Shown piece after piece: positions 1-64,000 of a DNA stretch of 64,000 nt. The position numbers and the translations under genes are program-made. The notes beneath the pieces are model-generated. The model made no database searches, was not told the DNA's origin, and worked only from the letters and a program-made list of their open reading frames with translations. Positions within the stretch are counted from its first letter, which is position 1. The number at the start of each line of letters is the position of its first letter. The DNA is taken from contig CALXPZ010000006.1 in assembly GCA_944390375.1 (NCBI GenBank), forward strand, positions 1,587 through 65,586, written 5' to 3'. The stretch is from an uncultured Alphaproteobacteria bacterium (lineage in GTDB: Bacteria; Pseudomonadota; Alphaproteobacteria; RF32; CAG-239).

Positions 1-483
1 CCGCGGATCAATATAAACGGATTCCACGGTTTCACCGCTCTTAACCGCAATTTCGTTTTCCGGATTAAGCGGATCGGGACGGATTTCAATCTCCGGTTTA
101 TATTGTTCCCAGATAATGCCGGCGCCGGAAATCAGAAAATCGTTGCGCGCGTATTTAATAACGCTGTCAAAATCAAATTGTTCCAAATCCCAGCGCAGGG
201 CATTTTCCAAAATTTCGCAAGCCAGTTTTTCTGCCTTGCCGGCATTTTTTTCGCTGCGCTCAATATAAAATTTCGGCTGTTTGAAATACAAAAACGGCTT
301 CAGGGTTTCTACCGTCGACCAGAAAATATTATATTTCCCGTTGCGGCTGCCTTTGCTGTCTTTATAAAAATCGCGGGTTTCATCCACCAAATCATAATAT
401 TTGGCATAAGCCTTTTCCGCCTCGCCGATTTTTTTCAGCCATTCTTCCACCAAAAGTCTTTCGTTTTTCAATTCCTCAGTCAT
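1..483 (-). CDS. phage portal protein (N-terminal part; gene runs off the window edge)
   Basis: Minus-strand reading from an ATG at 483 gives MTEELKNERLLVEEWLKKIGEAEKAYAKYYDLVDETRDFYKDSKGSRNGKYNIFWSTVETLKPF... with no stop before position 1. It sits directly downstream of the large terminase in a tightly overlapping phage operon, where a portal is the expected gene. Family assignment is by context, not by a recognised motif. Confidence 0.45.
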   Translation of the reverse strand, partial: MTEELKNERLLVEEWLKKIGEAEKAYAKYYDLVDETRDFYKDSKGSRNGKYNIFWSTVETLKPFLYFKQPKFYIERSEKNAGKAEKLACEILENALRWDLEQFDFDSVIKYARNDFLISGAGIIWEQYKPEIEIRPDPLNPENEIAVKSGETVESVYIDPR

Positions 484-733
484 CGTTTATCACTCCCAGA
501 ATACTGCTCTCACGGACGACCACCACATCTTTGTCCGGTGTTTCCAGTTCGTCAAAAACATGAAACAGAACCTTGTCGCCCGCTTTGACGGAACGCACGT
601 CTTTCCCCGTACTTTCCACCACGCCGACCGTGCGCGGTTCATCAATATCCGCCGCCAGCAAAATGCCGCCGGCCGTTTCTTTCTGTGGCGCCAACCGGAT
701 AAAAATCCGGTCGGCTATTGCTTTCATTTTCAT
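476..733 (-). CDS. GroES-like co-chaperonin (Cpn10 fold), 85 aa, embedded in the phage packaging module
   Basis: The translation carries the GroES hallmarks: N-terminal A.ADRIFIR, the mobile-loop anchor TAGGILLA, VGVVESTGKDV, and the C-terminal VVVVRESSILGVI (compare SESDILAIVE in E. coli GroES). Its start and stop overlap the neighbouring ORFs by 4-8 bp. Confidence 0.6.
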   Translation of the reverse strand: MKMKAIADRIFIRLAPQKETAGGILLAADIDEPRTVGVVESTGKDVRSVKAGDKVLFHVFDELETPDKDVVVVRESSILGVINDD

Positions 734-963
734 TTTTCTTTCCTTTCAAAAAAGAAGATTGACATAAAAAACGCCGCCCATTGATCGGACGGCCCATATT
801 CCCGGGTCTTACCGGCGGCAATGCCTCCTGCCGCAATCGGAACCACCGGCGGCAGATTGCCACGGACAAAACTCAGCCGGCCGGCAAACTGCTCCCAATC
901 CCTTCTGACCGGCATCTCGACCGGTTCAAAGAAGTTGTTCTTGACGAATAAGTCTTCAGGCAA
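730..963 (-). CDS. small hypothetical phage ORF (77 aa) between the large terminase and the GroES-like gene
   Basis: An ORF with ATGA-type overlaps on both sides, fitting a translationally coupled phage operon. No recognisable motif. Confidence 0.3.
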   Translation of the reverse strand: MPEDLFVKNNFFEPVEMPVRRDWEQFAGRLSFVRGNLPPVVPIAAGGIAAGKTREYGPSDQWAAFFMSIFFFERKEK

Positions 964-966
964 CGT

Positions 967-2358
967 CTACCATCCGCTGTTTTTTCCCCTCTCTGCCAAA
1001 GAAAACATTTCTTCCACCGACACCTTACCGTTGCCGTACAATTTCGGCATTCCGTAATCGTAAACCGGTTCGGCAAAAGTGAGCGCCAGCGCATCGGCCT
1101 TATCAGGAGAACGCCCGAGGCGTTTTTTTACCTCGTCCTTATCTTCCAGCTGCAGGCGTCCGCGGCCGTCAAATTTCTTGTTTACAGCGGTCAGTTCGTC
1201 AAACAGATCCTCGTCGGCAGGCAATTCCGGCGGCGGCAGCTCGCCGAGCCAGCGGTTGATTTTATCCCACATTTCCGCCCGCCGGTTGAAATACCGATCT
1301 GCTTTTAACGCCTTTTCGCCAAAATAAACACCGCGGATAATCTCACCGAAACCGCGGTCTTTCAAAATATCGTAAACACCGGCCCCCTGTCCGCCGATAT
1401 CCATAAACAGCCGCACCGGACGCCGTTCTTCAATGATATTGGTGGCAATATTGGCCACTTCCACGTTATTTTTGCCGCCGTAACTTTCAAACCCCGTAAC
1501 CAGCCGTCCTTTGCGAAAACAAAACACCGTTTTGTCGTCGCCGAAACGGGCAATATCAAGTCCCACCACCAGCGGCGACGTGGTCGAGGCAATTTTGCGT
1601 TCAAACGCCCGCCGCACGTCGGTTGCGCTGATGATCCGTTCTGCGCCTTGCGAAAGCGGAGCTCCCATCCAGATATGCTGGTAGTTTTCGGGATTTTCCC
1701 GCCGACATTTTTCCGCCAGCAAACGCATTTCTTCGGGACAAAAAGGATTGTCGCAATAGTTAACCCGCCGGATCCAGCTTCGTTTGTCGGGGTTTGCCGC
1801 CACCGCCGTCCAAACCGGATCGTTTTCATAAAGCCTGTTCATGGAAATCCAGATTTCTGAACCGTCCTTGCGGATGGTCGGTTCCAAAATTTCCCAGCTT
1901 CGTTTACTGATCGACTGAGCTTCTTCAACCCAGGCAATATCCACGCCTTCAAGCGATTTTATTTTTTGGCTGTCCTGCTCGCGCAATCCTTTGAAAATAA
2001 AACGGGTACCGGTAACCCTGTTATCAATTCTGTCTTCATAAACCTTGTAATCGGACAACCCGTAAAAGGCAATGCGGTCAGCCAAAAGCTTATGGACGGA
2101 ATCTTTGATTGAATCCTGAATTTCCCGCAAACAGGCAATCAGCAGCTTTTTTTGCCGCCCGAGCAAAAGCAGGCTGTCGGCAAAAGCATAAGACTTTCCG
2201 CCGGCACGGCCGCCGTAACACATCTTAATCCTGTATTTTTTCGTCATCAACGGCGCAAACACTTCCGGAATCCGCGCGGTAACCTTCTTCATCATCTCCT
2301 CCTTCATTTTCATCTGCCCGATCAGCCTGCTGCAGCCGATTTCCCTCGGTTTTGACAA
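967..2358 (-). CDS. phage terminase large subunit (PBSX/XtmB-like); true start probably an internal Met near 2292-2313
   Basis: Walker A motif YGGRAGGKS, a Walker-B-like LLIACLREIQD, and a C-terminal nuclease-like region with acidic residues (DIARFGDD...MDIGGQGAG). Length 440-463 aa is typical of a TerL. Confidence 0.85.
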   Translation of the reverse strand: MSKPREIGCSRLIGQMKMKEEMMKKVTARIPEVFAPLMTKKYRIKMCYGGRAGGKSYAFADSLLLLGRQKKLLIACLREIQDSIKDSVHKLLADRIAFYGLSDYKVYEDRIDNRVTGTRFIFKGLREQDSQKIKSLEGVDIAWVEEAQSISKRSWEILEPTIRKDGSEIWISMNRLYENDPVWTAVAANPDKRSWIRRVNYCDNPFCPEEMRLLAEKCRRENPENYQHIWMGAPLSQGAERIISATDVRRAFERKIASTTSPLVVGLDIARFGDDKTVFCFRKGRLVTGFESYGGKNNVEVANIATNIIEERRPVRLFMDIGGQGAGVYDILKDRGFGEIIRGVYFGEKALKADRYFNRRAEMWDKINRWLGELPPPELPADEDLFDELTAVNKKFDGRGRLQLEDKDEVKKRLGRSPDKADALALTFAEPVYDYGMPKLYGNGKVSVEEMFSLAERGKNSGW

Positions 2359-2779
2359 AGCGCACCAAAACCTGTTTCAACTCATCGTCGGCCTTATTTT
2401 TGACATCGCTTTTTTCCACCCAGCCGTGATTGGCCTTAAGCGCGGAAATAGACATGGACGAATTGTAAAAACCGAGCCCGGCAGCATTCATCAGCCATTC
2501 TTCCTGATAAAGTTCCGCCTTCAGATAAGCTTCCGCAAATTCCGGATATTTTTCCCGCCAGCGGGCAAGAGAACCGACCGCAACGCCGATTTCGTCGGCA
2601 AACCGCACAAAAGTCGGACAAGGTGCCGGCACTTTTTCCGCAACTTCTTCACATTTATCGCTTTTTTTGCTGTATACGGTATGCATCTCCGTATGATACA
2701 AAGGGGCGTTCTTAAACCACGCCACCAGCTTTGCCGCATATTCGGGGCAATATTCGTCTGTTTTTAATTTCCTCTTCAT
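2225..2779 (-). CDS. phage terminase small subunit (putative), counted from the internal Met MKRKLKTDEY
   Basis: About 185 aa, immediately upstream of and overlapping terL. HTH-like stretch RFADEIGVAVGSLARWREKYPEF and an acidic C-terminal tail. The reading upstream of 2779 is low-complexity and probably not coding. Confidence 0.5.
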   Translation of the reverse strand: MKRKLKTDEYCPEYAAKLVAWFKNAPLYHTEMHTVYSKKSDKCEEVAEKVPAPCPTFVRFADEIGVAVGSLARWREKYPEFAEAYLKAELYQEEWLMNAAGLGFYNSSMSISALKANHGWVEKSDVKNKADDELKQVLVRFVKTEGNRLQQADRADENEGGDDEEGYRADSGSVCAVDDEKIQD

Positions 2780-3228
2780 TTCCTCTGCCGTCTGTAATTT
2801 GATCTGCCATCCGTTGCCGCTTTTCCCCGCATCACCACACCACCTTTTCCGGTTTTGGCTGCCGAAAAAGATTAAATGGATACAAAAAAGGGCACCGCCC
2901 GACGCGATGCCCCGTAATAAGGAGAAAAAACATGGATACTTTTTGATTGATCGGCCCACCCTCAGAACCGTCAAAAAAAAATGGACAAGCAGGAAAACCG
3001 CCTACTCATCCATTATGGAAAAAATCTATACCACAATCTGACGAAAAAATCAATACTTTCTCTGAGAAGTTGTGGATAAGTTTTATATTTATATGTAAAT
3101 TCAACAGGATAAACAACTTCAATTTTCAACCGAACGGCCCTGATTTAGACATTTCATTTGTTCAAAAACAAAAAGGCAGGCATCAAAACAACTGCCCACC
3201 CTTTCATTTATATATAAAACAACATATT

Positions 3229-3555
3229 CTACACATCATCCTCAATTTTTTTGGGATTCTGTATTTTCTGATGCAAAGCATTATTATGCAGCCGCCGCAA
3301 ATATTCCGTACATTGGTGATAATCCTCAATAATGTCAACGGCCAGCATGGTTTCTTTGCTTACTGTTTCATAACGGCATAAAAGCGCTTCGACGCCGCAT
3401 AATAAATTATATGTATTGATCGCCCCCCGCGTTCTCGGCTTGGAATATTCCATCATGTTCAAAAATTGCCTGAAATCATCTCTCAACTTTTCCGGGGGCT
3501 GACAACTGTCATAAATGTCTGTGCCTTGATATTTTTCGATATTCATTATCATCAT
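3229..3555 (-). CDS. hypothetical prophage protein (108 aa)
   Basis: ORF in an AT-rich prophage segment, same strand as the packaging genes. No motif recognised. Confidence 0.35.
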   Translation of the reverse strand: MMIMNIEKYQGTDIYDSCQPPEKLRDDFRQFLNMMEYSKPRTRGAINTYNLLCGVEALLCRYETVSKETMLAVDIIEDYHQCTEYLRRLHNNALHQKIQNPKKIEDDV

Positions 3556-3667
3556 CCTTTACGTTTTAAAACAAAATCAACCATACTCTAATACACAACT
3601 AAAATTTTTAATAATATTTTATTGCAAATAATAACAGGTTTTTATACATAAAAAAACATATATCAAA

Positions 3668-4150
3668 TTAAACATTCCAATAAAATTGAATAAGCCTGTC
3701 CAGTCCGCGACATAAATCTCGCCTCATGGCATAGTTCATTTCCGATTTCCACCTGCTTTTCGAAACATCTGTTTCCGGTTCTCTGTTTTCCAAACATACA
3801 CTTTTAACAACCGGCCAAAACTCGTCCGGAACATGCTTAACAGCTCTAAAATATCGCTCTCTTGCTTTGCAGATAAATTCAATGTCAAGAGCACTCTTTC
3901 CTTTACAATCCACTTTTTCTTTTGCCGAAAAAACCGAACCGGACATAAAACATGATCTTTCAAAATCTTGTTGCAGACATTCGGCCGCCTTTAACCTGTC
4001 TTCTTTCGAATATCGCGGATTTCCCAGCTCCAACCATCCTCTGAGTGCATATCTTTCCAACAGCGTCATTTTGCAAACACCACCCTTGCTATGCACAAAT
4101 CCTTGCCTGACACAGCTTTTTTTATCAATATATTTTTCCTGATTTTCCAT
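3668..4150 (-). CDS. hypothetical prophage early protein, divergent from the repressor (start at MENQEKY, or M1 at 4177)
   Basis: ORF of 160-169 aa transcribed divergently from the CI-like repressor across a 95-bp palindrome-rich intergenic region. That is the position of a cro- or antirepressor-like gene in a lysogeny switch. Confidence 0.4.
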   Translation of the reverse strand: MENQEKYIDKKSCVRQGFVHSKGGVCKMTLLERYALRGWLELGNPRYSKEDRLKAAECLQQDFERSCFMSGSVFSAKEKVDCKGKSALDIEFICKARERYFRAVKHVPDEFWPVVKSVCLENREPETDVSKSRWKSEMNYAMRRDLCRGLDRLIQFYWNV

Positions 4151-4177
4151 CACGTTTTCTCCGATTGCGCATACCAC

Positions 4178-4272
4178 ATATATACATTATATGTACATAA
4201 TGTCAATACGGAATATGTAATTTACAAACCGCCTTTTTTATTACATAATCTGTAATAAACAAGGAGTGTATT
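4178..4272. promoter_or_regulatory. divergent promoter/operator region of the prophage lysogeny switch
   Basis: 95-bp AT-rich intergenic region with a perfect 10-bp palindrome TATGTACATA (about 4199-4208), reiterated TACAT/ATGTA motifs, and an AAGGAG ribosome-binding site 7 nt upstream of the repressor ATG. Confidence 0.4.
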
Positions 4273-4938
4273 ATGAACAACAAATGGACCTGGCTAAAAG
4301 AATACATGCAGAAAAACAACATCTCTCAGGGCGATGTAGCCGATGCCCTGAAATGGCAAAAAACACGAGTTTCCGAACTTTTGTGCGGCAAACGGGACTT
4401 TCCCGTCAACAAAGTTTTTCCCGCCGCCCGCTTTTTTAATCTCGACCTGGAAGAGTTTACCAAATACAATTCCGGCTTTTCCAAAGAAATACCGTCAACC
4501 GCCGGCAAAACCCCGCTCAGCCGCGCTCAACGCTGCATGGTTTCAATAGATATCGTCGAAACCTCCGCCACCGCAAAACAAACACGCTTTCAAACAATCG
4601 GACAACAAACGATCAACGAAGAAATTTTCAAAATGTTAACCGCCTCCGCTCCCGATTCCGTCAAAGCTATGTTTTCCCGCGGAGATTCCATGCAGCCAAC
4701 CATCAGCGACGGTGATTTGATCTGGGTCGATATGTCGATCAACACGCCGACCGTCGACGGCCTTTATCTGTTTGCCATCAGAGGGGAAATTTTTGTAAAA
4801 CGCCTGCAAATGGACAACTTTAACCGCACGGCCTCCATCATTTCCGACAACCCGCTCTATCCGCCGATAACAATTAACAAACCGGATAAAATATCCACTC
4901 TCGGCAAAGTCATATCGGTAACCAAAGTATACCGCTGA
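4273..4938 (+). CDS. phage CI/LexA-like repressor (XRE HTH + S24 peptidase domain)
   Basis: N-terminal HTH (NISQGDVADALKWQKTRVSELLCGKR). C-terminal S24 self-cleaving peptidase with Ser in GDSMQPTISDGDLIWVD and Lys in IFVKRLQ. Confidence 0.8.
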   Translation: MNNKWTWLKEYMQKNNISQGDVADALKWQKTRVSELLCGKRDFPVNKVFPAARFFNLDLEEFTKYNSGFSKEIPSTAGKTPLSRAQRCMVSIDIVETSATAKQTRFQTIGQQTINEEIFKMLTASAPDSVKAMFSRGDSMQPTISDGDLIWVDMSINTPTVDGLYLFAIRGEIFVKRLQMDNFNRTASIISDNPLYPPITINKPDKISTLGKVISVTKVYR

Positions 4939-4982
4939 CATTGCCCGCCGCTGCTCGATATTTTGACGACAGCCTTACGAAA

Positions 4983-5021
4983 AACGGGAGCAAACCTGTA
5001 TTTACTCCCGTTTATTTTTAT
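4983..5021 (+). terminator. rho-independent terminator after the repressor gene
   Basis: Stem AACGGGAG...CTCCCGTT followed by TATTTTTAT. Confidence 0.5.
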
Positions 5022-5038
5022 AAAATGACCGCTGATAT

Positions 5039-5791
5039 TTATTGATTCTGAAACGCTTTCTCCTCCTCGTTAAGCGCTTTTTCTTCCGAAATCGGCTGTT
5101 TTGTTTTCTGATCATAACGAACGTTCAGTTCCACCGGTTTTTTGTTTGAACGTAGCTGAATGGCCAAATCAATAACGTCGTCTCCCATATCAATTCCCCA
5201 GGGAGAACTTTCCTGCGTTCCGCCGTGGATCACCATTCCTCTCCGCCCCAGGGTATCGGTGGTAAAATCGGGCAACATCCACACCCGGTAGTCGCCCCAC
5301 AGGGCATAACCGCCCGGCCATTCTCCCCGGCCGAAAGCGCCTTTCAGCCTCTCCCAGACGGAAGCATCATAATAACGTTGCATCTGATCGACGGAAACCC
5401 ACCATTTACCTTCAGGTACCCGACTTTTTTCATTTGTTTTCTCTGCCGTATAAATTTCAAACTGCTGATTCCAGTTATAAAACGGCATATAAAGAAATGC
5501 AGCCGCCGTCAGCAAAGGCAACAACAGCACTCCCAAGGCAGTCTTAACATATTTTTTCCGCCAAAGGAAGATGCCTGCAATCGTCATCACGACCAAAAAG
5601 GGAATATAAATACTGTGAAAGGAAAAATAAACTTCCGGATCGGAATACAACCACCCCCACTGCGGATATCCCCAATAAACAAAATTATCCTGCAAATATT
5701 CCTGATAAAAACTGTCCGCCGTCAACACCAGATAAAACAGGTTAGCAGCCGCCAGCAAACAAAAGAAAACATATCCCGCAATTTTCTTCAT
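5039..5791 (-). CDS. hypothetical membrane protein (about 4 N-terminal TM helices plus a soluble C-terminal domain)
   Basis: Hydrophobic N-terminus (YVFFCLLAAANLFYLVL..., IYIPFLVVMTIAGIFLW, LGVLLLPLLTAAAFLYM) and a C-terminal domain containing GMVIHGGTQESSPWG. No family assigned. Confidence 0.45.
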   Translation of the reverse strand: MKKIAGYVFFCLLAAANLFYLVLTADSFYQEYLQDNFVYWGYPQWGWLYSDPEVYFSFHSIYIPFLVVMTIAGIFLWRKKYVKTALGVLLLPLLTAAAFLYMPFYNWNQQFEIYTAEKTNEKSRVPEGKWWVSVDQMQRYYDASVWERLKGAFGRGEWPGGYALWGDYRVWMLPDFTTDTLGRRGMVIHGGTQESSPWGIDMGDDVIDLAIQLRSNKKPVELNVRYDQKTKQPISEEKALNEEEKAFQNQ

Positions 5792-6516
5792 GCTTCAATC
5801 TCCAAGAAAAAATAATCATACGTTTTGGCTACAATGACATTAAAATAAATAAACAACGGCGACCCCGCAACAATCGCTATCCAGCTTCCTGCTCCGACCG
5901 CCTGACCCGCCAGTTCCATAATACCAAACATTGCTTCAAATAAAAAAAGCAAAAATGTCATTCGCCAATAATTTCCCTTTGTTTTGGCAAATGCCGTCCG
6001 CAAAGAACCGCTGCGTCCGAGCAAAGAACTGATCCAAGCCATCATCGGGCGATAAAAGATAAAAGGCGCCGCAAATATCAAAACGACGGCCGTCAAAACA
6101 TCGACCGTCCGCCCGTCTTCCATATACTCTTGCAGATAAACGGCATATTTTACCGCCCATTCGGAACCGTTTCCGATAAACAGCGGCAACAGCGGCAAGG
6201 CCAGCAGAAAAGTCAAAACGCAAAATGCCAACGCCAGAATTTTGGTTGACGGCAACAAGGTATCAAACAATTTAACCGTTGCCAGATAAGGTTTTCTGTT
6301 AAAATAAAAACGAAAGAAAAAACACCAAAAAAGATAATAGGCAATCCCCCAGGGCAGAAAAAAGAGATCATGCCAGCCGTCAATCAGTTCAAAACCGGCA
6401 ATCAAAAAAAGAATATGCACAGCCGAAAATAAAGCAATCTCCCGTTTTCGCCCGACCATATAGCGCCAACTTTCCCGAAACAAATCCGCAAGGGCTATCG
6501 TTCTGGCATCGGTCAT
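5788..6516 (-). CDS. hypothetical polytopic membrane protein (242 aa)
   Basis: Multiple predicted TM helices. Overlaps the downstream ORF by 4 bp. It occupies the position where tolB/pal would normally follow tolA. Confidence 0.45.
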   Translation of the reverse strand: MTDARTIALADLFRESWRYMVGRKREIALFSAVHILFLIAGFELIDGWHDLFFLPWGIAYYLFWCFFFRFYFNRKPYLATVKLFDTLLPSTKILALAFCVLTFLLALPLLPLFIGNGSEWAVKYAVYLQEYMEDGRTVDVLTAVVLIFAAPFIFYRPMMAWISSLLGRSGSLRTAFAKTKGNYWRMTFLLFLFEAMFGIMELAGQAVGAGSWIAIVAGSPLFIYFNVIVAKTYDYFFLEIEA

Positions 6517-6530
6517 AATATATCCTCCAT

Positions 6531-7487
6531 CTACTGCACGGTATGGCTGATCGGATCAAAGCGCAAAAGCATTGTTTTCCAGACGTCATATTTGTCGCCG
6601 TGTTTTTGTGCCAAAATACTGTACGGTTGGCAAATATAAACGGCACGCCGCGCACTGTCTGCCACCGAGCGGAAATGAGCATCGGAAGCATAACGTCCTT
6701 TATCCAGAATATCAACTTTTTGCACTGATCCGTCCTGTCCGAGATAGGCTCGAATTTCAACGACCATACCCTCAATTCCCATAGCGCCGGGATCAAGATT
6801 CCAACATTGTCTCAGGCGTGCGGCAATCGCGTCCGTTTCCGAAATGGAAAGCTCGCTGAAATAAGAGCCTCCCGAACCACCTTCAATCCCCATATTGGCG
6901 GTTTCCGTTCCTTCTTTTACGGTCGCCTCGCCGGCCTCCGCATTCAGTTTCTTTTCCAGCGCATTAACCGAATCCATCAGGTTTTTCAAGGCGCTGACCT
7001 CGGGAACTTTTTTCTCGGGCGCCTTTGCGGGAGCTGTCTTTCTGCTTTCTTTCTTCACCGCCGGTTTGGAAGGTGTCGGGCGTTTGGGCTCTGGTTTCTT
7101 TTCCGGCAGCTTGGGCTTTGACGGCTGCGGCGGCACGACAAAACTTTCTTTTTCCGGCAGCGGAGCCTCCTCTTTTTCGGCCGGCGCCGGAGTTTCAATC
7201 ATACTCGGCTGTTCGATCTTCTGCGGTTTGGGATCCGGTTTTCTGACCGGCTTGGGCTGCGGGACCGGCGGCGTTTTTTTGGGTGCCGTCGGCATTTTAG
7301 TTTCTTTTGCAAATTTTGCTTTTGCCGGCAGATTGGTCATTTCGGAAATCTTAACCTGATCCAGATCGACAATAATCGGAGGCTGGCTCAATACCATATC
7401 CTTATGCCAAAACAGCGGTATGTCTGCCATTGCCAGCAGAAATACGATTGCATGCAGCGCAAGGGATTTGTAAAGAGCCGATTTCAT
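6531..7487 (-). CDS. tolA: TolA-like protein (TonB-family C-terminal domain with a Pro/Lys-rich linker)
   Basis: N-terminal TM anchor, a long proline-rich spacer (PKKTPPVPQPKPVRKPDPKPQK...PKLPEKKPEPKRPTPSKP), and a C-terminal TolA/TonB-type domain. It sits immediately downstream of tolQ-tolR. Confidence 0.65.
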   Translation of the reverse strand: MKSALYKSLALHAIVFLLAMADIPLFWHKDMVLSQPPIIVDLDQVKISEMTNLPAKAKFAKETKMPTAPKKTPPVPQPKPVRKPDPKPQKIEQPSMIETPAPAEKEEAPLPEKESFVVPPQPSKPKLPEKKPEPKRPTPSKPAVKKESRKTAPAKAPEKKVPEVSALKNLMDSVNALEKKLNAEAGEATVKEGTETANMGIEGGSGGSYFSELSISETDAIAARLRQCWNLDPGAMGIEGMVVEIRAYLGQDGSVQKVDILDKGRYASDAHFRSVADSARRAVYICQPYSILAQKHGDKYDVWKTMLLRFDPISHTVQ

Positions 7488-7490
7488 TCT

Positions 7491-7940
7491 TTATTTCTTC
7501 TTCATTGTTTGTGCGGGATCCGGTTCTGTCTTAAGGCCGACTTTATCAAAACCGGCATTTTTCAGCATAGCCATCAGGCCGATCACCCGTCCGTACTGGG
7601 CATCCGTATCGCCGGAAATGACAACGCTGATCTCGGGATTGGCCTTACGCACGGCCAGTACCTTGGCCACGATTTTGTCGGCGGCAATTTCATCTTTCCC
7701 GATATAATAGACCCCCTCCCTGTTGACGCTGATATTAAGGGAGGTTTCTTTGCCGGTCAGGTTTTGCCCGCCCACTTTCGGCAAATTCAAGGCAATTCCG
7801 GAAGTCATCAGAGGTGCGGCCACCATAAAGACAACCAAAAGCACCATCATCACATCCATCAGATTTGTGATGTTGATCTCGGCATTGCGTCTTTTCGGCC
7901 GCCGGACGCGGGTTCTTCCCGATGTTGCAAAATACGTCAT
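7491..7940 (-). CDS. tolR: TolR/ExbD biopolymer transport protein
   Basis: 149 aa with the ExbD/TolR N-terminus (RRNAEINITNLMDVMMVLLVVFMV) and periplasmic domain. Overlaps the tolQ stop. Confidence 0.85.
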   Translation of the reverse strand: MTYFATSGRTRVRRPKRRNAEINITNLMDVMMVLLVVFMVAAPLMTSGIALNLPKVGGQNLTGKETSLNISVNREGVYYIGKDEIAADKIVAKVLAVRKANPEISVVISGDTDAQYGRVIGLMAMLKNAGFDKVGLKTEPDPAQTMKKK

Positions 7941-8677
7941 TATTCACCTGCCATATCGGCTTTAATGGCCGTATCATCAATTTCACGCGACAAAATACTC
8001 GAAAATTCGGCCATAAAGTTCTCCAGCCGGTTGGCATAACGGTCTATGTCAGACGAAATTTTGTTATAAGCGACCACCGCCGGAATAGCGGCAATCAACC
8101 CGAAAGCGGTTGTAAACAAAGCCTCGGCAATACCGGGGGCAATCGCCGACAGCGAATTGCTTTGCGTTGCGGCAATCGCGTTAAAACTGTTAATAATTCC
8201 CCATACGGTACCAAACAACCCGACCAGCGGCGCCACCGAACCGGTTGAAGCCAGAAACCCCATCCGTGTATCCAGCTCGTCCAATTCTTTATCCATCGAA
8301 ACGGTCATGGCTTTTTCAATCCGCTGCTGCAGAGAAACACCGCGCAGCCCGCGGTCGGTTTTTGACTTCAAAATATTGGTTCGTTTCCATTCCCGCATGG
8401 CTGCCACAAACATTGCCGACATCGGATCGGCCGGTCGGTTGCCGATACTGTCATACAAACGGTCCAGCGATCCCCCGGACCAGAATTTGGATTCAAAGCT
8501 GCGGGAAAGTTGCTTAACTTTGCGCAAAGTCCCCACTTTTTCGATAATAATCGCCCACGACCAGACCGACGCGGCAATCAGCCCGATCATCACCGCTTTG
8601 GTTACAAAGTCGGAATTCCAGACCAAATCCCACATTGACATCTGTTGAGCGGCTTCTGCCAAAGTTTGCGTATCCAT
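7940..8677 (-). CDS. tolQ: TolQ/ExbB proton-channel protein
   Basis: 245 aa with three TM helices and the MotA/TolQ/ExbB signature (VGLFGTVWGIINSF, IAPGIAEALFTTAFGLIAAIPAV). Confidence 0.85.
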   Translation of the reverse strand: MDTQTLAEAAQQMSMWDLVWNSDFVTKAVMIGLIAASVWSWAIIIEKVGTLRKVKQLSRSFESKFWSGGSLDRLYDSIGNRPADPMSAMFVAAMREWKRTNILKSKTDRGLRGVSLQQRIEKAMTVSMDKELDELDTRMGFLASTGSVAPLVGLFGTVWGIINSFNAIAATQSNSLSAIAPGIAEALFTTAFGLIAAIPAVVAYNKISSDIDRYANRLENFMAEFSSILSREIDDTAIKADMAGE

Positions 8678-8866
8678 TTTTTACCTCTTATACAAATTAC
8701 AAAACCGGCGCTTTATAGCGGCAGCACCCTGTTATTTGCGGTAAAAATAACACAAATTCCTAAACAATCAATTAAATTAAAACGCTTATCAAAAAATTTG
8801 ACATAAAATTATTTCTTGGCTACAATCATCTTGTTTTCTTAATTATTAACAAATTACATATAGCTT

Positions 8867-9670
8867 ATGAAACATCTGTTTTTACTATTTTTTCTTCCTC
8901 TCATCTGTGCCTGTGGAGGAAAAGAAAAAAACTTTGAGCTGATAGATGCGTCTGCCGAATATTCGGTACGGGACAATTACGGCATAACTCTGCGCTCCGC
9001 CTCTTTCGGAAAAAGCAACACCACTTACTTAATCCCCGAAACCACGGATTTGCTGCTGAAAATACCTTTATACGGTCCGTGCTCGGACGAAGACAGCATT
9101 TACATCTATTCCGACGGCAAAAAATATGCGGCAAGTCAAATCAACCTGGTCGATGCCCGGCTGATAAAAAATTGGTACAAAGCCATTAATCCTCCGGCAA
9201 AAAACATGAAAATGTATATATCCGTTATCATATTTGCCCTGATTACCGCCTGTTTTGTCGCATTCAGCAAAATTCGGGATCTTTTCCCGATTATGCTGAT
9301 TTTTCCGATCGCCATGATGTGCATTGCCCAGTTGTCTGAACAAAAACTGTCTTTTTTCGGTAGCGGCATCCTGTCAGAACTCCATAACGGAGAAGCAACC
9401 ATAGGCACTAACACGCTACGGCTACAAAACGAAAAGAATATGGCAACCGGCACATTGCTTCACACCGGACAAAAAGTTTACATCTACCGTATCGGCAACA
9501 GCTTTTACGCCTCTTCCAGAAAGTTTTCGGAAAAAACGTTACGGCACACCGGCCTGTCTGACCGTTATCCGTGGCAAGAATATGCCTGCTGGCTTGTTCC
9601 GTATCTGTTTTGTTACGGCGTCTGCCTGCTGGTAAAAAAACGTTTTCGCCGTCCGCCGCAAACGGCCTGA
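8867..9670 (+). CDS. hypothetical secreted/membrane protein (267 aa) inserted between ybgC and tolQ on the opposite strand
   Basis: N-terminal signal sequence with a Cys-containing motif (FFLPLICACGG), an internal TM segment, and an AT-rich upstream region. It interrupts the otherwise conserved ybgC-tolQ junction. Confidence 0.45.
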   Translation: MKHLFLLFFLPLICACGGKEKNFELIDASAEYSVRDNYGITLRSASFGKSNTTYLIPETTDLLLKIPLYGPCSDEDSIYIYSDGKKYAASQINLVDARLIKNWYKAINPPAKNMKMYISVIIFALITACFVAFSKIRDLFPIMLIFPIAMMCIAQLSEQKLSFFGSGILSELHNGEATIGTNTLRLQNEKNMATGTLLHTGQKVYIYRIGNSFYASSRKFSEKTLRHTGLSDRYPWQEYACWLVPYLFCYGVCLLVKKRFRRPPQTA

Positions 9671-9738
9671 AATTTCTGACCACAAAAACACGCGAAGGTT
9701 CATTCCTCCGCGTGTTTTTCTTAAATCCCAAAAATCTG

Positions 9739-10191
9739 TTATTTACCGTCGATTCCTGCCGCCCTGAACATCTCGGCCGGAATACGAACCGGATGTTTCC
9801 TGAGCAAAGAAACATAAGCAAGTTTTACCGATATTTCGGCCAGCAGAGTTTCACCGCGCCGGATTTCCTGTTTCATTTCAGCGCGAGCACCTTTAACCTC
9901 CACCGCCTCACAGGTAATCGTCAGCAAATCGTCCAGCACCGCCGGCGCCTTATAATCGACGCTGATTGAACGCACCATAAAGCCGCATTTATCTTCCGCT
10001 TCCAAAGCGTCCCGCTGATTAACGCCCAGCGCGCGGACAAACTCCGTGCGGGCGCGTTCGGCAAATTTAAGATAATTGGCATAATAAACCACCCCGCCGG
10101 CATCGGTATCTTCATAATAAACCCGCGCGGGAAAATAAAATTTTCCGTCAACGATCACCCCTTCCGGCGCTTTAACCTTTTCTTCCATCAC
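9739..10191 (-). CDS. ybgC: Tol-Pal-associated acyl-CoA thioesterase YbgC (4HBT family)
   Basis: About 150 aa hotdog-fold thioesterase ([25 protein letters not shown]). Overlaps the ruvB stop by 4 bp and sits in the canonical ruvB-ybgC-tolQ position. Confidence 0.8.
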
Positions 10192-11237
10192 TCCTCCTCA
10201 AACAAATCGTCCTGATAGCTTTTCACATTTTTTCTTGCTTTCGGCACGCCAAGATAGTCGCATCCGAGGTCGGTAATCACCCGTCCGCGCGGTGTACGCT
10301 GCAAAAAACCGAGTTTCAGCAAAAACGGCTCGATCACTTCTTCGATCGTGTCGCGTTCTTCGGACAATGCCGCCGCCAGCGTATCGGCGCCGACCGGCCC
10401 GCCGCCGTAATTTTTGGCAATGCAGCTGAGATAACGCTTATCAAAAGCGTCCAGTCCGTACTTATCGACATTCAGCCGACACAAAGCGTTATCGGCTGTT
10501 GCCGCATCAATCCGTCCCGCCGCGGCCATGGCGCCGAAATCACGCACCCGCCGGAGCAACCGGCCGGCCACCCGCGGCGTTCCCCGCGAGCGCCGGGCAA
10601 TTTCCATTGCGCCTTCTTCGGACATCGGCACGTTTAACAACCGGGCGCCGCGCAAAACGATTTTCTTTAAGTCTTCCGGCGAATAAAAATCCAACCGCAG
10701 CGGAATCCCGAAACGCTCCCTGAGCGGTGTCGACAACAACCCCGAACGGGTCGTCGCACCGACCAACGTAAACGGTTTCAGGTCAATTTTCACCGACCGC
10801 GCAGACGGCCCCTCTCCGATAATCAGATCCAACTGAAAATCTTCCATGGCCGAATACAATACCTCTTCAATCGCCGGATTAAGACGGTGTATTTCATCAA
10901 TAAACAACACATCGTTGGTGTCAAGGTTGGTCAAAATGGCCGCCAGATCGCCCGATTTGGAAATCATCGGCGCCGAAGTTGCTTTAAAATTAACATCCAG
11001 TTCTTTGGCAATAATCGAGGCAAGAGTTGTTTTTCCCAGTCCCGGCGGGCCGAACAACAGTACATGATCCAACGCCTCCCGCCGCATTTTGGCAGCCTCG
11101 ATAAATATCTTCAGATTTTCGCAAACCTGCCTCTGTCCGACAAATTCCGACAAAGCGGACGGACGCAGGTTGACGGGAACGCCGGCCGGTTGTTCGTCTT
11201 CCGGCAGCAAATTCGGGTTTACGAGCCGTTCTTCCAT
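10188..11237 (-). CDS. ruvB: Holliday junction branch migration ATPase RuvB
   Basis: Walker [14 protein letters not shown], Walker B/sensor [10 protein letters not shown], and the RuvB winged-helix C-terminus. 349 aa. Confidence 0.95.
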
Positions 11238-11240
11238 ATT

Positions 11241-11894
11241 TTATGCTCCTTTGCCGGCAAATTCTTTCAACGCCAGCTTAATCAGCGTTGCCACATCCGC
11301 TTCGGGATTCTGTCCCGCTGCCAGACTGACGGCATGATATGCCTCCACCCGCTGATATCCGAGATTAACCAGCGCAGAAATAGCGTCTTCCGCTGCCGAC
11401 GAAACATCATCAGCCGGCAAAACCGCCGGTGCAATTTCCCCGTCATCGGGCGACATCGCTGCCGCCAGCTCCCCGGCATCAGCCCCGGGAGCAAGACTGA
11501 CCATTTTCCCTTTCAGCTCGCTGACAATTCTGGCCGCAAGTTTCGGCCCCACCCCGTTCGCGCGGGAAAACGAAGCCTTATCCTGAGCGGCAATCGCCTG
11601 CGCAAGCTGGGACGGCGACAACACGGACAATATGTTAAGGCAGACTTTGGAACCGACCCCCTGTACTTTCGTCAAGGTCAAAAACCATTCTTTTTCAAGC
11701 GGATGCAAAAAGCCGAACAGACTGATGCTGTCTTCTCTGACAACCGTTTCTATCCAAAGGGAAACCTCCGCTCCTCTGGTCAGTTTCGACAAAGTCCGCG
11801 CGGCGGCAAAGACCAGATAACCGACGCCGTTAACGTCAATAACGGCATAATCCTCGCCCAAACTGTCCACAATTCCTCTTAATTTTGCAATCAT
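11241..11894 (-). CDS. ruvA: Holliday junction DNA helicase RuvA (start at MIAKLRG)
   Basis: N-terminal [26 protein letters not shown] is the RuvA signature. Two HhH motifs ([28 protein letters not shown]). Confidence 0.9.
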
Positions 11895-12148
11895 CAATTT
11901 TCCCCGCGAAAAAACACAGCCAAAGCTTATAAGAAAAATCCTGCCGCCGCAATCTTTTTTTTGCAAATTAAGAACAAGAGAAGAACTTTTTTGTTATTTC
12001 AAATATATAGAGTATAATTCATTTTTCACAATTTTTTATTGAAATTTTTAAACTTTTAGTTTAAATTCTTTATGACATTCGAAAAATAATTTTTCCGAGC
12101 GTCCGATTATTATTAACAGACGGGCTTTCAACACTCAGCATCAAACCG

Positions 12149-12172
12149 ATGGCTGATATAATGGCTGATATA
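12149..12172. repeat. tandem 12-bp duplication ATGGCTGATATA x2 in the ruvA-XRE intergenic region
   Basis: Seen directly: ATGGCTGATATAATGGCTGATATA. It produces the MADIMADI reading that opens the annotated + ORF. Confidence 0.8.
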
Positions 12173-12355
12173 ATCGCCGCAATATCCGGAAACAATGCCT
12201 ATTTATCCCCGATCCACGACCGGGGCTTTGAAAATGATATTAAAGAAATCCGGACTATGCGGATTTTAAAACCATGTTTGATATGTTTGTCGGAAGCCGA
12301 AACTTCTTCATACTGCATTCGCGGTTTTACTTTAAACATTAACCAAGGATACAAA

Positions 12356-12685
12356 ATGACTGGGCAAAATAAGACTTTTCGCGGAAAAAAGGAAGACGGT
12401 TCTGCCAACCCGATTGATGTTTATGTCGGCAGCCGTATCCACGAACTCCGCATTCTCAAAGGCTGGAGCCAGAACAAACTTGCTTCCATGCTGGGCATTA
12501 CTTTTCAGCAGATCCAAAAATACGAAAAAGGCACCAACCGGATCTCCGCCAGCCGTCTCTGGTACATTTCCCAACTGACCGGCGTTTCCATCGACTATTT
12601 TTTCCGGGGCATCAGCGTCGAATTGTGGAAAGAGAGTTTCCGGCTTTTGCCGCCGGCGTGGAAAGATCTGGACATCATTCCCTAG
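12356..12685 (+). CDS. XRE-family HTH transcriptional regulator (conserved alpha-proteobacterial type), start at MTGQNK
   Basis: NPIDVYVGSRIHELRILKGWSQNKLASMLGITFQQIQKYEKGTNRISASRLWYISQLTGVSIDYFF matches the widely conserved small alpha-proteobacterial XRE regulator (NPIDxHVGSRIR...LGITFQQVQKYEKGTNRI). The upstream in-frame extension from 12149 is probably not translated. Confidence 0.7.
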   Translation: MTGQNKTFRGKKEDGSANPIDVYVGSRIHELRILKGWSQNKLASMLGITFQQIQKYEKGTNRISASRLWYISQLTGVSIDYFFRGISVELWKESFRLLPPAWKDLDIIP

Positions 12686-13398
12686 TTTTTTGTCCGTCCG
12701 GATTTTTTTTCAAAATTACGCAAATATTCTGCCCAATCGGGTAAATTTTCTTCCCGAAAAAAATGATACAGGAAATCCGTCATCAGCTTATGACGGGTTT
12801 CCGCCTCCCGGCGGGCAGTGTCAGTCATCATCATATTCTTCAATTTCAGCAGCTTTTCGAAAAAATGATTGATAAAATTATCGTTTTTTCTGTTCGGACG
12901 CTGATACTCTTCAGCCTTTTGCTCCGTCTGCGGCCAGATCGCGGGATCAAAAACCGGTGTTCCGTAACGGTTGCAGCGCGCAAATGCATATTGCAAACAG
13001 CGTATAATACCGGAAGCCCCCATTGCATCCAGCATATCCGCGTCGGATACAACCCGCCCCTCCGGGGAAGACGGACGGATACCTTTCAGGCTTTTTGAAT
13101 ATCCCATGCGGGAAATAATATCCAAAACCCGTTCCCGCACCTCGGGAGCAATACCGCACTCTGCCATAATCCGCCGCGCATTGGGCAGCTTTTCCGCCGC
13201 TTCTTTTCCAAACAGCTTATAATCATCACAGTCATGAAGCAAAGCAGCCAGTCCGACCGTTTCAGCATCGGCTTTTTCTTCTGCCGCCAACTGCATCGCC
13301 AACCGAAAAACCCGATTTACATGTTCAAAGCCGTGCCCGCTCCTGTCTGCCGCCAGCAGTTTTTTAACCTCTTCTTTGATAGGTTCCCAGTCTGTCAT
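12682..13398 (-). CDS. HD-domain phosphohydrolase
   Basis: HD-domain metal ligands H...HD (GHGFEHVNRV, ALLHDCDD) and a downstream D (VSDADMLDAMG). 238 aa. Confidence 0.75.
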   Translation of the reverse strand: MTDWEPIKEEVKKLLAADRSGHGFEHVNRVFRLAMQLAAEEKADAETVGLAALLHDCDDYKLFGKEAAEKLPNARRIMAECGIAPEVRERVLDIISRMGYSKSLKGIRPSSPEGRVVSDADMLDAMGASGIIRCLQYAFARCNRYGTPVFDPAIWPQTEQKAEEYQRPNRKNDNFINHFFEKLLKLKNMMMTDTARREAETRHKLMTDFLYHFFREENLPDWAEYLRNFEKKSGRTKN

Positions 13399-13600
13399 TT
13401 TATCCCGCCGATTATGGTTGTTTTCCCTCGTTTTTCCTGCCCCGGATTCCCGCGCAGCCGCTGTTTGATATCATGATTGCAATATTTTCAACCGCCCTCC
13501 CGTACACAAGAGCATATTCTCTTCCGGTTGCAATATTTTCAATCGTTTTACTTTCCGGCCGCAACGCTTTCGCCCGGCTGTTTTCCTGTCGCTCCGGATA

Positions 13601-14113
13601 TCAGCCGGTTTTCCGCTTGTCCGCCAACCGGGTTTCCAGTTTCCGCACACCCCGGTTATTAAAATGGCAAATGGCAATCGCCAGCGCATCGGAAGAGTCG
13701 TTATTTTTCGGCTGGCAACCGGGCAGCAGAATTTTAACCATCGTTTCCACCTGGTTTTTGGCCGCCTTACCGACCCCGACGACCGCTTTTTTGATCTTAT
13801 TCGGTTCATATTCGGTAACCGTTATACCAAACAAAGACGGCGCCAGGATAACCACCCCTCTGGCCATGCCGAGCTTAATGGTCGAAGTCGGGTTATCGTT
13901 TAAGAACACCTGCTCTATGGCGGCCTCATCAGGATGATAGGCCGCTAAAACCTCGTTTAACGTATTGTGGATCACCGCCAGCCGGTCGGCAATATTCATT
14001 TTGGCGTCGGTTTTGATAAAACCGTCAGCCACGTAACGTATTCTGTTTCCCTCTGCCTCAATAACCCCCCAGCCGGTTGAAGAAAGGCTGGGATCCAGTC
14101 CCAAAATCCGCAT
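13601..14113 (-). CDS. ruvC: crossover junction endodeoxyribonuclease RuvC (start at MRILGLDPS)
   Basis: Catalytic acidic residues in MRILGLDPSLSSTGWGVIE and AIEQVF, ...SDALAIAICH. Confidence 0.9.
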   Translation of the reverse strand: MRILGLDPSLSSTGWGVIEAEGNRIRYVADGFIKTDAKMNIADRLAVIHNTLNEVLAAYHPDEAAIEQVFLNDNPTSTIKLGMARGVVILAPSLFGITVTEYEPNKIKKAVVGVGKAAKNQVETMVKILLPGCQPKNNDSSDALAIAICHFNNRGVRKLETRLADKRKTG

Positions 14114-14190
14114 TTTCCCTCTGTTTACCAAGTTTTTCGCATATTTCAAGCGTTTGACATAGTCAGCTTCTTTTTCCCTGTCCGAAAACG

Positions 14191-14219
14191 AAAGGGGCGA
14201 TTTAAGCGCCCCTTTTTTC
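14191..14219. terminator. bidirectional hairpin between yebC and ruvC
   Basis: GGGGCG-ATTTAA-GCGCCCC stem followed by TTTTTTCTTTTTC on the + strand. Confidence 0.4.
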
Positions 14220-14225
14220 TTTTTC

Positions 14226-14978
14226 TTAAGCTTCCAGAGCTTTCATCACCGCTTCGGAGAACTCCGCATTGTGATAAACCTGCTGGACATCGTCGTCATC
14301 TTCCAGAGCCTCGATAAAGTCCATCAGTTTCTGAGCAGTTTCCAAATCGTCAATATCTGTTTTTACAACCGCTTTCCAATCCAGACGGGAAGCCGACGGC
14401 GTGCCGAATTTTGCCTCCAACGCATCGGTTACCGTGCCGAGATCTTCCGGAATGGTTTCGATTTCGTGAAATTCTTCATCCGAGGCCACGTCGTTAGCGC
14501 CGGCTTCCAGCGCGTTTTCAAACATCGTATCGGCGTCGGCCACCGCTGCCGGATACTTGATATATCCGATTCTCTCAAAATTAAAAGCAACCGAGCCGCT
14601 TTCGCCGAGGGCGCCGCCACGCTTGCCGAAAATAGTGCGGACATTGCCGGCGGTACGGTTTCTGTTATCGGTCAGAGCTTCTACGATAATGGCAACCTTT
14701 CCGGGGCCGAAACCTTCATAACGCATGGATACATAATCATCGCCGCCCGCTGTCTGGGTAGCTTTGGCAATGGCGCGTTCAATATTGTCTTTGGGCATAC
14801 TTTCCGCTCTTGCAGCCTGAATGGCCAGTCTCAGCCGGGGGTTTTTATCCGGTTCGGGCAAACCGCTTTTGGCAGCAATGGTAATATCACGGGCAAGTTT
14901 TGCAAAAACTTTGGCTTTTTTGGCGTCTTGTGCGCCTTTACGGTACATAATATTCTTAAACTGGGAATGTCCAGACAT
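14226..14978 (-). CDS. yebC: YebC/PmpR-family (TACO1) probable transcriptional regulatory protein
   Basis: [39 protein letters not shown] is the YebC signature N-terminus. 250 aa. Canonical position upstream of ruvC. Confidence 0.9.
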
Positions 14979-15007
14979 TGAAAAACTCCTACAACTCTTA
15001 CATTTAC

Positions 15008-15781
15008 TTAATCAACAACAATCATATATTCGATTTTGGCGTCATTGGCTTCATATACCCTGATTTTCAGCCCTCTGATGTCAATAATGCCCGGACGGTT
15101 GGGATAATTGTAATTGACAAATTCCCCCGACTGACCGCCGCTCTGGTTATATTCCATAACCGTAAAGACCATGCGGTTCAGCTTAATTCCGGCATATTTA
15201 ATTTCAAATCCCCATACCATTTCGCTCTGCACGACCTTGCTGGTGGTAACGGGATCAAAACGGAAAGTGTCAGGCTCAATTTCGTACTTGGTATCAAGCA
15301 GATTAAGTTTGTCGCCGCGGATAACGCCGACCTGGTTGAGCAGGGTACCGTTGTTGCGGACCAAAAATACGTCTTTTCCTTCCGGATTGGGAACCAAGGC
15401 ATAGACTTTGTCATCAATCTCCACCCGGCCGATAATATCGTATTTCTTATTGGCCTCAATCTTCAGCGGGCTCAACCCGGAAATCAGATTTGCACCGGAC
15501 ACGGCCACGATGGATTCCTGGGTGTAATAATTGCGGGTATAAGATTTCGTATCCGCAATCGAATAGCCCTTATAGGCCGTCAGCATTTTATTTGGCGGGA
15601 AATTGGAATCCGTAACCGTTTCCGTCCTGATCAGCTTGGGGCCGTCTTCGTCCAGATATTCAACGCTGTAGTTGCCGAGCCCGGCGATAAAATCATCGCG
15701 TTCCGGCAAAAACGAAATCTCTCCGGCATAGATACAACCGCTCAGGCACAAAACCAATCCTAATACTTTTAATATTTTCAT
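15008..15781 (-). CDS. hypothetical lipoprotein (257 aa)
   Basis: Signal peptide with lipobox LCLSGC. No family assigned. Confidence 0.5.
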
Positions 15782-15877
15782 CCGTTTTTCTCTTTAAAAA
15801 ATTTTTACAATTTTTAACTTTTATATACTATAAACTTTATTTAGTAAATAACAGATTATCACTTATAGGACATTTTT

Positions 15878-16750
15878 ATGAACACACAATCAGGCAGCAG
15901 CTGGCAGGTCGTTTTTGCCCCCCGGGACAAAGAAGATCCCCTGTTTGACGAATTTATGGAAACTTTTTTTACCGCCAGCACCTGCGATTTTACCGAAGAC
16001 GGAAAACTCTGCTATGCGGGCTACGCCTCCGAACCGGTTGACGAGCAGGAAATGGCACACGCCGCGGCCGTTTTGGGTGTGGCTCTCCCGTCTTGGAAAT
16101 GCAGCCATATTCCCGCCACCAACTGGCTCACCAAAAACGTGATTGCTTTTCCGCCGCTCATAACCGACGATTTCTACATCTACGGCGTACACGAAGAACA
16201 AACGCCGCAAACCGACAAACACCGGCTGCGCATATATGCTGCCACTGCTTTCGGATCGGGACAGCATCAGACCACCCGTCTCTGCCTTGAGTTCCTGAGC
16301 CGTCTTTTCCACCATTCTTTCCGCCCCGGCAAAATTCTGGACATGGGATGCGGATCAGGCATTTTGGCTTTGTCTTCCCTTTTGCTTTGGCCAAACGCCT
16401 CGGCCGTTGCCGCCGATATTGACAACGAGGCGGTCATCGTTACTCTGCAAAACGCGGCCGACAACGGGCTTGATTACCGGATATCCGCCGCCTGCGGGGA
16501 CGGCTATCAAAACGGCCTGGTGCGGGAAAACGCTCCTTACGACCTTGTATTTTCAAACATTTTGGCTCGTCCGCTCATTGAGATGTCGCCGGCGCTCGCC
16601 TCTGCCCTGAAACCGGGCGGATACGCCGTCCTTTCCGGTTTTACGGAAGAACAGACGGACTGGGTACTTGCGGCGCATGAAAAAGCGGGGCTAAAAAGAA
16701 TTGCCGTGCTCAAAAACGAAAACTGGCGCGCGGCTCTGATGGAGAAATAA
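15878..16750 (+). CDS. prmA: ribosomal protein L11 methyltransferase PrmA
   Basis: FGSGQHQTTRLCLE and the SAM-binding motif ILDMGCGSGILAL. Confidence 0.85.
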   Translation: MNTQSGSSWQVVFAPRDKEDPLFDEFMETFFTASTCDFTEDGKLCYAGYASEPVDEQEMAHAAAVLGVALPSWKCSHIPATNWLTKNVIAFPPLITDDFYIYGVHEEQTPQTDKHRLRIYAATAFGSGQHQTTRLCLEFLSRLFHHSFRPGKILDMGCGSGILALSSLLLWPNASAVAADIDNEAVIVTLQNAADNGLDYRISAACGDGYQNGLVRENAPYDLVFSNILARPLIEMSPALASALKPGGYAVLSGFTEEQTDWVLAAHEKAGLKRIAVLKNENWRAALMEK

Positions 16751-16751
16751 A

Positions 16752-18443
16752 ATGAATTTAACCGAAATACGGCAGCATCTGACCGAAAAAAAATACGACG
16801 CGCGGCTGATCACCCGCAACAATCTGTTTTTGGGGCAGGATACCCTGGAACGGGAAAACCTCATTTTAGCCTTAACCGGATTTTCCGGTTCTGCCGGTAC
16901 CCTGATCGTAACCGGCAAAAAATCCTTTCTTTTTACCGACGGCCGCTACGAAATCCAGGCAGCCAGACAGGTCAATCCGGAAGAAACGGAAGTTATCTGC
17001 GACGCCTCTCTTACCGATTGGCTGCAAGAGCATTTTTCCGCCAAAATAAAACTTGAATACGACCCCTGGTGCGTCAGCATCCGGGAAGTTTTGCAAATGA
17101 AGCATCGGCTTCCCGGCCTTCGTCTTTACCCCAAAACGGAAACCTGCGTTTTGGAACCGGCCAGCGTATTTGCCCACGAACTTCAATATTGCGGCACGGA
17201 TACCAAAGAAAAATGCGCTCTTGTCCTTGAACGCCTCCGGCAGAAAAACTGCCGGGCCTGCCTGCTGACCGCGGCCGACAGCGTATCCTGGCTGACCAAC
17301 CTGCGTTCCGACGCCCTGCCCGACACGCCGGTTGTCCGCGCCATGGCGCTGCTCCGGGACGACACCGGCATCACCCTGTTTGCCGACGAATTGTCTTTCC
17401 CAAAAGATTGCCCCTATCCGGTTTTGCCGCTGGCCAAAATGGAAAAAGAACTGGCCGCGGCCAAAGACCTGACTTTTGCCGTTGACGAACAACGGACGCC
17501 CGACGCCGTCCGCCGGATCTTTGAAAAGCACGCAGTCAAAACCGTCTGTGCGGACGATCCCTGCCAGTTGCTCAAAGCCCGAAAAAACAAAACAGAAATC
17601 AACGGCATGATCAACGCCCACCTGCGCGACGGCACCGCGGTCTGCAAATTTCTCTGCTGGCTGGAACACAACAACGAAGATCTGAGCGAGCTGGATATTG
17701 TCGAAAAACTGCACGAATTCAGAAAACAGCAGCCTTTATATTATTCCGACAGTTTTCCCACCATTGCCGGCGTCGGCGCAAACGCAGCCGTCATCCATTA
17801 TCAGCCGACAGAGGAAACCAATGCCCCGCTTGCAAAAAACACGCTGCTTTTGATTGACAGCGGCGGGCAATATTTCAACGGCACCACCGACATCACCCGG
17901 ACAGTCGCGCTCGGCACGCCGGCAAAAGAAATGAAAGAAAAATTCACCATTGTTTTAAAGGCGCACATAGCCCTGGCCTCCGCCCGCTTTCCCAAAAATG
18001 TTCCCGGCGCGGTTCTTGACGCCGTCTGCCGCAGCGTCATGTGGCGTTTCGGGCTGGATTACAAGCACGGCACCGGACACGGCGTCGGCTGTTTTCTCAA
18101 TGTTCACGAAGGTCCGCAAAACCTCAGCCCCCGCAGTTTTTCCTGCCCGCTTGAAGAAAATATGGTAGTCTCCGTAGAACCCGGCTGGTACCGGGAAAAC
18201 GCCTTTGGCATCAGGATTGAAAACCTGGTCCGGGTCATTGCCGACGACCAACTGCCCGATATGCTGAAATTTTCAATTCTTACTCTGGCGCCGCTTGATA
18301 AACGCCTGATTGATAAATATCTTTTAACCGGCGAGGAAATCGAATGGGTAGACAACTACCACCGGGAAGTTTTCCGGAAAATTTCTCCCGGCCTGACGGA
18401 AGAAGAAAAAAGCTGGCTGGAGGAGGCCTGTTCCTCGTTATAA
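16752..18443 (+). CDS. M24-family Xaa-Pro aminopeptidase (aminopeptidase P-like, 563 aa)
   Basis: Creatinase/prolidase N-terminal domains plus the pita-bread catalytic domain with metal ligands (DSGGQY, HGTGHGVG, VEPGWY, IRIENLV). Starts 1 bp after the prmA stop. Confidence 0.85.
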   Translation: MNLTEIRQHLTEKKYDARLITRNNLFLGQDTLERENLILALTGFSGSAGTLIVTGKKSFLFTDGRYEIQAARQVNPEETEVICDASLTDWLQEHFSAKIKLEYDPWCVSIREVLQMKHRLPGLRLYPKTETCVLEPASVFAHELQYCGTDTKEKCALVLERLRQKNCRACLLTAADSVSWLTNLRSDALPDTPVVRAMALLRDDTGITLFADELSFPKDCPYPVLPLAKMEKELAAAKDLTFAVDEQRTPDAVRRIFEKHAVKTVCADDPCQLLKARKNKTEINGMINAHLRDGTAVCKFLCWLEHNNEDLSELDIVEKLHEFRKQQPLYYSDSFPTIAGVGANAAVIHYQPTEETNAPLAKNTLLLIDSGGQYFNGTTDITRTVALGTPAKEMKEKFTIVLKAHIALASARFPKNVPGAVLDAVCRSVMWRFGLDYKHGTGHGVGCFLNVHEGPQNLSPRSFSCPLEENMVVSVEPGWYRENAFGIRIENLVRVIADDQLPDMLKFSILTLAPLDKRLIDKYLLTGEEIEWVDNYHREVFRKISPGLTEEEKSWLEEACSSL

Positions 18444-18468
18444 ATCACAATATTTAACGGAGAACAAA

Positions 18469-18921
18469 ATGAAAAAATTGATTTTAAGCCTGCTGCTGAT
18501 ACCGGCGGCCGTTCGTGCACAACAGCTGCAGTTTGAAAGCGCCGCCCCTCAAACGCCGATCGAACAATACTTTCAGGAAGAAAATCCCCAATACCGGCAA
18601 TCCATGATATTTGTATTTTATAATAACGAACCCTGCGGCAACTGCCCGCAGGCAATCGCCCTGATTGAACAAATCTACGACCGTTATTATCAAAATCTTT
18701 ACGGTTTTTCCATTATCAACTATCAGGATGATGACGAATACAACTTTATCGAAACCTACAACCTGAGCAGCCCGTTAAGCGTGGTTATGGTACGCGTCAA
18801 TGACGGCGCCGTTTTCGGGTTTGAAAAAATAGACAACCCGCAAAATCAGATTTCCGATCCGGTTTCTTTCAGCGACTATTTCCGCTACCGGGTCAATTCA
18901 TTTCTCGGCAGCAACGGATAG
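18469..18921 (+). CDS. secreted thioredoxin-like protein (CxxC), 150 aa
   Basis: Signal peptide MKKLILSLLLIPAAVRA. The FYNNEPCGNCPQ motif resembles a thioredoxin-fold active site. Confidence 0.4.
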   Translation: MKKLILSLLLIPAAVRAQQLQFESAAPQTPIEQYFQEENPQYRQSMIFVFYNNEPCGNCPQAIALIEQIYDRYYQNLYGFSIINYQDDDEYNFIETYNLSSPLSVVMVRVNDGAVFGFEKIDNPQNQISDPVSFSDYFRYRVNSFLGSNG

Positions 18922-18952
18922 CCCATGGCCGGGATATGTTTTCCGGATATAA

Positions 18953-18986
18953 AAAAAGCATTTCACCCGGCTGGTGAAATGCTTTT
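18953..18986. terminator. bidirectional rho-independent terminator between convergent genes
   Basis: AAAAAGCATTTCACC-N6-GGTGAAATGCTTTTT, a perfect 15-bp stem with A/T runs on both sides. Confidence 0.6.
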
Positions 18987-18994
18987 TAGCCCGA

Positions 18995-19558
18995 TTAAGC
19001 TTTAGTCCGGATTTTGGAAACAAGTTTGTCTGTAATACAGTCATAAACATCCCCGATTGTGTTGAGTCTTTCGGCTTCATCATCTGGGATATATATTTTG
19101 AGCTCCTGCTCCAGCTCCAGAAGATAATCCATCTTTTCAAGACTGTCCAACTCCAAATCGTCCGTCAGCTTGATATTGCGCGTCGTTGCCTTCCAAAAAT
19201 CGATAATTGTCTAAAAACCAAACCTCAGTACTATCGTACTATCTTCAATTTCTTCCTTCTGCCCGTCGTTGTCAAAAGCCTCAAGGATACGGACTTTCAA
19301 TTCGTCCGAAAGAACCTTTTTCTTTTGTTTGTCAATAGAGATATACAAATCTTTTTCCAATTCTGAAAACATATCGCCAATTTCATGAACAAGAGCCGCT
19401 TCTAGTATCTCTCTTGGAGATTCGACAACCTCCCGACACAAATTTTCAAAGAACCAGCTTTGGGTTTCGTCCGCGACGCAGAGATTCAACTTACCGGATA
19501 AATTTTCAAACATGGCATCAACACGTTTTTGCACTGTCTTTCTTAATTGAGCTTCCAT
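18995..19558 (-). CDS. phosphopantetheine-binding (ACP-like) protein interrupted by an in-frame TAG at 19211-19213: either a pseudogene or a readthrough/reinitiation arrangement
   Basis: The 115-aa ORF 19214-19558 ends in RFGF-TAG. The same frame continues TIIDFWKATTRNIKLTDDLELDSLEKMDYLLELEQELKIYIPDDEAERLNTIGDVYDCITDKL, an ACP/PP-binding core with the Ser in DSL. There is no canonical start codon after the TAG. Confidence 0.45.
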
Positions 19559-19760
19559 GATATTTTAATTATAAAAAGTTAGTAATAAATTATTTAGACA
19601 CAAAAAATAGCACCTGCCTCAAAATCTGTCAAGGAAAACATACTTAACCGACCGGTTCCGCCTAATTTCTCATCTCTCCTCTGATTGCTATGTCCCCCCA
19701 AAGCAGTTAAAATTTAAGCCCCCGGTCGGGGGCTTGGTTTATCAAAGAAGTTTTTTTATC

Positions 19761-20708
19761 CTAAAACAAAGGCTTGCCGTTCAGCATTTTGATATTTTGC
19801 GCTTCCATAACCGTGGCAAAATTCAGCTTGCCGCTCTTGATGATATTGCGCACCTGGTCGGGCATGGTAACATCCGGGTTGGTAAACAATGTGCTGACCC
19901 TGAGTTTTTTTGGCACGCCGACCAAAACCTGATGAATGCATCCCAAAAGGCTGCCCGCCACCAGTTCATAGGCCATTTCTTCGCTGATACCGCCGGAACC
20001 CGCATATTTAACCAGAGCATTGACGGCATCCGGCACACTGTTGGCATGGATGGTAGAAAAAATCAGGTGTCCGGACATCGCCGCCTGCAAAGCCAGACAG
20101 GCCACATCCGGCGTCCGGATTTCGCCGAGCAGAATATAGCGCGGAGCCGAACGCAGGGCGGATTTTAATCCCTCTTCCCACATACCACCGGGAGCGGAAG
20201 TCTGCTTGCACAGACCGAAATCGCCGCTCGGACATTTGTAAATCCCGTCCAAAGGCATCTCTATCGGGTTTTCAATCGTAAAGGCATATCCGCCTTCCGT
20301 CATCAAAAACTCTTTCAAAAGCGCCGCCATGGTCGTACTTTTGCCGGAGCCGGTCGCGCCTGATACCAAAAGCAGCCCGGTAGCGCGTCCGAGCGAACAC
20401 AGGTGGTTAGCCACGATCGGCGGAAAACCGAGGCTCTTGAAGTCGGGCACCGTCCGCGGCATTTTGCGCACGCAGTACTGGATCCCGTAGAGGGAATTTG
20501 TTTTTTCCACGCGGTAGTTATAGCCCTTATAAATAATCAGGTAGCTGGGCTCGCCTTCATAGCCTTTTTCAACCGCTTTGAAAAATTCGTCATAATCATC
20601 GAAAATAACGGGTTTTAATCCGTAAGCCGTTTTTCCGCTCCAGATAAATGCTTCCTTTTGCGGGGTAATATAAACGTCTGAAAACTCTTCGTCATTAATT
20701 AATGTCAT
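19761..20708 (-). CDS. PilT/PilU-family secretion ATPase (orphan, N-terminally shortened)
   Basis: Walker A VSGATGSGKSTT, Asp box TIENPIE, Walker B RYILLGEIR, His box GHLIFSTIHAN. An N-terminal YRVEKTN...YCVRKMP segment resembles PilT FRVNAF...VFRTIP. No other pilus genes nearby. Confidence 0.7.
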   Translation of the reverse strand: MTLINDEEFSDVYITPQKEAFIWSGKTAYGLKPVIFDDYDEFFKAVEKGYEGEPSYLIIYKGYNYRVEKTNSLYGIQYCVRKMPRTVPDFKSLGFPPIVANHLCSLGRATGLLLVSGATGSGKSTTMAALLKEFLMTEGGYAFTIENPIEMPLDGIYKCPSGDFGLCKQTSAPGGMWEEGLKSALRSAPRYILLGEIRTPDVACLALQAAMSGHLIFSTIHANSVPDAVNALVKYAGSGGISEEMAYELVAGSLLGCIHQVLVGVPKKLRVSTLFTNPDVTMPDQVRNIIKSGKLNFATVMEAQNIKMLNGKPLF

Positions 20709-20864
20709 TGTGCCGGCTCATTAAAAAATTAAATTAAACTTCCGACGATGAATATAATATTTTTTAGAAAAAATTCTATTTAAATTTATGTTACAATAAT
20801 TATTGACAATATTTATAAATCAATTATACCTCCCCTGACAATCGCATAACATACAGAATAAACG

Positions 20865-22241
20865 GTGAAAACAATGCAGGATATGACATCTGGCAAACCT
20901 TTGAAGCTGATTATTAAGTTTTCGATTCCTCTTCTGGTCGGCAACATATTTCAACAGCTTTACAGCATTTCCGACATCATCATCGTCGGCCGCCTGATCG
21001 GCATCAAAGCCCTTGCCGCGGTAGGGGTCGCCGCGCCGCTGTTTTTTATGCTGGTTTTGGTCAGCATCGGTTTCACCAACGGCCTGACCGTCATCACGGC
21101 ACAGCGATTCGGTGCCCACGACAACCGCGGTTTGCGCAGATCGGTAACCACCGCCACCGTTCTCAGTTCGGCTTTCACCTTGACTGCCAGCGCCATTATG
21201 CTATTTTTTCTGGATTTTCTGTTTAAAATTATGAATGTGCCGGAAGAAATTTATCAGGATGCCAAAAACTTTATGACCATCATCTCCTGCGGCGTGATTA
21301 TGATTGTGTTTTTCAATCTGCTTTCGGGTTTTATGCGTGCTCTGGGCGACAGCAAAACCCCGCTTTATTTTCTGATTGTAACCACGATCTTAAACATCGC
21401 GTTCAACATCCTGTTCATTTACCACTTTCATCTCGGAGTTGCCGGTTCGGCACTCGGCACCGTTTGTGCCATGACCGTTTCAGTCATCTTCTGCCTGATC
21501 TACATCGGTAAAAAATGCCCGATTCTCCACCCCCGGAAAGAAGACTGGAAACTGAACTGGGAATTTTGCAAACAACATTTGAAGGTCGCCGTTCCGATGG
21601 CCATTCAGTTTTCCATCATCGCCGTCAGCTCCGCCATTACGCAAAGCGTCTGCAACTCTTTCGGACCGGATACGATCGCGGCGTTTACTTCCGCCATGAG
21701 GGTGGAACAGCTGGCCACCCAACCGATGGTAACTTTCGGCGTTGCCATGGCCACCTACGTTGCGCAAAATTTCGGCGCCGGCATGATCGGGCGTATCCGC
21801 CGCGGCGTGTTTGAATGCTCGATGATATCTCTTGTCTTAAGCATTGTCCTGGCCGCCGCCATGTACCGCTACGGAACCGACGTCATCACGATTTTCGTAT
21901 CCGACGACCACCACAACGTTATTGACATTGCGCGGACATATCTGCACATCAGCATTCTGTTCTATTTCTTCCTCGGGCAGATTTTCATTTTCAGGAACTC
22001 GCTGCAAGGTATGGGCAGAGCCGTCATCCCGATGGTTTCAAGCTTTATCGAATTGCTGCTTCGGGCTTTTGCCGCCGTATATCTGGCCGTCAAATTCGGC
22101 TATCTCGGCATTTGCTACGCCAGCCCCATCGCCTGGGTCGGAGGTTCTGCCGTCGTCAGCTTCGGCTATTTCTGGGTTATTCGCCGCATCGGCTGCCACT
22201 ATCTTTACAAACGGCAGAGAATTACCGCCCGCGGGAGATAA
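20865..22241 (+). CDS. MATE-family multidrug efflux transporter
   Basis: 12-TM protein of 458 aa with the MATE/NorM N-terminus (LIIKFSIPLLVGNIFQQLYSISDIIIVGRLIG). Confidence 0.85.
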   Translation: MKTMQDMTSGKPLKLIIKFSIPLLVGNIFQQLYSISDIIIVGRLIGIKALAAVGVAAPLFFMLVLVSIGFTNGLTVITAQRFGAHDNRGLRRSVTTATVLSSAFTLTASAIMLFFLDFLFKIMNVPEEIYQDAKNFMTIISCGVIMIVFFNLLSGFMRALGDSKTPLYFLIVTTILNIAFNILFIYHFHLGVAGSALGTVCAMTVSVIFCLIYIGKKCPILHPRKEDWKLNWEFCKQHLKVAVPMAIQFSIIAVSSAITQSVCNSFGPDTIAAFTSAMRVEQLATQPMVTFGVAMATYVAQNFGAGMIGRIRRGVFECSMISLVLSIVLAAAMYRYGTDVITIFVSDDHHNVIDIARTYLHISILFYFFLGQIFIFRNSLQGMGRAVIPMVSSFIELLLRAFAAVYLAVKFGYLGICYASPIAWVGGSAVVSFGYFWVIRRIGCHYLYKRQRITARGR

Positions 22242-23220
22242 ACAAGCCGACAATCATCAGCAACCCGCCGGCAGCAAGCAGAGAAAGACAGATAACCCAA
22301 AAACGGTCGTCCGTCAGAACATTGCTGAAAAGACGTTCGATATATTCGTTTTCGCTTTCCAGATTATCTTCCAGATAATGCGGCGTAACCCTGCCGATTC
22401 CGTCCGGCGTAATCTCCACCGTAACATAACCGTATTTCCTGACATCGGAACGTATCTTCTGCCCGGAAGACATCAGGGTAACAAAGGGAATTCCCCAAAC
22501 GGAGCCTTCAAAATACTGATGAATATGCCCTGCCAAAATCAGATTGACATTATGACGTTTCAGAATCTCTCCGAGTTTTTCAACCGACGGCCCGATAAAT
22601 ATCTTCTTCTTCCAAGACGGATTTGAAACCGGCGGCACATGGGTATAAACCACGCAATATTTAAAGTGAGGACGGATTTTTTCCAGAATATCCGCCAGCC
22701 ATTCCAACTGCGCCTCGTCATACTGCTCTGCCGAAGAATCCAAGGCAACAAACATAACATCACCGTAAGAAAACCAATAGTACAACGGACCGAAAATCAT
22801 TTTATACAAATATTTGTTATCATGTCCGAAACGGTTGGCAATCTCGTGGTTGCCGGGGATCATATAAAAAGGGAAATTCAGCTTTTCGTCAAGTTCGGAA
22901 ACAATCCAGCGAAAATGGCTGATATTCCGGTAACGAACCAAATCGCCGAGATAAAGTAAAAAGCGGTTTCCTCCTGCCTGGGCTTCTCTGACAATCTGCT
23001 CGATCGGTGCATTTTTCGCCCCCGTATCCGACGCAACCGCAAACGAAAAGCTCTCCGCTTCCGGTTCCATAACCTGCCCGGCCGGCGCTATATATTCATT
23101 TTCGGGAGGAAACGAAAAAATCTTTATCGTAAAAGCTCTGATTGCAAGCAAAACCAGCCCGCTGACAAAAAGGTACTTTCCGGCCGCCGCTATCCGCCGC
23201 CGCCACAATACATTGTTCAT
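22222..23220 (-). CDS. membrane-anchored calcineurin-like metallophosphoesterase
   Basis: N-terminal TM helix, then metallophosphatase motifs (FAVASDTG, GDLVRY, GNHE, GHIHQY). Confidence 0.75.
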   Translation of the reverse strand: MNNVLWRRRIAAAGKYLFVSGLVLLAIRAFTIKIFSFPPENEYIAPAGQVMEPEAESFSFAVASDTGAKNAPIEQIVREAQAGGNRFLLYLGDLVRYRNISHFRWIVSELDEKLNFPFYMIPGNHEIANRFGHDNKYLYKMIFGPLYYWFSYGDVMFVALDSSAEQYDEAQLEWLADILEKIRPHFKYCVVYTHVPPVSNPSWKKKIFIGPSVEKLGEILKRHNVNLILAGHIHQYFEGSVWGIPFVTLMSSGQKIRSDVRKYGYVTVEITPDGIGRVTPHYLEDNLESENEYIERLFSNVLTDDRFWVICLSLLAAGGLLMIVGLFISRGR

Positions 23221-23408
23221 CTACGTTCTCCGCCAAATTAAAGCACTTTTTCTGCAATAGAACCACGGCAATCTCTAATTTATTTAAAATATTTTTAAAT
23301 TGCAATACAAAAACTCTTGACTTAGAGCAAACTCTAAAATGTACAATTCATATATAAAAAATTCATATACAAAATTTTTTATAACAGAAAATATCAAGGA
23401 GTACCGCA

Positions 23409-23903
23409 ATGAAAGAAACTAAAACATTTTATTATCATTTCGACCCGGTCAACGGCTGGCTGATTTTAAATGCCGTCCTCCTCATCGTTATGATATATGC
23501 CAGCATCATGTGCCCCTGCCTGGCCTATTGGTGGCAGATGCAGGTTTTGTGGGCCGTCGTCATCTTCTCGATTTTGGCCTGGGGCTGGAAATATGTACTA
23601 AAACACCGCCTGGCAATTATCAGCGACAAAGAAATTGCCATCGACAGCTGCCGCCCGCTGGCGTGGAAAGATATTGAAAGAGCGGAAGAAAAAACCGTTC
23701 GCTGCGGTCTGAGAAAATATCGTATCATTTCTCTGACCCCCAAAAAAGACATCAAATACAAATATAATTTTCTGCAAAAGCACAACTGCGGCTTCGGAGC
23801 CTTCTCTATTCCGCTTTATAATATCGTCGACTTCAAAGACGCCGAAGAGATCAAGAAAATTATTGCCGAAAAAGTGCCTTATGCCGAAAACGACAAGCAA
23901 TAA
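23409..23903 (+). CDS. hypothetical membrane protein (164 aa)
   Basis: Two N-terminal TM helices. No family assigned. Confidence 0.4.
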   Translation: MKETKTFYYHFDPVNGWLILNAVLLIVMIYASIMCPCLAYWWQMQVLWAVVIFSILAWGWKYVLKHRLAIISDKEIAIDSCRPLAWKDIERAEEKTVRCGLRKYRIISLTPKKDIKYKYNFLQKHNCGFGAFSIPLYNIVDFKDAEEIKKIIAEKVPYAENDKQ

Positions 23904-24077
23904 TTTCAAAAGGAAAACTCCGGTTCCGACCGGAGTTTTCCCATTCCCTTGCAAAAGCGGGAAAAGTAATGATTGCTGCCGCACCGGCAATTTTAAATAG
24001 AGTTAACTCAAACACAAATTATTTCATTGACACCGGTTCTTTTTACGCATAATTTGCAAGATCAAAAGGAGAGAAAA

Positions 24078-24512
24078 ATGGGATACTCAATCGGACAAGT
24101 TGCCAAAAAAACAGGGCTCACCACCCACACGCTGCGCTACTACGAAAAAGAAGGGCTGCTGCCCTTTGTCAGGAAAAACAGCGCCGGGCTGAGAATTTAT
24201 TCCGAAAGCGACATCGGCTGGCTGGATATGATCGAATGCCTGAAAGGGGTCGGTATGCCGCTCAAAAGCATCAAACAATACATCGACTGGTACCGCGAGG
24301 GCGATTCTACCCTGCAGCAAAGGCTGGATATGTTCAAACAGCAAAAAGAAAATCTGGAAAAACAAATGGCTGTCTTAAGCAAACATATGGCAAAAATCAA
24401 CTATAAAATCAACCTTTATACGGAAGCCGTCAAATTGGGCAGCTTTGAGCAGGCGCTTGAAAACAAGGAACTGCAAAAAGAAAAAAAGAAACTGTCGCAC
24501 TTTGCCGCCTGA
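24078..24512 (+). CDS. MerR-family transcriptional regulator
   Basis: MGYSIGQVAKKTGLTTHTLRYYEKEGLL is the MerR HTH signature, followed by a coiled-coil dimerisation region. Confidence 0.8.
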   Translation: MGYSIGQVAKKTGLTTHTLRYYEKEGLLPFVRKNSAGLRIYSESDIGWLDMIECLKGVGMPLKSIKQYIDWYREGDSTLQQRLDMFKQQKENLEKQMAVLSKHMAKINYKINLYTEAVKLGSFEQALENKELQKEKKKLSHFAA

Positions 24513-24589
24513 ACGGCATAAATCCCGGCGCCGAGGATTAAACATACGACTTTTTATCTGCCGGAACTAACACTCTGTTAAATTTGCTT

Positions 24590-25236
24590 TTAAAAGGAAC
24601 CCCCACGTAAAACGTGGGGTTCTTCATATGCGGGTGTAACCCTAAAGGTACCGGCGAACGCCTTAAGGGCGCATTGCTGCCCGTAAACGGGTCAAAATCC
24701 ATAGTTAACTGACTTTGCTCCGCATCTTCTTTTAATTAGTTTCGGATATATTCCGTTATCTTTTGAGTATTCTTCCCCGTGGTATCTACATAATACCCTT
24801 TACACCAAAATTTCGATATCGAAATTTTGCATTTTCCCATCGTTCGTATATCGCGAGACTGCTTTTACCTTTGAGATATCCCATAATTGAACTTACGGAA
24901 TACTTTGGGGATATTTCCAACAACATATGAATATGATCCGGACATACCTCTGCTTCAATAATACCTACTCCTTTCCATCGACATAGTTCCCTAAGTATTG
25001 CTCCGATTTCCAGACAACGTCCTCCATAAAACGCTTTCCTGCAATATTTCGGTGCGAATACAACATGATATTTACAATTCCACGTCGTATGTGCTATACT
25101 ATGTGTGTTCATAAAAAACTCCTTTGCTTTTATTAAGACAGTTGCCAGACCGTCTCAATCATAATAGCAAAGGAGTTTTTATGCGCAAAGCTGTAAGCTC
25201 TTTGGAACCACGCGCTGAGCCGCGTGGTTTTCTGAT
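24590..25236 (-). mobile_element. IS200-like (IS200/IS605 family) insertion sequence, about 650 bp
   Basis: Bounded by subterminal hairpins: GAACCCCACG-TAAAA-CGTGGGGTTC at about 24597-24621, and AACCACGCG-CTGAGC-CGCGTGGTT at about 25206-25229. A 15-bp inverted repeat, AAAAACTCCTTTGCT-N37-AGCAAAGGAGTTTTT (25113-25180), sequesters the tnpA ribosome-binding site, as in Salmonella IS200. The Y1 transposase gene lies inside. Confidence 0.6.
24741..25112 (-). pseudogene. tnpA: IS200 Y1 (HUH) transposase tnpA, frameshifted by a 1-nt change in a T-run
   Basis: TWNCKYHVVFAPKYCRKAFYG...CPDHIHMLLEISPKYSVSSIMGYLKGKSS matches IS200 TnpA. Frame 0 ends FGVKGIM-TAG, while the +2 frame continues KFWCKGYYVDTTGKNTQKITEYIRN, which is the conserved C-terminus with the catalytic Tyr. 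T4 versus an expected T5 run near 24807-24810. Confidence 0.7.
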
Positions 25237-25237
25237 T

Positions 25238-25266
25238 ACAAAAAAAGCCTCCGCAAAGGGAGGCTT
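25238..25266 (-). terminator. rho-independent terminator downstream of tRNA-Thr
   Basis: Minus strand reads AAGCCTCCC-TTTGC-GGGAGGCTT followed by TTTTTTGT. Confidence 0.55.
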
Positions 25267-25272
25267 GGAAAC

Positions 25273-25348
25273 TGGTGCCGACAGAGAGACTCGAACTCCC
25301 GACCCACTGATTACAAATCAGTAGCTCTACCAACTGAGCTATGTCGGC
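25273..25348 (-). tRNA. tRNA-Thr (anticodon UGU), 76 nt with encoded CCA
   Basis: Folded by hand. Acceptor stem GCCGACA/TGTCGGC, D-arm GCTC-AGTTGGTA-GAGC, anticodon stem ACTGA/TCAGT with loop TTTGTAA, T-arm GGGAG-TTCGAGT-CTCTC, then ACCA. Confidence 0.85.
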
Positions 25349-25537
25349 AAACATACTTGTCATCTTATATACGCGGGATGTTTTAATGTCAACATAAATC
25401 TCTCATCGTGCAAAATCAATTTTTTTTATCACGAACAAAAATCCAATAAAGATATTTTAAAAAACTTTTTTTGTTGCATGTTGATACCGCATAAATATAA
25501 TAACATTCGTAAAATTGCTTTAATAACGAGGTTTGCC

Positions 25538-25804
25538 ATGTTTTCGAAAAAAATATACCTTATGACGCTGGCCGCATTGCTTACCGGCTGTTCTTATGAC
25601 AGCCAAGGAGAGCAGCGTTTTTTAAACAATGCCCACAACGTTGCCGAAAACTTTTTTAACATCGGACAAAATTCCGAAGACGCCCAAACGGCACACCGAG
25701 CGGCCGAGCGTATTTACAACGCCCGCCCGCTGGAAAAAGACACTACCCCGCAAGCAGACTCTTCGTCATCAAAACCGTCTGCACAATCAACAGATAACGA
25801 ATAA
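25538..25804 (+). CDS. small hypothetical lipoprotein (start at MFSKKIYLMTLAALLTGCS)
   Basis: Lipobox LLTGC followed by a low-complexity Ser/Ala-rich tail. Its 3' end overlaps the convergent YqaA-like gene. Confidence 0.35.
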   Translation: MFSKKIYLMTLAALLTGCSYDSQGEQRFLNNAHNVAENFFNIGQNSEDAQTAHRAAERIYNARPLEKDTTPQADSSSSKPSAQSTDNE

Positions 25805-26201
25805 ATTTTCCGGCCAACATAAACAGACCGACCCAAAAAACATCAGCCCGGAACAGTCCTGAAACAAAAGCGATGACATCGCCCGCCACCGGCAAAAAGC
25901 AGAAAAAAGCCGGCCACGCTCCTTTTCCCCGGATTGCGGAACGTATTTTTTCCAGTCGTTCGGGAGAAACCTTAAAATAGCGGACGAGCCAATCTGTTTT
26001 TCCCAGCCGCCCCAGTCCGTAAGTGCTCATGCCGCCCAGCCAGTTGCCGGCCGTTGCCGCAGCCAGACACCAACCTAAATCATAACCGCCGGCAACCATT
26101 GCCGTAAAAAACGGTTCGGAACCAAACGGCAAAATCGTTGCCGCTCCGAAGCTGACCACAAACAAAGCCCAATACCCGGGCACAAAAAACGCTGCTTCCA
26201 T
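25743..26201 (-). CDS. YqaA/DedA-family (SNARE-associated) membrane protein, start at MEAAFFV
   Basis: SFGAATILPFGSEPFFTAMVAGGYD...LPVAGDVIAFVSGLFR parallels E. coli YqaA (FLSATLLPGNSEVVLVAML...MPVVGDLLCLLAGWMR). About 152 aa. Confidence 0.7.
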   Translation of the reverse strand: MEAAFFVPGYWALFVVSFGAATILPFGSEPFFTAMVAGGYDLGWCLAAATAGNWLGGMSTYGLGRLGKTDWLVRYFKVSPERLEKIRSAIRGKGAWPAFFCFLPVAGDVIAFVSGLFRADVFWVGLFMLAGKFIRYLLIVQTVLMTKSLLAG

Positions 26202-26405
26202 TTTTTTCCTTTCCTGGCGCTGCCGATATCCGGCAATAACATTTTTTTCTTCCCCTGACAACCACAAACATTTCCCCGCTTTCTTTTTCCGACTTAAAAA
26301 AACATTCTTATTCCGCCTCTTTCCACGAATAAATGACGCACCACGTTTTCCGACACTATACTTAAGTTCTACATTAAGTTTAACCACAACATAAAAGGAT
26401 ATGTT

Positions 26406-27029
26406 ATGATATATGGATACATTCGGGTTAGTACCGACAAACAAACGACGGAAAACCAGCGTTTTGAAATCAAAAAATTTGCCGAAAAAAACGGCATTAT
26501 CATCAACCAATGGTTTGAAGAAACAATTTCCGGCGCTGCCGATTTCCGGCAAAGAAAGCTGGGAAAATTATTAAAAAGGCTGACCAAAAACGACATTTTG
26601 ATCGCCTCCGAAATTTCCCGTCTGGGACGCAATATGCTGCAGGTTATGACCATTCTGCACTACTGTCTTAACGCCGAAGCTCAAGTCTGGACAATCAAAG
26701 ACAACTATCGCCTGGGCAGCGACATACAGTCAAAAGTTCTGGCCTTTGCTTTCGGCTTATCCGCCGAAATCGAACGCAACCTGATCTCCCAACGGACCAA
26801 AGAAGCGCTCGGCCGTATCAAGTCCGAAGGCCGAAAGCTCGGTCGTCCGATCGGACGCTGCAACCGCAAGCTCAAACTAAGCGGACAGGAAGAACAAATC
26901 AGCATCATGCTGGAAAACAAAGTATCAAAGTCTCAGATTGCTCGGGAACTTAAAGTCGACCGGATGACATTGCTGCGTTTTATGAAAAATCAGAAAGGCA
27001 TTATGTCCCCGGATATAACCATGATGTAA
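26406..27029 (+). CDS. serine recombinase (resolvase/DNA-invertase family; Hin/Gin/Tn3-resolvase-like)
   Basis: Catalytic N-terminus MIYGYIRVSTDKQTTENQ with the Ser nucleophile, the conserved ISRLGRN and ERNLISQRTKEALGRIKSEGRKLGRP stretches, and a C-terminal HTH (SKSQIARELKVDRMTLLRF). 207 aa. Confidence 0.85.
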   Translation: MIYGYIRVSTDKQTTENQRFEIKKFAEKNGIIINQWFEETISGAADFRQRKLGKLLKRLTKNDILIASEISRLGRNMLQVMTILHYCLNAEAQVWTIKDNYRLGSDIQSKVLAFAFGLSAEIERNLISQRTKEALGRIKSEGRKLGRPIGRCNRKLKLSGQEEQISIMLENKVSKSQIARELKVDRMTLLRFMKNQKGIMSPDITMM

Positions 27030-27132
27030 AAATGCCGCGATATGTCCCTCGAACTTCTATCAAACCTCTCAAATTATCCGGTAAAGTGCTTTAACGCTTT
27101 GCTACCCGAAAAGTTCTGATACGGGCATTTTA

Positions 27133-27168
27133 CCGAAGCGCTGTCTGTCAGTGCTTCGGTTTTTATTT
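27133..27168 (+). terminator. rho-independent terminator after the recombinase gene
   Basis: CCGAAGC-N13-GCTTCGG followed by TTTTTATTT. Confidence 0.5.
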
Positions 27169-27254
27169 GTCTGAAATTGAAAAAATCATAAAAAATAACC
27201 GTCTTGTTTTCCCCTCCGGTTTATCCGCGGCTTTTTATTTTGAACGGCAGGAAA

Positions 27255-28601
27255 TCAAGCATTTTCAATGTGTTCTTTACGATATCCCAGCATCTTATTC
27301 AAGTCCTTCTTCTTTTCTTCCCTGATCAGGCTCAATTTTTCGGCCGCATCTTTACAAATTTTTTCATCACGGGCACATTTTACTATTTTTTCATAGGTAA
27401 CTACCTGTATATCCAGTTTGATATTTTTGGGCAGACGCGCTTTTTCGCATTCGGCAAGGGCTTTTTGATAAAAGGAAATATCTCGCGTTCTGTCGCCTAT
27501 TTTATCCAGGGCATAGCAGCGTTCTTCTCCTTTCAAAAATTTCATGGCAATAACCTCGCGGATATTCTGCCACTCGTCCATCCGTCCGAGCATAAGCTGA
27601 ACGTCGGACACTTTTCTCAATATCGGCAGACGGTCTTCTTTTTCGGCATACCGATAAGCGTTCAGCATATATCTGATTGCTTTGTCTGCCGCCACTGCCT
27701 TATCGGAATCCGAAATAACATACCCCACCGTCCGCGCCTGAGCTGCATACAAATTGGCAAGTTCGGAATTGATTTTATACAAATCTCCTCTGTTTTTGGT
27801 TTTGGAAAGTGCGTTCTTATAAGCTCTGATAATGTTTTTATTGAGCTTGTTCTTGGGCATCCTGTTCTGACAATATGAGATCAGCTTATAATCGGAACTA
27901 AGCAACAGCACTTTATTTAAACATTCAATTTCCTGTGTTCCCGCCTGATTGTCGGACAACGGAGAGGACTGAGCACCCAGCTTGCGGTACATCTTTGAAG
28001 CAATAAAATTAAGCTTTCCTTTTTCTTCGTGGGTCAGTTTCAAAGCCGTGCCGTCAAACTCTTCTTTAAGCTGATTGGCTCTATACGACGTAAAATTGGG
28101 ATAATCATTGGTAGCGTACAAAATTGCTTCATTGACATTTTTAACAAAATTGACAACCGGTTTTAATTCCGGCACGTTTTGCAAGCGTGCTTCCAGATAG
28201 TCGGCAATTTTAGCCGGCAGGTTCTGCCCCTCAAGCATGCTCATATAAGCAATTTCTTCCTGATTAAAATAACAAAATTTTTGCAGCAGTTTATAAGCCT
28301 CAATCGTATTTTCGTCCAATGAATATTTGATGCAGTTTTCAACCACCAACCCGATCTGCTCGTTATAAACAACCTCGGTAATTGCCGGCATATCTTTTTG
28401 TATATCTAACTTTTTGCGCTCGGCAATTTCCGCCAGATACTGCGGACTGTTGCTGATGATATCCTCAATCAGCAAAAGCTTTAGTTTTTCTGCATCAAGC
28501 GGCAGCGGTTCCGCAACCCTTACCGTCTGCAATTCTTCGTTTTCTGCCTGTTCGTTCGAGATCTGTTCGGATTGTATGTTTTCGCCTTGTTCTTCGCTCA
28601 T
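27255..28601 (-). CDS. hypothetical protein (448 aa), acidic N-terminus, predicted largely alpha-helical
   Basis: Long ORF with an acidic Glu/Gln-rich N-terminus (MSEEQGENIQSEQISNEQAENEELQ) and no TM helix or signal peptide. No family recognised. Confidence 0.45.
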   Translation of the reverse strand: MSEEQGENIQSEQISNEQAENEELQTVRVAEPLPLDAEKLKLLLIEDIISNSPQYLAEIAERKKLDIQKDMPAITEVVYNEQIGLVVENCIKYSLDENTIEAYKLLQKFCYFNQEEIAYMSMLEGQNLPAKIADYLEARLQNVPELKPVVNFVKNVNEAILYATNDYPNFTSYRANQLKEEFDGTALKLTHEEKGKLNFIASKMYRKLGAQSSPLSDNQAGTQEIECLNKVLLLSSDYKLISYCQNRMPKNKLNKNIIRAYKNALSKTKNRGDLYKINSELANLYAAQARTVGYVISDSDKAVAADKAIRYMLNAYRYAEKEDRLPILRKVSDVQLMLGRMDEWQNIREVIAMKFLKGEERCYALDKIGDRTRDISFYQKALAECEKARLPKNIKLDIQVVTYEKIVKCARDEKICKDAAEKLSLIREEKKKDLNKMLGYRKEHIENA

Positions 28602-28691
28602 AACCAGCCTCTTGCCACATTAAAAACATGTTTTATCCTACAATACATCGATGTTTTTGTCAATATTTGTCTTTTGTGGCAATCGCACCTA

Positions 28692-30023
28692 TTATGCAGA
28701 GGGCCGGTTATCTCCGTCAAACCAGACAATCGTATCTTCTATCCTATGGCCGTTTGCTCTCACCACTTTAATATGCATGTTTTTATAAGTAAGCTCAATG
28801 TTGGTTTTGTTTTCGGGTATACTGCTCATCAACGAGAGCACAAAACCGCCGAACGTATCGCAATCATCATCGGGCAAGCCGATTTTAAGCGCTGCCGCGA
28901 CCTTGTCGAGAGCCGCGCTTCCACGGATATGCCAGCGGTTTTCACCGATTGGTTCGATGTCCGGTCCCGCCGGCGGAACGCTAAAATCGTCTTCCAAATC
29001 ACCGACCAGTTCCTTAAGCAGATCTTTCATGGTAACAATACCGTCAACACCGCCGTATTCGTCAACCACAATCGCAAAATGTGTCCGGCTTTTTTTCATA
29101 TTGCGGAACAAATCGTCAATATGCTGCGTTTCCGGTACAAACTGCGCCGGTTTCACCGCCTCCGACAACACGGTCTGCCGATCGGTGTTTTTATACTTAA
29201 AATAATCCTTCATACTCACAACACCGATGATATGATCCGTATTACCGCGAAAAACCGGATATACCGAATGCCGGGTATCAATCATTTTCTTTTCCCAAAC
29301 GGCAAGGCTTTCATCTGCATCAAGGAAAGCCACTTCCGTACGGTGAGTCATCACTTCTTCCACCAGCTTGTCGTCAAACTCAAACACGTTATGAATAAGG
29401 TTTTGCTCAATATCATCAATGGTGCCGCTTTCACTGCCGGCATCTACCATAATTCGGATTTCCTCTTCGGTTACCTTTTCATCTTTGGTTTCCGGCGGAA
29501 TACCGAGCAACCGCAAAACGCCGTTTGTGGAAACGGTCAGAAACCACACCAACGGCGCAAAAAGTTTGGCCGTCGCCCACAACAGGGCAGACATCGACAA
29601 GCCGACTTTCTCGGCATCTTGCATGGCAATCCTTTTAGGAACCAACTCTCCGAAAATAAGGGTTATGTAAGACAAAACCAGCGTAATGCCGAGAACCGCC
29701 AGCACATCAAGTTTGGCGGGAGAAATCGTTACTCCCACGGCCATCAGCCAATCAACCACTCGGTCGGAAAAATTGTCGGCGGCAAAAGCGCTGCCCAAGA
29801 AACCGGCCAACGTAATCGCCACCTGAATAGTTGCCAGAAAACGCGCCGGAGTTTCTGTCAGCGACAGCAAGCGTCTGGCGCGACGATCTCCGTCTTCGGA
29901 CATTTTTTTCAATTTGACCACATTGGCCGAGATAACGGCAATTTCCGCACATGCAAACACAGCGTTAAGAAAAATAAGGACAAATTGCAACAACAGTAAT
30001 TCAAGAACCGTAAAATCAGACAT
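28692..30023 (-). CDS. HlyC/CorC-family (CNNM/TlyC-like) transporter: DUF21 membrane domain + CBS pair + CorC_HlyC C-terminal domain
   Basis: Four N-terminal TM helices (DUF21), tandem CBS domains (VMTHRTEVAFLDAD..., IIGVVSMKDYFK), and the C-terminal transporter-associated domain. 443 aa. Confidence 0.85.
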   Translation of the reverse strand: MSDFTVLELLLLQFVLIFLNAVFACAEIAVISANVVKLKKMSEDGDRRARRLLSLTETPARFLATIQVAITLAGFLGSAFAADNFSDRVVDWLMAVGVTISPAKLDVLAVLGITLVLSYITLIFGELVPKRIAMQDAEKVGLSMSALLWATAKLFAPLVWFLTVSTNGVLRLLGIPPETKDEKVTEEEIRIMVDAGSESGTIDDIEQNLIHNVFEFDDKLVEEVMTHRTEVAFLDADESLAVWEKKMIDTRHSVYPVFRGNTDHIIGVVSMKDYFKYKNTDRQTVLSEAVKPAQFVPETQHIDDLFRNMKKSRTHFAIVVDEYGGVDGIVTMKDLLKELVGDLEDDFSVPPAGPDIEPIGENRWHIRGSAALDKVAAALKIGLPDDDCDTFGGFVLSLMSSIPENKTNIELTYKNMHIKVVRANGHRIEDTIVWFDGDNRPSA

Positions 30024-30231
30024 TCAGACTCCTCAATTATCCGCCCGACCTTCCGTTACAGATATCGAGCCGTATTTTTTAAGGCTATCATATTTTTTCG
30101 ATTTCGCAACCGCTAAATGAAAAACAAAAGAATATCTTTCCGCCAAGAGCAGATCTGTCTTTGCCCTTTAATTTTTACATTCGGCAATTATATATTTTCC
30201 TAATTTAACGACAACCGACAAGGAATATCCC

Positions 30232-32949
30232 ATGAAAAAAGCCATATCCGCACTTTTCTTTGCCTCTGTTCCCGCTTTGGCTCATGCCGTTACCGTTGAA
30301 ATCCCCGCCGGCAACATCCAAAACGGTGGAGATGTCAACAGTGTAGTAACCCAGGTGGTCTACGGACAGGCAAACAATTTTACCGTTTCCGGCACCCAGC
30401 AGGTTATGTCCGGCGGCAGCACCCGCAACAGCGATATTTATTCCTACGGTACACAAAATGTGCTATCCGGCGGCACCGTCTACAACACGCTTCTCCGCTC
30501 TTTTGCTCTGCAAAACGTAACCGGCATAAGCATCGGCACCACGATCGAAACTCGGGCAAATTCCAACATCCGCTCCGGCGGCAAAAGTGAAAATACGGTT
30601 ATCAACGGCGGCACCTTAACGGTTTCAGCCGGTGCAACTTCATCCGGCACAATCTTAAACACCGGCCGGCAATACGTTTCCGGCACAGACTTTAATGCAA
30701 CCGTCAACGGCGGCACTCAGGAAATAAGAAACGGCGGGACCGCCTCCGGTGCCAAAATCACCAACGGTGTTCAACAGGTCGATTCGGGAGGAACGGCCGT
30801 CAGCAGTACCGTCTCCGGCGATGGTTACTTACGCATATACGGCAGCATTGAAAATGCCCGCGCGGAATATGACGGCAGCATCATCATACTCGGCGGCGGC
30901 GATGCTGTCGGCACGGTTATTGACGGCGGCAGCATGGATGTCAATGAAAACGCCTATTCTTCGCAAACGCTGCTTTCTGCCGGAAGCCAACATGTTTACG
31001 GTGTCGATTCCCAAAGTCGCGTTACCGGCGGCAGGCAAATCGTCCACGACGGCGCCTGGGTACTGGATACAATCATCACGGAAAACGGTGAACAATTGAT
31101 TTACGACGGCGGCAGCATCCGCGGTATTCAGATTACAAACGGCGGCACTCAAACCGTCCGTGCCGGCGGATCTGCCGTCGATACCAAGATAGAGGGGGCC
31201 GGTTCCCGCCAAAATCTGAGCGGCACGGCAGAAAACACTCAGATTTTAAACAGCGGACTCCAAATTGTCAAAAACGGCGGCATTGCCTCCGGCAGCGGCA
31301 TTTGGAACGGCGGGGTGCAACAGATACAGGCCGGTGGCCGTTCCGAAAATGCCATCGTAACCTTTAACGGCCTGCAATATATCGAAAACGGCGGTACGGC
31401 CCTGAACACCACCGTCTTATCCCGCGGCATCCAGCAGATTACAAACGGCGGAACTGCCGAAAATACGGAAATTTTCGATTACGGCCTGCAAACCGTGGAA
31501 AACAAAGCTTTAGCACTCAACACCTCCGTTATCGGAAAAGGAATACTGCAAATTCTCAGCGGAGGCACGGCAGAAAACACCTCTGTTGAAAACGGCGGCA
31601 GTTTGATCTTAAACACCGGCGGCAGCTTAAACGGCAACACGCACATTACCGACGGCACATTAAATATTTTCGGCAGCAATGAAATCCCTTCCCTCACACT
31701 TGACAACGGTATGGTCAACGTCGCCTACACCGGCGGTTTTAGCCGCCTTTATGTTAAAGAGCTGAATGGCAACGGTCTCTTTTATGTCAACAGCAACCTT
31801 ACGGAAGGACTGTCCGATCACATCGTCGTAGATGCCAGCAACGGCAATTTCGGCCTTGCCGTTCACGACTACAGCAGCAACGGCAATTTGCCGGAAAGTT
31901 TTACGCTTGTTGACGATACTGAAAACGACGACGATTCTTTTTATTTGATCGGCGGAGCCGTCGACGTCGGCGCCTTCCACTACAACCTCGAACAACAAAA
32001 CGGAGACTGGGTATTGGTGCGCACCCAACAATTAAACGATACTTCCATGATCGCCAAAAACACCTATGCTTCCCTGACCTCTCTTTTTTATACCCATCTC
32101 AATCCGCTTTACAGTCATTTACGGATTGCGCGGCAAAACCCGGACATCGGCAACGGCCTGTGGGTCAAAGGGCTGGGACGGCGGATAAAATTTCATTTTA
32201 AAGACGACAGCAAAAGCCAACTTGACGCCTATGGAGCAGAAATCGGATATGGCCAAAACATTTGGCAGAACAACGGTCGTTTTCTCAATCTCGGCATTTA
32301 CGGAGGCTATACCGATACCCGGCAAAAATACGATCTTGCCGGCAAAGGCCGCGGCGACACCTACAGCCTCGGACTTTACGCCTCTTACAACACCGTTAAC
32401 GGCTGGTTTACCGATCTTGTCGGCAGCTATTTCCGGCATGACCAGAAAATCACCAGCTACAAACCGGACGGCGCCGCCGTTCTGAGCAAATACGACACCG
32501 ACAGTTGGCAGACATCGCTGACCGTCGGCCGTCGTTTTCAACTCTCCGGCGCCTGGTATGTCGAACCCTCCGTCGCATTGGACTATATGTCGGTTAACGG
32601 GGTCAGCTACCGTACCAATTTCAACACGTTGATTGACGCCTCCGACGCCGATTACCTGAGCGGCAGCATAGGTATTGCCGCCGGACGGCTGTTTACGCTG
32701 GACAACGGCGCCAAAGTCGAACCTTACGGACGCTTCCGGCTGATTTACGACTGGGACGGCAAGGCCGTCGTCAAAGTAGCGGACTACACGTTTAACGAAA
32801 ACGTATCATCACTGCATTACGAATTCGGACTTGGCTTCAACACCGCCTTGCAAAACGGCTGGTCTGCTTATGCCGAAATCGCCGCCCGTCTTGGCAGCAA
32901 AGTAGACTTTCCCTGGGAAGCCAACTTCGGATTGCAATTTGAGTTTTAA
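30232..32949 (+). CDS. type Va autotransporter (905 aa) with a highly repetitive passenger domain
   Basis: Signal peptide MKKAISALFFASVPALAHA. The passenger is built from about 19-20-aa periodic repeats (...SGGTA.NT.I.NGG.Q.V..GG.A..T.V...). The C-terminal beta-barrel translocator ends in WEANFGLQFEF with a terminal aromatic residue. Confidence 0.85.
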   Translation: MKKAISALFFASVPALAHAVTVEIPAGNIQNGGDVNSVVTQVVYGQANNFTVSGTQQVMSGGSTRNSDIYSYGTQNVLSGGTVYNTLLRSFALQNVTGISIGTTIETRANSNIRSGGKSENTVINGGTLTVSAGATSSGTILNTGRQYVSGTDFNATVNGGTQEIRNGGTASGAKITNGVQQVDSGGTAVSSTVSGDGYLRIYGSIENARAEYDGSIIILGGGDAVGTVIDGGSMDVNENAYSSQTLLSAGSQHVYGVDSQSRVTGGRQIVHDGAWVLDTIITENGEQLIYDGGSIRGIQITNGGTQTVRAGGSAVDTKIEGAGSRQNLSGTAENTQILNSGLQIVKNGGIASGSGIWNGGVQQIQAGGRSENAIVTFNGLQYIENGGTALNTTVLSRGIQQITNGGTAENTEIFDYGLQTVENKALALNTSVIGKGILQILSGGTAENTSVENGGSLILNTGGSLNGNTHITDGTLNIFGSNEIPSLTLDNGMVNVAYTGGFSRLYVKELNGNGLFYVNSNLTEGLSDHIVVDASNGNFGLAVHDYSSNGNLPESFTLVDDTENDDDSFYLIGGAVDVGAFHYNLEQQNGDWVLVRTQQLNDTSMIAKNTYASLTSLFYTHLNPLYSHLRIARQNPDIGNGLWVKGLGRRIKFHFKDDSKSQLDAYGAEIGYGQNIWQNNGRFLNLGIYGGYTDTRQKYDLAGKGRGDTYSLGLYASYNTVNGWFTDLVGSYFRHDQKITSYKPDGAAVLSKYDTDSWQTSLTVGRRFQLSGAWYVEPSVALDYMSVNGVSYRTNFNTLIDASDADYLSGSIGIAAGRLFTLDNGAKVEPYGRFRLIYDWDGKAVVKVADYTFNENVSSLHYEFGLGFNTALQNGWSAYAEIAARLGSKVDFPWEANFGLQFEF

Positions 32950-33032
32950 TAAAAAACATTTCTTTACCGGCCGAATAACCCAAACCGGGCCGGCCGCAAA
33001 CGGCAAGACCCGGTTTCAACATCATCAACGGA

Positions 33033-36000
33033 TTATTTTTGCTTTGAAATCGACATCATCAGCTTAATCCGGTTAATCTGGTTGGTTTCGCTTGCGCCCG
33101 GATCATAATCCACCGCCATGATGTTGGCTTTCGGAAAACGCTTTTTGATCTCCTTGATAAAGCCCTTCCCGGTAATATGGTTCGGCAGACAGCCGAACGG
33201 TTGCATGCACAAAACATTATTGACGCCGGATTCGAGCAGTTCAATGATTTCCGCCGTCAGCAGCCAGCCTTCCCCGGTCTGGTGTCCGAGCGAAAGCAAC
33301 CCGCGGGTTTTCTTGCGCAGGTTCTTAAAGAACAGCGGCGGCTCAAAACGTTTTGAGCAGGCAAAACCCAGCCTCATGGCACCGCGGCACAGTTCAAGGA
33401 AAGCAATGCTGATAATGCTGACGGCATAATCTTTCCATGCCCCTTGCAGATATTTATAATTAAATATGTGGTCATAAAAACCGTAAAGCATAAAGTCCAT
33501 CAGATCGGGTACGACCGCCTCGCCGCCTTCCTGCTCAATCACCCTTGCCGCCTGGTTGTTGGCATCAGGATGATATTTCAGCAGAATTTCGCCGACCAGT
33601 CCTACCCGCGGCTTGCGCTCAACGTCTTTTAACGGCAGCCTGTCAAACTCTCTGATCATGCGGAACATATTGATATTAAAGGTAATCATGTTTCCGCTTT
33701 TAAGGTTTTCTTTAATAATTTTAACCCATTTTACCAACAGTCGCTGAGTGCTGCCCTTTTTCTTTTCATACGGAGAAACTCTGTTTACCATCCGCATCAG
33801 GGCATCGCCGTAACACCCGGCCATAATCGAACGCAGCAACACTTTGCGTCCCGGCGCAAAACCGGATCCGTGCACGCTGCCGCTGACGTTCATCGTAATA
33901 ACCGGCACATGTTGCAGATTGCATTGCGCCAGCGCCCGTCGCAGCAAACCGGCATAATTCGATGCCCGGCAGCCGCCGCTGGTCTGGGAAATCAGCAGCG
34001 CGATCTTGTCTGTATCATAATTGCCGTCTTTAATCGCCTGCAACAGCTGCCCGATAACCACAATCGCCGGGAAACAGGCATCGTTGTTGACGTGTTTCAG
34101 CCCCAGCTCAATCGCCGCTTTGCTGACTTTCGGCAGCTGCTTGACCTTATAGCCCTCGCTGGCAAAAACCGTTTCCAAAAACTGGAAATGGATCGGCGAC
34201 AGCTGCGGAATCAAAATCGTATGCGTCTTTTTCATTTCTTTCGTAAAGACGGGTGGCTGCTGGGGATGCTGGGTATGTGTTTCTTTCTTGCGCTGCTGCA
34301 TATCCTTCAGCGCCGCCAGCAAAGACCGGATACGGATTTTTGCCGGCCCCAGATTGTCGCCTTCGTCAATTTTGATCTGTGCATAAAGTCTTTCTTTGGA
34401 AGTTACGATTTCTTCCAACTGGTCGGAAGTAATCGCATCAACGCCGCAGCCGAAAGAAACCAGCTGGAGAATGGCCAGATTATCGGTATCCGCGGTAAAG
34501 GTTCCCGCCCGGTACAAACGGGAGTGATACGTCCATTGGTCGCGCACCCGCAGAGCCTCCGGATTGGGACGCAGATGAGCAACCGAATCCTCGGTCAGAA
34601 CCGACAGCCCGCAGGAATTGATAAGTTCGGGGATACCGTGGTTGATCGCCGGATCGATATGATACGGGTGGCCGGCCAGCACAATCCCGAATTCCCCATT
34701 TTTATTAAGTTTCTCGACCGCTTCCGTCCCGGCGTTGCGGATATCTTTTTTGAATTTTCTTAATTCCACAAAAGCTCTCTTAACCGCCATCCGCAGTTGT
34801 ATGCCCGAAAATCCGGCAAACAGCGGCACCGCTTTCAGACGCTTGGCCAGCATCTTCTGATCCAGCGGCAAAAAAGGCGTAAAGAACGGGATGCCGCTGG
34901 CGGCAACTTCCGAAATATTTTTCGCCAGCACTTCCGGATAACCGGTTACCACCGGACAATTGTAGCAGTCAACCTGAGATGCAAACTCCTTCTGCTCTCT
35001 CGGAATGCAGGGAAAGAAAATATAATCCACATTTTTGTGCAGCAGATCCATAATATGCCCGTGCGCCATTTTGGCCGGATAACAAACCGTCTGCGACGGA
35101 ATGGAGGCATATCCGCTGAAAAAGACCTTTTTGGAAGAAGGAGAAGACAGCTCAACCCGAAAACCGAGATGGGTCAGAAGCGTAAACCACAGCGGATAAT
35201 CTTCGTACATATTCAAAACCCGCGGAATACCGACCGTTCCGTGCACGGCTTTTTCTTTCGGCAGCGGTTGATAATATTCAAACAGTCTTTTATATTTATA
35301 CTCGCAAAGATTGATCTTGTCGTTTTTGGCCAGCCCGGCGCCTTTTTCGCATTTGTTGCCGGAAATAAATTTGTTCTTACCGCCAAAGTTGGTAATCGTC
35401 AGCATACAATGGTTGGTGCAGCCCTGGCAGCGCGTATTAGTGGTTTTGATCTCCAGCTTTTTGATCTCGTCAAGATTGATCAGCTTGGTTTCAACACCGT
35501 CTTCCGGCCCTCGTTTTTTGGCCAGCAGCGCCGCGCCGAAAGCGCCCATCAGCCCCGACAGCCCCGGCCGGATAACCGGTTTTCCGACCTGGATTTCCAG
35601 CGCCCGCAACAACGCGTCGTTCAAAAACGAACCGCCTTGCGCAACGATACAGTTGCCGAGTTCGGAAACATCGCTGATTTTAATAACCTTATAACAGGCG
35701 TTTTTAATGACCGAATAAGAAAGTCCGGCCGCAATATCCCCGACGGAAACACCCTCTTTTTGCGCCTGTTTGACTTTGGAATTCATAAAAACGGTGCAAC
35801 GCGTTCCCAAATCAACCGGATGCCGTGCCTTAACCGCCGCCTCGACAAACGAGGGCATGTCCATGTTCAAGGATCTGGCAAAATTTTCAATAAAAGAACC
35901 GCAGCCGGAAGAACAGGCCTCGTTTAAGCCGATTTGCTCGATAACCCCGTTTTTCAGTTTCATGCATTTTATGTCCTGCCCGCCGATATCAAGGACAAAG

Positions 36001-37259
36001 CTTGCATTGGGCGCAAAGAAAGTCGAAGCCTGACAGTGAGCCACCGTTTCCACTTCGTCAATATCAAGTTTCAAACCGGCTTTCAAAAGGGCACTGCCGT
36101 AACCGGTTGCCGCTGCCGCCTTTATTTTCAGCCCCGGTTTTTTACGGGTATAAATTTCCGTTAAAATATCAAGCGCCAAATGGAACGGATCACCGTTATT
36201 GGAACCGTAATAGGAATACAACAGCCGGTTTTTATCATCAATCAACACCGCCTTGATAGTCGTCGATCCGCTGTCAATGCCGAACCAAGCATCGCCTTCA
36301 TACTCTTCCAGCGGAAAAGTCTTAACATCCGTCCGACGGTGGCGGGCATCAAACTCTTCTTTTTCTTTTTCATTGGCAAACAGCGGGGGAAGCTGCTGTA
36401 TATCATTTTCTTCACCCAGCTTTTCAAGCTGCTCGAGCACTTCGTCCAACCGGTGCGTTTCGCCGGAAACGGTCAGCGCATGGAGAGCCGCGCCGATAGC
36501 CACGAAAAGTTCTGCCTTCTCCGGCAAAACCGCGTTTTTGTCGTCTAATTTCAAAGTTTCCTTAAAACATTTGCGCAAAGATTTGATAAAAGCCAGCGGA
36601 CCGCCCAAAAAAACAACCTTGCCGGTAATTTCTCTGCCTCGTGCCAGACCGCCGATAAACTGGTTGACCACCGCCTGCATGACCGACATGGCGATATCGC
36701 TTTTGGCGCAACCTTCGTTGATCAGCGGAACAATATCTGTTTTGGCAAACACGCCGCAGCGAGAAGCGATCGGATAAATATTCTTATATTGCAGTGCCAA
36801 CTTATCCATTTTGTCGACGTCCATATTCAGGAAGGAAGCCATCTGGTCAATAAAGGCTCCGGTTCCGCCGGCGCAGGTTTCGTTCATCCGAAGATCGGTT
36901 CCGCTGGTTAAAAACGTCAATTTGGCATCTTCCCCGCCCAGTTCGATAATCACGTCGGCATCGGGGATCAGTTTCTTAATGCTCAGGCTTGAGGCAATCA
37001 CTTCCTGCACAAACGGAAGATTCAACCGGCTGCACAAAGACAACGCCCCCGAACCGGTCAGGCTCAATTTAAAAAGCCTGCCCTCAAAACGACGAGCAAC
37101 ATCGCCGAGAATAGAAATAATCGTTTTCCTTACTTCTGACATATGCCGTTGATATGTAGAAAACAAAATCTGCTCATTTTCATCCATAACGACGACTTTT
37201 ACCGTGGTAGACCCCACATCAATGCCGACATACAACAGTTTTTCAGTCTCAGTTTCCAT
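33033..37259 (-). CDS. giant fused 'CoA-substrate-specific enzyme activase': 2x BadF/BadG/BcrA/BcrD (HgdC-like) ATPase domains + 2-hydroxyacyl-CoA-dehydratase D-component-like domains, 1408 aa
   Basis: N-terminal LYVGIDVGSTTVKVVVMDEN... and a second copy WFGIDSGSTTIKAVLIDDKN... are ASKHA-fold activator ATPase signatures. Cys-rich stretches (CQGCTNHC, CYNCP) and a C-terminal half resembling the HgdB/DUF2229 family. Confidence 0.8.
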   Translation of the reverse strand: METETEKLLYVGIDVGSTTVKVVVMDENEQILFSTYQRHMSEVRKTIISILGDVARRFEGRLFKLSLTGSGALSLCSRLNLPFVQEVIASSLSIKKLIPDADVIIELGGEDAKLTFLTSGTDLRMNETCAGGTGAFIDQMASFLNMDVDKMDKLALQYKNIYPIASRCGVFAKTDIVPLINEGCAKSDIAMSVMQAVVNQFIGGLARGREITGKVVFLGGPLAFIKSLRKCFKETLKLDDKNAVLPEKAELFVAIGAALHALTVSGETHRLDEVLEQLEKLGEENDIQQLPPLFANEKEKEEFDARHRRTDVKTFPLEEYEGDAWFGIDSGSTTIKAVLIDDKNRLLYSYYGSNNGDPFHLALDILTEIYTRKKPGLKIKAAAATGYGSALLKAGLKLDIDEVETVAHCQASTFFAPNASFVLDIGGQDIKCMKLKNGVIEQIGLNEACSSGCGSFIENFARSLNMDMPSFVEAAVKARHPVDLGTRCTVFMNSKVKQAQKEGVSVGDIAAGLSYSVIKNACYKVIKISDVSELGNCIVAQGGSFLNDALLRALEIQVGKPVIRPGLSGLMGAFGAALLAKKRGPEDGVETKLINLDEIKKLEIKTTNTRCQGCTNHCMLTITNFGGKNKFISGNKCEKGAGLAKNDKINLCEYKYKRLFEYYQPLPKEKAVHGTVGIPRVLNMYEDYPLWFTLLTHLGFRVELSSPSSKKVFFSGYASIPSQTVCYPAKMAHGHIMDLLHKNVDYIFFPCIPREQKEFASQVDCYNCPVVTGYPEVLAKNISEVAASGIPFFTPFLPLDQKMLAKRLKAVPLFAGFSGIQLRMAVKRAFVELRKFKKDIRNAGTEAVEKLNKNGEFGIVLAGHPYHIDPAINHGIPELINSCGLSVLTEDSVAHLRPNPEALRVRDQWTYHSRLYRAGTFTADTDNLAILQLVSFGCGVDAITSDQLEEIVTSKERLYAQIKIDEGDNLGPAKIRIRSLLAALKDMQQRKKETHTQHPQQPPVFTKEMKKTHTILIPQLSPIHFQFLETVFASEGYKVKQLPKVSKAAIELGLKHVNNDACFPAIVVIGQLLQAIKDGNYDTDKIALLISQTSGGCRASNYAGLLRRALAQCNLQHVPVITMNVSGSVHGSGFAPGRKVLLRSIMAGCYGDALMRMVNRVSPYEKKKGSTQRLLVKWVKIIKENLKSGNMITFNINMFRMIREFDRLPLKDVERKPRVGLVGEILLKYHPDANNQAARVIEQEGGEAVVPDLMDFMLYGFYDHIFNYKYLQGAWKDYAVSIISIAFLELCRGAMRLGFACSKRFEPPLFFKNLRKKTRGLLSLGHQTGEGWLLTAEIIELLESGVNNVLCMQPFGCLPNHITGKGFIKEIKKRFPKANIMAVDYDPGASETNQINRIKLMMSISKQK

Positions 37260-37293
37260 TTCTGCTTCTCATAAACGTTCAAAAGTTCCCAGT

Positions 37294-37313
37294 ATGGTAC
37301 TGTTCGGTACCAT
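37294..37313. promoter_or_regulatory. candidate TetR operator: perfect inverted repeat ATGGTAC-N6-GTACCAT
   Basis: Seen directly in the 104-bp gap between the TetR gene and the activase gene: ATGGTACTGTTCGGTACCAT. Confidence 0.5.
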
Positions 37314-37363
37314 CAAAAGTCAAGACAATTTTCTGATCCGACCACAAAAAAAGCCACAACATT

Positions 37364-38008
37364 TTATTCATTTTTTCCTTTTGTCTGCACCCCGTTTAAA
37401 AAGATTTCAACGGCATCTTCAATCAGTTGGCGGCGTTCGTGTTCGGACGGGGTCGGTTGTTGTTTCAGCAGCACCTGCCAATATATTTTATCGTGCAGCA
37501 TTCCGAAAAAAATACCGGCGGCAGCTTTACAGTCCCGACAGTGGATTTCTCCTTTTTCCTTATACTGTTCAAGCAGACCGGCCAGACATTGCACGGTAAT
37601 TTCCGGCCCGGCGCCGAAATAGCTTTGCGCCAGCTCCGGAAAATGCAGTTCCTCCGCCAAAACAAGCCGGGACAGATTGAGCACGTCTTCATCAAACAAA
37701 ATTGAAAGCAACTTATCCGAAAAAATAAAAAGATTGTCGCGCAGGCTGTTTTCTTTATCAAATTTTTGCTGCAAAGAAGTCAGGAGATTATTGAGAATAT
37801 CTTTGACCAAAAACAAAAACAGACCTTCTTTGCTGCCATATTGAGTATAAATATTCCGACGCGATCCACCGGCGGCATTGATAATGTCATCAAGGCTTGT
37901 AGATTTGAAACCTTTGCTGAAAAATATCTCCGTTGCCGACTTCAGCAGCATTTTCTGCCGCTGCTCGGCGTTCAGCCTGTTTTTTCCGCTTAGGGAATTT
38001 TTTGTCAT
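37364..38008 (-). CDS. TetR/AcrR-family transcriptional regulator (start at MTKNSL)
   Basis: TetR HTH (RQKMLLKSATEIFFSKGFKSTSLDDIINAAGGSRRNIYTQYGSKEGLF) and a helical ligand-binding C-terminus. Confidence 0.8.
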   Translation of the reverse strand: MTKNSLSGKNRLNAEQRQKMLLKSATEIFFSKGFKSTSLDDIINAAGGSRRNIYTQYGSKEGLFLFLVKDILNNLLTSLQQKFDKENSLRDNLFIFSDKLLSILFDEDVLNLSRLVLAEELHFPELAQSYFGAGPEITVQCLAGLLEQYKEKGEIHCRDCKAAAGIFFGMLHDKIYWQVLLKQQPTPSEHERRQLIEDAVEIFLNGVQTKGKNE

Positions 38009-38172
38009 CAATCGCCGCTCTGCTTCAAACATTATAACTATTGGCGCCTTTATACCACCTGGCCGGCAAAAAATCAACCGGCTTGTCTATTCTCCGCCGC
38101 ATACATATGACCGGCCTCAAATTACACCGGCCGCCCGGATATCCGCCGCAAATCGCTGACATTTTCCTATAT

Positions 38173-38264
38173 ACAACCATTATCTGTGATTTATAATACA
38201 ATCATTTAATTACAGAAACTCATTCACAATCGATATCCGGAATATTTAACCGACATTCGTTTTC
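38173..38264. repeat. 92-bp direct repeat, copy A (about 93% identical to copy B)
   Basis: ACAACCATTATCTGTGATTTATAATACAATCATTTAATTACAGAAACTCATTCACAATCGATATCCGGAATATTTAACCGACATTCGTTTT. Confidence 0.8.
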
Positions 38265-38443
38265 CCCTTTTCACCATCGACAACAAATAAAGATAATTTA
38301 AATTATTACCATCAATTTAAACTTTACCTAAATCAAGACTCATTAAAATGATATTTCAGATGGATTTTCTCAGAACTATATGTTGCAAAATATGTGCAAA
38401 CAATATATAGAATTAAGAAACCGAAGATAAGAAAGAAGCTGTT

Positions 38444-38770
38444 ATGCCAAAAATCCTGACACGAACAAAAAAGGTTATTATCTTAATTTTGTTGCTTACA
38501 GTTTTACCTCAGATGTTTGTTGACGGGTTTTTGGCATACTTGTATCACTTTTCCGATCCCCAAACACTTCAATTACTTGAACAAACACATGATGTTTATT
38601 ACAAAATATGCATAAACACGGCATATTTCAGTTTAATTTTAACTTATATTGCAGCCCATTTTATTATAAAATCCCAAAAACTAAAATTGTGGCACAAAGT
38701 TTTCATTATCCCGCTGATATACATAATCTTATTTCAAATTTTGATTTTTGTTACCATTTTTATTTTTTAA
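38444..38770 (+). CDS. small AT-rich hypothetical membrane protein (108 aa) between the direct repeats
   Basis: Three predicted TM helices. GC content clearly lower than the surroundings. Confidence 0.35.
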   Translation: MPKILTRTKKVIILILLLTVLPQMFVDGFLAYLYHFSDPQTLQLLEQTHDVYYKICINTAYFSLILTYIAAHFIIKSQKLKLWHKVFIIPLIYIILFQILIFVTIFIF

Positions 38771-38827
38771 GATATTTCCCTAAACCAAAACATACCAAAC
38801 TGCCGTAAAATCATCGGCTTCCTTTAC

Positions 38828-38917
38828 ACAACCATTATCTGTAATTATTTATACAATCATTTAATTACGGAAACTCATTCACAATCGATATCCGGAATAT
38901 TTAACCGACATTCGTTT
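38828..38917. repeat. 92-bp direct repeat, copy B
   Basis: ACAACCATTATCTGTAATTATTTATACAATCATTTAATTACGGAAACTCATTCACAATCGATATCCGGAATATTTAACCGACATTCGTTTT. Confidence 0.8.
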
Positions 38918-39031
38918 TGCCTTCTGAATCAAATCAAAATGGCAAATCTTGCGAACTTAAGGAAACACAAAGCTTTGATGGTAATTTTGACACTTCAAAA
39001 AACGCCCTCTGCGAACCGCAAAGACACAAAA

Positions 39032-39066
39032 AAGGCTTGCGATCAAAAATCGCAAGCCTTTTCAAA
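39032..39066 (-). terminator. rho-independent terminator downstream of tRNA-Gln
   Basis: AAGGCTTGCGAT-N5-ATCGCAAGCCTT followed by a T-run on the minus strand. Confidence 0.55.
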
Positions 39067-39067
39067 T

Positions 39068-39141
39068 TGGCTGCCCCACATGGATTCGAACCACGATTAA
39101 CGCAGTCAGAGTGCGCTGTCCTGCCGTTAGACGATGGGGCA
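39068..39141 (-). tRNA. tRNA-Gln (anticodon CUG), 74 nt with encoded CCA
   Basis: Folded by hand. Acceptor TGCCCCA/TGGGGCA, 3-bp D-stem GTC/GAC as in E. coli tRNA-Gln, anticodon stem GCGCA/TGCGT with loop CTCTGAC, T-arm CGTGG-TTCGAAT-CCATG, then GCCA. Confidence 0.8.
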
Positions 39142-39345
39142 ATCGTTCAAAACTGGAGTAGTTCTATTTCATTTTCGGATGAATGTCAATATGATTTTTC
39201 ATAATATCTGAAAATTTATTTCTTTTTATATTTTATTGAACATTCCCGGCGGATACACCTTCCCCGTTCATTAAACATCATACCTTTTTTCACCTTTTCC
39301 GAAAGAAAACGCCCCGGCTTTTTTCCCGGCCTCAAACACAAAATT

Positions 39346-39368
39346 AAAGGGGCGAAAGCGCCCCTTTA
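39346..39368 (-). terminator. terminator hairpin downstream of aspS
   Basis: GGGGCG-AAA-GCGCCCC, followed on the minus strand by TTTAATTTTGTG. Confidence 0.45.
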
Positions 39369-39370
39369 AC

Positions 39371-41140
39371 CTACTTTTTATCTTCCAGATCCACCTTAAT
39401 ATGCAGTTCTTTCAACTGCTCGTCGGTTACATAGTTCGGCGCCTGCATCAACAGATCCTGCGCTTTTCCGTTTAAGGGGAACAAAATAACGTCGCGGATG
39501 ATCGGTTCGTCCAAAAGCAGCATTACCAGCCGATCCATACCGAAAGCGGAACCGGCGTGCGGCGGCGCTCCGAACTTGAAAGCGCTGATCATACCGCCGA
39601 ATTTGTTGTCAACCACGCTGTTATCATAACCGGCAATTTCAAACGCCTTGTACATAATTTCCGGCTCATGGTTGCGCACCGCGCCCGACAAAAGTTCTAC
39701 ACCGTTGCAGACAAAGTCATACTGATAGGCCAGAATTTCAAGCGGATTTTTATTAAGCAGCGCCTCCATGCCGCCCTGAGGCATCGAGAACGGATTATGC
39801 GAAAATTCAACCGCACCGGTTTCCTCATTTTCCTCATAAAACGGAAAATCGACAATCCAGCACATCTTAAAGCTGTTCTCGTCGACAAGCCCCAGTTCTT
39901 CACCGACCTTATTGCGCAGCCGGCCGCTGAATTTGTCAAATTTCATGCCCTTGCCGACCATAAACAACACGGCGTCGCCATCTTTGGCGGCAAAGCGCGT
40001 TTTCAGTTCATTTATCTTTTCTTCGCTGAAGAAACGGGCAATTCCCTTGGCTCCGCCCGCGGCAAAAGAAACATAAGCAATGCCGCCCATACCTTCTTCT
40101 TTGGCAAAAGCGTCCAGCTTGTCAAAGAAAGAACGCGGCTTGTCAGCAATCCCTGCAACCGTCATCGCCTTAACGGTTTTGCCTTCTTTGACCAGATTGT
40201 CATAAACCCCGAAACCGCTCTCGCCGAAGAACGAAGTCGCCTCCTGCAAAACCAGCGGATTGCGCAGATCCGGCTTATCGGAACCGTATTTCATCATCGC
40301 CTCGCGGAACGGAATACGCACAAAAGGCGCCTGATCCACTTTTTTACCGTTGGCAAATTCGTTAAAAATACCGCCCAGCGTATGCTCGATTACCGCAAAA
40401 ACATCATCCTGAGTGGCAAAGCTCATTTCCATATCCATCTGGTAAAATTCGCCCGGCGAACGGTCGGCACGCGGGTCTTCATCGCGAAAACAGGGCGCGA
40501 TCTGGAAATACTTGTCAAAGCCCGATACCATCAGCAGCTGCTTAAACTGCTGCGGCGCCTGCGGCAGGGCATAGAAGCGCCCCGGATTAAGCCGCGACGG
40601 AACCAGAAAGTCGCGTGCGCCTTCCGGCGACGAAGCCGTCAAAATCGGTGTCTGATATTCGGTAAAGCCCTGCTCGCGCATCAACTCGCGGGTACGCCAG
40701 ATCACCGCCGAACGCAGAAGAATGTTCTTATGAATGCGGTCTTTGCGCAAATCAAGAAACCGGTATTTCAGACGGATTTCTTCCGGTGCGTCGTCTTCCG
40801 TTGCCACCTGGAACGGCAGCACGTCGGCTGCGGAATAAAGCGTCAGCGCGTCAACTTTGATTTCAATCTCTCCGGTCGGCAGATTGTGGTTGATATTTTC
40901 GCGGACAACCGCTTCTCCCTCAACCCCAATCACCGATTCAACACGAATGCCCTGCATTTGTTCAAAAAGCGGCGACGCACTGTTAAACACGCATTGGGTA
41001 ATGCCGTAATGATCGCGCAGATCGACAAAGCACAAATTGCCGAGATTGCGTTTACGGTGTACCCAACCGGCCAGTTTCACTCTTTTGCCGGCATCTTCTG
41101 CGCGCAGCTGCCCGCAGGTAAAATTACGATATTCGTTCAT
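39371..41140 (-). CDS. aspS: aspartate--tRNA ligase
   Basis: 589 aa. N-terminal OB anticodon-binding domain ([28 protein letters not shown]), class II motifs ([42 protein letters not shown]), and the bacterial GAD insertion. Confidence 0.95.
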
Positions 41141-41278
41141 CTGAAAAACCTCAATATTTCTTAAGACCTGCGGCTATATTAGGACAAAAAGAAACAAAAT
41201 CAATAAAAAAACAAAAATATTTATACTCTGTTAAACAACAGCCGCTATGCTTATAAAAAACTAAACGGAACCAAACTC

Positions 41279-42424
41279 ATGCAGATTATCGACAACACCG
41301 CCGATCTCCGGCAGTTATGCCAACGGCTGGCAAAACACTCTTTCATTACCGTAGACCTGGAATTTATCCGCGAAAAGACATATTTTCCGCTACTTTGCCT
41401 CATTCAGATTGCCTCCGAGGAAGAAACCGCCATCATCGACCCTCTGGCCGAAGGAATGGAACTTGCGCCTTTTTTTGAGCTGATGCAGGCGCCGCAGACG
41501 GTCAAAGTTTTCCATTCCTGCCGGCAGGACGTGGAAATTATTTACGAGCTTTCGGGCATCATTCCGGCTCCCCTGTTTGATACCCAGGTGGCCGCCATGG
41601 TCTGCGGATTTGGCGAAAGCATCAGTTACGAGCGCCTGGTCAAAGCCGTGCTCGACATCGAACTGGACAAGACCGACCGGCTATCCAACTGGCAGCTGCG
41701 GCCGCTTGACGAACATCAGCTGCAATATGCCGCCGGCGACGTTACCCATCTGTTAAAAATTTACCGCTACCTAACCGGCGAGATGGAACAAAAAGGACGC
41801 ACTCATTGGATTGACGAAGAAATGGCCGTCCTCGGCCGGGAAACGACCTACCTCATTCCGCCCGAAGAGGCCTGGCTGAAAATCCGCCACCGTTCGCACA
41901 ACGCCAAAGTGCTCTCGGCTCTGAAAGCGCTCGCCGCCTGGCGGGAAACCCGCGCCCGCAACAAAAACGTGCCCCGGCAGAGCATTATCAAAGACGACTT
42001 TCTGATTATGATTGCCACCGCCTGCCCCAAAAGCAAAGAAGAGCTCTTGCAGATTCGCGGAATGCGCAAAGATATGGCCTCCGGCCGGCTGGCGGACGAA
42101 ATACTGGACGCTCTGGCGCAAATGGAAGTGGACCCCAAAATCGTTCAAAAACTGCGTAACGAAAATATCAATGCCGTACCCGCGCTTTACGAGCTGCTGA
42201 AAATGCTCTTGAAAATCGTTTCCCAGCGCGAAGGCGTCGTTGCCCGGCTGATTGCCTCCGATACCGATCTGCAAAAACTGGCGGCGGGAAAAGACAAGGA
42301 CACCCCCGTGCTTGCCGGCTGGCGCCGCAGTGTTTTCGGGAACAAAGCCTTAAAGCTCCGCAACGGCGAACTCACCGTCCGCTACAACCCGGATAAAAAA
42401 GACATAGATTTTGTCGGTCTTTAG
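41279..42424 (+). CDS. rnd: ribonuclease D
   Basis: DEDDy 3'-5' exonuclease domain (ITVDLEFIREKTYFPLLCLIQIA, HSCRQDVE, YAAGDVTHLLKIY) plus HRDC domains. 381 aa. Confidence 0.9.
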   Translation: MQIIDNTADLRQLCQRLAKHSFITVDLEFIREKTYFPLLCLIQIASEEETAIIDPLAEGMELAPFFELMQAPQTVKVFHSCRQDVEIIYELSGIIPAPLFDTQVAAMVCGFGESISYERLVKAVLDIELDKTDRLSNWQLRPLDEHQLQYAAGDVTHLLKIYRYLTGEMEQKGRTHWIDEEMAVLGRETTYLIPPEEAWLKIRHRSHNAKVLSALKALAAWRETRARNKNVPRQSIIKDDFLIMIATACPKSKEELLQIRGMRKDMASGRLADEILDALAQMEVDPKIVQKLRNENINAVPALYELLKMLLKIVSQREGVVARLIASDTDLQKLAAGKDKDTPVLAGWRRSVFGNKALKLRNGELTVRYNPDKKDIDFVGL

Positions 42425-43398
42425 TCGTGAGCCGCCCGGCGGATTCGGTCGTTGATGGCCAATCCGAGGCCGCTTTCGGGGATCGGCGCCATGGCAAGCG
42501 TCCGCCCGCCGGCCAAAGCATCGGCCTGCCGCAAAAAAGAAAACAGATTGGCCGCCGCCTCACGCAAATCGCCTTTCGGACTGAGGTTAAGCTCACCGTC
42601 CCTGTCGCCGAAACCGATATAAAGTTCGTTTGCCGCCGGGGTTTCGGCATTGATCCGTAGTTTGTGCCCCGGAGCATAATGACGCAAAAGCTGTCCCGGC
42701 GCGCTTGGCCGGTCCGGTTCACCATGGGAAAGCAGCACCTTTTCATTTAAAAAATCTTCAATATCTTCCAACGTCGTTCCGCCTGCACGGAGCATCACCG
42801 CCTCTTTTCCGGTAACGTCAAGGATGGTCGATTCAACCCCGACTTTGCAGGCGCCGCCGTCCAAAATCATATCCACATTTTCGCCCAGACCGTCATAAAC
42901 ATGTTGCGCCGTCGTCGGGCTGACCGATTTAAACAAATTGGCAGAAGGCGCCACGATCGGCACCCCGCTTTGCCGGATAAGCGCGGCCGCCACCGGATGG
43001 GCGGGCATTCTGACGGTTGCCGTCGGCAATCCCGAGCAGGCCAGATCAACCCCTGCATACTGCCCTTTTCTTTTTAAAACCAAAGTCAGGGGCCCCGGCC
43101 AAAAACGACGCGCCAGCGCCAGCGAACGCTCGTCGGTTTCCACATATTCCGGCAGTGCGTCAAAATCGGCGATATGAGAAATCAGCGGATCAAAAGCCGG
43201 CCGCTTTTTGACCTCAAAAATTTTTGCCACCGCTCTCGCGTCAAACACGTTGGCTCCCAGTCCGTAAACCGTTTCTGTCGGCATGGCCACCAGCCCGCCG
43301 ATCTTGATAACGGCCGCCGCCCGGGCGATATTTTCTTCCGTTGCTTGATAAATGTTGTTCATAAATCTTTCCCGTAAAATAAAATGCCGCGCTTTCAT
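42421..43398 (-). CDS. L-threonylcarbamoyladenylate synthase (Sua5/YrdC/YwlC family, long form with Sua5 C-terminal domain)
   Basis: YrdC-domain motifs (GGLVAMPTETVYGLGANVFDARAVAKIFEVKKRP, SANLF). The 325-aa length indicates a Sua5-type C-terminal extension. Confidence 0.85.
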   Translation of the reverse strand: MKARHFILRERFMNNIYQATEENIARAAAVIKIGGLVAMPTETVYGLGANVFDARAVAKIFEVKKRPAFDPLISHIADFDALPEYVETDERSLALARRFWPGPLTLVLKRKGQYAGVDLACSGLPTATVRMPAHPVAAALIRQSGVPIVAPSANLFKSVSPTTAQHVYDGLGENVDMILDGGACKVGVESTILDVTGKEAVMLRAGGTTLEDIEDFLNEKVLLSHGEPDRPSAPGQLLRHYAPGHKLRINAETPAANELYIGFGDRDGELNLSPKGDLREAAANLFSFLRQADALAGGRTLAMAPIPESGLGLAINDRIRRAAHD

Positions 43399-44495
43399 CG
43401 TCCGCCTTTGCCGCCGCGATGCACGAATTTATCCGGCGTTTTTTCTCTTTTGTTGGCCGGCACCAGCGGCATATACTTATTTGCCAGCAGTTCCACTTTA
43501 TTAACCAGTATAATATTTTCCACCGAAGGGCGAATAACTCCGAAACGGCGTTCCGGAGCAGAAAAGTCATGTTGAATACAGGTTTCAAAATTCAAAATAC
43601 AGGCGGCGTGCTCCGGTACCATTATTTTTTCGAAATAAAGCATATCATCGCAGACCTTTGCCTGTTCAAGCTTATGCAGAAAACGATGAAAACGCTTTTC
43701 GATCAGGCAGAGTTTGTTAAAACTGTTTACCTCGCTCAGACTGGACACGTTGTTCGGCGAATAGACGGGGATGGTATGATGGCGGTCAAATTCCGGCCCT
43801 TCGATTCGTTTGCCGCTTTCGTCAAAAACAACCACATCCCAGGCCTCGCCCGTTTTACGCATTTTTTCCACCAAAGCGTCAGTATATCTCGGATCTACGC
43901 CCCCTTCCGTCAGCATTTGCCGAAACTCGTTTTCCCGGGCGGTGATAAACGTCTTGATAAACGATTTTCGCTCGCGGTAGCGGGCAAACTCCTCTCCGCA
44001 GTTGTTGCGCACAAAATCCCTGAAATCGTTAACCTGCATGGCCTTGATCAAAGCCGGCGGCAGTTGCAGTTCTGCCAGCTTTTCAATCACGACGCTTTCC
44101 ACCGAACGATAAGTCGGAAACTCTCGCATTTCGCTCCACGCCTTGCACTTCTCCAGCGCCTGTTCGTAGACCGACGCGGGATAGCTTTCATTGCCGGCGT
44201 TTTTCAGGGCATAGCGGTAATGAAAAGAAAGAAAATTCTTGTCCACGGCATAAATATCGCCGTTGCAATCGTCGCGGATCAGCATTTTATATTCCGGTGC
44301 AATCGGCCGTTCCGGCGTAATCACGCAGGAATAATTGTTATTGTAAAGATAAAGACGCAACATGTCCCGCAGTTGTTTTTTGGGCTCGCTTTCGGGCAAC
44401 AATGAAAAAACTTTCATTGCCTGATTTAACACACCTTCGGAAAAAGCCAGATATTTCAGCCTTTCCACCATTTCCCGGCGGGCTTTTTTAGACAC
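43395..44495 (-). CDS. hypothetical protein (366 aa) co-transcribed with sua5, with a possible HNH-like motif
   Basis: Overlaps the sua5 start by 4 bp. FDRHHTIPVYSPNN...N..CLIEKRFHRFLH loosely resembles an HNH/His-Me finger arrangement. Basic Gly-rich C-terminus (KFVHRGGKGGR). Family not established. Confidence 0.4.
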   Translation of the reverse strand: MSKKARREMVERLKYLAFSEGVLNQAMKVFSLLPESEPKKQLRDMLRLYLYNNNYSCVITPERPIAPEYKMLIRDDCNGDIYAVDKNFLSFHYRYALKNAGNESYPASVYEQALEKCKAWSEMREFPTYRSVESVVIEKLAELQLPPALIKAMQVNDFRDFVRNNCGEEFARYRERKSFIKTFITARENEFRQMLTEGGVDPRYTDALVEKMRKTGEAWDVVVFDESGKRIEGPEFDRHHTIPVYSPNNVSSLSEVNSFNKLCLIEKRFHRFLHKLEQAKVCDDMLYFEKIMVPEHAACILNFETCIQHDFSAPERRFGVIRPSVENIILVNKVELLANKYMPLVPANKREKTPDKFVHRGGKGGR

Positions 44496-44662
44496 TTGCG
44501 CGGCTCCTTTTGTTTAATTTTGTCATATTGTAATCCGTTTTTTTATAAAAGTCTAACAATATTAGGAGTTTTTTTATCATTTTCACCCCTATATTATAAA
44601 AAACATACGGCTCCGGCGACAGATTCTGCCGGGAGCAAAACATTTGCCACAGGAGGAAACAG

Positions 44663-46123
44663 ATGAGCGAACTTACTTTTTCGATTCAAAACAAAAGCTC
44701 GGCCGATACCAAAGTGATATTGGCATCGGGTAGCGCTTTTAACGCCGGAAAATTCATCAACACCGACGAAACGACGGCTCTCAAAAACGCCGTCCGCAAA
44801 CAAAAATTTGACGGCAAAGCCGGCTCTTTTGCCGAGATAAACAACGGCAAAACGCGGATTATCCTTGCCGGCACCGGAAGCAAGCCTTCCGCTCTTGATC
44901 TGCAAATACTCGGCGGAAAGCTTTATAAAAAAATTTCTGCCGCGGAAAACGCCGCCATCTACCTGCCGGCCGACAAAAAGAACTCCCTCTCCGCTGACGA
45001 AACGGCCGCGGCTCTTGCCCTCGGCATGGAACTCGGCGGCTATCGGTTTGACAAATACTTCACCAAAAAACCGGCCGACAGCTTTCCCAAACTGGAAAAG
45101 GTAGATTTTGTTTCCGAAACCCGTGCCGACGGCAGTCTGCTGGCCGACGCCGGAGCTCTGGCCAACGCCGTCCGTTATGCCCGTGATCTCTGCAACGAAC
45201 CGGCCAACAATTTAACGCCGGAGATTTATGCCGCCGATATCGAACGTCTGGATTATCTCGGGATTGACGTTACCGTTCTCAACGAAGACAAAATCCACGA
45301 CCTCGGTATGGATATGCTGCTCTCGGTTGCCAAAGGCTCGGTCAATGCGCCGCGGGTTGCCGTGCTGCAATGGAAAGGCCGCAAAGACCAAAAAGAGTTT
45401 GACATCGGGCTGGTCGGCAAAGGCGTAACTTTCGATTCCGGCGGCATTTCCTTAAAACCGGCAGCCAACATGGGGGATATGAAAGGCGATATGACCGGTT
45501 CCGCCGTTGTGGTTGCCGCCATTAAAGCCGCCGCCCTGCAAAAACTGCCGGTTAATGTTGTCGGCGTTGTCGGACTGGTTGAAAATATGCCTTCCGGCTC
45601 GGCCACCCGCCCCGGCGATATTGTCCGCTCCATGTCCGGGCAAACGGTGGAAGTTGTCAATACCGATGCCGAAGGCCGCCTGGTTTTAGGCGACTGCCTG
45701 TGGTACATTCAGGAAAAATTCGGCGTTAAAACAATCGTTGACATTGCCACCCTGACCGGTTCGACCATGATGACTTTCGGTTTTGAATATGCCGGCCTGT
45801 TTGCCAACGACGACAAACTGGCGGCGCGTCTCATTGAATGCGGCGAGATAACCGGCGAAAAGCTGTGGCGTTTGCCGGTCAATGCCGACTATGACAAACT
45901 GATTGATTCCGATGTGGCCGACATCAAAAACACCGGGCCGCGCCTGGCCGGCGGTATCACCGCCGCCTGCTTCCTGCAGCGTTTTATTAAAAACGGCGTT
46001 AAATGGGCGCACCTGGATATTGCCGGCGTCGACAAAGATGACAAAGGCCACCCGCTGACCCCGAAAGGCGCCACTGCCTTCGGCGTCCGCGTTCTTGATA
46101 CGCTGTTAAAAAAGCTGGCCTGA
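44663..46123 (+). CDS. pepA: leucyl aminopeptidase (M17)
   Basis: M17 catalytic signature NTDAEGRLVLGD and metal-binding motifs (VGKGVTFDSGGISLKP, DMKGDMTG). Confidence 0.9.
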   Translation: MSELTFSIQNKSSADTKVILASGSAFNAGKFINTDETTALKNAVRKQKFDGKAGSFAEINNGKTRIILAGTGSKPSALDLQILGGKLYKKISAAENAAIYLPADKKNSLSADETAAALALGMELGGYRFDKYFTKKPADSFPKLEKVDFVSETRADGSLLADAGALANAVRYARDLCNEPANNLTPEIYAADIERLDYLGIDVTVLNEDKIHDLGMDMLLSVAKGSVNAPRVAVLQWKGRKDQKEFDIGLVGKGVTFDSGGISLKPAANMGDMKGDMTGSAVVVAAIKAAALQKLPVNVVGVVGLVENMPSGSATRPGDIVRSMSGQTVEVVNTDAEGRLVLGDCLWYIQEKFGVKTIVDIATLTGSTMMTFGFEYAGLFANDDKLAARLIECGEITGEKLWRLPVNADYDKLIDSDVADIKNTGPRLAGGITAACFLQRFIKNGVKWAHLDIAGVDKDDKGHPLTPKGATAFGVRVLDTLLKKLA

Positions 46124-46173
46124 CCGCAATAAACATTCCTGTTAAACGGGAAAGAGCCGAATATTAACGCAAA

Positions 46174-46206
46174 AATGCGGAAGGTAAAAACCTTCCGCAT
46201 TTTTTA
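46174..46206. terminator. bidirectional terminator between pepA and the convergent downstream gene
   Basis: ATGCGGAAGG-TAAAAA-CCTTCCGCAT flanked by A-run and T-run. Confidence 0.55.
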
Positions 46207-46226
46207 ACATTACACAAAACCGTTTA

Positions 46227-47588
46227 TCACATCCGGCTTTGATAATCAACGACAGCTTTCAGGAACTGATCTTCCGCCATATAGCGTCCTTTGGTCAAAA
46301 GCATCGGCGAAACCAAACCTTCGGCAATCAGTTTATACCCCGTATTCAGAGTATTTTCCTGCTGCTGATCATCCCATGCCTTGCCGCTTGCGCCTTCGTC
46401 ATAAGCGTCAATCATCAGCGCACGGACAATCTTAAGAACAGCAGCGACGGTCTCATTTGTACCGCACAGTTCACTGACCACATTCGGATACGAATAAGCC
46501 AAAAACAGCGGAGCCAAAGCTTTGTACTCTTCCGGATAAGTCCCGAGGTTTGGCAAAGCAAAGCGGCTCTTTCCATGTTCGCGGAAAAGATGAGCCACAC
46601 CGTTGGCAAGCGTCAAATCCGCCAGCTGCCCATCATAACCGATTCGGTCATAACTGAAAATCCGCAAATTTTCGGTTATCCGCCGGCCGATATTTTGATC
46701 ATCCACCTTTCCGCTCAGGGCAAATAACCCCTGCGCTGCCGAGACAAAGGCTTTCGGCTCAATGTCGGCAATGCGCACCCAGACGTTTTCAACCTCTTGC
46801 AGCCCGAAAGAAAGCTCCGTTGCCACCCGCATCTGATAGAGAGGATAAGTAACGCAGATCAAGTTGACGTCTTCATCAATATGATAATGCGCCAGCGTTT
46901 CCTTGATCAGAGCAATGTTTTCGGCCGTTGAGGTATCCTTCGGCGTCATCAGCAGTTTGCCGAGCAGTCCTTTGGGAACACCAAGCAACAGCATCTGACG
47001 GAGATACATTCTGTATTCCGAGTTTTTACGAATCTTATATGCCGGGTTAAACTCCGTCATATTTTGATTGTCTTCCAACCCGAGAAACATAATCCCGTCA
47101 GGCAGCGCTTTGTGCATACGGATATAGCAGTACAATGCCTCCGCCGCTTTGGTTGCACTTTCGGGAGCGCCGGAAAAAACCACCAGAATATCCTTACGTC
47201 CGCCTTCCTGTCTGGGAATATGGCGATAGTCATAAGAAACGACGTTTTTGTTTCCGTATCGCAACACTTCGCCTGTATCACCGCGACCAAACCTTTCGGC
47301 CGATGCAATAATCTGCAGTTCTTCTTCCCGCAAACGATAACGGGGAACAGCATACAAAGAAATAGTCTGACGACAAAATTCTTTCTTTTGGTTAAGACTG
47401 CCGTCTCGCGTGTTTAAAACATTAAGCACCCATTTGACGGTTTCTATCCAGTCCTGAAACTCGCGTTCGCTGTGCCCGCGGCGTTCAAAACCGGGAAACG
47501 CAGACATCTCATAATTTACATTTTCACCCATTCTGGCATCTTCTACGATAGCCTGAACCAATCGTTGATAACATGTTATTTTGTTCAT
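46227..47588 (-). CDS. hypothetical protein (453 aa) with a C-terminal YdcF/DUF218-like domain (tentative)
   Basis: DILVVFSGAPESATKAAEAL and TSTAENIALIKETL...NLICVTYPLYQMRVATEL resemble the DUF218 (SanA/ElyC/YdcF) pattern. N-terminal about 120 aa unassigned. Confidence 0.35.
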   Translation of the reverse strand: MNKITCYQRLVQAIVEDARMGENVNYEMSAFPGFERRGHSEREFQDWIETVKWVLNVLNTRDGSLNQKKEFCRQTISLYAVPRYRLREEELQIIASAERFGRGDTGEVLRYGNKNVVSYDYRHIPRQEGGRKDILVVFSGAPESATKAAEALYCYIRMHKALPDGIMFLGLEDNQNMTEFNPAYKIRKNSEYRMYLRQMLLLGVPKGLLGKLLMTPKDTSTAENIALIKETLAHYHIDEDVNLICVTYPLYQMRVATELSFGLQEVENVWVRIADIEPKAFVSAAQGLFALSGKVDDQNIGRRITENLRIFSYDRIGYDGQLADLTLANGVAHLFREHGKSRFALPNLGTYPEEYKALAPLFLAYSYPNVVSELCGTNETVAAVLKIVRALMIDAYDEGASGKAWDDQQQENTLNTGYKLIAEGLVSPMLLTKGRYMAEDQFLKAVVDYQSRM

Positions 47589-47667
47589 AAAAATAAAAAA
47601 TTAAAAATAGATAATACACGATTATTATACACGATTAGCGATCAATATCAACAAAATTTTGACAAAA

Positions 47668-48906
47668 TCACTCGTCCGGCAACAGTACGGAAAAAACCGA
47701 CCCTTTTCCCGGTGTACTTCTGACTTCGATGCGGCCGCCGTGCCGTTCGACAATTTCCTGTGCGATGGAAAGCCCGAGCCCGGTTCCCGCCGTCTGCCGG
47801 CTGCGGTTTTTATCCGCCCGGTAAAAACGTTCGAAAATATGGGAAATATCTTCCTCGTCAATCCCGATCCCGTGATCTTCAACCTCAATCCGACAGTTCT
47901 TATCCTCGCGGAAAGCACGGACAATCACTTCCGAATGTTCCGGGCTGTATTTAATGGCATTATCCAAAAAAATAAGCAGCAGTCGTCGGATCATTTCCTT
48001 GTCGGCTTTCACCAAAACCTCTTTTCCGCAACCGTTGATAAGCCGGATATCCTTGTGGCTGTTCATATGGGCAAGGGTTCCTTCAATCAACCCGTTAACA
48101 TCAAACAGCTCGCGGTGTAAAATCTGTTGTTTGTTGTCCGCCCGCGCCAGTTCCAGCAAATTTCCTATTAAAGCGGACATACCGAGCACTTCTTCTTTCA
48201 TACCGGCCACAAGCGGTTGTTTGGGATCCGTCATTTCCATCAATTCTATCGAAGACAGCAAAACGGCAAGCGGCGTTCTCAGTTCATGCGACGCATCGGC
48301 AACAAAGCGTTTTTGCCGTTCCAGCAGCACCACCAACGGAGAAATTGTTCTGTCCGCAAGAAAGTTGCCGCAGCCTCTGGCAACCGCCAGCATCAAAAGC
48401 AGTGCGCCGAGCCAGATATAAATATAGCGCCCGGAAAGCAGTTTTAGGGGCGTAACATTCACCAGAATGACCACTTTTCCTTTAGCTGTCCGCCCCGATA
48501 TCATATAAAACTGCCACAAATTATTTTCCTCATCGCGCAGAGAAAAAAACTCCAGCCCGTTTCCCGGTACGGCTTGTACCGCTTTTTCCAAACAAAGTTC
48601 CGCTATTTTCTCGTTTTTTGGATGTTCGGCAAAAACAGGTCTATTGTCTTCAAACCAATAAGCATAGCTGTAAATAGATGAAATATCCGAGACCATCACC
48701 GTTTCTCTGGGGCGGGAAATTTTTCCCATCCCGAAACCTTCCGCTTCCCTGATCTCGGCTGTCAAAGCATCGCGCATTGTATCGGCAATTACTTTATGCA
48801 CCATATATTTGCACATGGTAAAACCGCCGATGACAAAAAACAACAACATTACCGCAATAATGGCCGTGTATTTGTAAGACAGACGGCGCCGTACTTTGTC
48901 AATCAC
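47668..48906 (-). CDS. sensor histidine kinase (two TM helices, HisKA + HATPase_c)
   Basis: H-box ASHELRTPLAV, N-box LLLIFLDNAIKYS, G-boxes VEDHGIGIDEED and GTGLGLSIAQEIV. Confidence 0.85.
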   Translation of the reverse strand: MIDKVRRRLSYKYTAIIAVMLLFFVIGGFTMCKYMVHKVIADTMRDALTAEIREAEGFGMGKISRPRETVMVSDISSIYSYAYWFEDNRPVFAEHPKNEKIAELCLEKAVQAVPGNGLEFFSLRDEENNLWQFYMISGRTAKGKVVILVNVTPLKLLSGRYIYIWLGALLLMLAVARGCGNFLADRTISPLVVLLERQKRFVADASHELRTPLAVLLSSIELMEMTDPKQPLVAGMKEEVLGMSALIGNLLELARADNKQQILHRELFDVNGLIEGTLAHMNSHKDIRLINGCGKEVLVKADKEMIRRLLLIFLDNAIKYSPEHSEVIVRAFREDKNCRIEVEDHGIGIDEEDISHIFERFYRADKNRSRQTAGTGLGLSIAQEIVERHGGRIEVRSTPGKGSVFSVLLPDE

Positions 48907-49598
48907 CGTTCAATCTCCAGAACATAACCGATTCCCTTCACCAGCTTGATTTGCACCTTATCCGTCACTTTTCTGATTTTACGTCGCAAAATGTAAATAT
49001 AAGCATCAAGGCTTGCTGGGCTGATGTCCGGATTGTCTGACCAAACCTTGTCCATAATCGTTTCCCTTAAGATAATCTGCCCGCTGTTGACAAACAAAAT
49101 CTGAAAGACCTCCTGCTCCCGCCGGCTCAGCTTCAACTCATGATCTCCCAGACGCAACACTCCCGTTTTGGCGTTCATCTCAATGCCGAATTTTGTATAA
49201 ACTCCGTCAACGAAAGGCCTGCCTTTACGGCGGCCGAGCGCGTTGACCCGGGCGATCAACACCTTGTTTTCAAACGGCTTAACCAGATAATCGTCGGCGC
49301 CGCTCTCAAGCCCCGCCACGCAATCATCGGTTCCGTCCCTGGCCGTCAAAAAAATGATTCCCCCCTGATAATTATATTTACGCGGATTGCGCAGCAGCCT
49401 GCAAATTTCAATCCCGCTGATCTCGGGCAACATCCAGTCGAGAATAATGACGTCATAGCTGCTGGCCGCGGCTTCATCAATCAGATCCAGTGCCTCTTTT
49501 CCGTCTTTTGCCCATTCGACTTCAAATCCCGAAAGTTCCAACAGGCTTTTGACCAGCCCGCCCAGTTTGAGGTCATCTTCTGCCAATAACAATCTCAT
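48903..49598 (-). CDS. OmpR/PhoB-family response regulator
   Basis: Receiver domain (MRLLLAEDD, DVIILDWMLP with the phospho-acceptor Asp, FLTARD) and a winged-helix C-terminus (LRRKIRK). Overlaps the kinase gene by 4 bp. Confidence 0.9.
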   Translation of the reverse strand: MRLLLAEDDLKLGGLVKSLLELSGFEVEWAKDGKEALDLIDEAAASSYDVIILDWMLPEISGIEICRLLRNPRKYNYQGGIIFLTARDGTDDCVAGLESGADDYLVKPFENKVLIARVNALGRRKGRPFVDGVYTKFGIEMNAKTGVLRLGDHELKLSRREQEVFQILFVNSGQIILRETIMDKVWSDNPDISPASLDAYIYILRRKIRKVTDKVQIKLVKGIGYVLEIER

Positions 49599-50023
49599 TT
49601 TTATTTTCCTTATGTTATCAGTCTAAAAACTATATTTTGATCTGGCAAGACAAATCTTTATGTTATAAATCTTAAAAAAATTCTTTTCTTTCAGATTTTT
49701 TTCAGATTGAACCTTTATTTCTTGAAAACGAAATAAAGCAGTAAAACATAGTCGCCTGTAGTTTCTAGGTGTTTTTGAGCCCGAAAGGCATGTTTTTCGG
49801 GCTCAAAAGTAAAAGTTAATCCTGTTTGTTTTTCATAATCCATACCGGAATATCCGGATATTTTTATAAATGTCTCTTTTGGTTAATGCACAATTTGTGC
49901 TTTTTTTTGATCCGGGCAACCCCCGGATCAAAAATTTTAAACTTTTTCCCGCACAAAAAATCTTCCTCCTGCTCTTTTCTTTGCCTGATCTGACGTTATA
50001 TCAAAAAAGAAAGGAGAAATAAA

Positions 50024-50689
50024 ATGAACCCGCGTTATATTTACGCCAAACAATCTAAAGTTATGCGTGCTTTGTGGAATTTTCTGACCAGTCCGACCGG
50101 CGCTTTTCTGATTGCCGTCTCTGCCATTCTCATCGGTTATTACCAATTCGACATCAGCCGCCCGATTTTAAAATACACCAGCGAAACAACGGAGATATCT
50201 TCCGCCTCCGGCAGCGACGATTTCAAAATTCACATCAACGGCAAAGATTATCCGAAAATATATAAAACGGAACTGACGCTGACCAATACCGGCGAAGATG
50301 CCCTGCCCGGCAACGATGTCTCGGCCATCGGTCACGACCCGATACGCATTCCCATTCCCCCGCGGGTCAAAGTACTCTACTACGGCATCAGCAGCAGCGG
50401 AACCTCCGAAGATGTCGCCGCCAAACTGATCCCCGTTGATGACGCTCTGGTCATCACTTTCAACTACCTCAACCCCGACAACCAGATTACCGTTCACATG
50501 TACAGCGAAGACGATTACGACAACTACGAAATAAAAGGATCCGCCGTTAACGTCAACCAGATAACACAGGCTTGGAGTCCCGAACAAACCCGCCGTTTTA
50601 TTATCCGCATCGCTCTCGGCATCATCCTTTTCTATACCCTGTTTATATACCTCTATGTCCGGCGGCATAAACCGTTGCCCCGGATATAA
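50024..50689 (+). CDS. hypothetical membrane protein (221 aa; TM helix at each end)
   Basis: No family assigned. Confidence 0.4.
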   Translation: MNPRYIYAKQSKVMRALWNFLTSPTGAFLIAVSAILIGYYQFDISRPILKYTSETTEISSASGSDDFKIHINGKDYPKIYKTELTLTNTGEDALPGNDVSAIGHDPIRIPIPPRVKVLYYGISSSGTSEDVAAKLIPVDDALVITFNYLNPDNQITVHMYSEDDYDNYEIKGSAVNVNQITQAWSPEQTRRFIIRIALGIILFYTLFIYLYVRRHKPLPRI

Positions 50690-50736
50690 AAAACTTCCCG
50701 TATTTACGGGAAGTTTTTTCATGCCCGATACAATTT

Positions 50737-51345
50737 TTATAAATCGGCAACCACGGAAACGGAAACGATCTCGTCCGGCTCGCTGACCATACCGTTGGCG
50801 CCGGTACCGCGTTTGATCATATCGACATATTCCATCCCGGAAGTAACCTCACCCCACACCGTATATTGGCCGTTAAGCCACGGTGCCTCGGCAAAGCAAA
50901 TAAAAAACTGGCTGTCTGCGGAATCCAGATCCATCGCGCGGGCCATCGAAACCGTGCCTCTCAGATGCGGCCGGCGGTTAAATTCCGCTTTCAGTTTTTT
51001 GCCGCTGCCGCCGGTTCCGGTACCGTAAGGACACCCGGTCTGAGCCATAAAGCCGTCAATTACCCGGTGAAACTTCAAGCCGTTGTAAAAACCGGCCCGC
51101 ACCAACTCCTTGATCCGTGCGACATGGTTCGGCGCGTCTTCGGGAAACATCTCAATCACGACATCGCCGTTTTTCAGTTTCAAGACCAAAGCATTTTCGG
51201 CATCTTTAACCAGATATTTGGCTTTTTCTTTTTTTGAACGCGACGGGCTTTTGGTCAGTTTTTTCGTTTCCGCGGATTTCAACCCTTTGGTTTCAGCCTT
51301 GGCCAGTTTCGCCGTTTCTGCTTTTTTCAACAATTCAGCCATCAT
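50737..51345 (-). CDS. cyclophilin-type peptidyl-prolyl cis-trans isomerase with a lysine-rich N-terminal extension
   Basis: Cyclophilin core (FHRVIDGFMAQTGCPYGTGTGGSG, VSMARA, SQFFICF, WLNGQYTVWGEVTSGMEYVDMI) preceded by about 45 aa of AETAKLAKAETKGLKSAETKKLTKSPSRSKKEKA. Confidence 0.85.
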   Translation of the reverse strand: MMAELLKKAETAKLAKAETKGLKSAETKKLTKSPSRSKKEKAKYLVKDAENALVLKLKNGDVVIEMFPEDAPNHVARIKELVRAGFYNGLKFHRVIDGFMAQTGCPYGTGTGGSGKKLKAEFNRRPHLRGTVSMARAMDLDSADSQFFICFAEAPWLNGQYTVWGEVTSGMEYVDMIKRGTGANGMVSEPDEIVSVSVVADL

Positions 51346-51405
51346 ACAATCTCCTTAAATTACTTCTGTACATAATATAGGAACCAGCCGACGGAATAGC
51401 AAGCT

Positions 51406-52383
51406 TTACTTCAGAACATAATCAACCCGTTCGGACCATGTCAGCCCTTTGGGATAGTAGTTGCGAATTCTTTTTAACAAATCACGCAACCCGCAGCCGT
51501 TGGCAATTTGGATTGCCAACCCCGGCCGGGCATTCAGTTCCAGCATCATCGGCCCGCGGTATTTGTCAAGCACGATATCCGCCCCCAGATACCCCAATCC
51601 GGTCATTTCATATCCTTTGGCCGCAATTTCCAGATGCTCCCGCCAAAAAGGAACCTGCAATTTCATCAGATCGGCGCCGGTGTCAGGATGAAAACTGATC
51701 GGCCGGTTATGCGATACCGCAGCCACCGCACACCCGCTCTTAATGTCAATGCCGACACCTACCGCGCCTTGATGCAGGTTTGCCCTACCACCCGATTCTT
51801 TGGTTGCCAGACGCATCATCGCCATGGCCGGAAACCCTTGGTAGACAATCACCCGCACATCGGGAATCCCCTGATAACTGAAATCTTGGAATTGGTTTGA
51901 AAAGTGAACCATCTCTTCCAGCACGGCCACGTCATACTTTCCGCCGAGGGAATAAAGTCCGCTCAAAATATTGGAAATATGCTGATAGACCTCGTGATAA
52001 GACAGCACTTTTTCCGACGCGGTTACAAACTGTTTTTCATCATAGCTCTTAATCACCAGCACACCTTTGCCGCCGCTGCCGTGTGCCGGCTTGATCACAA
52101 ATTCCTTATAACCTTCCACCAGCGACAAAAAACGATCCACTTCATTTTGCACATCTATCACACCGATCAAATGCGGCGTATTGATTCCCACGCCGGCGGC
52201 CAGTTTTTTGGTTTGTACTTTGTCATCAACCAGCGGATAAAGCCGTCTGCGGTTACTTTTGGCAATAATTTCATAATTGCGCCGGTTCATACCGAGCACA
52301 CCGGCCTCTCTCAACTGCGACGGCGTGGCAAAATGTTTCAAAAAATCAAACATGTTTTTCGTCCTTTTTCGCCAGCGGAGCAA
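51406..52383 (-). CDS. RimK-family alpha-L-glutamate ligase-like ATP-grasp protein (alternative start at MFDFLKH, 52353)
   Basis: ATP-grasp motifs (FVIKPAHGSGGKGVLVI, MLELNARPGLAIQ). N-terminal GVLGMNRRNYEII is typical of the 'alpha-L-glutamate ligase-like' family that co-occurs with the two downstream genes. Confidence 0.75.
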   Translation of the reverse strand: MLRWRKRTKNMFDFLKHFATPSQLREAGVLGMNRRNYEIIAKSNRRRLYPLVDDKVQTKKLAAGVGINTPHLIGVIDVQNEVDRFLSLVEGYKEFVIKPAHGSGGKGVLVIKSYDEKQFVTASEKVLSYHEVYQHISNILSGLYSLGGKYDVAVLEEMVHFSNQFQDFSYQGIPDVRVIVYQGFPAMAMMRLATKESGGRANLHQGAVGVGIDIKSGCAVAAVSHNRPISFHPDTGADLMKLQVPFWREHLEIAAKGYEMTGLGYLGADIVLDKYRGPMMLELNARPGLAIQIANGCGLRDLLKRIRNYYPKGLTWSERVDYVLK

Positions 52384-53887
52384 AACGTGTCAGTTCCGTC
52401 AGGCGGTAACCGGTATAAGTGCCGAGCAGCATAACGATAAACAAAATAACCAGATTGAATTCGTTAAACGCAAACATAATATGGCGAATATATTCATTGA
52501 CGATTACAAAATAGGTAATAATCGCCACCAACACGCTGTAAACGATTTCTTTGGTCGCATTGGCCGCTCCGTCTTCCTCCCAGGTAATGGATGCCCGTTC
52601 GATAACCCAAGCCATAATGATAATCGGGAAAGAAAGAGCCGATACGGCAATATTCCATTTCCATTGATAACCGATGACAGACAGCACCTGCATAATCAGA
52701 ATAACAAAAATAACCACCGCCGAAATCCGCGGAACCAGCAACAGATTAAGCTTTGACAACCCGGCTCTGATCAGCAGACCGGCGCCCAAAATCAGCGAAA
52801 AGCAAATCAGTCCCGGCCAAAATCCGGTCTTAACCAACGACATGGCGATCAGCATCGGTGTGAACGTCCCCATGGTCTGGATACCGACCACATTGCGCAT
52901 CAGTACGACGACCAAAATTGCAAGCGGAAAAATCATCAACCATTTCAATGTGTTCTGTTCATTAAGCGGCAGATTGTAAATTGAATAATTAAACAAGCTG
53001 CGGCTGTGTGAAAGCTCCGCACGATGTCCGGCCATCCGGAATGAAGAACGGATCGACTTCATAACCGAAAACTTGGTAACGGAATCCGTACCGCCTTCCA
53101 CATCGACCAGAGAGTTTCCGCCGCGCTGAAAGATAATAAAATTGCTCGGCACGCCTTTTTTACCGGTTTCCAGATTATAAATCTTCCACATTCCGTCAAT
53201 ATAAGCCTCGAGCATCACATCGGGCATAAGCGTTTTTTTGCCTTCTGTCAGCTTTATGCCTCGCACCATCCGCGCCGAGATGTCTTTTAAGGCCAGCAAA
53301 TCAATCACGGCCTGAGCCGTTGCCTTGTCGGTGCGGGGAGAAGGAACAAAAGACTGCACCGTTTCGTCCGGCGGATTTTGATTAAACAGGGCAATCACCT
53401 GCTGGATCGGATCGCCTTCCCGCTGTGCGGCCATTTCCAACAGTTGTCCGGCAACAACGGAAGTTTGCTCATCCATAATTGGTTTCTGCGGCGCCGAAGG
53501 CTTTTCGGCCGGTGTTTTTCCCCTGCTGTCAACATTATCGTAAAGGAGCACACGGTAGTAGATATCCTGCAGCTTGCTTTTCGGTTTGGAGGTAATTTCT
53601 ATTCGTTCCGTTTTCTTTTCTATTTTATATTTCGGCGCCACCGCATCTTCGTCCAACACCTTAAAACCGGCCGTAGACAGCGGTCTGGCCATGGACACGC
53701 GGATATTGCTCCCGTTTGGCATAAAACTGACATGTTCCTCCACCGTCCACACGTCCGTCGTTTGCTTAGGGGTAAAATTAAATCCCCAATAACGAATTTT
53801 ATAATAAGCGGCATAGCCTGCAAATGCTATTGACAGAACCAAACCGACGGTTAAAAAAAATCTCACGGATTTCAATTTGTTTAACAT
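52346..53887 (-). CDS. inactive transglutaminase-like domain fused to a C-terminal 7TM domain (513 aa)
   Basis: N-terminal TM/signal anchor, a periplasmic transglutaminase-like region, and a C-terminal block of about 7 TM helices (LMIFPLAILVVVLM...). This is the known partner of RimK-like ligases. Confidence 0.65.
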   Translation of the reverse strand: MLNKLKSVRFFLTVGLVLSIAFAGYAAYYKIRYWGFNFTPKQTTDVWTVEEHVSFMPNGSNIRVSMARPLSTAGFKVLDEDAVAPKYKIEKKTERIEITSKPKSKLQDIYYRVLLYDNVDSRGKTPAEKPSAPQKPIMDEQTSVVAGQLLEMAAQREGDPIQQVIALFNQNPPDETVQSFVPSPRTDKATAQAVIDLLALKDISARMVRGIKLTEGKKTLMPDVMLEAYIDGMWKIYNLETGKKGVPSNFIIFQRGGNSLVDVEGGTDSVTKFSVMKSIRSSFRMAGHRAELSHSRSLFNYSIYNLPLNEQNTLKWLMIFPLAILVVVLMRNVVGIQTMGTFTPMLIAMSLVKTGFWPGLICFSLILGAGLLIRAGLSKLNLLLVPRISAVVIFVILIMQVLSVIGYQWKWNIAVSALSFPIIIMAWVIERASITWEEDGAANATKEIVYSVLVAIITYFVIVNEYIRHIMFAFNEFNLVILFIVMLLGTYTGYRLTELTRFAPLAKKDEKHV

Positions 53888-53907
53888 GAAAGCCTCGCCA
53901 TAATCTT

Positions 53908-54483
53908 TTAACGCAGCGTATTGCTCAAAGAAGCATCAACCACAAACCGCCCGGTCAGAATATTGCGGCCGATCAGTCCCTGATAATTAAAACGGTCGCG
54001 TTTTGCCAGCGAAAACTCCGCTTTCACGATTTCCTCACCCATTTTAATATCCATAACGACGACGATACGTTCTTCGTTACCGTTGATTCGCTTAACGGTC
54101 GGCTGACGTTTTATTTTTTTCTCAAAATGGTATTTTTCGCCGGTTTCCCGATTAACCAGATCAAAGCCGACCCATTTTTCACCGTCGCGTTCAAACGGGC
54201 GAATGTCATCGGCATCAACCGAAGATGTTTCGGCTCCGGTATCTATCCGCGATGAAAACGGAGATTTCATCGGCAGAAAATAAATCGGCTCCACTTCCCC
54301 GATCACCTTAAGCGGCACTTTCAACTGTCGTTGTTCGGATTTTTCGTTGGCGGTTTCAGGCATTCTGACCTCCACTCCCGGCACGATTGCAGGACGAATA
54401 CTGCCCTGATTTTGGCATGCGGCACACAGGCACAACAAAAAAAGTGCCGTCATTTTTTTTACAATATCAGCCATGTTTCTCAT
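53908..54483 (-). CDS. retropepsin-like aspartic peptidase ('ATP-dependent zinc protease' COG4067 family), secreted/lipoprotein
   Basis: Signal peptide with Cys (FLLCLCAAC). Retropepsin signature IDTGAETSSV. 191 aa. Confidence 0.7.
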   Translation of the reverse strand: MRNMADIVKKMTALFLLCLCAACQNQGSIRPAIVPGVEVRMPETANEKSEQRQLKVPLKVIGEVEPIYFLPMKSPFSSRIDTGAETSSVDADDIRPFERDGEKWVGFDLVNRETGEKYHFEKKIKRQPTVKRINGNEERIVVVMDIKMGEEIVKAEFSLAKRDRFNYQGLIGRNILTGRFVVDASLSNTLR

Positions 54484-54636
54484 ATCTTGTTAAAACTGTT
54501 TCTTATTTATCTTTAAATGCAGAAAAAAGTAAAGTAAAAAAAATTCCGCTGTGATCACTTTTTTAATGACTTTTGTCCTAAAAAAAGTTATATTGTACAA
54601 AAATAAGAATAAAAATCAGAATCCGAAGAGAAGACC

Positions 54637-55644
54637 ATGCCGCAGACCTCAAACAAAGCCGCTAAAATATTAAAAATAAAAGTCCGCAAAAATATTTATC
54701 GGATGAAAAAATATCTGCTCGGACTGACAACGCTCGGCGCCGTGATTTCCGCGCCTGCCGGCCTGCACGGACAGGAAGCGGGCAACTTCGGGCAAACTCA
54801 GGAACAAACCGCTGCCGGCAAAAAAATGTCCGCAGAAAAAACCGGCGACAAACTGCTGGCCTATAACCGCATGGTTGAAGTCAACCTCGGACAGGAAATC
54901 GAAAACCGGGCGGATTGGTTCGTCGACGAGTTCGTGAAAGCCTCTTCCAAACATCTGACAGCGCTAAAAAAGGCCACCGCTCGTGGACAAAAAACAAGTT
55001 ATGTCGAAAACAATTTTTTTGACATTGTTTACCCGTCCGGTCATCTCTCCGGTCGCAACAACTACTGCATCACGGCCATCAACCGGGCGTTGATCGATGC
55101 CAATGTATTCGGCGACCTCAACGGCGCCCTGCCCGAATACAAAAGCGAAGGAGGCAACGCCGTCGAATGCCGGCGTTTTGTCAGCTACCTTGAAAGAAAA
55201 GGCTACCGCGACTGCATCCGCCACGGTGCAATCAACATAAAAAATCTGCAAATCGGAGACATTGTCATGACACCCCGCGGAGGCGGACGCTATCACGCCA
55301 CCATCTACATCGGCAACGGCGTTGTTCGCAGTTTTAACAACGACGGAGAATGGTTGCTGAAAAAACGCAGCGGCATTGTCATAAAAACCAAAGCCATCGC
55401 CGAAAAAGCAATTACGCAGAAACTTGAAAAACAAAAGCTGGTCAATCTGCAAAAAGGCAAAAGGCAAATTGTTCCCTTGCAAAAAGCTCAAAAAATCATG
55501 CAGTTTTTATACGCCGGGCGTAATGTCGGCGACAGAATGGTGGCCTTACTGCTGGACAACGACCGTGGCAATTTGCTGGCTTCCGCCTCCATTCCGGCAG
55601 AAAAATTTTCACGCCGGCAGCTGACGGAAATCCGCGGTCGGTAA
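54637..55644 (+). CDS. secreted hypothetical protein, possibly a papain-fold (NlpC/P60 / CHAP-like) hydrolase
   Basis: Signal peptide (MKKYLLGLTTLGAVISAPAGLHG from an internal Met). The Cys in NNYCITAIN and the His in GGGRYHATIYIGNG have the spacing of a Cys/His papain-fold dyad. Tentative. Confidence 0.35.
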   Translation: MPQTSNKAAKILKIKVRKNIYRMKKYLLGLTTLGAVISAPAGLHGQEAGNFGQTQEQTAAGKKMSAEKTGDKLLAYNRMVEVNLGQEIENRADWFVDEFVKASSKHLTALKKATARGQKTSYVENNFFDIVYPSGHLSGRNNYCITAINRALIDANVFGDLNGALPEYKSEGGNAVECRRFVSYLERKGYRDCIRHGAINIKNLQIGDIVMTPRGGGRYHATIYIGNGVVRSFNNDGEWLLKKRSGIVIKTKAIAEKAITQKLEKQKLVNLQKGKRQIVPLQKAQKIMQFLYAGRNVGDRMVALLLDNDRGNLLASASIPAEKFSRRQLTEIRGR

Positions 55645-55648
55645 CCGC

Positions 55649-56875
55649 CTAAAAAAAGAAACTGGCGCGCAGGCTGATAACCGTACCGTAATCGGATTTC
55701 GTGTTCAACGCCGGATCGATATAAAACTGGATATCCGGCGTAATTGTCATCCATTTTGAAATACCGAAGGCATAATAAGCCTCAACCACTTTTTCGCTGT
55801 CATGGGAAAGCTTTTCACCGACGGCCGCCTCGTCAATTTTGTTATAGGCAAAGGCCAGTCCGGCCTGATCCAGCGGATTGCGGTCAAACGGATCGTTGTA
55901 CACCAGGCCGAGCACCCACGATTGTTCAATTTCAGCAATCGAACCGGAAACACCGTTTACCCGTGCAAACACGGCCAGTTTTTTGCCGATATTCTGACTC
56001 AGATTGACCGACCAGCCGTTGGTTGTCTGCGGCTGTTCTTTGACCCGGGGCTGATTATAAATCAAAACCGAATACCGCCCGGCTCCCAGTCCTTTGATCA
56101 TCGGAGTATAGGCCAAATAACCGAAAGTGGCGTAATGTTCTTCGCTCAAATCATTGACACGGACGCTTATCCCGTCGACATTAGTGGCATCCTGCGCACC
56201 GAAAGCAAACGACCATTCGTCAGTAGGGGTAATTTGAGCATAAGCGCCGACACCTGCCGTCGAATAAGTCGAACTGCCGTTTTGCGACAAAGCATAGTTG
56301 ATAAAATTGACCTGTTGGTTAGAATTATACGGTCCGCCGTCAAAGTTGGAAAACGAAAACTGACCGGCGGCAACCGTCAGCCATTTCAGGGAACCGCCGA
56401 ACTGATAATCATAATACAATTCGCTGAACGAATTTGCCTTATCATCATTATCGTTAATTTCCGTTGCCACACCGATATTGCTGCCGACCCTGGCCGCATC
56501 CGAACCGCCGTAACGGGCAACCGTGTAGGCAAAATTAAGCGTACCTGTACCATGGTCATTGTCAAACATTGTCCAGGTAAAACTTGGAGAAATCAACGTC
56601 TGATAAGCGGTTTTCCGTCCGTTCGGCGCTCCCCGCTGCGGCATATAGGAAATATCAACGGCATAATCAAAACCGTATTCTTTGCTCAGATAATTTTTAA
56701 AAGCGGTATAATCATCGCCGAAAGTGCTGAACGTAAAATTGCGCCGACGGGAAGCCTCCTCCACCCTTCGCTCCGCCCCTTGCGGCAAATCATCGCTGTC
56801 CGCACGGGCTTCCAAAGAATGGCTGATGACCAACGCACCCCAAAAAAACGGCAGTACATAATTTCTGATTTTCAT
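55649..56875 (-). CDS. aaxA: OprB-family (carbohydrate-selective-type) outer-membrane porin, AaxA-like
   Basis: Signal peptide, amphipathic beta-strand pattern throughout, C-terminal ...ISLRASFFF with a terminal Phe. OprB-like family features. Divergently adjacent to the arginine decarboxylase/antiporter pair. Confidence 0.65.
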   Translation of the reverse strand: MKIRNYVLPFFWGALVISHSLEARADSDDLPQGAERRVEEASRRRNFTFSTFGDDYTAFKNYLSKEYGFDYAVDISYMPQRGAPNGRKTAYQTLISPSFTWTMFDNDHGTGTLNFAYTVARYGGSDAARVGSNIGVATEINDNDDKANSFSELYYDYQFGGSLKWLTVAAGQFSFSNFDGGPYNSNQQVNFINYALSQNGSSTYSTAGVGAYAQITPTDEWSFAFGAQDATNVDGISVRVNDLSEEHYATFGYLAYTPMIKGLGAGRYSVLIYNQPRVKEQPQTTNGWSVNLSQNIGKKLAVFARVNGVSGSIAEIEQSWVLGLVYNDPFDRNPLDQAGLAFAYNKIDEAAVGEKLSHDSEKVVEAYYAFGISKWMTITPDIQFYIDPALNTKSDYGTVISLRASFFF

Positions 56876-57050
56876 TTTTCCCTCTCATCTGCAATTACCG
56901 ATGTCTCTTATTTATATACGGAAAATCAAAGATAAAGGACGTTAGTTCGTTTTTATATCTTTAGTATAGTCCGTGCTTGAAAATACACCCGCACCGATTA
57001 ACTCATAGGCTGTAAAAAGCAAAATATATTTCAATCAAAGGAGAAAAATT

Positions 57051-57632
57051 ATGACCGAAGGCGTTCGTTACCCGACATTAGCATTTCAAACCGGCGGAGC
57101 CGGACAGGCCGACGAGGGCATTCCCCCGCAACCGTTTGAAACTTTTTGTTACGATTCCGCCCTGTTGCAGGCCAAAATCGAAAATTTTAACGTCATCCCT
57201 TACACGTCGGTTTTGCCCAAAGAACTCTACGGCAACATTGTTCCGGTCGACAAAGTTGTCAACCAGTTTAAGCACGGTGCGGTGCTGGAAGTCATCATGG
57301 CTGGCAACGGCGCCAATCGCGACCAGCACAAGGCCATCGCCACCGGCGTCGGCATTTGCTGGGGCAAAAACAAAAAAGGCGAATTGATCGGCGGCTGGGC
57401 GGCCGAATATGTCGAATATTTCGACACCTACATTGACGACGATATTGCCAAAACCCATTGCGAAATGTGGCTGAACCGCTCTTTGAACCACGAACTGCAA
57501 ATCCGCGGCGTTGAAAAACACAGCGAATTTCAGCTCTTCCACAATTATATCAATATCACGCAGCAGTTTGGCTATTGCCTTACCTGTCTTGGTTTCCTTA
57601 ACTTTGAACACGCGGAACCGGCCAGGGTATAA
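57051..57632 (+). CDS. aaxB: pyruvoyl-dependent arginine decarboxylase (PvlArgDC), AaxB-like
   Basis: The 193-aa protein aligns nearly end to end with chlamydial AaxB as recalled: [62 protein letters not shown]...[10 protein letters not shown]...[25 protein letters not shown]...[29 protein letters not shown]. The predicted self-cleavage site Thr52-Ser53 is conserved in PYT|SVLP. Confidence 0.85.
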
Positions 57633-57773
57633 CCGGCTTCGATGAAGACATCCGGAACATTTGATTTCCGGCTGTTTTGAGAAGCCGGTACCGAACGTGA
57701 GGCGGAACAATCTTTTTTCAAACGGTTGTTTCGCCTCCTTTCGTAAAATAAATATCACCAAAGGATAAAAACA

Positions 57774-59249
57774 ATGACAAAAAAAAACAAACCTTCTGTA
57801 ACAGAAACATCGACCGCCACCGGTAACGGCCTCGGTGTTTTGGCCTTGGCCGCAATCGTTGTCAGCTCCATGATCGGCGGCGGTATCTATTCCCTGCCGC
57901 AAAACATGGCCGCCGGCGCCTCGGCGGGAGCCGTTCTGCTTTCCTGGGTTATTACCGGTTTCGGTGTTTATTTTATTGCCAACACCTTCCGCGTCCTTTC
58001 GGTTGCCATGCCGGATCTGACCGCCGGCATTTATATGTACAGTCGAGAAGGTTTCGGCCCCTATGTCGGCTTTACCATCGGCTGGTCATACTGGCTTTGC
58101 CAGATCTGCGGCAATGTCGGCTACGCCGTTATCACCATGGATGCGCTCAACTACTTTTTCCCGTCTCACTTTGCAGGCGGCAACAACCTTGCCTCCGTCA
58201 TCGGCGGATCAATTTTGATCTGGGGCTTCAACTTTCTGATTTTGCGCGGCATCAAACAGGCCACTCTCGTCAACACCATCGGCACCGTTGCCAAAATCGT
58301 GCCGCTGATACTGTTTATCATCATTCTGATCTTTGTTTTCCACATGGACAGATTCGATTTTAACTTCTGGGGAGAAAAGACAAAATCACTCGGCGGGCTC
58401 GAACAACAGATAAAAAGCACAATGCTGGTTACTTTATGGGCTTTTATCGGCATTGAAGGCGCGGTCGTTATGTCCAAGCACGCCAAAAGCCCGCAGACCG
58501 TCGGCAGAGCAACGCTGCTTGGCTTTATCGGTTGTCTGTCCATCTACATTCTGCTCTCATTGTTACCTTTCGGCTACATGGATCAGACCGAACTGGCTGC
58601 CGTTGCCAACCCGTCCACGGCCGGTATTTTGGAAAAAGTGATCGGCAAACCGGGAGCCTGGCTGATGAACATCGGTCTGCTGATTTCTGTTTTATCCAGC
58701 TGGCTTGCCTGGACCATGATCACTGCCCAAATTCCGCAGGCCGCGGCCGAAAACGGAACTTTTCCGAAAGAATTTGCCAAAGAAAACGAATATCAGGCGC
58801 CTTCCGTTTCGCTGTGGATTACAAGCGCCCTGATGCAGGCAATGATTTTGCTTGTTTATTTTTCAAACAACGCATGGAACACCATGCTCAGCATCACCAG
58901 CGTCATGGTTTTGCCGGCATATTTCTCCAGTTGCGCCTACCTATGGAAAATCTGCGAAGACGGAGAATATCCCGCCCACTCCGACATCAAACGCTCTACC
59001 GCGCTTTTCTCGGCAATTATCGGCTCGTTTTACGCCCTTTGGCTGATTTATGCAGCCGGCCTCAACTATCTGCTGATGGCCGTCATCTTTATGGCTGCCG
59101 GTATCCCGGTTTTTATCTGGGCGCGCAAACAATCCGCACCGGACGAAAACGCTTTTACCATCGGCGAAAAGGCTTTTGCCGGGTTGATGATCGTAATCGC
59201 CTTGTGGGCAATTTACGCTTTCTCCCGCGGCATTGTCAGCCTGAACTGA
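57774..59249 (+). CDS. aaxC: APC-family arginine/agmatine (ArcD/AdiC/AaxC-like) antiporter
   Basis: 12-TM amino-acid/polyamine antiporter (GNGLGVLALAAIVVSSMIGGGIYSLPQNMA..., FGPYVGFTIGWSYWL). 491 aa. Immediately downstream of aaxB. Confidence 0.8.
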   Translation: MTKKNKPSVTETSTATGNGLGVLALAAIVVSSMIGGGIYSLPQNMAAGASAGAVLLSWVITGFGVYFIANTFRVLSVAMPDLTAGIYMYSREGFGPYVGFTIGWSYWLCQICGNVGYAVITMDALNYFFPSHFAGGNNLASVIGGSILIWGFNFLILRGIKQATLVNTIGTVAKIVPLILFIIILIFVFHMDRFDFNFWGEKTKSLGGLEQQIKSTMLVTLWAFIGIEGAVVMSKHAKSPQTVGRATLLGFIGCLSIYILLSLLPFGYMDQTELAAVANPSTAGILEKVIGKPGAWLMNIGLLISVLSSWLAWTMITAQIPQAAAENGTFPKEFAKENEYQAPSVSLWITSALMQAMILLVYFSNNAWNTMLSITSVMVLPAYFSSCAYLWKICEDGEYPAHSDIKRSTALFSAIIGSFYALWLIYAAGLNYLLMAVIFMAAGIPVFIWARKQSAPDENAFTIGEKAFAGLMIVIALWAIYAFSRGIVSLN

Positions 59250-59271
59250 CAACACTTTATGATAAACTTTC

Positions 59272-59297
59272 GGGAGCCCTCCGCGGCTCCTTTTTTT
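59272..59297 (+). terminator. rho-independent terminator after aaxC
   Basis: GGGAGCC-CTCCGC-GGCTCC followed by TTTTTTTC. Confidence 0.55.
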
Positions 59298-59397
59298 CAT
59301 TACCTTTCCCTCTTTGCCAGACAACTGGAAACATGACGACCTAAAAAAAGGGAAACGGTCTTAAACCGCTTCCCTCGTAAAAATTTTCCTTAAGTGA

Positions 59398-59892
59398 TCA
59401 ATCGAGCAAACGCTTGAAATCAGAACCGTTTCCCCAGCCCTCCAGCTCAAAATGAGCAACCGCGGCAGAAAAGATATCCTGAAAATAAAATACCTTATTT
59501 TCGGCATTATAGTAGCGTTTATACAGGCGATAACGGCGATAATGGCTTATCCAATACCCAATTCCTTTCGCCCTTAGCTGTTTCATCCTTTCCCGGCAAC
59601 GTTTCAGAAAAGAAATTCTGGTTATAAAGAATCTTCTCATCCGATAATCCGGTTCAAAAACAACCGTTTCCTTCAGCAACACCCAGTCTATGTTCAAATC
59701 GGGATAAGAGGACAGCAAAGGAGGCGTTTCGAACGGATCTGCCGCTCCGCCCAAAGGATCCATGAATGAACGCAGACAAAGAAGCTGCCGGATGCATTCA
59801 GAAAACTTGGAAACAAAGCGCTCTTTGTTCTTTTCTTCCAAAAGGGAGCCGATTTCTTCCAGCTCGCTTAAAAAAAATATACATTGTCTCAT
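59398..59892 (-). CDS. hypothetical protein (164 aa) downstream of and probably co-transcribed with the 807-aa secreted protein
   Basis: ORF 60 bp downstream on the same strand. Basic Tyr/Arg-rich C-terminal half. No family assigned. Confidence 0.35.
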   Translation of the reverse strand: MRQCIFFLSELEEIGSLLEEKNKERFVSKFSECIRQLLCLRSFMDPLGGAADPFETPPLLSSYPDLNIDWVLLKETVVFEPDYRMRRFFITRISFLKRCRERMKQLRAKGIGYWISHYRRYRLYKRYYNAENKVFYFQDIFSAAVAHFELEGWGNGSDFKRLLD

Positions 59893-59951
59893 AATTGATT
59901 AAAAATTTGTTTTACCGGGTTCAGCATACGCCCGTTAGACAAATTTGTCAA

Positions 59952-62375
59952 TCAATTATTATCCGCTTTTTTATCCGCAAGCTCGCCTGCCGTCAGGTTA
60001 ATCCGGAAAAACGTATTATGTCCGTCGTTATTCTCCGGTGCGTTCAATCCTTCCGGCACCAGCAGGACAATACTGCTGCCGCCGGTCAGACCGCCCGGCA
60101 GTTTTGGAAACTGTTTCAGCATAACATAGCTTCGGTAACCGAAAGGCCCTCTTTCCTCATCGCCCAAAAGACAGCTGTATCCGGCGGCCTTGATTTTGTC
60201 CTTGTCGCTTGCAACTATCGGACGGATAAATCCGTCCTTTTCCAGTTGCTGCAATCCGGCATCTGCCGGCGCAATATCGGGTTTTATAAACTCACCGTCA
60301 ATAACCTGCGGATTATATTCATAAAATTTGTCGTCCACTTCTTCGCCGATAACCGGTTTATCAAGCAAACGGATATCTTTTATCCCGAGGTTGAGCGTGC
60401 GCACGGCATCAACGATTTCATCCTTGCCGTAAAACTTTTGCAGGCAGACATCATTTCCCTCATGCAAATAATTTCCGTTGCGAACTTTGGTTTGCACATC
60501 GGGTTTCATGCCTCTTAACATCTGCTCATAATGCCCGCCGACGATAACCGCCTGCAAATCCGTTGCCGGTGTTGTATAAATATCCCAAACAACCGGCTCA
60601 TAAGCGCTTAAGAACAAGACCACGCATTTCCCGGGCTGGTTAATCTTAACCTGGGTATTAAAGGTTTCATTGTCATCGCTCAGATAAACACCCTTCATGG
60701 CCTGCCCTTGTCGGTAAGCGCTGTAAGCATAAACCTCGCAGTCGGGCTTGATGTCTTTCAGTTGGCACAGAACCGGGGCCGCGGTTTCCGTCTCCTTCAG
60801 ATAATTTTGGTTTTTCAGCCAGCTGACGGCATCTTCCATAGTTTCTTTTGCACAAGTTTTGGTGCGGCAATTTCTCAATCGGAGCACGGCATAAGTCTGA
60901 TATGCGTTGATCATATCCGGTTTTTCGTCCCGGTAGCGCTCAAACGTTTCATCCAGCCGGTTTTTTTGTGCCCGCAGGCCGTCATCGGCGCAAATCACTT
61001 TATCAACCACGCCTCTCGGCCGGTCGCAATCCGGCAGCAAAGGCAGGTCGTCTTTTTCTACCGGCAAAATCAGAAACGAATGTGAAAATATATCAACTTT
61101 GGAAGCTTCGCTGCCGCCAAACACGGGATCCAGTTTCATATTGAGCGGCGCTTTCTGGCCACCGCCGATAAATACGAATACGGGCGCGTTGCTTCCGCGG
61201 GGCAATTCCCTGATATCCTCCAGTAAAATATATCCGCCTTTCAACAGCATATCTTCCATCTGAAAGAAATCGCGGTAATCGGAACGCCGCCATACAAATT
61301 TGTTATTATCAAGATTAATGATGCCGTTTTTCTTAAAGCGCTCTATATCCCGTTGCGTCAGACGACGAACCTTGCCGTCGGCAAGCAGCTTTTCCCAGCC
61401 CTCTTCCGCCGGCGGCAATACGGTTACGGCCGACGCTCCTTTTGTATTTTCCGGATAATAACGATAGTCGCCGATCGGCGCATTGTCGCCGATTTTTCCG
61501 CCGAACACATAATTCCGCCGTTCAGCGGCTATTCCCAGTTTATTCAGGAAACTGCTCCCCTGTTTCTGCTCCAGATCCGACGTCGCACGCAGACAGTTTT
61601 CGGCAGTTTTTAACAATTCTCCCCGATGATGCACCTCAACCTTGGCCGTATCGGGATAACCACGCACCAGCTGCGGATAATCGCCGCCGGCATAGATCAT
61701 TCGCAAATCGGTCTGATCCGTCGTCAGGATATCCCAAATCTGCGGATTAGGGGATGACAGAAAAAGATAAACACACTTACCGGGACGGTTGATGCGGACT
61801 TTTTCCTCATAAGTATTACGTTCCGCCGACAGCAAAATATCGGTATTCGTTTTATTTTGAGAAGGTTTGTTATATACGTAAATCTCGCAATTTTCGGAAA
61901 GTTCGGGCAACGAGCATCCCTTTTGGCGGGAAAAGCCCTGCAAACCGGCTAAGGTTTCGCCGTAAACTTCGGCCATACATTTTTCCGAACGGCAGTTCCG
62001 CCCCTTATCCCTGACCCGGCGGATAAAAATATGTTTTTCATCAGCGTCTTTTCTGGCCTCCTCAAGCCGCCGGTTGAGATTTTCCATTTTTTGCGTCAGT
62101 TCTTTGCGTTCTTTTTTTATAACCACGTCATCACCGGTGGCTTTGGCCATTTTTTCTTCCAACAGAGAAAGTTCCCGTCTCAGATTTTCCGGCGGCTGCT
62201 GCAACTCGTTTTCTATTTTTTGGATTTGGTTGTTCTGCGTTTTCAGCGAACTGTTCAGACAAACATAAGCATCATTCAGATATTCCAGATTCGGCTGGTT
62301 GCAGTCAACCGCGGCATATGCGCCGCAACACCATCCGAACCCCGTCAGCAAAGCTAAAATCCGTATATTCTTCAT
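59952..62375 (-). CDS. large secreted protein (807 aa) with an N-terminal coiled-coil and two tandem paralogous modules of about 300 aa
   Basis: Signal peptide MKNIRILALLTGFGWCCGAYAA and a coiled-coil (IQKIENELQQ...EKMAKATGDDVVIKKERKELTQKMENLNRRLEEARKD). Internal duplication: VRINRPGKCVYLFLSSPNPQIWDILTTDQTDLRMIYAGGDYPQLVRG in module 1 versus VKINQPGKCVVLFLSAYEPVVWDIYTTPATDLQAVIVGGHYEQMLRG in module 2. Confidence 0.55.
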   Translation of the reverse strand: MKNIRILALLTGFGWCCGAYAAVDCNQPNLEYLNDAYVCLNSSLKTQNNQIQKIENELQQPPENLRRELSLLEEKMAKATGDDVVIKKERKELTQKMENLNRRLEEARKDADEKHIFIRRVRDKGRNCRSEKCMAEVYGETLAGLQGFSRQKGCSLPELSENCEIYVYNKPSQNKTNTDILLSAERNTYEEKVRINRPGKCVYLFLSSPNPQIWDILTTDQTDLRMIYAGGDYPQLVRGYPDTAKVEVHHRGELLKTAENCLRATSDLEQKQGSSFLNKLGIAAERRNYVFGGKIGDNAPIGDYRYYPENTKGASAVTVLPPAEEGWEKLLADGKVRRLTQRDIERFKKNGIINLDNNKFVWRRSDYRDFFQMEDMLLKGGYILLEDIRELPRGSNAPVFVFIGGGQKAPLNMKLDPVFGGSEASKVDIFSHSFLILPVEKDDLPLLPDCDRPRGVVDKVICADDGLRAQKNRLDETFERYRDEKPDMINAYQTYAVLRLRNCRTKTCAKETMEDAVSWLKNQNYLKETETAAPVLCQLKDIKPDCEVYAYSAYRQGQAMKGVYLSDDNETFNTQVKINQPGKCVVLFLSAYEPVVWDIYTTPATDLQAVIVGGHYEQMLRGMKPDVQTKVRNGNYLHEGNDVCLQKFYGKDEIVDAVRTLNLGIKDIRLLDKPVIGEEVDDKFYEYNPQVIDGEFIKPDIAPADAGLQQLEKDGFIRPIVASDKDKIKAAGYSCLLGDEERGPFGYRSYVMLKQFPKLPGGLTGGSSIVLLVPEGLNAPENNDGHNTFFRINLTAGELADKKADNN

Positions 62376-62520
62376 CGGTAGTCCTCCAACATAATATCTT
62401 AGATTTTAAAACAGTTTTTCATCAAATGCCAACAAAAAAAATTATTTTTCACCACACCGGGAATACTGCTTGCGGTCTTGTCTTTAATTGGTTAAAATTA
62501 CCCGCCGAAAAGGAAAAGAT

Positions 62521-63822
62521 ATGCAGGAAACAATACCGGAATTTACCGTCAGCGAAATTTCGTTCGCCGTCAAACACACTTTGGAAAACACCTTTGCACG
62601 GGTTCGCGTGAGAGGGGAAATCTTCGGCTGCAAGCGCGCCGATTCAGGCCACTATTACCTTTCGCTCAAAGACGAAAACGCCAATCTTGCCGCCGTCTGC
62701 TGGAAAGGCATTGCTGCCGGCCTTGTCTTCAAGCCGGAAGACGGACTGGAAGTTGTCGCCACCGGCCGGATCACCGCTTTTGCCGGCAAGAGCAGCTACC
62801 AGTTGGTTATTGAACGGATGGAAGCCGCCGGCGCCGGTGCTTTGCTCAAATTGCTGGAGGAACGCAAACAAAAGTTTGCCGCCGAAGGCCTGTTTGACCC
62901 GGCGCATAAAAAACAAATTCCTTTTTTACCGCGGGTTATCGGCGTGGTAACCAGCCCATCGGGCGCTGTCATCCGTGATATCATCCACCGCGTTTCCGAC
63001 CGTTTTCCGTCCCGCCTCATCGTCTGGCCGACGCTTGTCCAGGGCGAAGGCGCGGCCGCGCAGATTGCCTCCGCAGTTGAGGGATTCAACCGTCTGCCGG
63101 TCGACGGCGCCGTTCCCCGCCCCGACGTATTGATCGTCGCCCGCGGCGGCGGATCGCTCGAAGACCTGTGGTGCTTTAACGAGGAGATCGTCATCCGCGC
63201 CGTCTACAATTCGGAAATTCCCGTTATTTCGGCAGTCGGGCACGAAACCGACACCATGCTGATAGACTATGTTTCCGACCTGCGCGCCCCCACCCCGACC
63301 GGTGCCGCCGAATTTGCCGTACCCGTCAAAAGCGAATTGGAAGCGCGTCTGCTCACCCTGCAAAGCCGCCTGCTTAACGCCGGCACCCGCTATCTGCAGG
63401 AACGCCGCAGCCTGCTTGACGGCCTCAAACGGGGCATTCCCGACTTAACTCAAATCCTTGCCGATAACATACAAAAGCTTGACGACCGCTCGGAACGGCT
63501 GCGCCTTGCTTTCGGCAATTATCTGCAAAACCGGCAAAATCAGTTGAATTTAAGCGAAATTAAACCTTTTTACATTACCAATATACTGGAAAAAAAGAAC
63601 GAAACTCTGCAAAACCTCGCACTCCGGCTGGAATCCGTTTCCGTTACGGCCGTGCTGAAGCGGGGCTTTGCCTGGATCAAAAACGGAAGGGGACACACCG
63701 TTTGCAACGCGGATACGGCGCGCAAAAACACCAGTCTGGAAATCGTGTTTGCCGACGGCTCTGTTAAAACCCGGCCGATAGTGAGGAAAAATGAATTACA
63801 AGGCGATTTGTTTGACAATTAG
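62521..63822 (+). CDS. xseA: exodeoxyribonuclease VII large subunit (start at MQETIPEF)
   Basis: N-terminal OB fold (LSEISFAVKHTLENTFARVRVRGEI...HYYLSLKDE), catalytic core (VIGVVTSPSGAVIRDIIHRVSDRFP, DVLIVARGGGSLEDLWCFN), and a coiled-coil C-terminus. Confidence 0.85.
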   Translation: MQETIPEFTVSEISFAVKHTLENTFARVRVRGEIFGCKRADSGHYYLSLKDENANLAAVCWKGIAAGLVFKPEDGLEVVATGRITAFAGKSSYQLVIERMEAAGAGALLKLLEERKQKFAAEGLFDPAHKKQIPFLPRVIGVVTSPSGAVIRDIIHRVSDRFPSRLIVWPTLVQGEGAAAQIASAVEGFNRLPVDGAVPRPDVLIVARGGGSLEDLWCFNEEIVIRAVYNSEIPVISAVGHETDTMLIDYVSDLRAPTPTGAAEFAVPVKSELEARLLTLQSRLLNAGTRYLQERRSLLDGLKRGIPDLTQILADNIQKLDDRSERLRLAFGNYLQNRQNQLNLSEIKPFYITNILEKKNETLQNLALRLESVSVTAVLKRGFAWIKNGRGHTVCNADTARKNTSLEIVFADGSVKTRPIVRKNELQGDLFDN

Positions 63823-64000
63823 TCTTTTTGCGGCCGCCCCGGCAGCGGCTCTGGAACTGTGCGGCGAGCTCCGGCAGGGGGAAATCCTCGTCGGCAACGT
63901 CGGCGACAACGCCGAGGCGGTCGTTTTCAACCAAAAAACATACCCCGTAACCGAAGACGGCTATTTCATCCTGGCTCTGCCGCGCGATCAAAAAGCCAAA
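63791..64000 (+). CDS. partial ORF, secreted hypothetical protein (runs off the window edge)
   Basis: ATG at 63791 gives MNYKAICLTISLFAAAPAAALELCGELRQGEILVGNV...: a signal peptide followed by an unassigned domain. Overlaps the xseA stop. Confidence 0.35.
   Translation, partial: MNYKAICLTISLFAAAPAAALELCGELRQGEILVGNVGDNAEAVVFNQKTYPVTEDGYFILALPRDQKAK

Follow-up and report, generated by a model that had tools for sequence, protein, structure and literature searches.

RcGTA of Rhodobacter capsulatus forms particles of siphovirus type, in which the capsid is HK97-like and the head small (T=3). Like that of CcGTA in Caulobacter crescentus, its phage-derived cluster of head, tail and packaging genes measures ~14–17 kb, lacks integrase and replication genes, has a fixed place in the chromosome, is inherited vertically and experiences purifying selection, and is associated with a regulator of the GafA (DUF6456) family and with terminators within or ahead of the cluster. 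GafA homologues carry the DUF6456 annotation (PMC9638019, PMC9765227), the biology of GafA and GafZ has been described (PMC9638019, PMC11150451), and in CcGTA control is exerted through anti-termination by GafZ (PMC11150451). A podovirus-like, GTA-like element, FpGTA, is known from the gut bacterium Faecalibacterium (PMC12946183), while PBSX of Bacillus subtilis is a phage-like, non-infectious element of myovirus-like type. Among phages proper, a close described system is Mx8 (Myxoctovirus), a complete temperate phage of 49.5 kb.

The element described here is a cluster of ~17 kb which has all of the features listed above for RcGTA and CcGTA together. The window, meaning the whole stretch of 64,000 nucleotides that was analysed, covers only its left end and breaks inside the portal gene; the rest was read from locus L001 (99.1% identity to the window) and from 18 other species-level MAGs, using the gene maps of L001 and of genome loci L007–L025. 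The genes run from the repressor through o160 and o105 to terS, terL, cpn10, portal, a scaffold-like protein and capsid, followed by adaptor and tail proteins, tail fibres and a fibre chaperone, and lastly by a holin-like protein, an endolysin and a spanin-like lipoprotein. The preliminary description had called for a search for capsid and tail genes past position 1, and these were found in L001 and the MAG loci. Its term ‘remnant’ is not borne out, since head, tail and lysis genes form a full set beyond the window edge, and ‘satellite’ does not fit an element that supplies every virion gene itself. The description had also noted that the window contains no integrase, replication or lysis genes, which holds true of the whole element for the first two, but not for lysis genes, which lie past the window edge. 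None of the full loci yielded an integrase, recombinase or excisionase in the stretch bounded by the conserved host genes, or any replication genes, the interval from repressor to terS holding only o160 and o105. Large internal-virion or ejection proteins are missing from the element in many species, including that of the window. Inspection was confined to the flanking loci, and other parts of these MAGs could supply integrase, ejection or replication functions. The CI-like SOS repressor, the in-cluster lysis genes and the variable cargo genes are all traits that one expects of an ordinary prophage.

The left end of the element is marked by the repressor gene (4273..4938, plus strand), encoding a CI/LexA-type protein of 221 aa which matches Peptidase_S24 (5.5e-18), HTH_3 (7.7e-05) and phrog_4 (4.7e-35), and whose translation shows the GDSM serine and VKRL lysine catalytic motifs as well as a linker Ala-Gly. 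Next to it is an unstranded, divergent regulatory region (4151..4272) with promoter-like sites and three operator-like palindromes: TTATTACA-N5-TGTAATAA at ~4238..4259, ACATTAT-N6-ATAATGT at 4183..4202 and TGTAA-N-TTACA at ~4216..4226. The proposal of a LexA-like repressor with divergent palindromic operators is upheld by the two domains and by the core TTACA-N5-TGTAA, which recurs, with sequence changes, in the equivalent intergenic region of 12 other loci, where a TTGAC -35-like box is likewise kept.

The first of the early genes, o160 (3668..4150, minus strand), encodes a putative transcription activator or anti-terminator. Ten of its 13 homologues match PF20057 (best 3.2e-06); the window protein taken alone scores 19 bits, below the threshold of 26.3. 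A profile of the o160 family recovers bona fide DUF6456 proteins, such as P0250 (4.3e-12), whose own score on DUF6456 is 148 bits. Judged by sequence homology, o160 can therefore be assigned to DUF6456, the family of the RcGTA activator GafA. The small early protein o105 (3229..3546, minus strand) is conserved in position in related loci, at 26–62% identity, and has no family match in Pfam or PHROG. Between it and terS lies an AT-rich non-coding spacer (2780..3228, minus strand), which doubles as a cargo spot in other species and contains two strong intrinsic-terminator-like hairpins (2889..2913 and 2980..3014). In 11/11 loci where o160 and the packaging genes are both present, a hairpin with a T-run lies between o105 and terS, its stem showing compensatory changes, and terminator-like hairpins also precede cpn10 in most species; overall, the window region has no more terminator-like sites than shuffled sequence.

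The packaging genes terS, terL, cpn10 and portal are placed on the minus strand as had been described. terS (2225..2779, 184 aa) matches GP3_package (5.5e-06) and phrog_3064 (1.7e-24) and is among the gene calls of L001 and L002. terL occupies an ORF at 967..2358, with a probable true start near 2292 that overlaps the 3′ end of terS; it is 74–88% identical over 17 species loci, with a dN/dS of 0.02–0.06. Both family checks suggested for this region gave clear matches: terL is a large subunit of the Terminase_3 type (6.6e-31; phrog_3717 2.2e-53), and the first 161 codons of the portal gene (1..483), which crosses position 1 and is complete in L001 at 611 aa, match the portal family phrog_12082 (7.5e-24). 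The portal ATG and the stop codon of cpn10 (476..733, 85 aa) share 8 nt (ATGACTGA). What did not stand is orf77 (730..963, minus strand, TTG start), listed in the same series. It has no homologue in any related locus, no family match in Pfam or PHROG and no gene call in L001–L003, and was left uncalled by the public pipeline; it is probably a non-coding spacer at a variable cargo spot, with a terminator-like hairpin and T-run at ~773..815, and in other species the same gap holds 0.6–2 kb of additional genes.

The element is always found at the same site, between tolQRA–o242–o250 and an ABC-transporter/U32-peptidase pair. In the window, an unstranded hairpin (4982..5013) whose 13-nt arms are 92% complementary marks its junction with the host, between the converging repressor and o250 genes, and the host flank of o250, o242, tolA, tolR and tolQ (5039..8677, minus strand; MotA_ExbB and ExbD families) lies outside the element. 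The left junction at o250 was found in the window, L011, L016, L018, L053 and L060, with the o250 and repressor stop codons just 9 bp apart in L016, and the right junction in 11 species loci. The order tol–o242–o250 recurs in L050, L053, L054 and L060, and no homologues of o242 or o250 were found in related viral contigs. The idea that the element sits where tolB/pal would be expected finds no support: tolA–o242–o250 is the host order even in the lineage from which the element has been deleted, and the element follows o250.

That the element has been inherited with its host is indicated by a comparison of nine genomes and two flanking host genes, in which concatenated element and host distances are correlated with r=0.984 and a slope of 1.05 (Mantel p=2e-4), and the NJ trees have 5/6 splits in common. 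Individual proteins give Spearman coefficients of 0.75–0.93. Across seven species pairs all element genes show dN/dS values of 0.01–0.3, with dS close to that of the flanking host genes; the terminase, portal and capsid genes (0.01–0.06) are among the most strongly conserved. Locus L054 retains a deletion scar between o250 and ABC, consisting of a 28-aa C-terminal stub of the repressor, a fragment of o160 and the final 47 codons of the terminal gene. The element was lost there through ragged internal deletion, not excision, and both ends were left behind. Vertical inheritance, a fixed locus and purifying selection, which are among the traits of GTAs sensu Lang and Beatty, are all observed.

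The capsid protein shares 48% identity with its counterpart in Myxococcus phage Mx8. Related IMG/VR contigs of up to 34–35 kb keep the terL–cpn10–portal arrangement, the long ones having additional early and internal-virion genes, and one of ~34 kb encodes a large serine recombinase (integrase). Taken as a whole, the best explanation, which we regard as somewhat better than an even bet, is that an Mx8-like temperate podovirus lost its integrase, replication and most internal-virion genes and became a domesticated, repressor-controlled, GTA- or PBSX-like element that is fixed, vertically inherited and selected in a clade of animal-gut Alphaproteobacteria. The preliminary description had likewise suggested a domesticated, possibly GTA-like prophage, and the lack of integrase and replication genes, the fixed locus, host co-divergence, purifying selection and the deletion scar all agree with this. 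So far, no podovirus-derived element fixed in gut Alphaproteobacteria appears to have been described.

VLP-virome scaffolds include MT835830, which carries the element, and MT837095, which carries its host flank and could be mere bacterial DNA contamination. GTA particles in the sense of Lang and Beatty take up host DNA with no preference for the genes of the cluster and are too small to transmit it whole; the presence of both element and host flank among VLP scaffolds is an indirect hint of such packaging. One VLP-virome scaffold, of 16,998 bp, spans almost exactly the element, which could mean that the element packages itself.

This scaffold, the CI-like repressor, the lysis genes and the cargo spots would all suit an ordinary, still-mobile temperate phage of ~17 kb that uses host or distant integration and replication functions and enters the same site each time. 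The compact IMG/VR relatives L029 and L030, in which the right flank differs, point the same way, and the compact form may retain some mobility. We nevertheless consider such a phage unlikely, as no integrase, excisionase, replication gene or att repeat came to light between the conserved host genes, element and host distances run one-to-one with congruent trees, loss has occurred by ragged internal deletion with both ends in place, and a serine integrase is present in the clearly temperate phage among the relatives. The att sites that had been proposed for inspection were sought at the junctions, where direct repeats are not above chance.

Less likely again is a domesticated killing or lysis device, either a ‘phibacin’ of the PBSX type or a module for altruistic lysis, serving in place of gene transfer. 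The PBSX-like architecture of repressor control with in-cluster lysis genes is compatible with this role, as are the tail-fibre genes, the most variable of the element, and, in many species including that of the window, the want of the large internal-virion or ejection proteins with which podoviruses deliver DNA; but terminase, portal and capsid, which a pure tail-type bacteriocin would not need, are strongly conserved, and no toxin function was identified. Decay into a cryptic prophage with no present function, to which the loss of integrase, replication and most internal-virion genes, the debris-like orf77 and AT-rich spacers, and deletion of the element in one lineage might all be credited, is very improbable given ~20 genes that are intact and syntenic in 19 species-level genomes, across which the flanking U32 peptidase falls to only 63% identity, and dN/dS values on par with those of host genes.

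The 85-aa protein encoded between terL and portal was correctly recognised as a Cpn10 homologue. It scores 43.5 bits against PF00166 (cut-off 21.1; E 3.2e-11), matches phrog_3188 ‘co-chaperonin GroES’ at 5e-14 and, in the PDB, Cpn20 at 3.2e-13, and by sequence is a true homologue of cellular GroES, beyond a shared fold. The AF2 model (pLDDT 85) predicts a GroES beta-barrel, and in a Foldseek search against the PDB its top 34 matches are GroES, Cpn10 or gp31 throughout (TM 0.6–0.77). The core of the mobile loop, ‘TAGGILL’, lines up with ‘SAGGIVL’ of E. coli GroES, and the GroEL-binding core xGG[IV][ILV][LIV] is kept in most of 26 aligned homologues; the loop region has a low pLDDT of 58 and is predicted to be flexible, as in GroES. 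The cpn10 gene has a dN/dS of 0.05–0.12. A roof hairpin was not found on alignment with E. coli GroES, and the mobile loop is shorter in the most distant homologues, L036, L038 and L041. Both of these features, together with the position of the gene inside the head module and its translational coupling to portal, could be read as signs of a structural or assembly protein (e.g. for head completion or decoration) with a GroES fold only, which is very unlikely in view of the sequence homology to cellular Cpn10, the conserved and flexible loop, and the lack of any such gene in Mx8 despite its colinear virion module.

A GroES gene in this position is less unusual than had been supposed. GroES genes are already known in phages, where they form a PHROG family of their own and are annotated in alphaproteobacterial podophages, and cpn10 is a constant feature throughout this phage lineage. 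The only homologues that a tblastn search of 50,697 phage records (E<=1e-3) returned for the present protein were a single gut virome scaffold and a match of 36% identity.

For the domesticated, GTA- or PBSX-like element favoured here, the conserved motifs suggest that the S24 repressor would bind the TTACA-N5-TGTAA operators and silence the divergent early promoter, until DNA damage led to its self-cleavage and the derepression of o160 and o105. The homology of o160 and the conserved hairpins are consistent with it acting as an activator, or anti-terminating through the terminators 5′ of terS and, in most species, also of cpn10. Cpn10, produced in translational coupling with portal, may then cap host GroEL via its mobile loop and so help to fold the portal and/or capsid protein. 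Since the element appears unable to excise or replicate, its P22-gp3-type terminase would package DNA in situ, and the particles would therefore carry host DNA in the style of GTAs, PBSX or lateral transduction, to be released by the cluster's own lysis genes.

Compared with RcGTA and CcGTA, the element has an unrelated, Mx8-like ancestry of podovirus type (Terminase_3, phrog_9953 capsid), and adds its own CI/LexA-type repressor, a lysis cassette and the in-cluster GroES gene. Its capsid is homologous to those of phages with 39–53 kb, which suggests a large rather than a small head, and the pac-type TerS suggests a site-specific start of packaging, unlike the random packaging of classical GTAs. 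With PBSX the element, so far as can be read from its genes, shares repressor control, a conserved locus and the inclusion of lysis genes, and it is proposed to be similarly non-infectious and phage-like, but it is not myovirus-like, and both PBSX and FpGTA belong to other host phyla and have structural genes unrelated to those of the element.

The structural module is instead colinear with that of Mx8 and its relatives Mx9 and Bradyrhizobium phage ppBjS10J-1, from terL and portal through a small protein, scaffold, capsid and tail protein to an ‘amidase’-annotated protein of 520–540 aa, an acyltransferase-like protein and a virion protein. Mx8 differs in having no cpn10 between terL and portal and in possessing the large internal-virion proteins that are missing from the element of the window. 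A phage-encoded GroES fold is found also in T4 gp31, RB49 CocO and phrog_3188, which presumably partner host GroEL in head assembly; gp31 resembles the element's Cpn10 in having no roof hairpin, but only the latter is recognisably matched to cellular Cpn10 in sequence. Marine alphaproteobacterial podoviruses of the pelagiphage HTVC023P and roseophage CRP-901 types have annotated TerS, TerL, GroES and acyltransferase, as here. What sets the present cpn10 apart from other phage co-chaperonin genes is its fixed place between terL and portal within a chromosomal, non-replicating element.

In the window, the genes named in the preliminary description are borne out by the ORF list and family scans, these being, on the minus strand, the N-terminus of a portal protein (1..483; phrog_12082, 7.5e-24), an 85-aa Cpn10 (476..733), terL (967..~2292; Terminase_3, 6.6e-31), terS (2225..2779; GP3_package; phrog_3064, 1.7e-24) and two small ORFs, o105 (3229..3546) and o160 (3668..4150). 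On the plus strand lies a repressor with HTH_3 and Peptidase_S24 domains (4273..4938; 5.5e-18), which keeps both its GDSM serine motif and its VKRL lysine motif. An 8-nt overlap joins the end of cpn10 to the beginning of portal. The ORF proposed between cpn10 and terL, orf77 (730..963, minus strand), lacks support as a gene: it matches no family, is uncalled in three public contigs and has no homologue in related loci, and its region contains a hairpin with a T-run. A derivation of orf77 as the C-terminal stub of a 577-aa internal-virion-like gene, which occupies the same spot in other species, found no support by BLAST. Pfam gave no match for o105, for o182, o78 or o226 from the element and its relatives, or for the host genes o242 and o250. 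Between terS and o105 there is a 450-bp AT-rich non-coding stretch (2780-3228) with several short direct and inverted repeats, among them GAAAAAATC(T/A)ATAC and ATTTATAT(G/A)TAAA, each present twice, and a pair of inverted 19-nt arms (3080-3098, 3202-3220); the stretch may serve as a pac site or a promoter region, or may be the debris of a lost cargo gene.

The remainder of the element was reached by an exact look-up of the Cpn10 protein, which led to a same-species contig, CASFHE010000035 (L001), which matches the window at 99.1% identity across 8.3 kb. Past the window start, where the preliminary description proposed to look for capsid and tail genes, both are present: L001 encodes the full portal (611 aa), a 78-aa protein, a 226-aa scaffold-like protein, a 333-aa capsid protein (phrog_9953, 7.7e-109), a 191-aa protein, a tail protein (phrog_6013), a 523-aa protein (phrog_5107), an acyltransferase-like protein, a virion/fibre protein with a Peptidase_S74 chaperone domain and two tail-collar fibre proteins. 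Further genes are seen in related loci, for a fibre assembly chaperone, a holin-like protein, a Hydrolase_2 endolysin and a lipoprotein resembling an o-spanin, and beyond these lysis genes lie a host ABC transporter and then a U32 peptidase; for the window's species, this lysis end is read from loci approximately 80% identical. The element measures approximately 17 kb, and no integrase or replication genes were found between the host genes flanking it on either side. The suggestion that it is a satellite is contradicted by the presence of every virion gene, and because the morphogenesis and lysis cluster beyond the window edge is complete, the element is not a remnant.

The Cpn10 of the element is a true GroES homologue. 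As had been anticipated, it matches the Pfam Cpn10 family (PF00166 3.2e-11, 43.5 bits, cut-off 21.1), as well as phrog_3188, ‘co-chaperonin GroES’ (5e-14), and a phmmer search of PDB sequences returned chloroplast Cpn20 (3.2e-13), Cpn11 and a bacterial GroES. The top 34 Foldseek matches of its AlphaFold model (pLDDT 85) are solely GroES, Cpn10 and T4 gp31, with TM scores of 0.6-0.77. Its mobile-loop core, (T/S)xGG[IV][ILV][LIV], aligns with the GroEL-binding ‘SAGGIVL’ of E. coli GroES, and in the same alignment the roof hairpin of approximately nine residues is absent; T4 gp31 is likewise said to be without a roof. The gene is under purifying selection (dN/dS 0.05-0.12). Host groES and groEL genes, sought in the window for comparison, are not there. 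A phage co-chaperonin is less unusual than had been suggested, with phage GroES genes already known as T4 gp31, phrog_3188 and from HTVC023P-type pelagiphages and CRP-901-type roseophages; Cpn10 joins these, and its fixed terL-cpn10-portal position marks the whole lineage. Recognisable by sequence, roof-less and linked to head assembly, this GroES could serve as a natural case for studying how a co-chaperonin is tuned to large capsid or portal substrates.

Scanning one genome per species with the 523-aa protein as query showed the cluster, with its synteny kept, in 19 species-level MAGs. They derive from the guts of humans, mice and ruminants and go under the labels uncultured Alphaproteobacteria, Azospirillum or Rhodospirillales. 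Two short contigs in non-proteobacterial bins, labelled Holdemanella biformis (L022, CAVDQP010000086) and Bacteroidaceae (L024, CAVIWQ010000050), are probably mis-binned or binning contamination; the latter bears the identical ABC/U32 host flank. In every locus reaching that far, cpn10 stands before portal. The right junction to ABC/U32 is identical in 11 loci and the left junction to the host gene o250 is common to the window, L011, L016, L018, L053 and the virome scaffold L060, with the stop codons of o250 and the repressor just 9 bp apart in L016; att-like repeats at the junctions do not rise above chance. Some lineages carry insertions of their own at the edges of the element, namely a 1045-aa autotransporter between o250 and the repressor (L050, 10003-13140) and two genes of no family (408 and 327 aa) between the endolysin and o182 (L010, 16358-18581). 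In L016, a homologue of the tail-collar fibre gene o249 (21028-21516; 56% identical) is found approximately 6 kb outside the element, beyond the ABC and U32 genes, and the o298-o118 interval, where o249 normally lies, is without it in L016, L018 and L019; this may be a sign that genes of the element are dispersing, or else a second locus for fibres.

Several comparisons point to vertical inheritance at this site. Among the nine genomes with both flanks, pairwise identities of element proteins follow those of ABC and U32 (Spearman 0.75-0.93), concatenated protein distances of element and host are closely correlated (r=0.984, slope 1.05, Mantel p=2e-4), and neighbour-joining trees of element and host have 5/6 internal splits in common. 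Every element gene has a dN/dS of 0.01-0.3, the dS of the element between species pairs is approximately that of the flanking host genes, and the GC3 of its genes lies within the host range. In the lineage L054, o250 is followed by a 28-aa repressor stub, a chimeric ORF in which part of o160 is fused to the final 47 codons of the gene for the terminal lipoprotein, and then ABC/U32. This is an internal deletion of approximately 15 kb that left both ends in place, from which it follows that the element was ancestral here too and was not lost by excision. The same lineage retains tolA-o242-o250, so the element does not stand in place of tolB/pal, as had been supposed. Immediately upstream of tolQ, L054 has two Phage_lysozyme-domain genes (3815-5915; 306 and 356 aa), as against an unrelated 267-289-aa gene in other species.

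As to ancestry, the capsid protein shares 48% identity with its counterpart in Myxococcus phage Mx8 and the structural modules are colinear, although Mx8, unlike the element, lacks cpn10 between terL and portal. IMG/VR relatives, defined as contigs with a capsid protein 59-76% identical, keep the terL-cpn10-portal order wherever they span the terL-portal junction, except in the rearranged L035. Four of these contigs reach 34-35 kb, and all three whose extra genes were examined encode methyltransferase-like proteins, a glycosyltransferase and two or three large internal-virion proteins; on the contig common to L027 and L059, a large serine recombinase adjoins host dnaB. As these relatives hold genes absent from the compact element, the latter seems to descend from a temperate phage of this kind by loss of genes. 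In seven loci one internal-virion protein still has a diverged homologue, at another position, which the window's species lacks. Such ‘cargo’ proteins of 452-577 aa (L010 1816-3549, L013 2513-4246, L014 801-2159, L017 874-2262 and, on the virome scaffold L026, ~12174-13901), related to the large internal-virion protein of the 35-kb relatives (in one case with 45% identity across 222 aa, E 1e-44), take either of two non-canonical positions, ahead of terS or in the gap from terL to cpn10, and are missing in about half of the species. The cargo spot between terL and cpn10 also holds, in L014 (3945-4388) and L017 (4074-4490), a 138-147-aa homologue of vertebrate serum amyloid A (Pfam family SAA, PF00277; 5.8e-19, 68.8 bits, cut-off 30.8) with a ‘DDYFHCKGNFEATQRG’ core and a C-terminal ‘...EKY’; this bacterial or phage-element protein of ruminant-gut Alphaproteobacteria has small membrane proteins on both sides.

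With regard to regulation, the predicted operator-like palindrome of the repressor recurs elsewhere: the rep-o160 intergenic region contains a palindrome of the TTACA-N5-TGTAA type and a TTGAC -35-like box, both kept, with variation, in 12 other loci. The o160 protein belongs to DUF6456; the window's copy alone is sub-threshold on PF20057 (19 bits), 10/13 of its homologues match, proteins recovered with the o160-family profile reach 148 bits on DUF6456, and NCBIfam has no model for o160. GafZ, the Caulobacter homologue of the C-terminal domain of GafA, is an anti-terminator of the CcGTA cluster (PMC11150451). One to three hairpins with T-runs lie between o105 and terS in 11/11 loci with o160 and packaging genes (2889-2913 and 2980-3014 in the window), one family of them showing compensatory stem changes, and a further one lies just upstream of cpn10 in 9/13 genome loci holding that gene, the window counted among them (~773-815 in the window). 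Since terminator-like sites in the window region are no more numerous than in shuffles, the argument for terminators draws solely on their conserved positions and on compensatory changes seen between species, from which we infer that regulation may be terminator-based.

Cleavage of the repressor would lead to expression of o160 and o105, and these in turn would permit read-through into terS and onward to the lysis genes. Cpn10 together with host GroEL would act on the portal or capsid protein, and the P22-gp3-type headful terminase would fill capsids from the chromosome, because the element is without means to excise or replicate. Relatives of the capsid protein belong to phages of 39-53 kb, and if head size is conserved each particle would have to hold far more than the 17-kb element. 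Two scaffolds (‘Bacteriophage sp.’) from a human faecal VLP virome (PMC8361208) bear on this content. MT835830.1 (L026) contains the element from o105 to the endolysin, with no terminal repeat found, and MT837095.1 1-13251 (L060) is nearly all host chromosome, running ruvB-ybgC-tolQRA-o242-o250 and ending in the repressor and o160. Together they fit host-DNA packaging, and bacterial contamination of the VLP preparation is an equally simple explanation.

A tentative reading, which taken whole we consider possible and rather doubtful, is that the element is an independently evolved gene transfer agent (GTA) of gut Alphaproteobacteria, derived from an Mx8-like podovirus and not from the RcGTA ancestor, with an SOS-cleavable repressor and a GafA/GafZ-family anti-terminator as its switch and its own GroES folding the head proteins, and that it packages and spreads host chromosomal DNA in animal guts. 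Our literature search returned no GTA in RF32-type bacteria and no description of the element. Known GTAs are few. The Faecalibacterium element FpGTA was called the first GTA-like element of the human gut microbiome in a 2026 study (PMC12946183). The significance of the present element hinges on proof by experiment that particles are made and of the DNA within them; if functional, it would represent a second, phylogenetically independent domestication within Alphaproteobacteria, of podovirus ancestry, among uncultured commensals of the human, mouse and ruminant gut. A further consequence is that it would tie a GafA-family regulator to a non-RcGTA particle, suggesting that this regulator family is an older phage late-gene controller. 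The element is similar to RcGTA, CcGTA and PBSX in its logic and differs from them in its ancestry.

Follow-up and report, generated by a model that had tools for sequence, protein, structure and literature searches.

Does the cluster of three genes at 51406-54483, encoding a retropepsin-like peptidase, a membrane protein with a transglutaminase-like domain and an ATP-grasp ligase, belong to a known system, and what might that system do in an uncultured gut alphaproteobacterium? The first-pass annotation of the window (the whole 64,000-nucleotide stretch of DNA analysed here) had described three co-directional, overlapping or adjacent genes that recur together in Proteobacteria and have no assigned function. 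Minus-strand ORFs were found exactly there (Table 1), and the recurrence is borne out below, but the last point is outdated: the operon was named rloA-rloB-rloC and partly characterised in P. aeruginosa in 2025, with phenotypes and one in vitro activity (Lormand et al., mBio 2025; PMC12239564). The window operon is a new, divergent member of this already described system. Judged from sequence, its triad is very probably the rloABC orthologue of an uncultured gut alphaproteobacterium, because all three ORFs match the families that had been named for them, RloB aligns over its full length with the corresponding model, RloA matches the structures of orthologues and the A-B-C order is shared.

In P. 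aeruginosa PA14 the operon comprises PA14_41690/41710/41730. The RloA proteases of this species cut poly-glutamate in vitro (runs of 8 or more Glu), the ΔrloA1-3 mutant dies in hypo-osmotic medium (salt-free LB) and is fully rescued by deletion of rloB or rloC, and rimB does not interact genetically with the rloA genes (PMC12239564). Cell-shape and beta-lactam phenotypes suggest a link to the cell wall; the discussion concerns Gammaproteobacteria and never mentions Alphaproteobacteria (PMC12239564). The window operon shares the three domain architectures, the gene order, the predicted compartments (exported peptidase, inner-membrane RloB, cytoplasmic RloC), the DTGA motif with basic channel residues, a triad-less RloB and an RloC that passes TIGR02291. 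It differs in its gut alphaproteobacterial host, in an RloA with a lipobox, a shorter flap and no disulfide pair, in RloA and RloB scores under the NCBIfam cutoffs, and in the lysine-tailed cyclophilin that follows rloC in its clade.

Table 1. Positions of the rlo genes, their protein features and flanking elements in the window
Feature	Position	Strand	Remarks
Promoter-like element upstream of rloA	54505..54534	minus	T-run, CTTTAC, 18 nt, ATAAAT; conserved
rloA	53908..54483	minus	191 aa from first ATG; retropepsin-like aspartic peptidase
RloA predicted signal peptide	54415..54483	minus	lipobox-like LCAAC end; inspection and conservation
RloA post-lipobox linker motif IRPAIVPGVEVR	54364..54399	minus	aa 29-40; conserved in mature RloA
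RloA catalytic DTGA	54232..54243	minus	aa 81-84; read directly; 79/79 aligned sequences
rloB	52346..53887	minus	513 aa; membrane protein
RloB TM helix 1			aa 6-28; N-terminal
RloB periplasmic beta-sandwich and Cys-less transglutaminase-like domain	52988-53785	minus	aa 35-300
RloB 7TM module	52349-52987	minus	aa 301-513
rloC	51406..52353	minus	315 aa from ATG at 52353; cytoplasmic ATP-grasp ligase
Cyclophilin-type PPIase	50737..51345	minus	PF00160, E 1.4e-41; 60 nt downstream of rloC

As read from the sequence, the rloB ATG stands 20 nt after the rloA stop. The mechanical ORF of rloC begins at a TTG (52383..51406, 325 aa); its likely start is the ATG given in Table 1, which has AAGGA just 5′ of it and overlaps the rloB stop by 8 nt (ATGTTTGA), an overlap also present in the independent gene call of a public assembly. 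With gaps of 20 nt and -8 nt on a single strand, the order rloA-rloB-rloC fits a predicted operon. Order and strand are identical throughout 80 related genome loci, which were retrieved by RloB similarity (58-91% identity); RloA is found in 80/80 and RloC in 78/80, both RloC-less loci being truncated. The nearest RloB cluster outside the clade has 45% identity. The A-B-C order occurs also in Legionella adelaidensis and Aeromonas caviae, whose RloB proteins are about 30-34% identical to that of the window, and in two metagenomic loci, while another metagenomic locus holds B and C with no adjacent A. The linkage of the three genes is far above chance.

RloA matches PF05618 (E 1.4e-28) and carries the DTGA motif that had been claimed for it. 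Newer precomputed Pfam labels call this family 'RimB-like'. NCBIfam holds models for RloA1/2/3, RimB and RloB, the RloB, RloA and RloA2 models being of 'exception' type and the RloA3 model an equivalog; the best match of our RloA is RloA3, at 99.9 bits and so under the cutoff of 210. Its PDB sequence matches are 9g59 and 9g58 (E about 1e-11), the two RloA-family entries, and also 2pma. The crystallised orthologues are P. fluorescens RloA and P. aeruginosa RloA2 (PMC12239564). Four basic residues are kept (R79 in 78/79 sequences, R126 as R or K in 73/79, R139 and R162 in 79/79 each) and align with Lys/Arg of these crystallised proteins. Poly-Glu is coordinated by K46/R92/R114/R137 in P. aeruginosa RloA (PMC12239564); counted from the catalytic Asp, our residues lie at these positions to within about 2 residues.

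The RloA N-terminus consists of a KK n-region and a hydrophobic core followed by LCAAC, and orthologues suggest that translation starts at the ATG at 54474 (M4). Cys23 (codon 54417..54415) is conserved in 77/79 aligned sequences, in the context L-[SA]-[AG]-C in most orthologues and LGGC in Aeromonas. It is predicted to be the lipidated first residue of the mature protein, which would make RloA a lipoprotein, a status judged by inspection and conservation. The earlier description of the peptidase as 'secreted' is refined, in this lineage, to a conserved lipoprotein signal. The internal Met41 start of the public gene call is disfavoured because the linker that follows the lipobox is itself conserved: P31 is kept in 72/79 sequences, P35 in 73/79, and most N-termini show the motif. 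The mature window protein has no Cys, as is the case past the signal peptide in most clade members, whereas a conserved Cys pair forms a disulfide in periplasmic orthologues, where it is a feature and not an activity requirement (PMC12239564). Since this disulfide is absent and the flap is about 10 residues shorter than in the Pseudomonas enzymes, RloA specificity could differ from theirs.

RloB matches PF14400 (E 1.4e-23) and PF14402 (E 2.1e-81), and scores 259.3 bits against the NCBIfam RloB model (cutoff 900) in an alignment that covers both sequences over their full length. In its AF2 model (pLDDT 78.6, pTM 0.57) the sole significant PDB fold match is transglutaminase-like 3isr (E 1.6e-8), the 7TM part giving none. 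The triad is dead, in agreement with the inactive transglutaminase joined to seven TM helices proposed at the outset: when motifs were aligned by eye with those of a PF01841 protein, the three positions were Ala, Asp223 and Asn238, and the 70 homologues compared share neither a conserved Cys in aa 29-305 nor, in the transglutaminase-like part (aa 136-300), a conserved His. The single Cys of the whole protein, C362, lies inside a TM helix. We therefore rejected RloB as an active PF01841-type cysteine enzyme, there being no Cys anywhere in aa 1-361. Mean column identity is highest in the 7TM part (0.82, vs 0.63-0.66 elsewhere), and highly conserved loops (331-345, 378-388 and 430-447) and a tail (489-505) are predicted to face the cytoplasm by a topology counted by inspection.

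RloC scores 413.8 bits against TIGR02291, 'alpha-L-glutamate ligase-like' (cutoff 314.2), and matches PF14397 (E 1.3e-86), in keeping with the RimK-like, alpha-L-glutamate-ligase-like ATP-grasp enzyme of the first-pass annotation. The best fold match of its AF2 model (pLDDT 89.8) is RimK (5zct, E 8.6e-12), labelled 'poly-alpha-L-glutamate peptides synthetase', followed by cyanophycin synthetase and ArgX/LysX, all of which extend a C-terminal carboxylate. The ATP/Mg residues are intact and invariant across 82 bacterial and archaeal sequences: K98, G104-G105-x-G107, E156, N202-L-H204, D269, E282 and N284. We saw neither a signal peptide nor a TM segment in RloC. Only about 50 helical residues precede its ATP-grasp core, vs about 96 in RimK.

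The place of the missing N-terminal part is taken elsewhere by a membrane module. In a 584-aa protein of Halobacterium, PF14402 (aa 51-243) and PF14397 (aa 286-557) belong to one chain, so that the 7TM module fills the position held in RimK by the N-terminal domain, and about 70 protein clusters carry such a fusion to an RloC-type ligase, the named ones all haloarchaeal and from several genera. Those of Halobacterium sp. DL1 (plasmid CP007061.1), Haloarcula salina and Natronorubrum sediminis contain the same Pfam modules as the C-terminal half of RloB plus RloC, with the same ligase catalytic residues, in one polypeptide instead of the two found here. Two haloarchaeal fusion loci (L083 and L086) have neither a transglutaminase-like domain nor an adjacent retropepsin. 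A short ORF of unknown function follows the fusion gene in both. In a third, taxonomically unassigned fusion lineage the next gene encodes a separate membrane-anchored transglutaminase-like protein in which Ser replaces the catalytic Cys. RloB and RloC are coupled, as the 8-nt overlap, these fusions and the B and C locus without an adjacent A all indicate.

The sequence TTTTTTT.CTTTAC..TT.......TTT.....TAAAT is kept in at least 80% of 13 aligned rloA upstream regions, and we infer from this that the element is a promoter; a generic promoter consensus scan missed it, returning no more sites than in shuffled sequence. Downstream of rloC and on the same strand, a cyclophilin follows in 74/80 related loci (gap 14-138 nt in 66/74), and nothing terminator-like lies after rloC. 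This cyclophilin begins with about 50 additional, lysine-rich residues. The Legionella locus lacks it, as do three metagenomic loci with called genes (L087, L088, L089); it is possibly a co-transcribed neighbour outside the cross-class core. None of the three Rlo proteins matched a PADLOC anti-phage model (E up to 0.01).

Three other systems invite comparison. RimK/RimB (with RimA), which poly-glutamylates S6, likewise consists of an ATP-grasp alpha-L-glutamate ligase and a retropepsin-like peptidase that acts on poly-Glu and falls in the same Pfam family as RloA, but it has no membrane component and RimB is a cytoplasmic protein, whereas the window RloA has a signal peptide and RloC lacks an N-terminal domain of RimK length. 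RloC stays below the cutoffs of the RimK models NF007764 (24.9 vs 331) and TIGR00768 (48.4 vs 143.4), as RloA does for the RimB model NF052261 (63.9 vs 200), and we rejected the window pair as RimK/RimB on these missed equivalog cutoffs and the signal peptide. In PgsBCA/CapBCA, a cytoplasm-facing ATP-dependent amide ligase and membrane partners extrude an anionic glutamate polymer that CapD/PgdS trims outside; the likeness is a works-like analogy only, PgsB being of Mur-ligase type and not ATP-grasp and its polymer gamma-linked, and Pfam and NCBIfam scans matched none of these families to the window proteins. The Anbu operon, a conserved bacterial gene group for which a peptide-tagging role is proposed but unproven, likewise joins an ATP-grasp ligase with a transglutaminase-like protein and a peptidase, together with alphaE (PMC6376114). 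Unlike rloABC, it is all cytoplasmic, its peptidase is an Ntn-hydrolase, its ATP-grasp enzyme is of another subfamily and it lacks a 7TM module.

How, then, might the three proteins work together? In the mechanism we favour, RloC, docked on the conserved cytoplasmic surface of the 7TM module of RloB, would build an alpha-linked glutamate-rich chain, either free or on an acceptor. RloB would present or pass this anionic product to the periplasmic side, its Cys-less transglutaminase-like domain acting as a binding scaffold and not as an enzyme. RloA, anchored by its lipid and forming a retropepsin-type dimer whose substrate channel is basic, would then cleave the chain, and a chain left uncut would lead to envelope failure at low osmolarity. 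The role in peptide or polyglutamate modification and export first suggested for this locus agrees with this leading hypothesis, although we regard the full mechanism in the window operon as about evenly balanced between right and wrong. We infer that poly-glutamate is what RloC synthesises and RloB translocates, and also that the scheme applies to the window organism at all; the rlo phenotypes all come from a gammaproteobacterium, and the RloB of the window clade is at the above low identity to the gammaproteobacterial proteins compared.

A bolder extension, which we consider rather unlikely as a whole, is that the 7TM module and ligase form a previously unrecognised membrane-embedded polymer synthase-exporter that feeds an alpha-glutamate chain across the membrane. 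Its minimal machine may be the fused haloarchaeal form, the 7TM module may stand in for the N-terminal domain with which such ligases usually bind their acceptor, and Proteobacteria may have added the dead transglutaminase scaffold and a retropepsin that meters a periplasmic polyanion and so sets the osmotic behaviour of the envelope.

Instead of making a polymer, RloC could tail a defined acceptor with glutamate, RloB carrying or exposing the tagged molecule and RloA removing the tail in the periplasm, much as RimB acts on RimK-modified RpsF. The acceptor might be a protein (of the envelope or exported), a precursor (of peptidoglycan or lipid-linked) or a small-molecule cofactor. The nearest folds of RloC (RimK, LysX/ArgX) modify the C-terminus of a specific carrier protein, RloC matches the MptN model weakly (42.3 bits), and the RimK-family enzymes MptN and CofF act on cofactors. 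Such reversible tagging is possible, if somewhat doubtful, given that the conserved block encodes no candidate acceptor, no acidic run of at least 6 residues is encoded in any frame of the window, the RloB C-terminus is neither conserved nor acidic, and the fusions at L083 and L086 have no transglutaminase-like or peptidase gene beside them. The P. aeruginosa study left polymer and tag both open, noting cell-wall-type phenotypes, but a search of the proteome turned up no poly-Glu protein in the periplasm, and the only acidic candidate escaped cleavage (PMC12239564).

Dead enzyme domains on multi-pass membrane modules are a common receptor design, and RloB might accordingly be a sensor whose pseudo-enzyme domain binds an envelope ligand, shaped in the periplasm by RloA, and whose 7TM module turns RloC, acting on a cytoplasmic target, on or off. 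The V. cholerae rlo operon is under the cell-wall-damage system VxrAB, and P. aeruginosa RloA2 sits with CreBC (PMC12239564). Yet the two-component system that lies near the window triad recurs in only 5-9/80 related loci, a periplasmic poly-Glu protease and a cytoplasmic poly-Glu-type ligase would then co-occur by coincidence, and full suppression by ΔrloC is more simply explained if RloC makes the RloA substrate, so that we hold this improbable.

The Pfam name of PF14397, 'sugar-transfer associated ATP-grasp', points to other possible RloC acceptors, and 62/80 related loci have an OprB-family carbohydrate-type porin upstream; RloC might thus form an amide between an amino acid and the carboxylate of a sugar or polysaccharide, with the triad decorating a surface or periplasmic glycan. 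This is very improbable: the porin synteny is confined to one order and could be inherited gene order, glycosyltransferase and polysaccharide genes are absent from the conserved block and from the Legionella and metagenomic loci, and the hydrolase of the triad is a peptidase that has been shown to prefer poly-Glu (PMC12239564). Finally, that the genes are unrelated neighbours, by chance or recent common ancestry, is effectively refuted by overlapping A-B-C order in Gammaproteobacteria at 30-34% RloB identity, by the archaeal fusion of two of the three modules and by the genetic interaction of all three in P. aeruginosa (PMC12239564), even if the order within the 80 related loci could partly reflect descent.

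Chain synthesis by RloC and cleavage by RloA thus remain our preferred reading, and the present data extend the reach of rloABC past the Gammaproteobacteria of the 2025 paper to a large uncultured clade of gut Alphaproteobacteria. Retention of the operon in all 80 genomes that were retrieved through RloB argues for a general envelope need and not one specific to Pseudomonas. New in this work are an RloA that is a predicted lipoprotein without the Pseudomonas disulfide, the Cys-less periplasmic domain of RloB and the 7TM-ligase fusions; the comparative data place the invariant core in the 7TM module and ligase, and indicate that the peptidase can be a lipoprotein without a disulfide. They sharpen the biochemical question and give testable constructs for finding the rlo product, which in P. 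aeruginosa has been tied to biofilm formation and tolerance of antibiotics.

Three minus-strand open reading frames fill the interval 51406-54483 exactly, and the families proposed for them in the first-pass annotation proved right, the products matching PF05618, PF14400 with PF14402, and PF14397/TIGR02291, respectively. The set is a divergent new representative of rloABC, from a lineage that the published work on the operon does not cover. Beside PF14397, the rloC frame gave weaker RimK-type ATP-grasp matches in Pfam, and in NCBIfam it scored 413.8 bits against a cutoff of 314.2 with TIGR02291 ('alpha-L-glutamate ligase-like protein'). The best NCBIfam matches of RloA were RloA3, RimB, RloA2 and RloA, and the model 'osmotic stress tolerance membrane protein RloB' matched RloB over its full length; none of these matches reached its strict cutoff. 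These families were reportedly first described by Iyer et al. in 2009, through comparative genomics.

The NCBIfam model names point to Lormand et al. (mBio 2025; PMC12239564), who named rloABC in P. aeruginosa; the operon having thus been named and studied, the first reading of the neighbourhood as lacking an assigned function is outdated. There rloA encodes a secreted retropepsin-like peptidase, rloB an inactive-transglutaminase/7TM protein and rloC an ATP-grasp protein; in crystals, two RloA orthologues formed dimers that have a basic channel and carry DTG at their interface, and in vitro RloA cut runs of at least eight glutamates (PMC12239564). P. aeruginosa without all three RloA paralogues fails to grow in salt-free medium and is also impaired in biofilm formation, beta-lactam tolerance and cell shape, defects that are rescued by deletion of rloB or rloC; the native RloA substrate was not found in that study (PMC12239564). 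According to the same paper, the majority of organisms with rlo genes have rimK/rimB as well. A literature search for newer rlo work returned nothing beyond this paper and one Shewanella study, in which disruption of the RloB homologue raised membrane-vesicle output.

Features of the triad, its surroundings and the fusion loci (window coordinates unless a locus is named)
Feature	Position	Strand	Description
rloA	54483..53908	-	191 aa; PF05618, E 1.4e-28 (Pfam)
rloB	53887..52346	-	513 aa; PF14400, E 1.4e-23, and PF14402, E 2.1e-81 (Pfam)
rloC	52383..51406	-	325 aa from TTG; PF14397, E 1.3e-86 (Pfam)
GTCATTAAAAAAGTGATCACAG motif	54541-54570	-	contains palindrome GTGATCAC; upstream of rloA promoter-like element
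Cyclophilin PPIase	50737-51345	-	conserved N-terminal extension of ~50 aa, 19-32% lysine
NlpC/P60-like protein	54637-55644	+	NlpC/P60 E 8e-4, LRAT E 6.5e-3, both below cutoffs; divergent from rloA
OprB-family porin	55649-56875	-	nearest is chlamydial AaxA, 301 bits, below cutoff of 600
Pyruvoyl-dependent arginine decarboxylase (aaxB)	57051-57632	+	
Amino-acid antiporter-like membrane protein (aaxC)	57774-59249	+	
Two-component system	47668-49598		
ORF	46227-47588	-	453 aa; no Pfam match at thresholds used
ORF	43395-44495	-	366 aa; no Pfam match at thresholds used
ORF	50024-50689	+	221 aa; no Pfam match at thresholds used
ORF	59398-59892	-	164 aa; no Pfam match at thresholds used
Unannotated ORF, Halobacterium sp. 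DL1 plasmid CP007061.1 (L083)	3824-5578	+	584 aa; tblastn match; PF14402 (7TM_transglut, aa 51-243) then PF14397 (ATPgrasp_ST, aa 286-557)
Three overlapping genes, GCA_028279645.1 (L084)	2140-7699	+	one locus of the ~540-aa fusion group

Read from the sequence, the junctions are tight, with 20 nt between the rloA stop and the rloB ATG. The likely start of rloC is the ATG at 52353, preceded by AAGGA, giving rloC an 8-nt overlap with the rloB stop (ATGTTTGA); the same overlap is found in the gene call of a public assembly carrying an identical RloB. A promoter and terminator scan gave sites no commoner than in shuffled sequence (10 vs 9.5 and 11 vs 11.3, respectively), so operon boundaries are based on gene spacing and one conserved upstream motif. 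A further motif, GTCATTAAAAAAGTGATCACAG, lies upstream of the rloA promoter-like element and may serve as a binding site for a regulator; the closest locus has an identical copy and several other close relatives a nearly identical one, with TGTCATTAAAAA retained in more distant relatives. The window has no run of at least six consecutive Glu/Asp in any frame and no second copy of rloA, rloB or rloC.

The anticipated recurrence of the neighbourhood across genomes was borne out. RloB has 1372 homologues at E < 1e-5 in a clustered protein database, the named ones being 'MAG: Alphaproteobacteria bacterium', and a scan in which each species was represented by one genome yielded 304 loci, the best 80 of which were searched with the window's proteins by tblastn. 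RloA was present in 80/80 of these and RloC in 78/80, the two misses being truncated loci, and the order was always A-B-C on a single strand. Nearly all of the best 80 are titled uncultured Alphaproteobacteria, Proteobacteria, 'Azospirillum sp.' or Candidatus Scatocola MAGs (one is titled Bacteroidaceae), many naming human, rumen, mouse or chicken gut metagenomes as source. Since these loci are related (58-91% RloB identity), more distant ones were examined. On Legionella adelaidensis plasmid 5 the triad recurs with overlapping genes (30.6% RloB identity), and it is also present in an Aeromonas caviae record (34%). Distant RloC homologues pointed to three metagenomic loci, two of which carry A-B-C and the third B-C only. 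Among 1.84 billion cluster representatives searched exhaustively with HMMER there were 1628 RloB relatives, almost all of them 500-530 aa long and 360 with E <= 1e-30. Clustering at 60% identity reduces the window's clade to a single representative, the next nearest lying at 45%; the clade is therefore a branch of its own within a family of moderate size and uniform architecture. The Legionella RloA homologue (L081, 4513-4971, +) is annotated 'RimK/LysX family protein' and is actually a PF05618 peptidase. One distant metagenomic locus (L087) has, two genes downstream of rloABC, a gene for an MscS-family mechanosensitive channel (5782-6936, +), an anecdotal fit to the osmotic phenotype.

The transglutaminase domain of RloB is inactive, as the first-pass annotation had held: 70 RloB homologues share no conserved Cys across aa 29-305 and no conserved His in the transglutaminase-like part. 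The protein's single Cys, C362, falls within a TM helix, and the triad positions, with motifs aligned by eye against a PF01841 protein, are Ala, Asp223 and Asn238. An AF2 model (pLDDT 78.6, pTM 0.57) comprises TM helix 1, a beta-sandwich, an alpha/beta domain and a helical bundle. Its sole Foldseek match was the transglutaminase-like 3isr (E 1.6e-8), with nothing credible for the 7TM part, and a search of RloB against PDB sequences gave no match with E allowed as high as 1. Conservation within the protein is highest in the 7TM half (0.82 vs ~0.65), and a topology count would place its most conserved loops on the cytoplasmic side.

RloC gave an AF2 model of higher pLDDT (89.8), best matched in fold by RimK (5zct, E 8.6e-12), then by cyanophycin synthetase and ArgX/LysX. 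Its ATP-binding Lys, glycine loop, NLH motif and D/E/N magnesium site are invariant in 82 bacterial and archaeal sequences. The stretch ahead of its ATP-grasp core has only ~50 helical residues, against ~96 in RimK.

The DTGA of RloA is invariant in 79 aligned sequences, and R79, R126, R139 and R162, the aligned counterparts of K46/R92/R114/R137, which coordinate poly-Glu in the Pseudomonas enzyme, are kept in 73-79 of the 79. The N-terminus consists of a KK n-region, a hydrophobic core and LCAAC, whose last Cys is conserved in 77/79, usually in the context L-[SA]-[AG]-C (LGGC at the corresponding site in Aeromonas RloA), and is followed by a conserved linker, RPAIVPGVEV. From this lipobox-type terminus RloA is predicted to be a lipoprotein. 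A start at Met41, which has GGAGG upstream and is the public gene call (697-1152, +, of L090, a public-assembly locus with the window's own RloA), was rejected in favour of the long form, since conservation extends over the upstream peptide and lipobox but not to Met41. The public call removes the lipoprotein signal from the window's RloA. The mature protein has no Cys, and thus the disulfide of the periplasmic Pseudomonas orthologues is absent; its flap is also ~10 residues shorter than theirs.

Taken with the published genetics and biochemistry, this protein anatomy is most economically explained by a model in which RloC would make a glutamate-rich chain on the cytoplasmic face of RloB, RloB would carry the chain outward and lipid-anchored RloA would cut it; when RloA is missing, the product would build up and the envelope would fail at low osmolarity. 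We judge this model to have an even chance of being correct. The initial guess of polyglutamate modification and export matches the current hypothesis, each chemical step being a proposal for the window organism. The main rival of the three-step model, reversible tagging of a defined acceptor, appears rather unlikely, and a sensor role for RloB and glycan amidation are less likely. Chance adjacency of the three genes is excluded, and a defence-system reading of the triad was rejected, PADLOC models giving no match to RloA, RloB or RloC at E up to 0.01.

Around the triad, conservation is uneven among the best 80 of the 304 loci. The cyclophilin is downstream in 74/80, lying 14-138 nt from rloC in 66 of the 74; its extension carries repeated ETKKL-like motifs and no signal peptide, and it is intriguing that a polycationic tail is encoded beside a putative polyanion synthase. 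The porin, decarboxylase and antiporter form an aaxABC-like arginine decarboxylation module, the porin being divergent from the other two. An OprB/AaxA-like porin is upstream of the triad in 62/80, and aaxB and aaxC are present in 16/80, on which ground linkage of the latter pair to the triad was rejected; AaxB is 90-96% identical across loci whose RloB identity is 67-88%. The NlpC/P60-like gene, found in 30/80 and fast-evolving (25-76% identity), is separated from rloA by an AT-rich intergenic region of 153 nt, and its product has a putative signal peptide from an internal Met. The two-component system, present in only 5-9/80, was rejected as a conserved regulator of the triad. Between it and the cyclophilin, the 221-aa ORF, with a hydrophobic stretch close to either end, is confined to closer relatives. 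GC skew is negative in all 2-kb bins of the window (1-64000; -0.05 to -0.25), so neither a replication origin nor a terminus lies within it.

Fusions of the 7TM module to the ligase help to delimit the core of the system. A search with the Halobacterium fusion found ~70 clusters carrying both domains, together with a second group of ~540 aa; those clusters that bear a name belong to Haloarcula, Natronorubrum, Natrarchaeobius, Salinigranum, Halomarina and further genera of haloarchaea. At the GCA_028279645.1 locus of this second group, a 954-aa prenyltransferase/terpene-cyclase-toroid protein is encoded upstream of the 541-aa 7TM and ATP-grasp fusion, which is followed by a 365-aa membrane-anchored PF01841 protein with Ser at the catalytic Cys position and His and Asp retained, a permuted version of the triad-type association. 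An S8 peptidase is encoded nearby on the opposite strand. On this evidence the 7TM module and the ligase make up the invariant core, the transglutaminase-like scaffold and peptidase being additions; the 7TM module in the fusions occupies the place of the acceptor-binding N-domain of other ATP-grasp ligases. Some haloarchaea, among them Natrialba and Natronococcus, make glutamate or glutamine polymers, to which the fusion may be linked and for which we know of no synthase genes. The archaeal fusion is a possible route to learning what RloB and RloC make.

Follow-up and report, generated by a model that had tools for sequence, protein, structure and literature searches.

Very probably, the DNA analysed here, a window of 64,000 nucleotides from an uncultured gut alphaproteobacterium, encodes a native, vertically inherited AAX-type system for the exchange of arginine and agmatine, each component of which has its homologue in chlamydial AaxABC, with an old transfer between phyla as the link. 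The ORF listing gives precisely the three ORFs of the sequence-only reading, at the same positions: a porin gene, which lies on the strand opposite to aaxB and diverges from it over a spacer of 175 bp, aaxB itself, and aaxC, which follows aaxB after 141 bp. The features of the locus are the following.

50737 to 54483, minus strand: context genes for a cyclophilin PPIase, an ATP-grasp protein (ATPgrasp_ST), a 7TM-transglutaminase and a RimB-like/Zn_protease protein (Pfam)
55649 to 56875, minus strand: AaxA-like OprB-family outer-membrane porin, 408 aa, with a signal-peptide-like N-terminal segment
56876 to 57050, no strand: divergent intergenic region, a 175-bp spacer with conserved blocks and a GGAG ribosome-binding site
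about 56950 to 56969: conserved block TTTTTATATCTTTAGTATAG in the aaxA/aaxB divergent spacer (10-locus alignment)
about 56976 to 56983: conserved block CTTGAAAA in the same spacer (10-locus alignment)
about 56996 to 57006: conserved block GATTAACTCAT in the same spacer (10-locus alignment)
57040 to 57043: GGAG ribosome-binding site upstream of aaxB, from reading of the sequence
57051 to 57632, plus strand: AaxB-type pyruvoyl-dependent arginine decarboxylase proenzyme, 193 aa
57774 to 59249, plus strand: AaxC-type APA-family antiporter, predicted arginine:agmatine exchanger, 491 aa
59272 to 59298, plus strand: terminator-like hairpin and T-run that closes the aaxB-aaxC unit

All three proteins score above the Pfam gathering cut-offs of the families to which they had been assigned (porin against OprB, 79.8 bits, cut-off 22.9; decarboxylase against PvlArgDC, PF01862, 87.1 bits, cut-off 22.7; antiporter against AA_permease_2, 198.2 bits, cut-off 27), and ORFs and Pfam agree on a decarboxylase, an antiporter downstream of it and a divergent OprB-type porin. 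The surrounding genome had been taken for alphaproteobacterial, and this is borne out by the best 80 genome matches, all of which are gut or rumen Alphaproteobacteria MAGs. Positions 45651-64000 of the window are 99.4% identical at the DNA level to contig CASFHE010000036.1 of GCA_949294405.1.

The AaxABC system of Chlamydia pneumoniae corresponds to CPn1033/1032/1031 (Giles & Graham 2007, Smith & Graham 2008, as summarised in PMC2720952). The experimentally established functions of AaxA, AaxB and AaxC have been summarised, with assays on the C. pneumoniae proteins that comprise acid-optimum decarboxylation, arginine:agmatine exchange and porin-enhanced arginine uptake, and an E. coli strain without adiAYC served as test host for the chlamydial system (PMC2720952). 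The sequence-only reading recognised the same composition in the window, and the homology is indeed gene for gene, with identities to C. pneumoniae of 75% for the decarboxylase, 60% for the antiporter and 37% for the porin. The two systems differ in several respects: the host here belongs to a free-standing gut lineage, whereas chlamydiae are obligate intracellular bacteria, the spacer between aaxB and aaxC is 141 bp here and about 10 bp in Chlamydia, and the activity here is a predicted one. The porin gene is divergent in the window and mostly unlinked in related genomes, whereas chlamydial aaxA is the first gene of a co-transcribed operon; the inversion noted earlier holds against the co-directional order aaxA-aaxB-aaxC in four chlamydial-type loci.

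The 193-aa protein is a pyruvoyl-dependent arginine decarboxylase with the Thr52-Ser53 site, as had been claimed. Over its full length it is 75% identical to AaxB of C. pneumoniae, with which it shares its length class, and it is 72% identical to AaxB of C. felis. The motif Y51-T52-S53-V54 holds the self-cleavage site (Thr52|Ser53 codons at 57204-57209), and this site, together with Glu119 (codon at 57405-57407), aligns residue for residue with both chlamydial proteins. In an alignment with the PvlArgDC of Methanocaldococcus jannaschii (PdaD, PDB 1N2M/1MT1), which belongs to the same Pfam family, Ser53 corresponds to the pyruvoyl-precursor Ser53 and Glu119 to the catalytic Glu109 (PDB 1N2M). 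Both residues are invariant in an alignment of 18 diverse AaxB homologues, so that the self-cleavage site and the catalytic glutamate are conserved at the level of sequence. The archaeal enzymes are otherwise very distant: the equivalog models TIGR00286 and NF009064 give 30.6 and 31.4 bits, which do not reach the cut-offs of 107 and 207, and phmmer with the 193-aa protein against PDB sequences returned no relevant match, the M. jannaschii enzyme being reached only with a profile of the 18 homologues. C. felis AaxB likewise falls under the archaeal cut-offs, and its NCBIfam scores follow the pattern of the window's protein, so that this failure is no argument against its identity as AaxB. The cleavage site of the archaeal enzyme is Ser-Ser, as against Thr-Ser in AaxB, and this enzyme serves biosynthesis and is partnered by neither an antiporter nor a porin.

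The antiporter reaches 558.6 bits against TIGR00905 (cut-off 409), and across about 480 aa it shares 60% identity with AaxC of both C. pneumoniae and C. felis. Two of its other scores, together with a gene context from another phylum, bear on an improbable alternative, according to which AaxB would supply agmatine for polyamine synthesis and the transporter would be an ArcD-like arginine/ornithine carrier or another basic amino acid carrier. These scores are 506 bits against the arginine-ornithine antiporter model TIGR03810 (ArcD) and 450 bits against a histidine-histamine model; both, however, lie under the curated cut-offs (591 for TIGR03810), and the NCBIfam score profile of genuine C. felis AaxC shows the same pattern. 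True ArcD genes on plasmids adjoin genes for arginine deiminase, OTCase or carbamate kinase, and arcA, arcB and arcC are absent from the locus.

The gene context comes from Cetobacterium sp. (GCA_014250685.1, locus L097), whose decarboxylase is 75-82% identical to alphaproteobacterial AaxB and branches beside the alphaproteobacterial clade. Its locus differs in phylum and in GC content (31%), and it has no AaxC or AaxA neighbour; the decarboxylase gene stands next to genes of the PAD_porph (agmatine deiminase-type), CN_hydrolase (N-carbamoylputrescine amidase), DDAH and pyruvoyl histidine decarboxylase types. This neighbourhood points to an amine pathway, either biosynthetic or catabolic, and implies that an AaxB-type decarboxylase can serve putrescine synthesis, and also that the decarboxylase has moved more than once. 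Against a biosynthetic role in the window stands the absence of agmatine deiminase, amidase and arginine deiminase pathway genes from the window and from every alphaproteobacterial locus examined. The pairing of a decarboxylase with an antiporter is moreover the hallmark of exchange systems, and the C. pneumoniae protein to which the antiporter is so similar has been described as an arginine:agmatine antiporter (PMC2720952).

For the exchange system, we infer substrate, exchange stoichiometry, physiological role and porin participation by analogy with C. pneumoniae. The AaxA-like porin would provide the outer-membrane passage for L-arginine, and AaxC would carry arginine in and agmatine out. 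The AaxB proenzyme would cleave itself between Thr52 and Ser53, which would yield the pyruvoyl group, and the mature enzyme would decarboxylate arginine with consumption of a cytoplasmic proton, the predicted net effect being pH homeostasis and/or a gain in proton-motive force in an acidic, arginine-containing gut environment. AdiA and AdiC of E. coli also couple arginine decarboxylation to arginine:agmatine antiport, but the PLP-dependent AdiA is unrelated to the pyruvoyl enzyme AaxB, and AdiC is only distantly related to AaxC (161.8 bits against NF007929, cut-off 574). No porin is known to be dedicated to the E. coli system.

The porin is the component whose part in the system is uncertain, since it falls under the AaxA equivalog cut-off and is unlinked from aaxBC in most relatives. 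Its sole NCBIfam match is the chlamydial 'porin AaxA' model NF051888 (301 bits, E 1.5e-89), whose cut-off is 600 bits; with this model C. felis AaxA reaches 804 bits, and two divergent porins of chlamydial type reach 495 and 471. It is 37% identical to AaxA of C. pneumoniae and 38% to that of C. felis over about 350 aa. It is a homologue of AaxA, its nearest curated family, and not an equivalog by the NCBI criterion. AaxA-like porins are also widespread in the alphaproteobacterial lineage: of 623 clusters of porin homologues, the top 120 are proteins of alphaproteobacterial MAGs. Among the clades examined, only that of the window has the porin beside aaxBC in divergent orientation. Porins 59-63% identical to that of the window occur in loci L088 and L089, where aaxBC is absent from the 5 kb flanks, and the cluster of RimB-like, 7TM-transglutaminase and ATP-grasp genes adjoins the porin in L088, L089 and L090, being its conserved neighbour across the lineage. 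In 59 of the 80 best loci, no porin gene was detected within the flanks of up to 6 kb on either side of aaxBC. Together with the divergent transcription, which leaves the porin gene outside any operon with aaxBC, these arrangements would suit an OprB-type porin of general function, or one that works with the RimB-like cluster, brought beside aaxBC by an accident of rearrangement. Such an origin is possible but rather unlikely: linked and unlinked alphaproteobacterial porins alike have chlamydial AaxA as their sole curated match (301 and 287 bits), and the numbers of homologue clusters are similar (623 for the porin, 687 for AaxB), which fits a shared distribution. In Chlamydia, aaxA shares a transcript with aaxBC, and the three proteins are described as cooperating (PMC2720952).

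The locus belongs natively to the genome, is widely conserved and is no recent island. A genome scan with an alignment of eight AaxB sequences found 546 species genomes that encode a relative, the best 80 of which are all gut or rumen alphaproteobacterial MAGs. Of these 80 loci, 79 have the aaxB-aaxC pair and the remaining one is cut by the end of its contig; 20 of the 80 also have the porin and the same flanks as the window. Flanking synteny is kept within the window's clade; in other clades aaxBC is located between ksgA and pyk, and an empty ksgA|pyk site was sought in the window and not found. The GC contents of the trio are 0.487, 0.509 and 0.515, compared with 0.494±0.033 for the other genes of the window, and in GC, GC3 and codon usage all three lie within about 1.3 standard deviations of these. 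By Pfam, the proteins of the flanks are housekeeping or conserved ones, no tRNA, IS element or integrase was found near the locus, and the nearest tRNAs are at 25 kb and 39 kb.

The sequence-only reading had put the locus forward as a candidate for transfer between phyla, for example between amoeba-associated bacteria. A foreign insertion in this genome is not supported: the comparison of GC and codon usage with flanking genes that the reading proposed gave typical values, and the locus proved to be common in the lineage and vertically inherited; odd composition, mobile or tRNA flanks and patchy presence, the marks of a recent island, were not observed. A trio lately acquired from a chlamydia, for example inside amoebae, would agree with the high protein identity between the phyla and with the treatment of aaxABC as chlamydial in published work (PMC2720952). 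It is nevertheless extremely improbable and largely refuted by native GC, GC3 and codon distance, by the conservation of pair and flanks among species, by the lack of mobile elements nearby and by the alphaproteobacterial proteins themselves, which make up a separate clade in 99-100% of bootstraps and in no case fall within the chlamydial group. Nothing supports an exchange in amoebae, both lineages being animal-associated, and the related genomes are of vertebrate gut and rumen origin. That the system is a trait of the Chlamydiae is a fair account of published work, but current metagenome data do not bear it out.

In rooted trees, built by neighbour-joining only and with the alphaproteobacteria sampled from the 80 genomes most similar to the window, alphaproteobacterial and chlamydial proteins form one clade at 100% bootstrap for AaxB, as each other's closest relatives, and at 96% for AaxC against six other APA antiporters; the alphaproteobacteria are monophyletic at 99-100% in both. 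Alphaproteobacterial and chlamydial AaxB are 68-78% identical and the next relatives reach at most 54%. Chlamydial AaxB did not appear in two cluster look-ups on 20 representatives from a library clustered at 50% identity, where it has no representative of its own because it is too similar to alphaproteobacterial proteins. An approximate C. pneumoniae AaxB sequence served as search bait and for nothing else, and all comparisons use real database sequences (P0309 for C. felis, P0527 for C. pneumoniae). Cetobacterium AaxB excepted, the alphaproteobacterial proteins (75/60/37% identity) are nearer to the chlamydial ones than any other relatives that the analysis found.

Horizontal transfer is the best explanation for such high identities between phyla. 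This part of the earlier proposal stands, with the sister clades in its favour, and the part that fails is a recent insertion into the genome of the window. The constant monophyly of the alphaproteobacteria supports one old transfer, in either direction, that would link them with a Chlamydiaceae-type lineage and would predate the radiation of the alphaproteobacteria sampled; a native, widely conserved locus likewise points to an ancient and not a recent event. The ancestor of the Chlamydiaceae has been held to be the recipient of aaxABC by horizontal transfer since the literature of 2007-2009 (PMC2720952), and the literature searched, which does not include the original phylogeny papers, names no bacterial partner lineage. 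We tentatively consider, as a doubtful proposal, that the gut and rumen lineage, which is probably the GTDB order RF32 or related to it, is this long-missing source: a stem alphaproteobacterium, its porin, decarboxylase and antiporter genes clustered as they are in the window's clade, would have given the cassette to the Chlamydiaceae ancestor in an animal gut. Today aaxBC adjoins the porin gene in the window's clade, and in other clades the porin was seen without aaxBC nearby and aaxBC without the porin. The direction may also have been the reverse, or a third party may have been the donor.

Since the system was already known, with its chemistry and components, the result extends their distribution and history and adds no new mechanism. 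All three AAX components occur in a large, uncultured group of vertebrate-gut Alphaproteobacteria with a reduced metabolism. This offers chlamydial evolution a concrete partner lineage and, in the animal gut, a plausible meeting place; if the alphaproteobacteria were the donors, it would give a date and a place to a key step by which chlamydiae adapted to vertebrate hosts. The RF32-like gut bacteria, which are poorly understood, gain a predicted acid-resistance or energy-conserving trait, by which dietary or host arginine would be turned into agmatine, a bioactive amine. In Cetobacterium, from another gut phylum, a decarboxylase of the AaxB type stands beside polyamine-pathway genes.

The three blocks of the divergent spacer contain invariant columns in the alignment of 10 related loci. 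A scan of this spacer with the sigma-70 consensus gave no promoter site, so that we only infer a putative promoter or operator role for the blocks. A sigma-32-like reading of CTTGAA...CCTCAT in the spacer was rejected, as its spacing of about 19 nt is too long. At the other end of the locus, the hairpin GGGAGCCCTCCGCGGCTCCT and the following TTTTTTT lie after aaxC, and a second hairpin on the minus strand (59376-59348) terminates the convergent orf164.

The sequence-only reading had proposed a porin, decarboxylase and antiporter trio like chlamydial aaxABC, and the open reading frames (ORFs), all three of which exceed the Pfam gathering thresholds, confirm this composition:

55649-56875, minus strand: AaxA-like porin, 408 aa, Pfam OprB 79.8 bits
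57051-57632, plus strand: decarboxylase (aaxB), 193 aa, Pfam PvlArgDC 87.1 bits
57774-59249, plus strand: transporter (aaxC), 491 aa, Pfam AA_permease_2 198.2 bits
59272-59298: hairpin and T-run, 3' of aaxC

The start of aaxB is preceded by a strong GGAG ribosome-binding site. In the porin-aaxB spacer (window 56950-57006), the blocks TTTTTATATCTTTAGTATA, CTTGAAAA and GATTACCTCAT, which are conserved among 10 related loci and do not match the sigma-70 consensus, are a candidate shared regulatory site. Automatic database names already in use are 'pyruvoyl-dependent arginine decarboxylase' and 'carbohydrate porin'. Among the NCBIfam models, the transporter passes TIGR00905 (basic amino acid/polyamine antiporter; 558.6 bits, cut-off 409), the decarboxylase reaches only about 31 bits with the archaeal equivalogs, and the sole match of the porin is the chlamydial 'porin AaxA' (NF051888; 301 bits, E 1.5e-89), below the equivalog cut-off of 600.

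Chlamydial proteins were absent from the top matches of the decarboxylase and from the separate 50%-identity representatives, and for this reason an approximate sequence of Chlamydia pneumoniae AaxB was used, as bait only. It retrieved genuine database entries, including C. felis CF0286 (P0309) and C. pneumoniae AaxB (P0527), and the loci of both species were fetched from their genomes for comparison. The window AaxB is 75% identical and 86% similar over its full length to the experimentally studied C. pneumoniae protein, and 72% identical to that of C. felis; AaxC is 60% identical to both (over 483 aa for the studied C. pneumoniae antiporter), and the porin shares 37% identity over 346 aa with the studied C. 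pneumoniae AaxA (E 6e-73) and 38% with that of C. felis. Thr52-Ser53 aligns exactly between the window and chlamydial AaxB. In a profile alignment to the Methanocaldococcus jannaschii enzyme (PDB 1N2M), Ser53 corresponds to the pyruvoyl-precursor Ser53 and Glu119 to the catalytic Glu109, and both residues are invariant in 18 of 18 diverse homologues. As a calibration, the genuine AaxB and AaxC of C. felis were scored with NCBIfam, and their pattern equals that of the window proteins. Scores with the AaxA model are 804 for C. felis, 495 and 471 for two divergent chlamydial-type loci, 301 for the window and 287 for an alphaproteobacterial porin unlinked to aaxBC. By these sequence comparisons, the window AaxB and AaxC belong to the chlamydial-type arginine:agmatine exchange (AAX) system, which the locus would resemble in its working. 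Homology is more distant for the porin, and the genes are not arranged in the chlamydial operon. The locus is also analogous to AdiA/AdiC of Escherichia coli, but the decarboxylases are not homologous.

A scan of one genome per GTDB species with the decarboxylase profile found relatives in 546 genomes. The best 80 of these (83-96% identity) are all gut MAGs, from human, mouse, rabbit, ruminant and other hosts, and nearly all are labelled Alphaproteobacteria, such as 'Azospirillum sp. 51_20' and 'Acetobacter sp. 46_36'; another two bear the labels Bacteroidaceae and Lachnospiraceae and are read as binning errors because their synteny is alphaproteobacterial. The alphaproteobacterial gut MAGs carrying the locus are presumably members of the GTDB order RF32 (family CAG-239). 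RF32 and Rs-D84 have been described as Alphaproteobacteria of gut and rumen whose metabolism is reduced and whose lifestyle is probably symbiotic (PMC13196213, PMC7676259). At the DNA level, window 45651-64000 shares 99.4% identity with contig CASFHE010000036.1 (GCA_949294405.1). In a library of 1.84 billion proteins, only 155 representative clusters show a match to the decarboxylase (E≤1e-3). Among full-length proteins, the next relatives reach at most 54-55% identity, and at two of their loci antiporter or porin neighbours were not found. Many more distant bacterial PvlArgDC proteins carry N-terminal signal-peptide-like extensions or lie within 390-480-aa proteins (P0134, P0135, P0137, P0139, P0159 and P0164 in alignment A1; P0136, P0138, P0143), a hint that some pyruvoyl decarboxylases may be secreted or periplasmic.

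The aaxB and aaxC genes are adjacent in 79 of 80 related loci, the remaining one being broken by a contig end. The same porin and flanking genes recur in 20 loci, which form the window's clade of the AaxB tree; the flanks encode a cyclophilin, an ATP-grasp protein, a 7TM-transglutaminase, a RimB-like protease and two proteins of unknown function, and they include xseA. Other clades have aaxBC between lptD-surA-ksgA and the pyruvate kinase gene, or else in a different housekeeping setting. The three genes have GC contents of 0.487, 0.509 and 0.515 (45 window genes: 0.494±0.033), both their GC3 and their codon-usage distance fall within about 1.3 sd, and the genes follow host GC in both the alphaproteobacterial and the chlamydial-type groups. 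The window has tRNAs at 25 kb and 39 kb only; near the locus, neither Rfam nor mobile-element signals were found. Given the adjacency, conserved flanks and typical composition, the locus is common and vertically inherited in the lineage of the window genome; aaxBC is not a recent island there, and the foreign insertion that had been suspected is not borne out.

The suggestion of inter-phylum transfer is supported for an old event, not for a recent one. Neighbour-joining trees (Kimura distances, own script) were built for AaxB, with seven distant PvlArgDC proteins as outgroup, and for AaxC, with six plasmid-borne APA antiporters. Alphaproteobacterial and chlamydial sequences together form a clade with 100% (AaxB) and 96% (AaxC) bootstrap support; alphaproteobacterial monophyly receives 99-100% and 100%, and chlamydial monophyly 73% and 76%. 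Identities between the two groups (AaxB 68-78%, AaxC 57-65%, porin 31-38%), compared with those within the chlamydial-type group (73-87%, 61-77%, 42-57%) and within the alphaproteobacterial group (78-100%, 66-100%, 50-98%), place their split only slightly deeper than the chlamydial-type divergence. The best explanation would be one old transfer, in either direction, before the radiation of the sampled Alphaproteobacteria. Since Chlamydiaceae gained the three genes after splitting from Parachlamydiaceae (PMC2720952), the candidate donors include an alphaproteobacterium of the stem lineage and some third party. The reverse direction, from a chlamydial-type lineage, may also apply: all chlamydial-type loci have the operon form, and a minority of bootstraps (20-27%) nests the alphaproteobacterial sequences within paraphyletic chlamydial lineages. 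In AaxB bootstraps lacking chlamydial monophyly, the chlamydial-type locus L085 alone is most often (17%) sister to the Alphaproteobacteria. Chlamydial sequences essentially never fall inside the sampled alphaproteobacterial ones. L085 (Logan SRR25820369 contig) is Chlamydia-like in synteny throughout (aroA-K-C-B-DE, aaxABC, DAO ... mdh, pgi), and its AaxB shares no more than 73-77% identity with those of Chlamydia species; this AaxB (P0327), whose longest carrier contig is 893 kb, is labelled 'Victivallaceae bacterium'. The source is probably a relative of Chlamydiaceae that has gone unrecognised or been mislabelled. A further locus (L083, ERR13998632) has aaxABC in a 33%-GC contig, with surrounding genes lacking Pfam matches.

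By analogy to the chlamydial system (summarised in PMC2720952), arginine would plausibly enter through the AaxA-like porin of the outer membrane, and AaxC would exchange external arginine for internal agmatine. AaxB, after self-cleavage at Thr52|Ser53 to generate its pyruvoyl cofactor, would decarboxylate arginine with consumption of a proton, so that the cycle would raise cytoplasmic pH and may add to membrane potential. For a gut symbiont with reduced metabolism, the benefit could be acid tolerance or energy conservation; to prefer one of the two would be speculation. The main caveat comes from Cetobacterium sp. (GCA_014250685.1), which carries on a 1.3-Mb contig an AaxB homologue 75-82% identical to the alphaproteobacterial proteins and branching just outside their crown (L097, JACFAJ010000006.1 6001-11938, GC 31%). 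This decarboxylase of a fusobacterial genome is about 80% identical to that of the window. Neither antiporter nor porin was found beside it; PAD_porph (agmatine deiminase-type) and CN_hydrolase genes follow, then DDAH and a pyruvoyl histidine decarboxylase. AaxB-type decarboxylases have therefore been transferred between animal-associated bacteria of at least three phyla and can sit in an agmatine-to-putrescine context. Against a purely biosynthetic role of the window enzyme, pairing of aaxB with an AaxC-type antiporter is near-universal, no agmatine-utilising or arginine deiminase gene was found in the window or any alphaproteobacterial locus, and the window AaxC shares 60% identity with an antiporter that PMC2720952 describes as exchanging arginine for agmatine. 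A 2021 survey lists aaxB and aaxC annotations within histidine decarboxylase clusters of gut Bacteroidota and other phyla (PMC8465708); no report linking aax genes to Alphaproteobacteria was found in the searchable literature. The exchange reading predicts that an abundant, uncultured group of gut bacteria produces agmatine, and the locus names a partner lineage for the postulated chlamydial gene acquisition.

Porin homologues form 623 clusters, the best 120 of which (59-99% identity) come from alphaproteobacterial MAGs. In the alphaproteobacterial loci L088 and L089, more distant porins adjoin a cluster of RimB-like/Zn_protease (PF05618), 7TM-transglutaminase (PF14400/PF14402), ATPgrasp_ST (PF14397) and cyclophilin (PPIase) genes, and aaxBC was not found within their 5 kb flanks; in the window, the cluster lies on the porin side away from aaxBC. 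The cluster is located as follows:

Window: 50737-54483
L088: 6364-10069
L089: 6457-11255
L090 (alphaproteobacterial): 12513-16139

The AaxA-like porin is thus widespread in the lineage, with the RimB-like cluster as its conserved neighbour whether or not aaxBC is present; the cluster may encode a peptide-modification system with a functional link to the porin. Adjacency of aaxBC to the porin, in divergent orientation, is confined to the window's clade. This linkage could be a retained ancestral one, but secondary juxtaposition is slightly favoured, as the clade has a nested position among the alphaproteobacterial branches of the AaxB tree, where resolution is weak. If juxtaposition is true, the same three components were assembled twice, which would argue for their functional coupling. 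Between porin and RimB-like gene, which abut directly in L088 and L089, the window has a poorly conserved (27-61% identity) 335-aa ORF (54637-55644, plus strand) with a sub-threshold NlpC/P60 match (19.8 bits, cut-off 23) and no tblastn match in the comparison loci L001 and L005.

Elsewhere in the window, an 807-aa protein without Pfam match (59952-62375, minus strand) has an N-terminal signal-like segment, conserved Cys motifs and a pair of internal repeats, each about 290 aa long (29% identical, E 1e-32). Its evolution is fast: species with 92-96% identical AaxB show 40-62% identity in this protein. Rfam STnc490, an Hfq-binding sRNA, matches 25121-25229 (minus strand) directly beside tRNA-Thr at 57.1 bits (gathering 56), possibly spuriously in an alphaproteobacterium. 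Two patches have low GC (3001-4000, 35.6%; 38001-39000, 32.9%; window mean 47.9%), the second adjoining tRNA-Gln (39068-39141).
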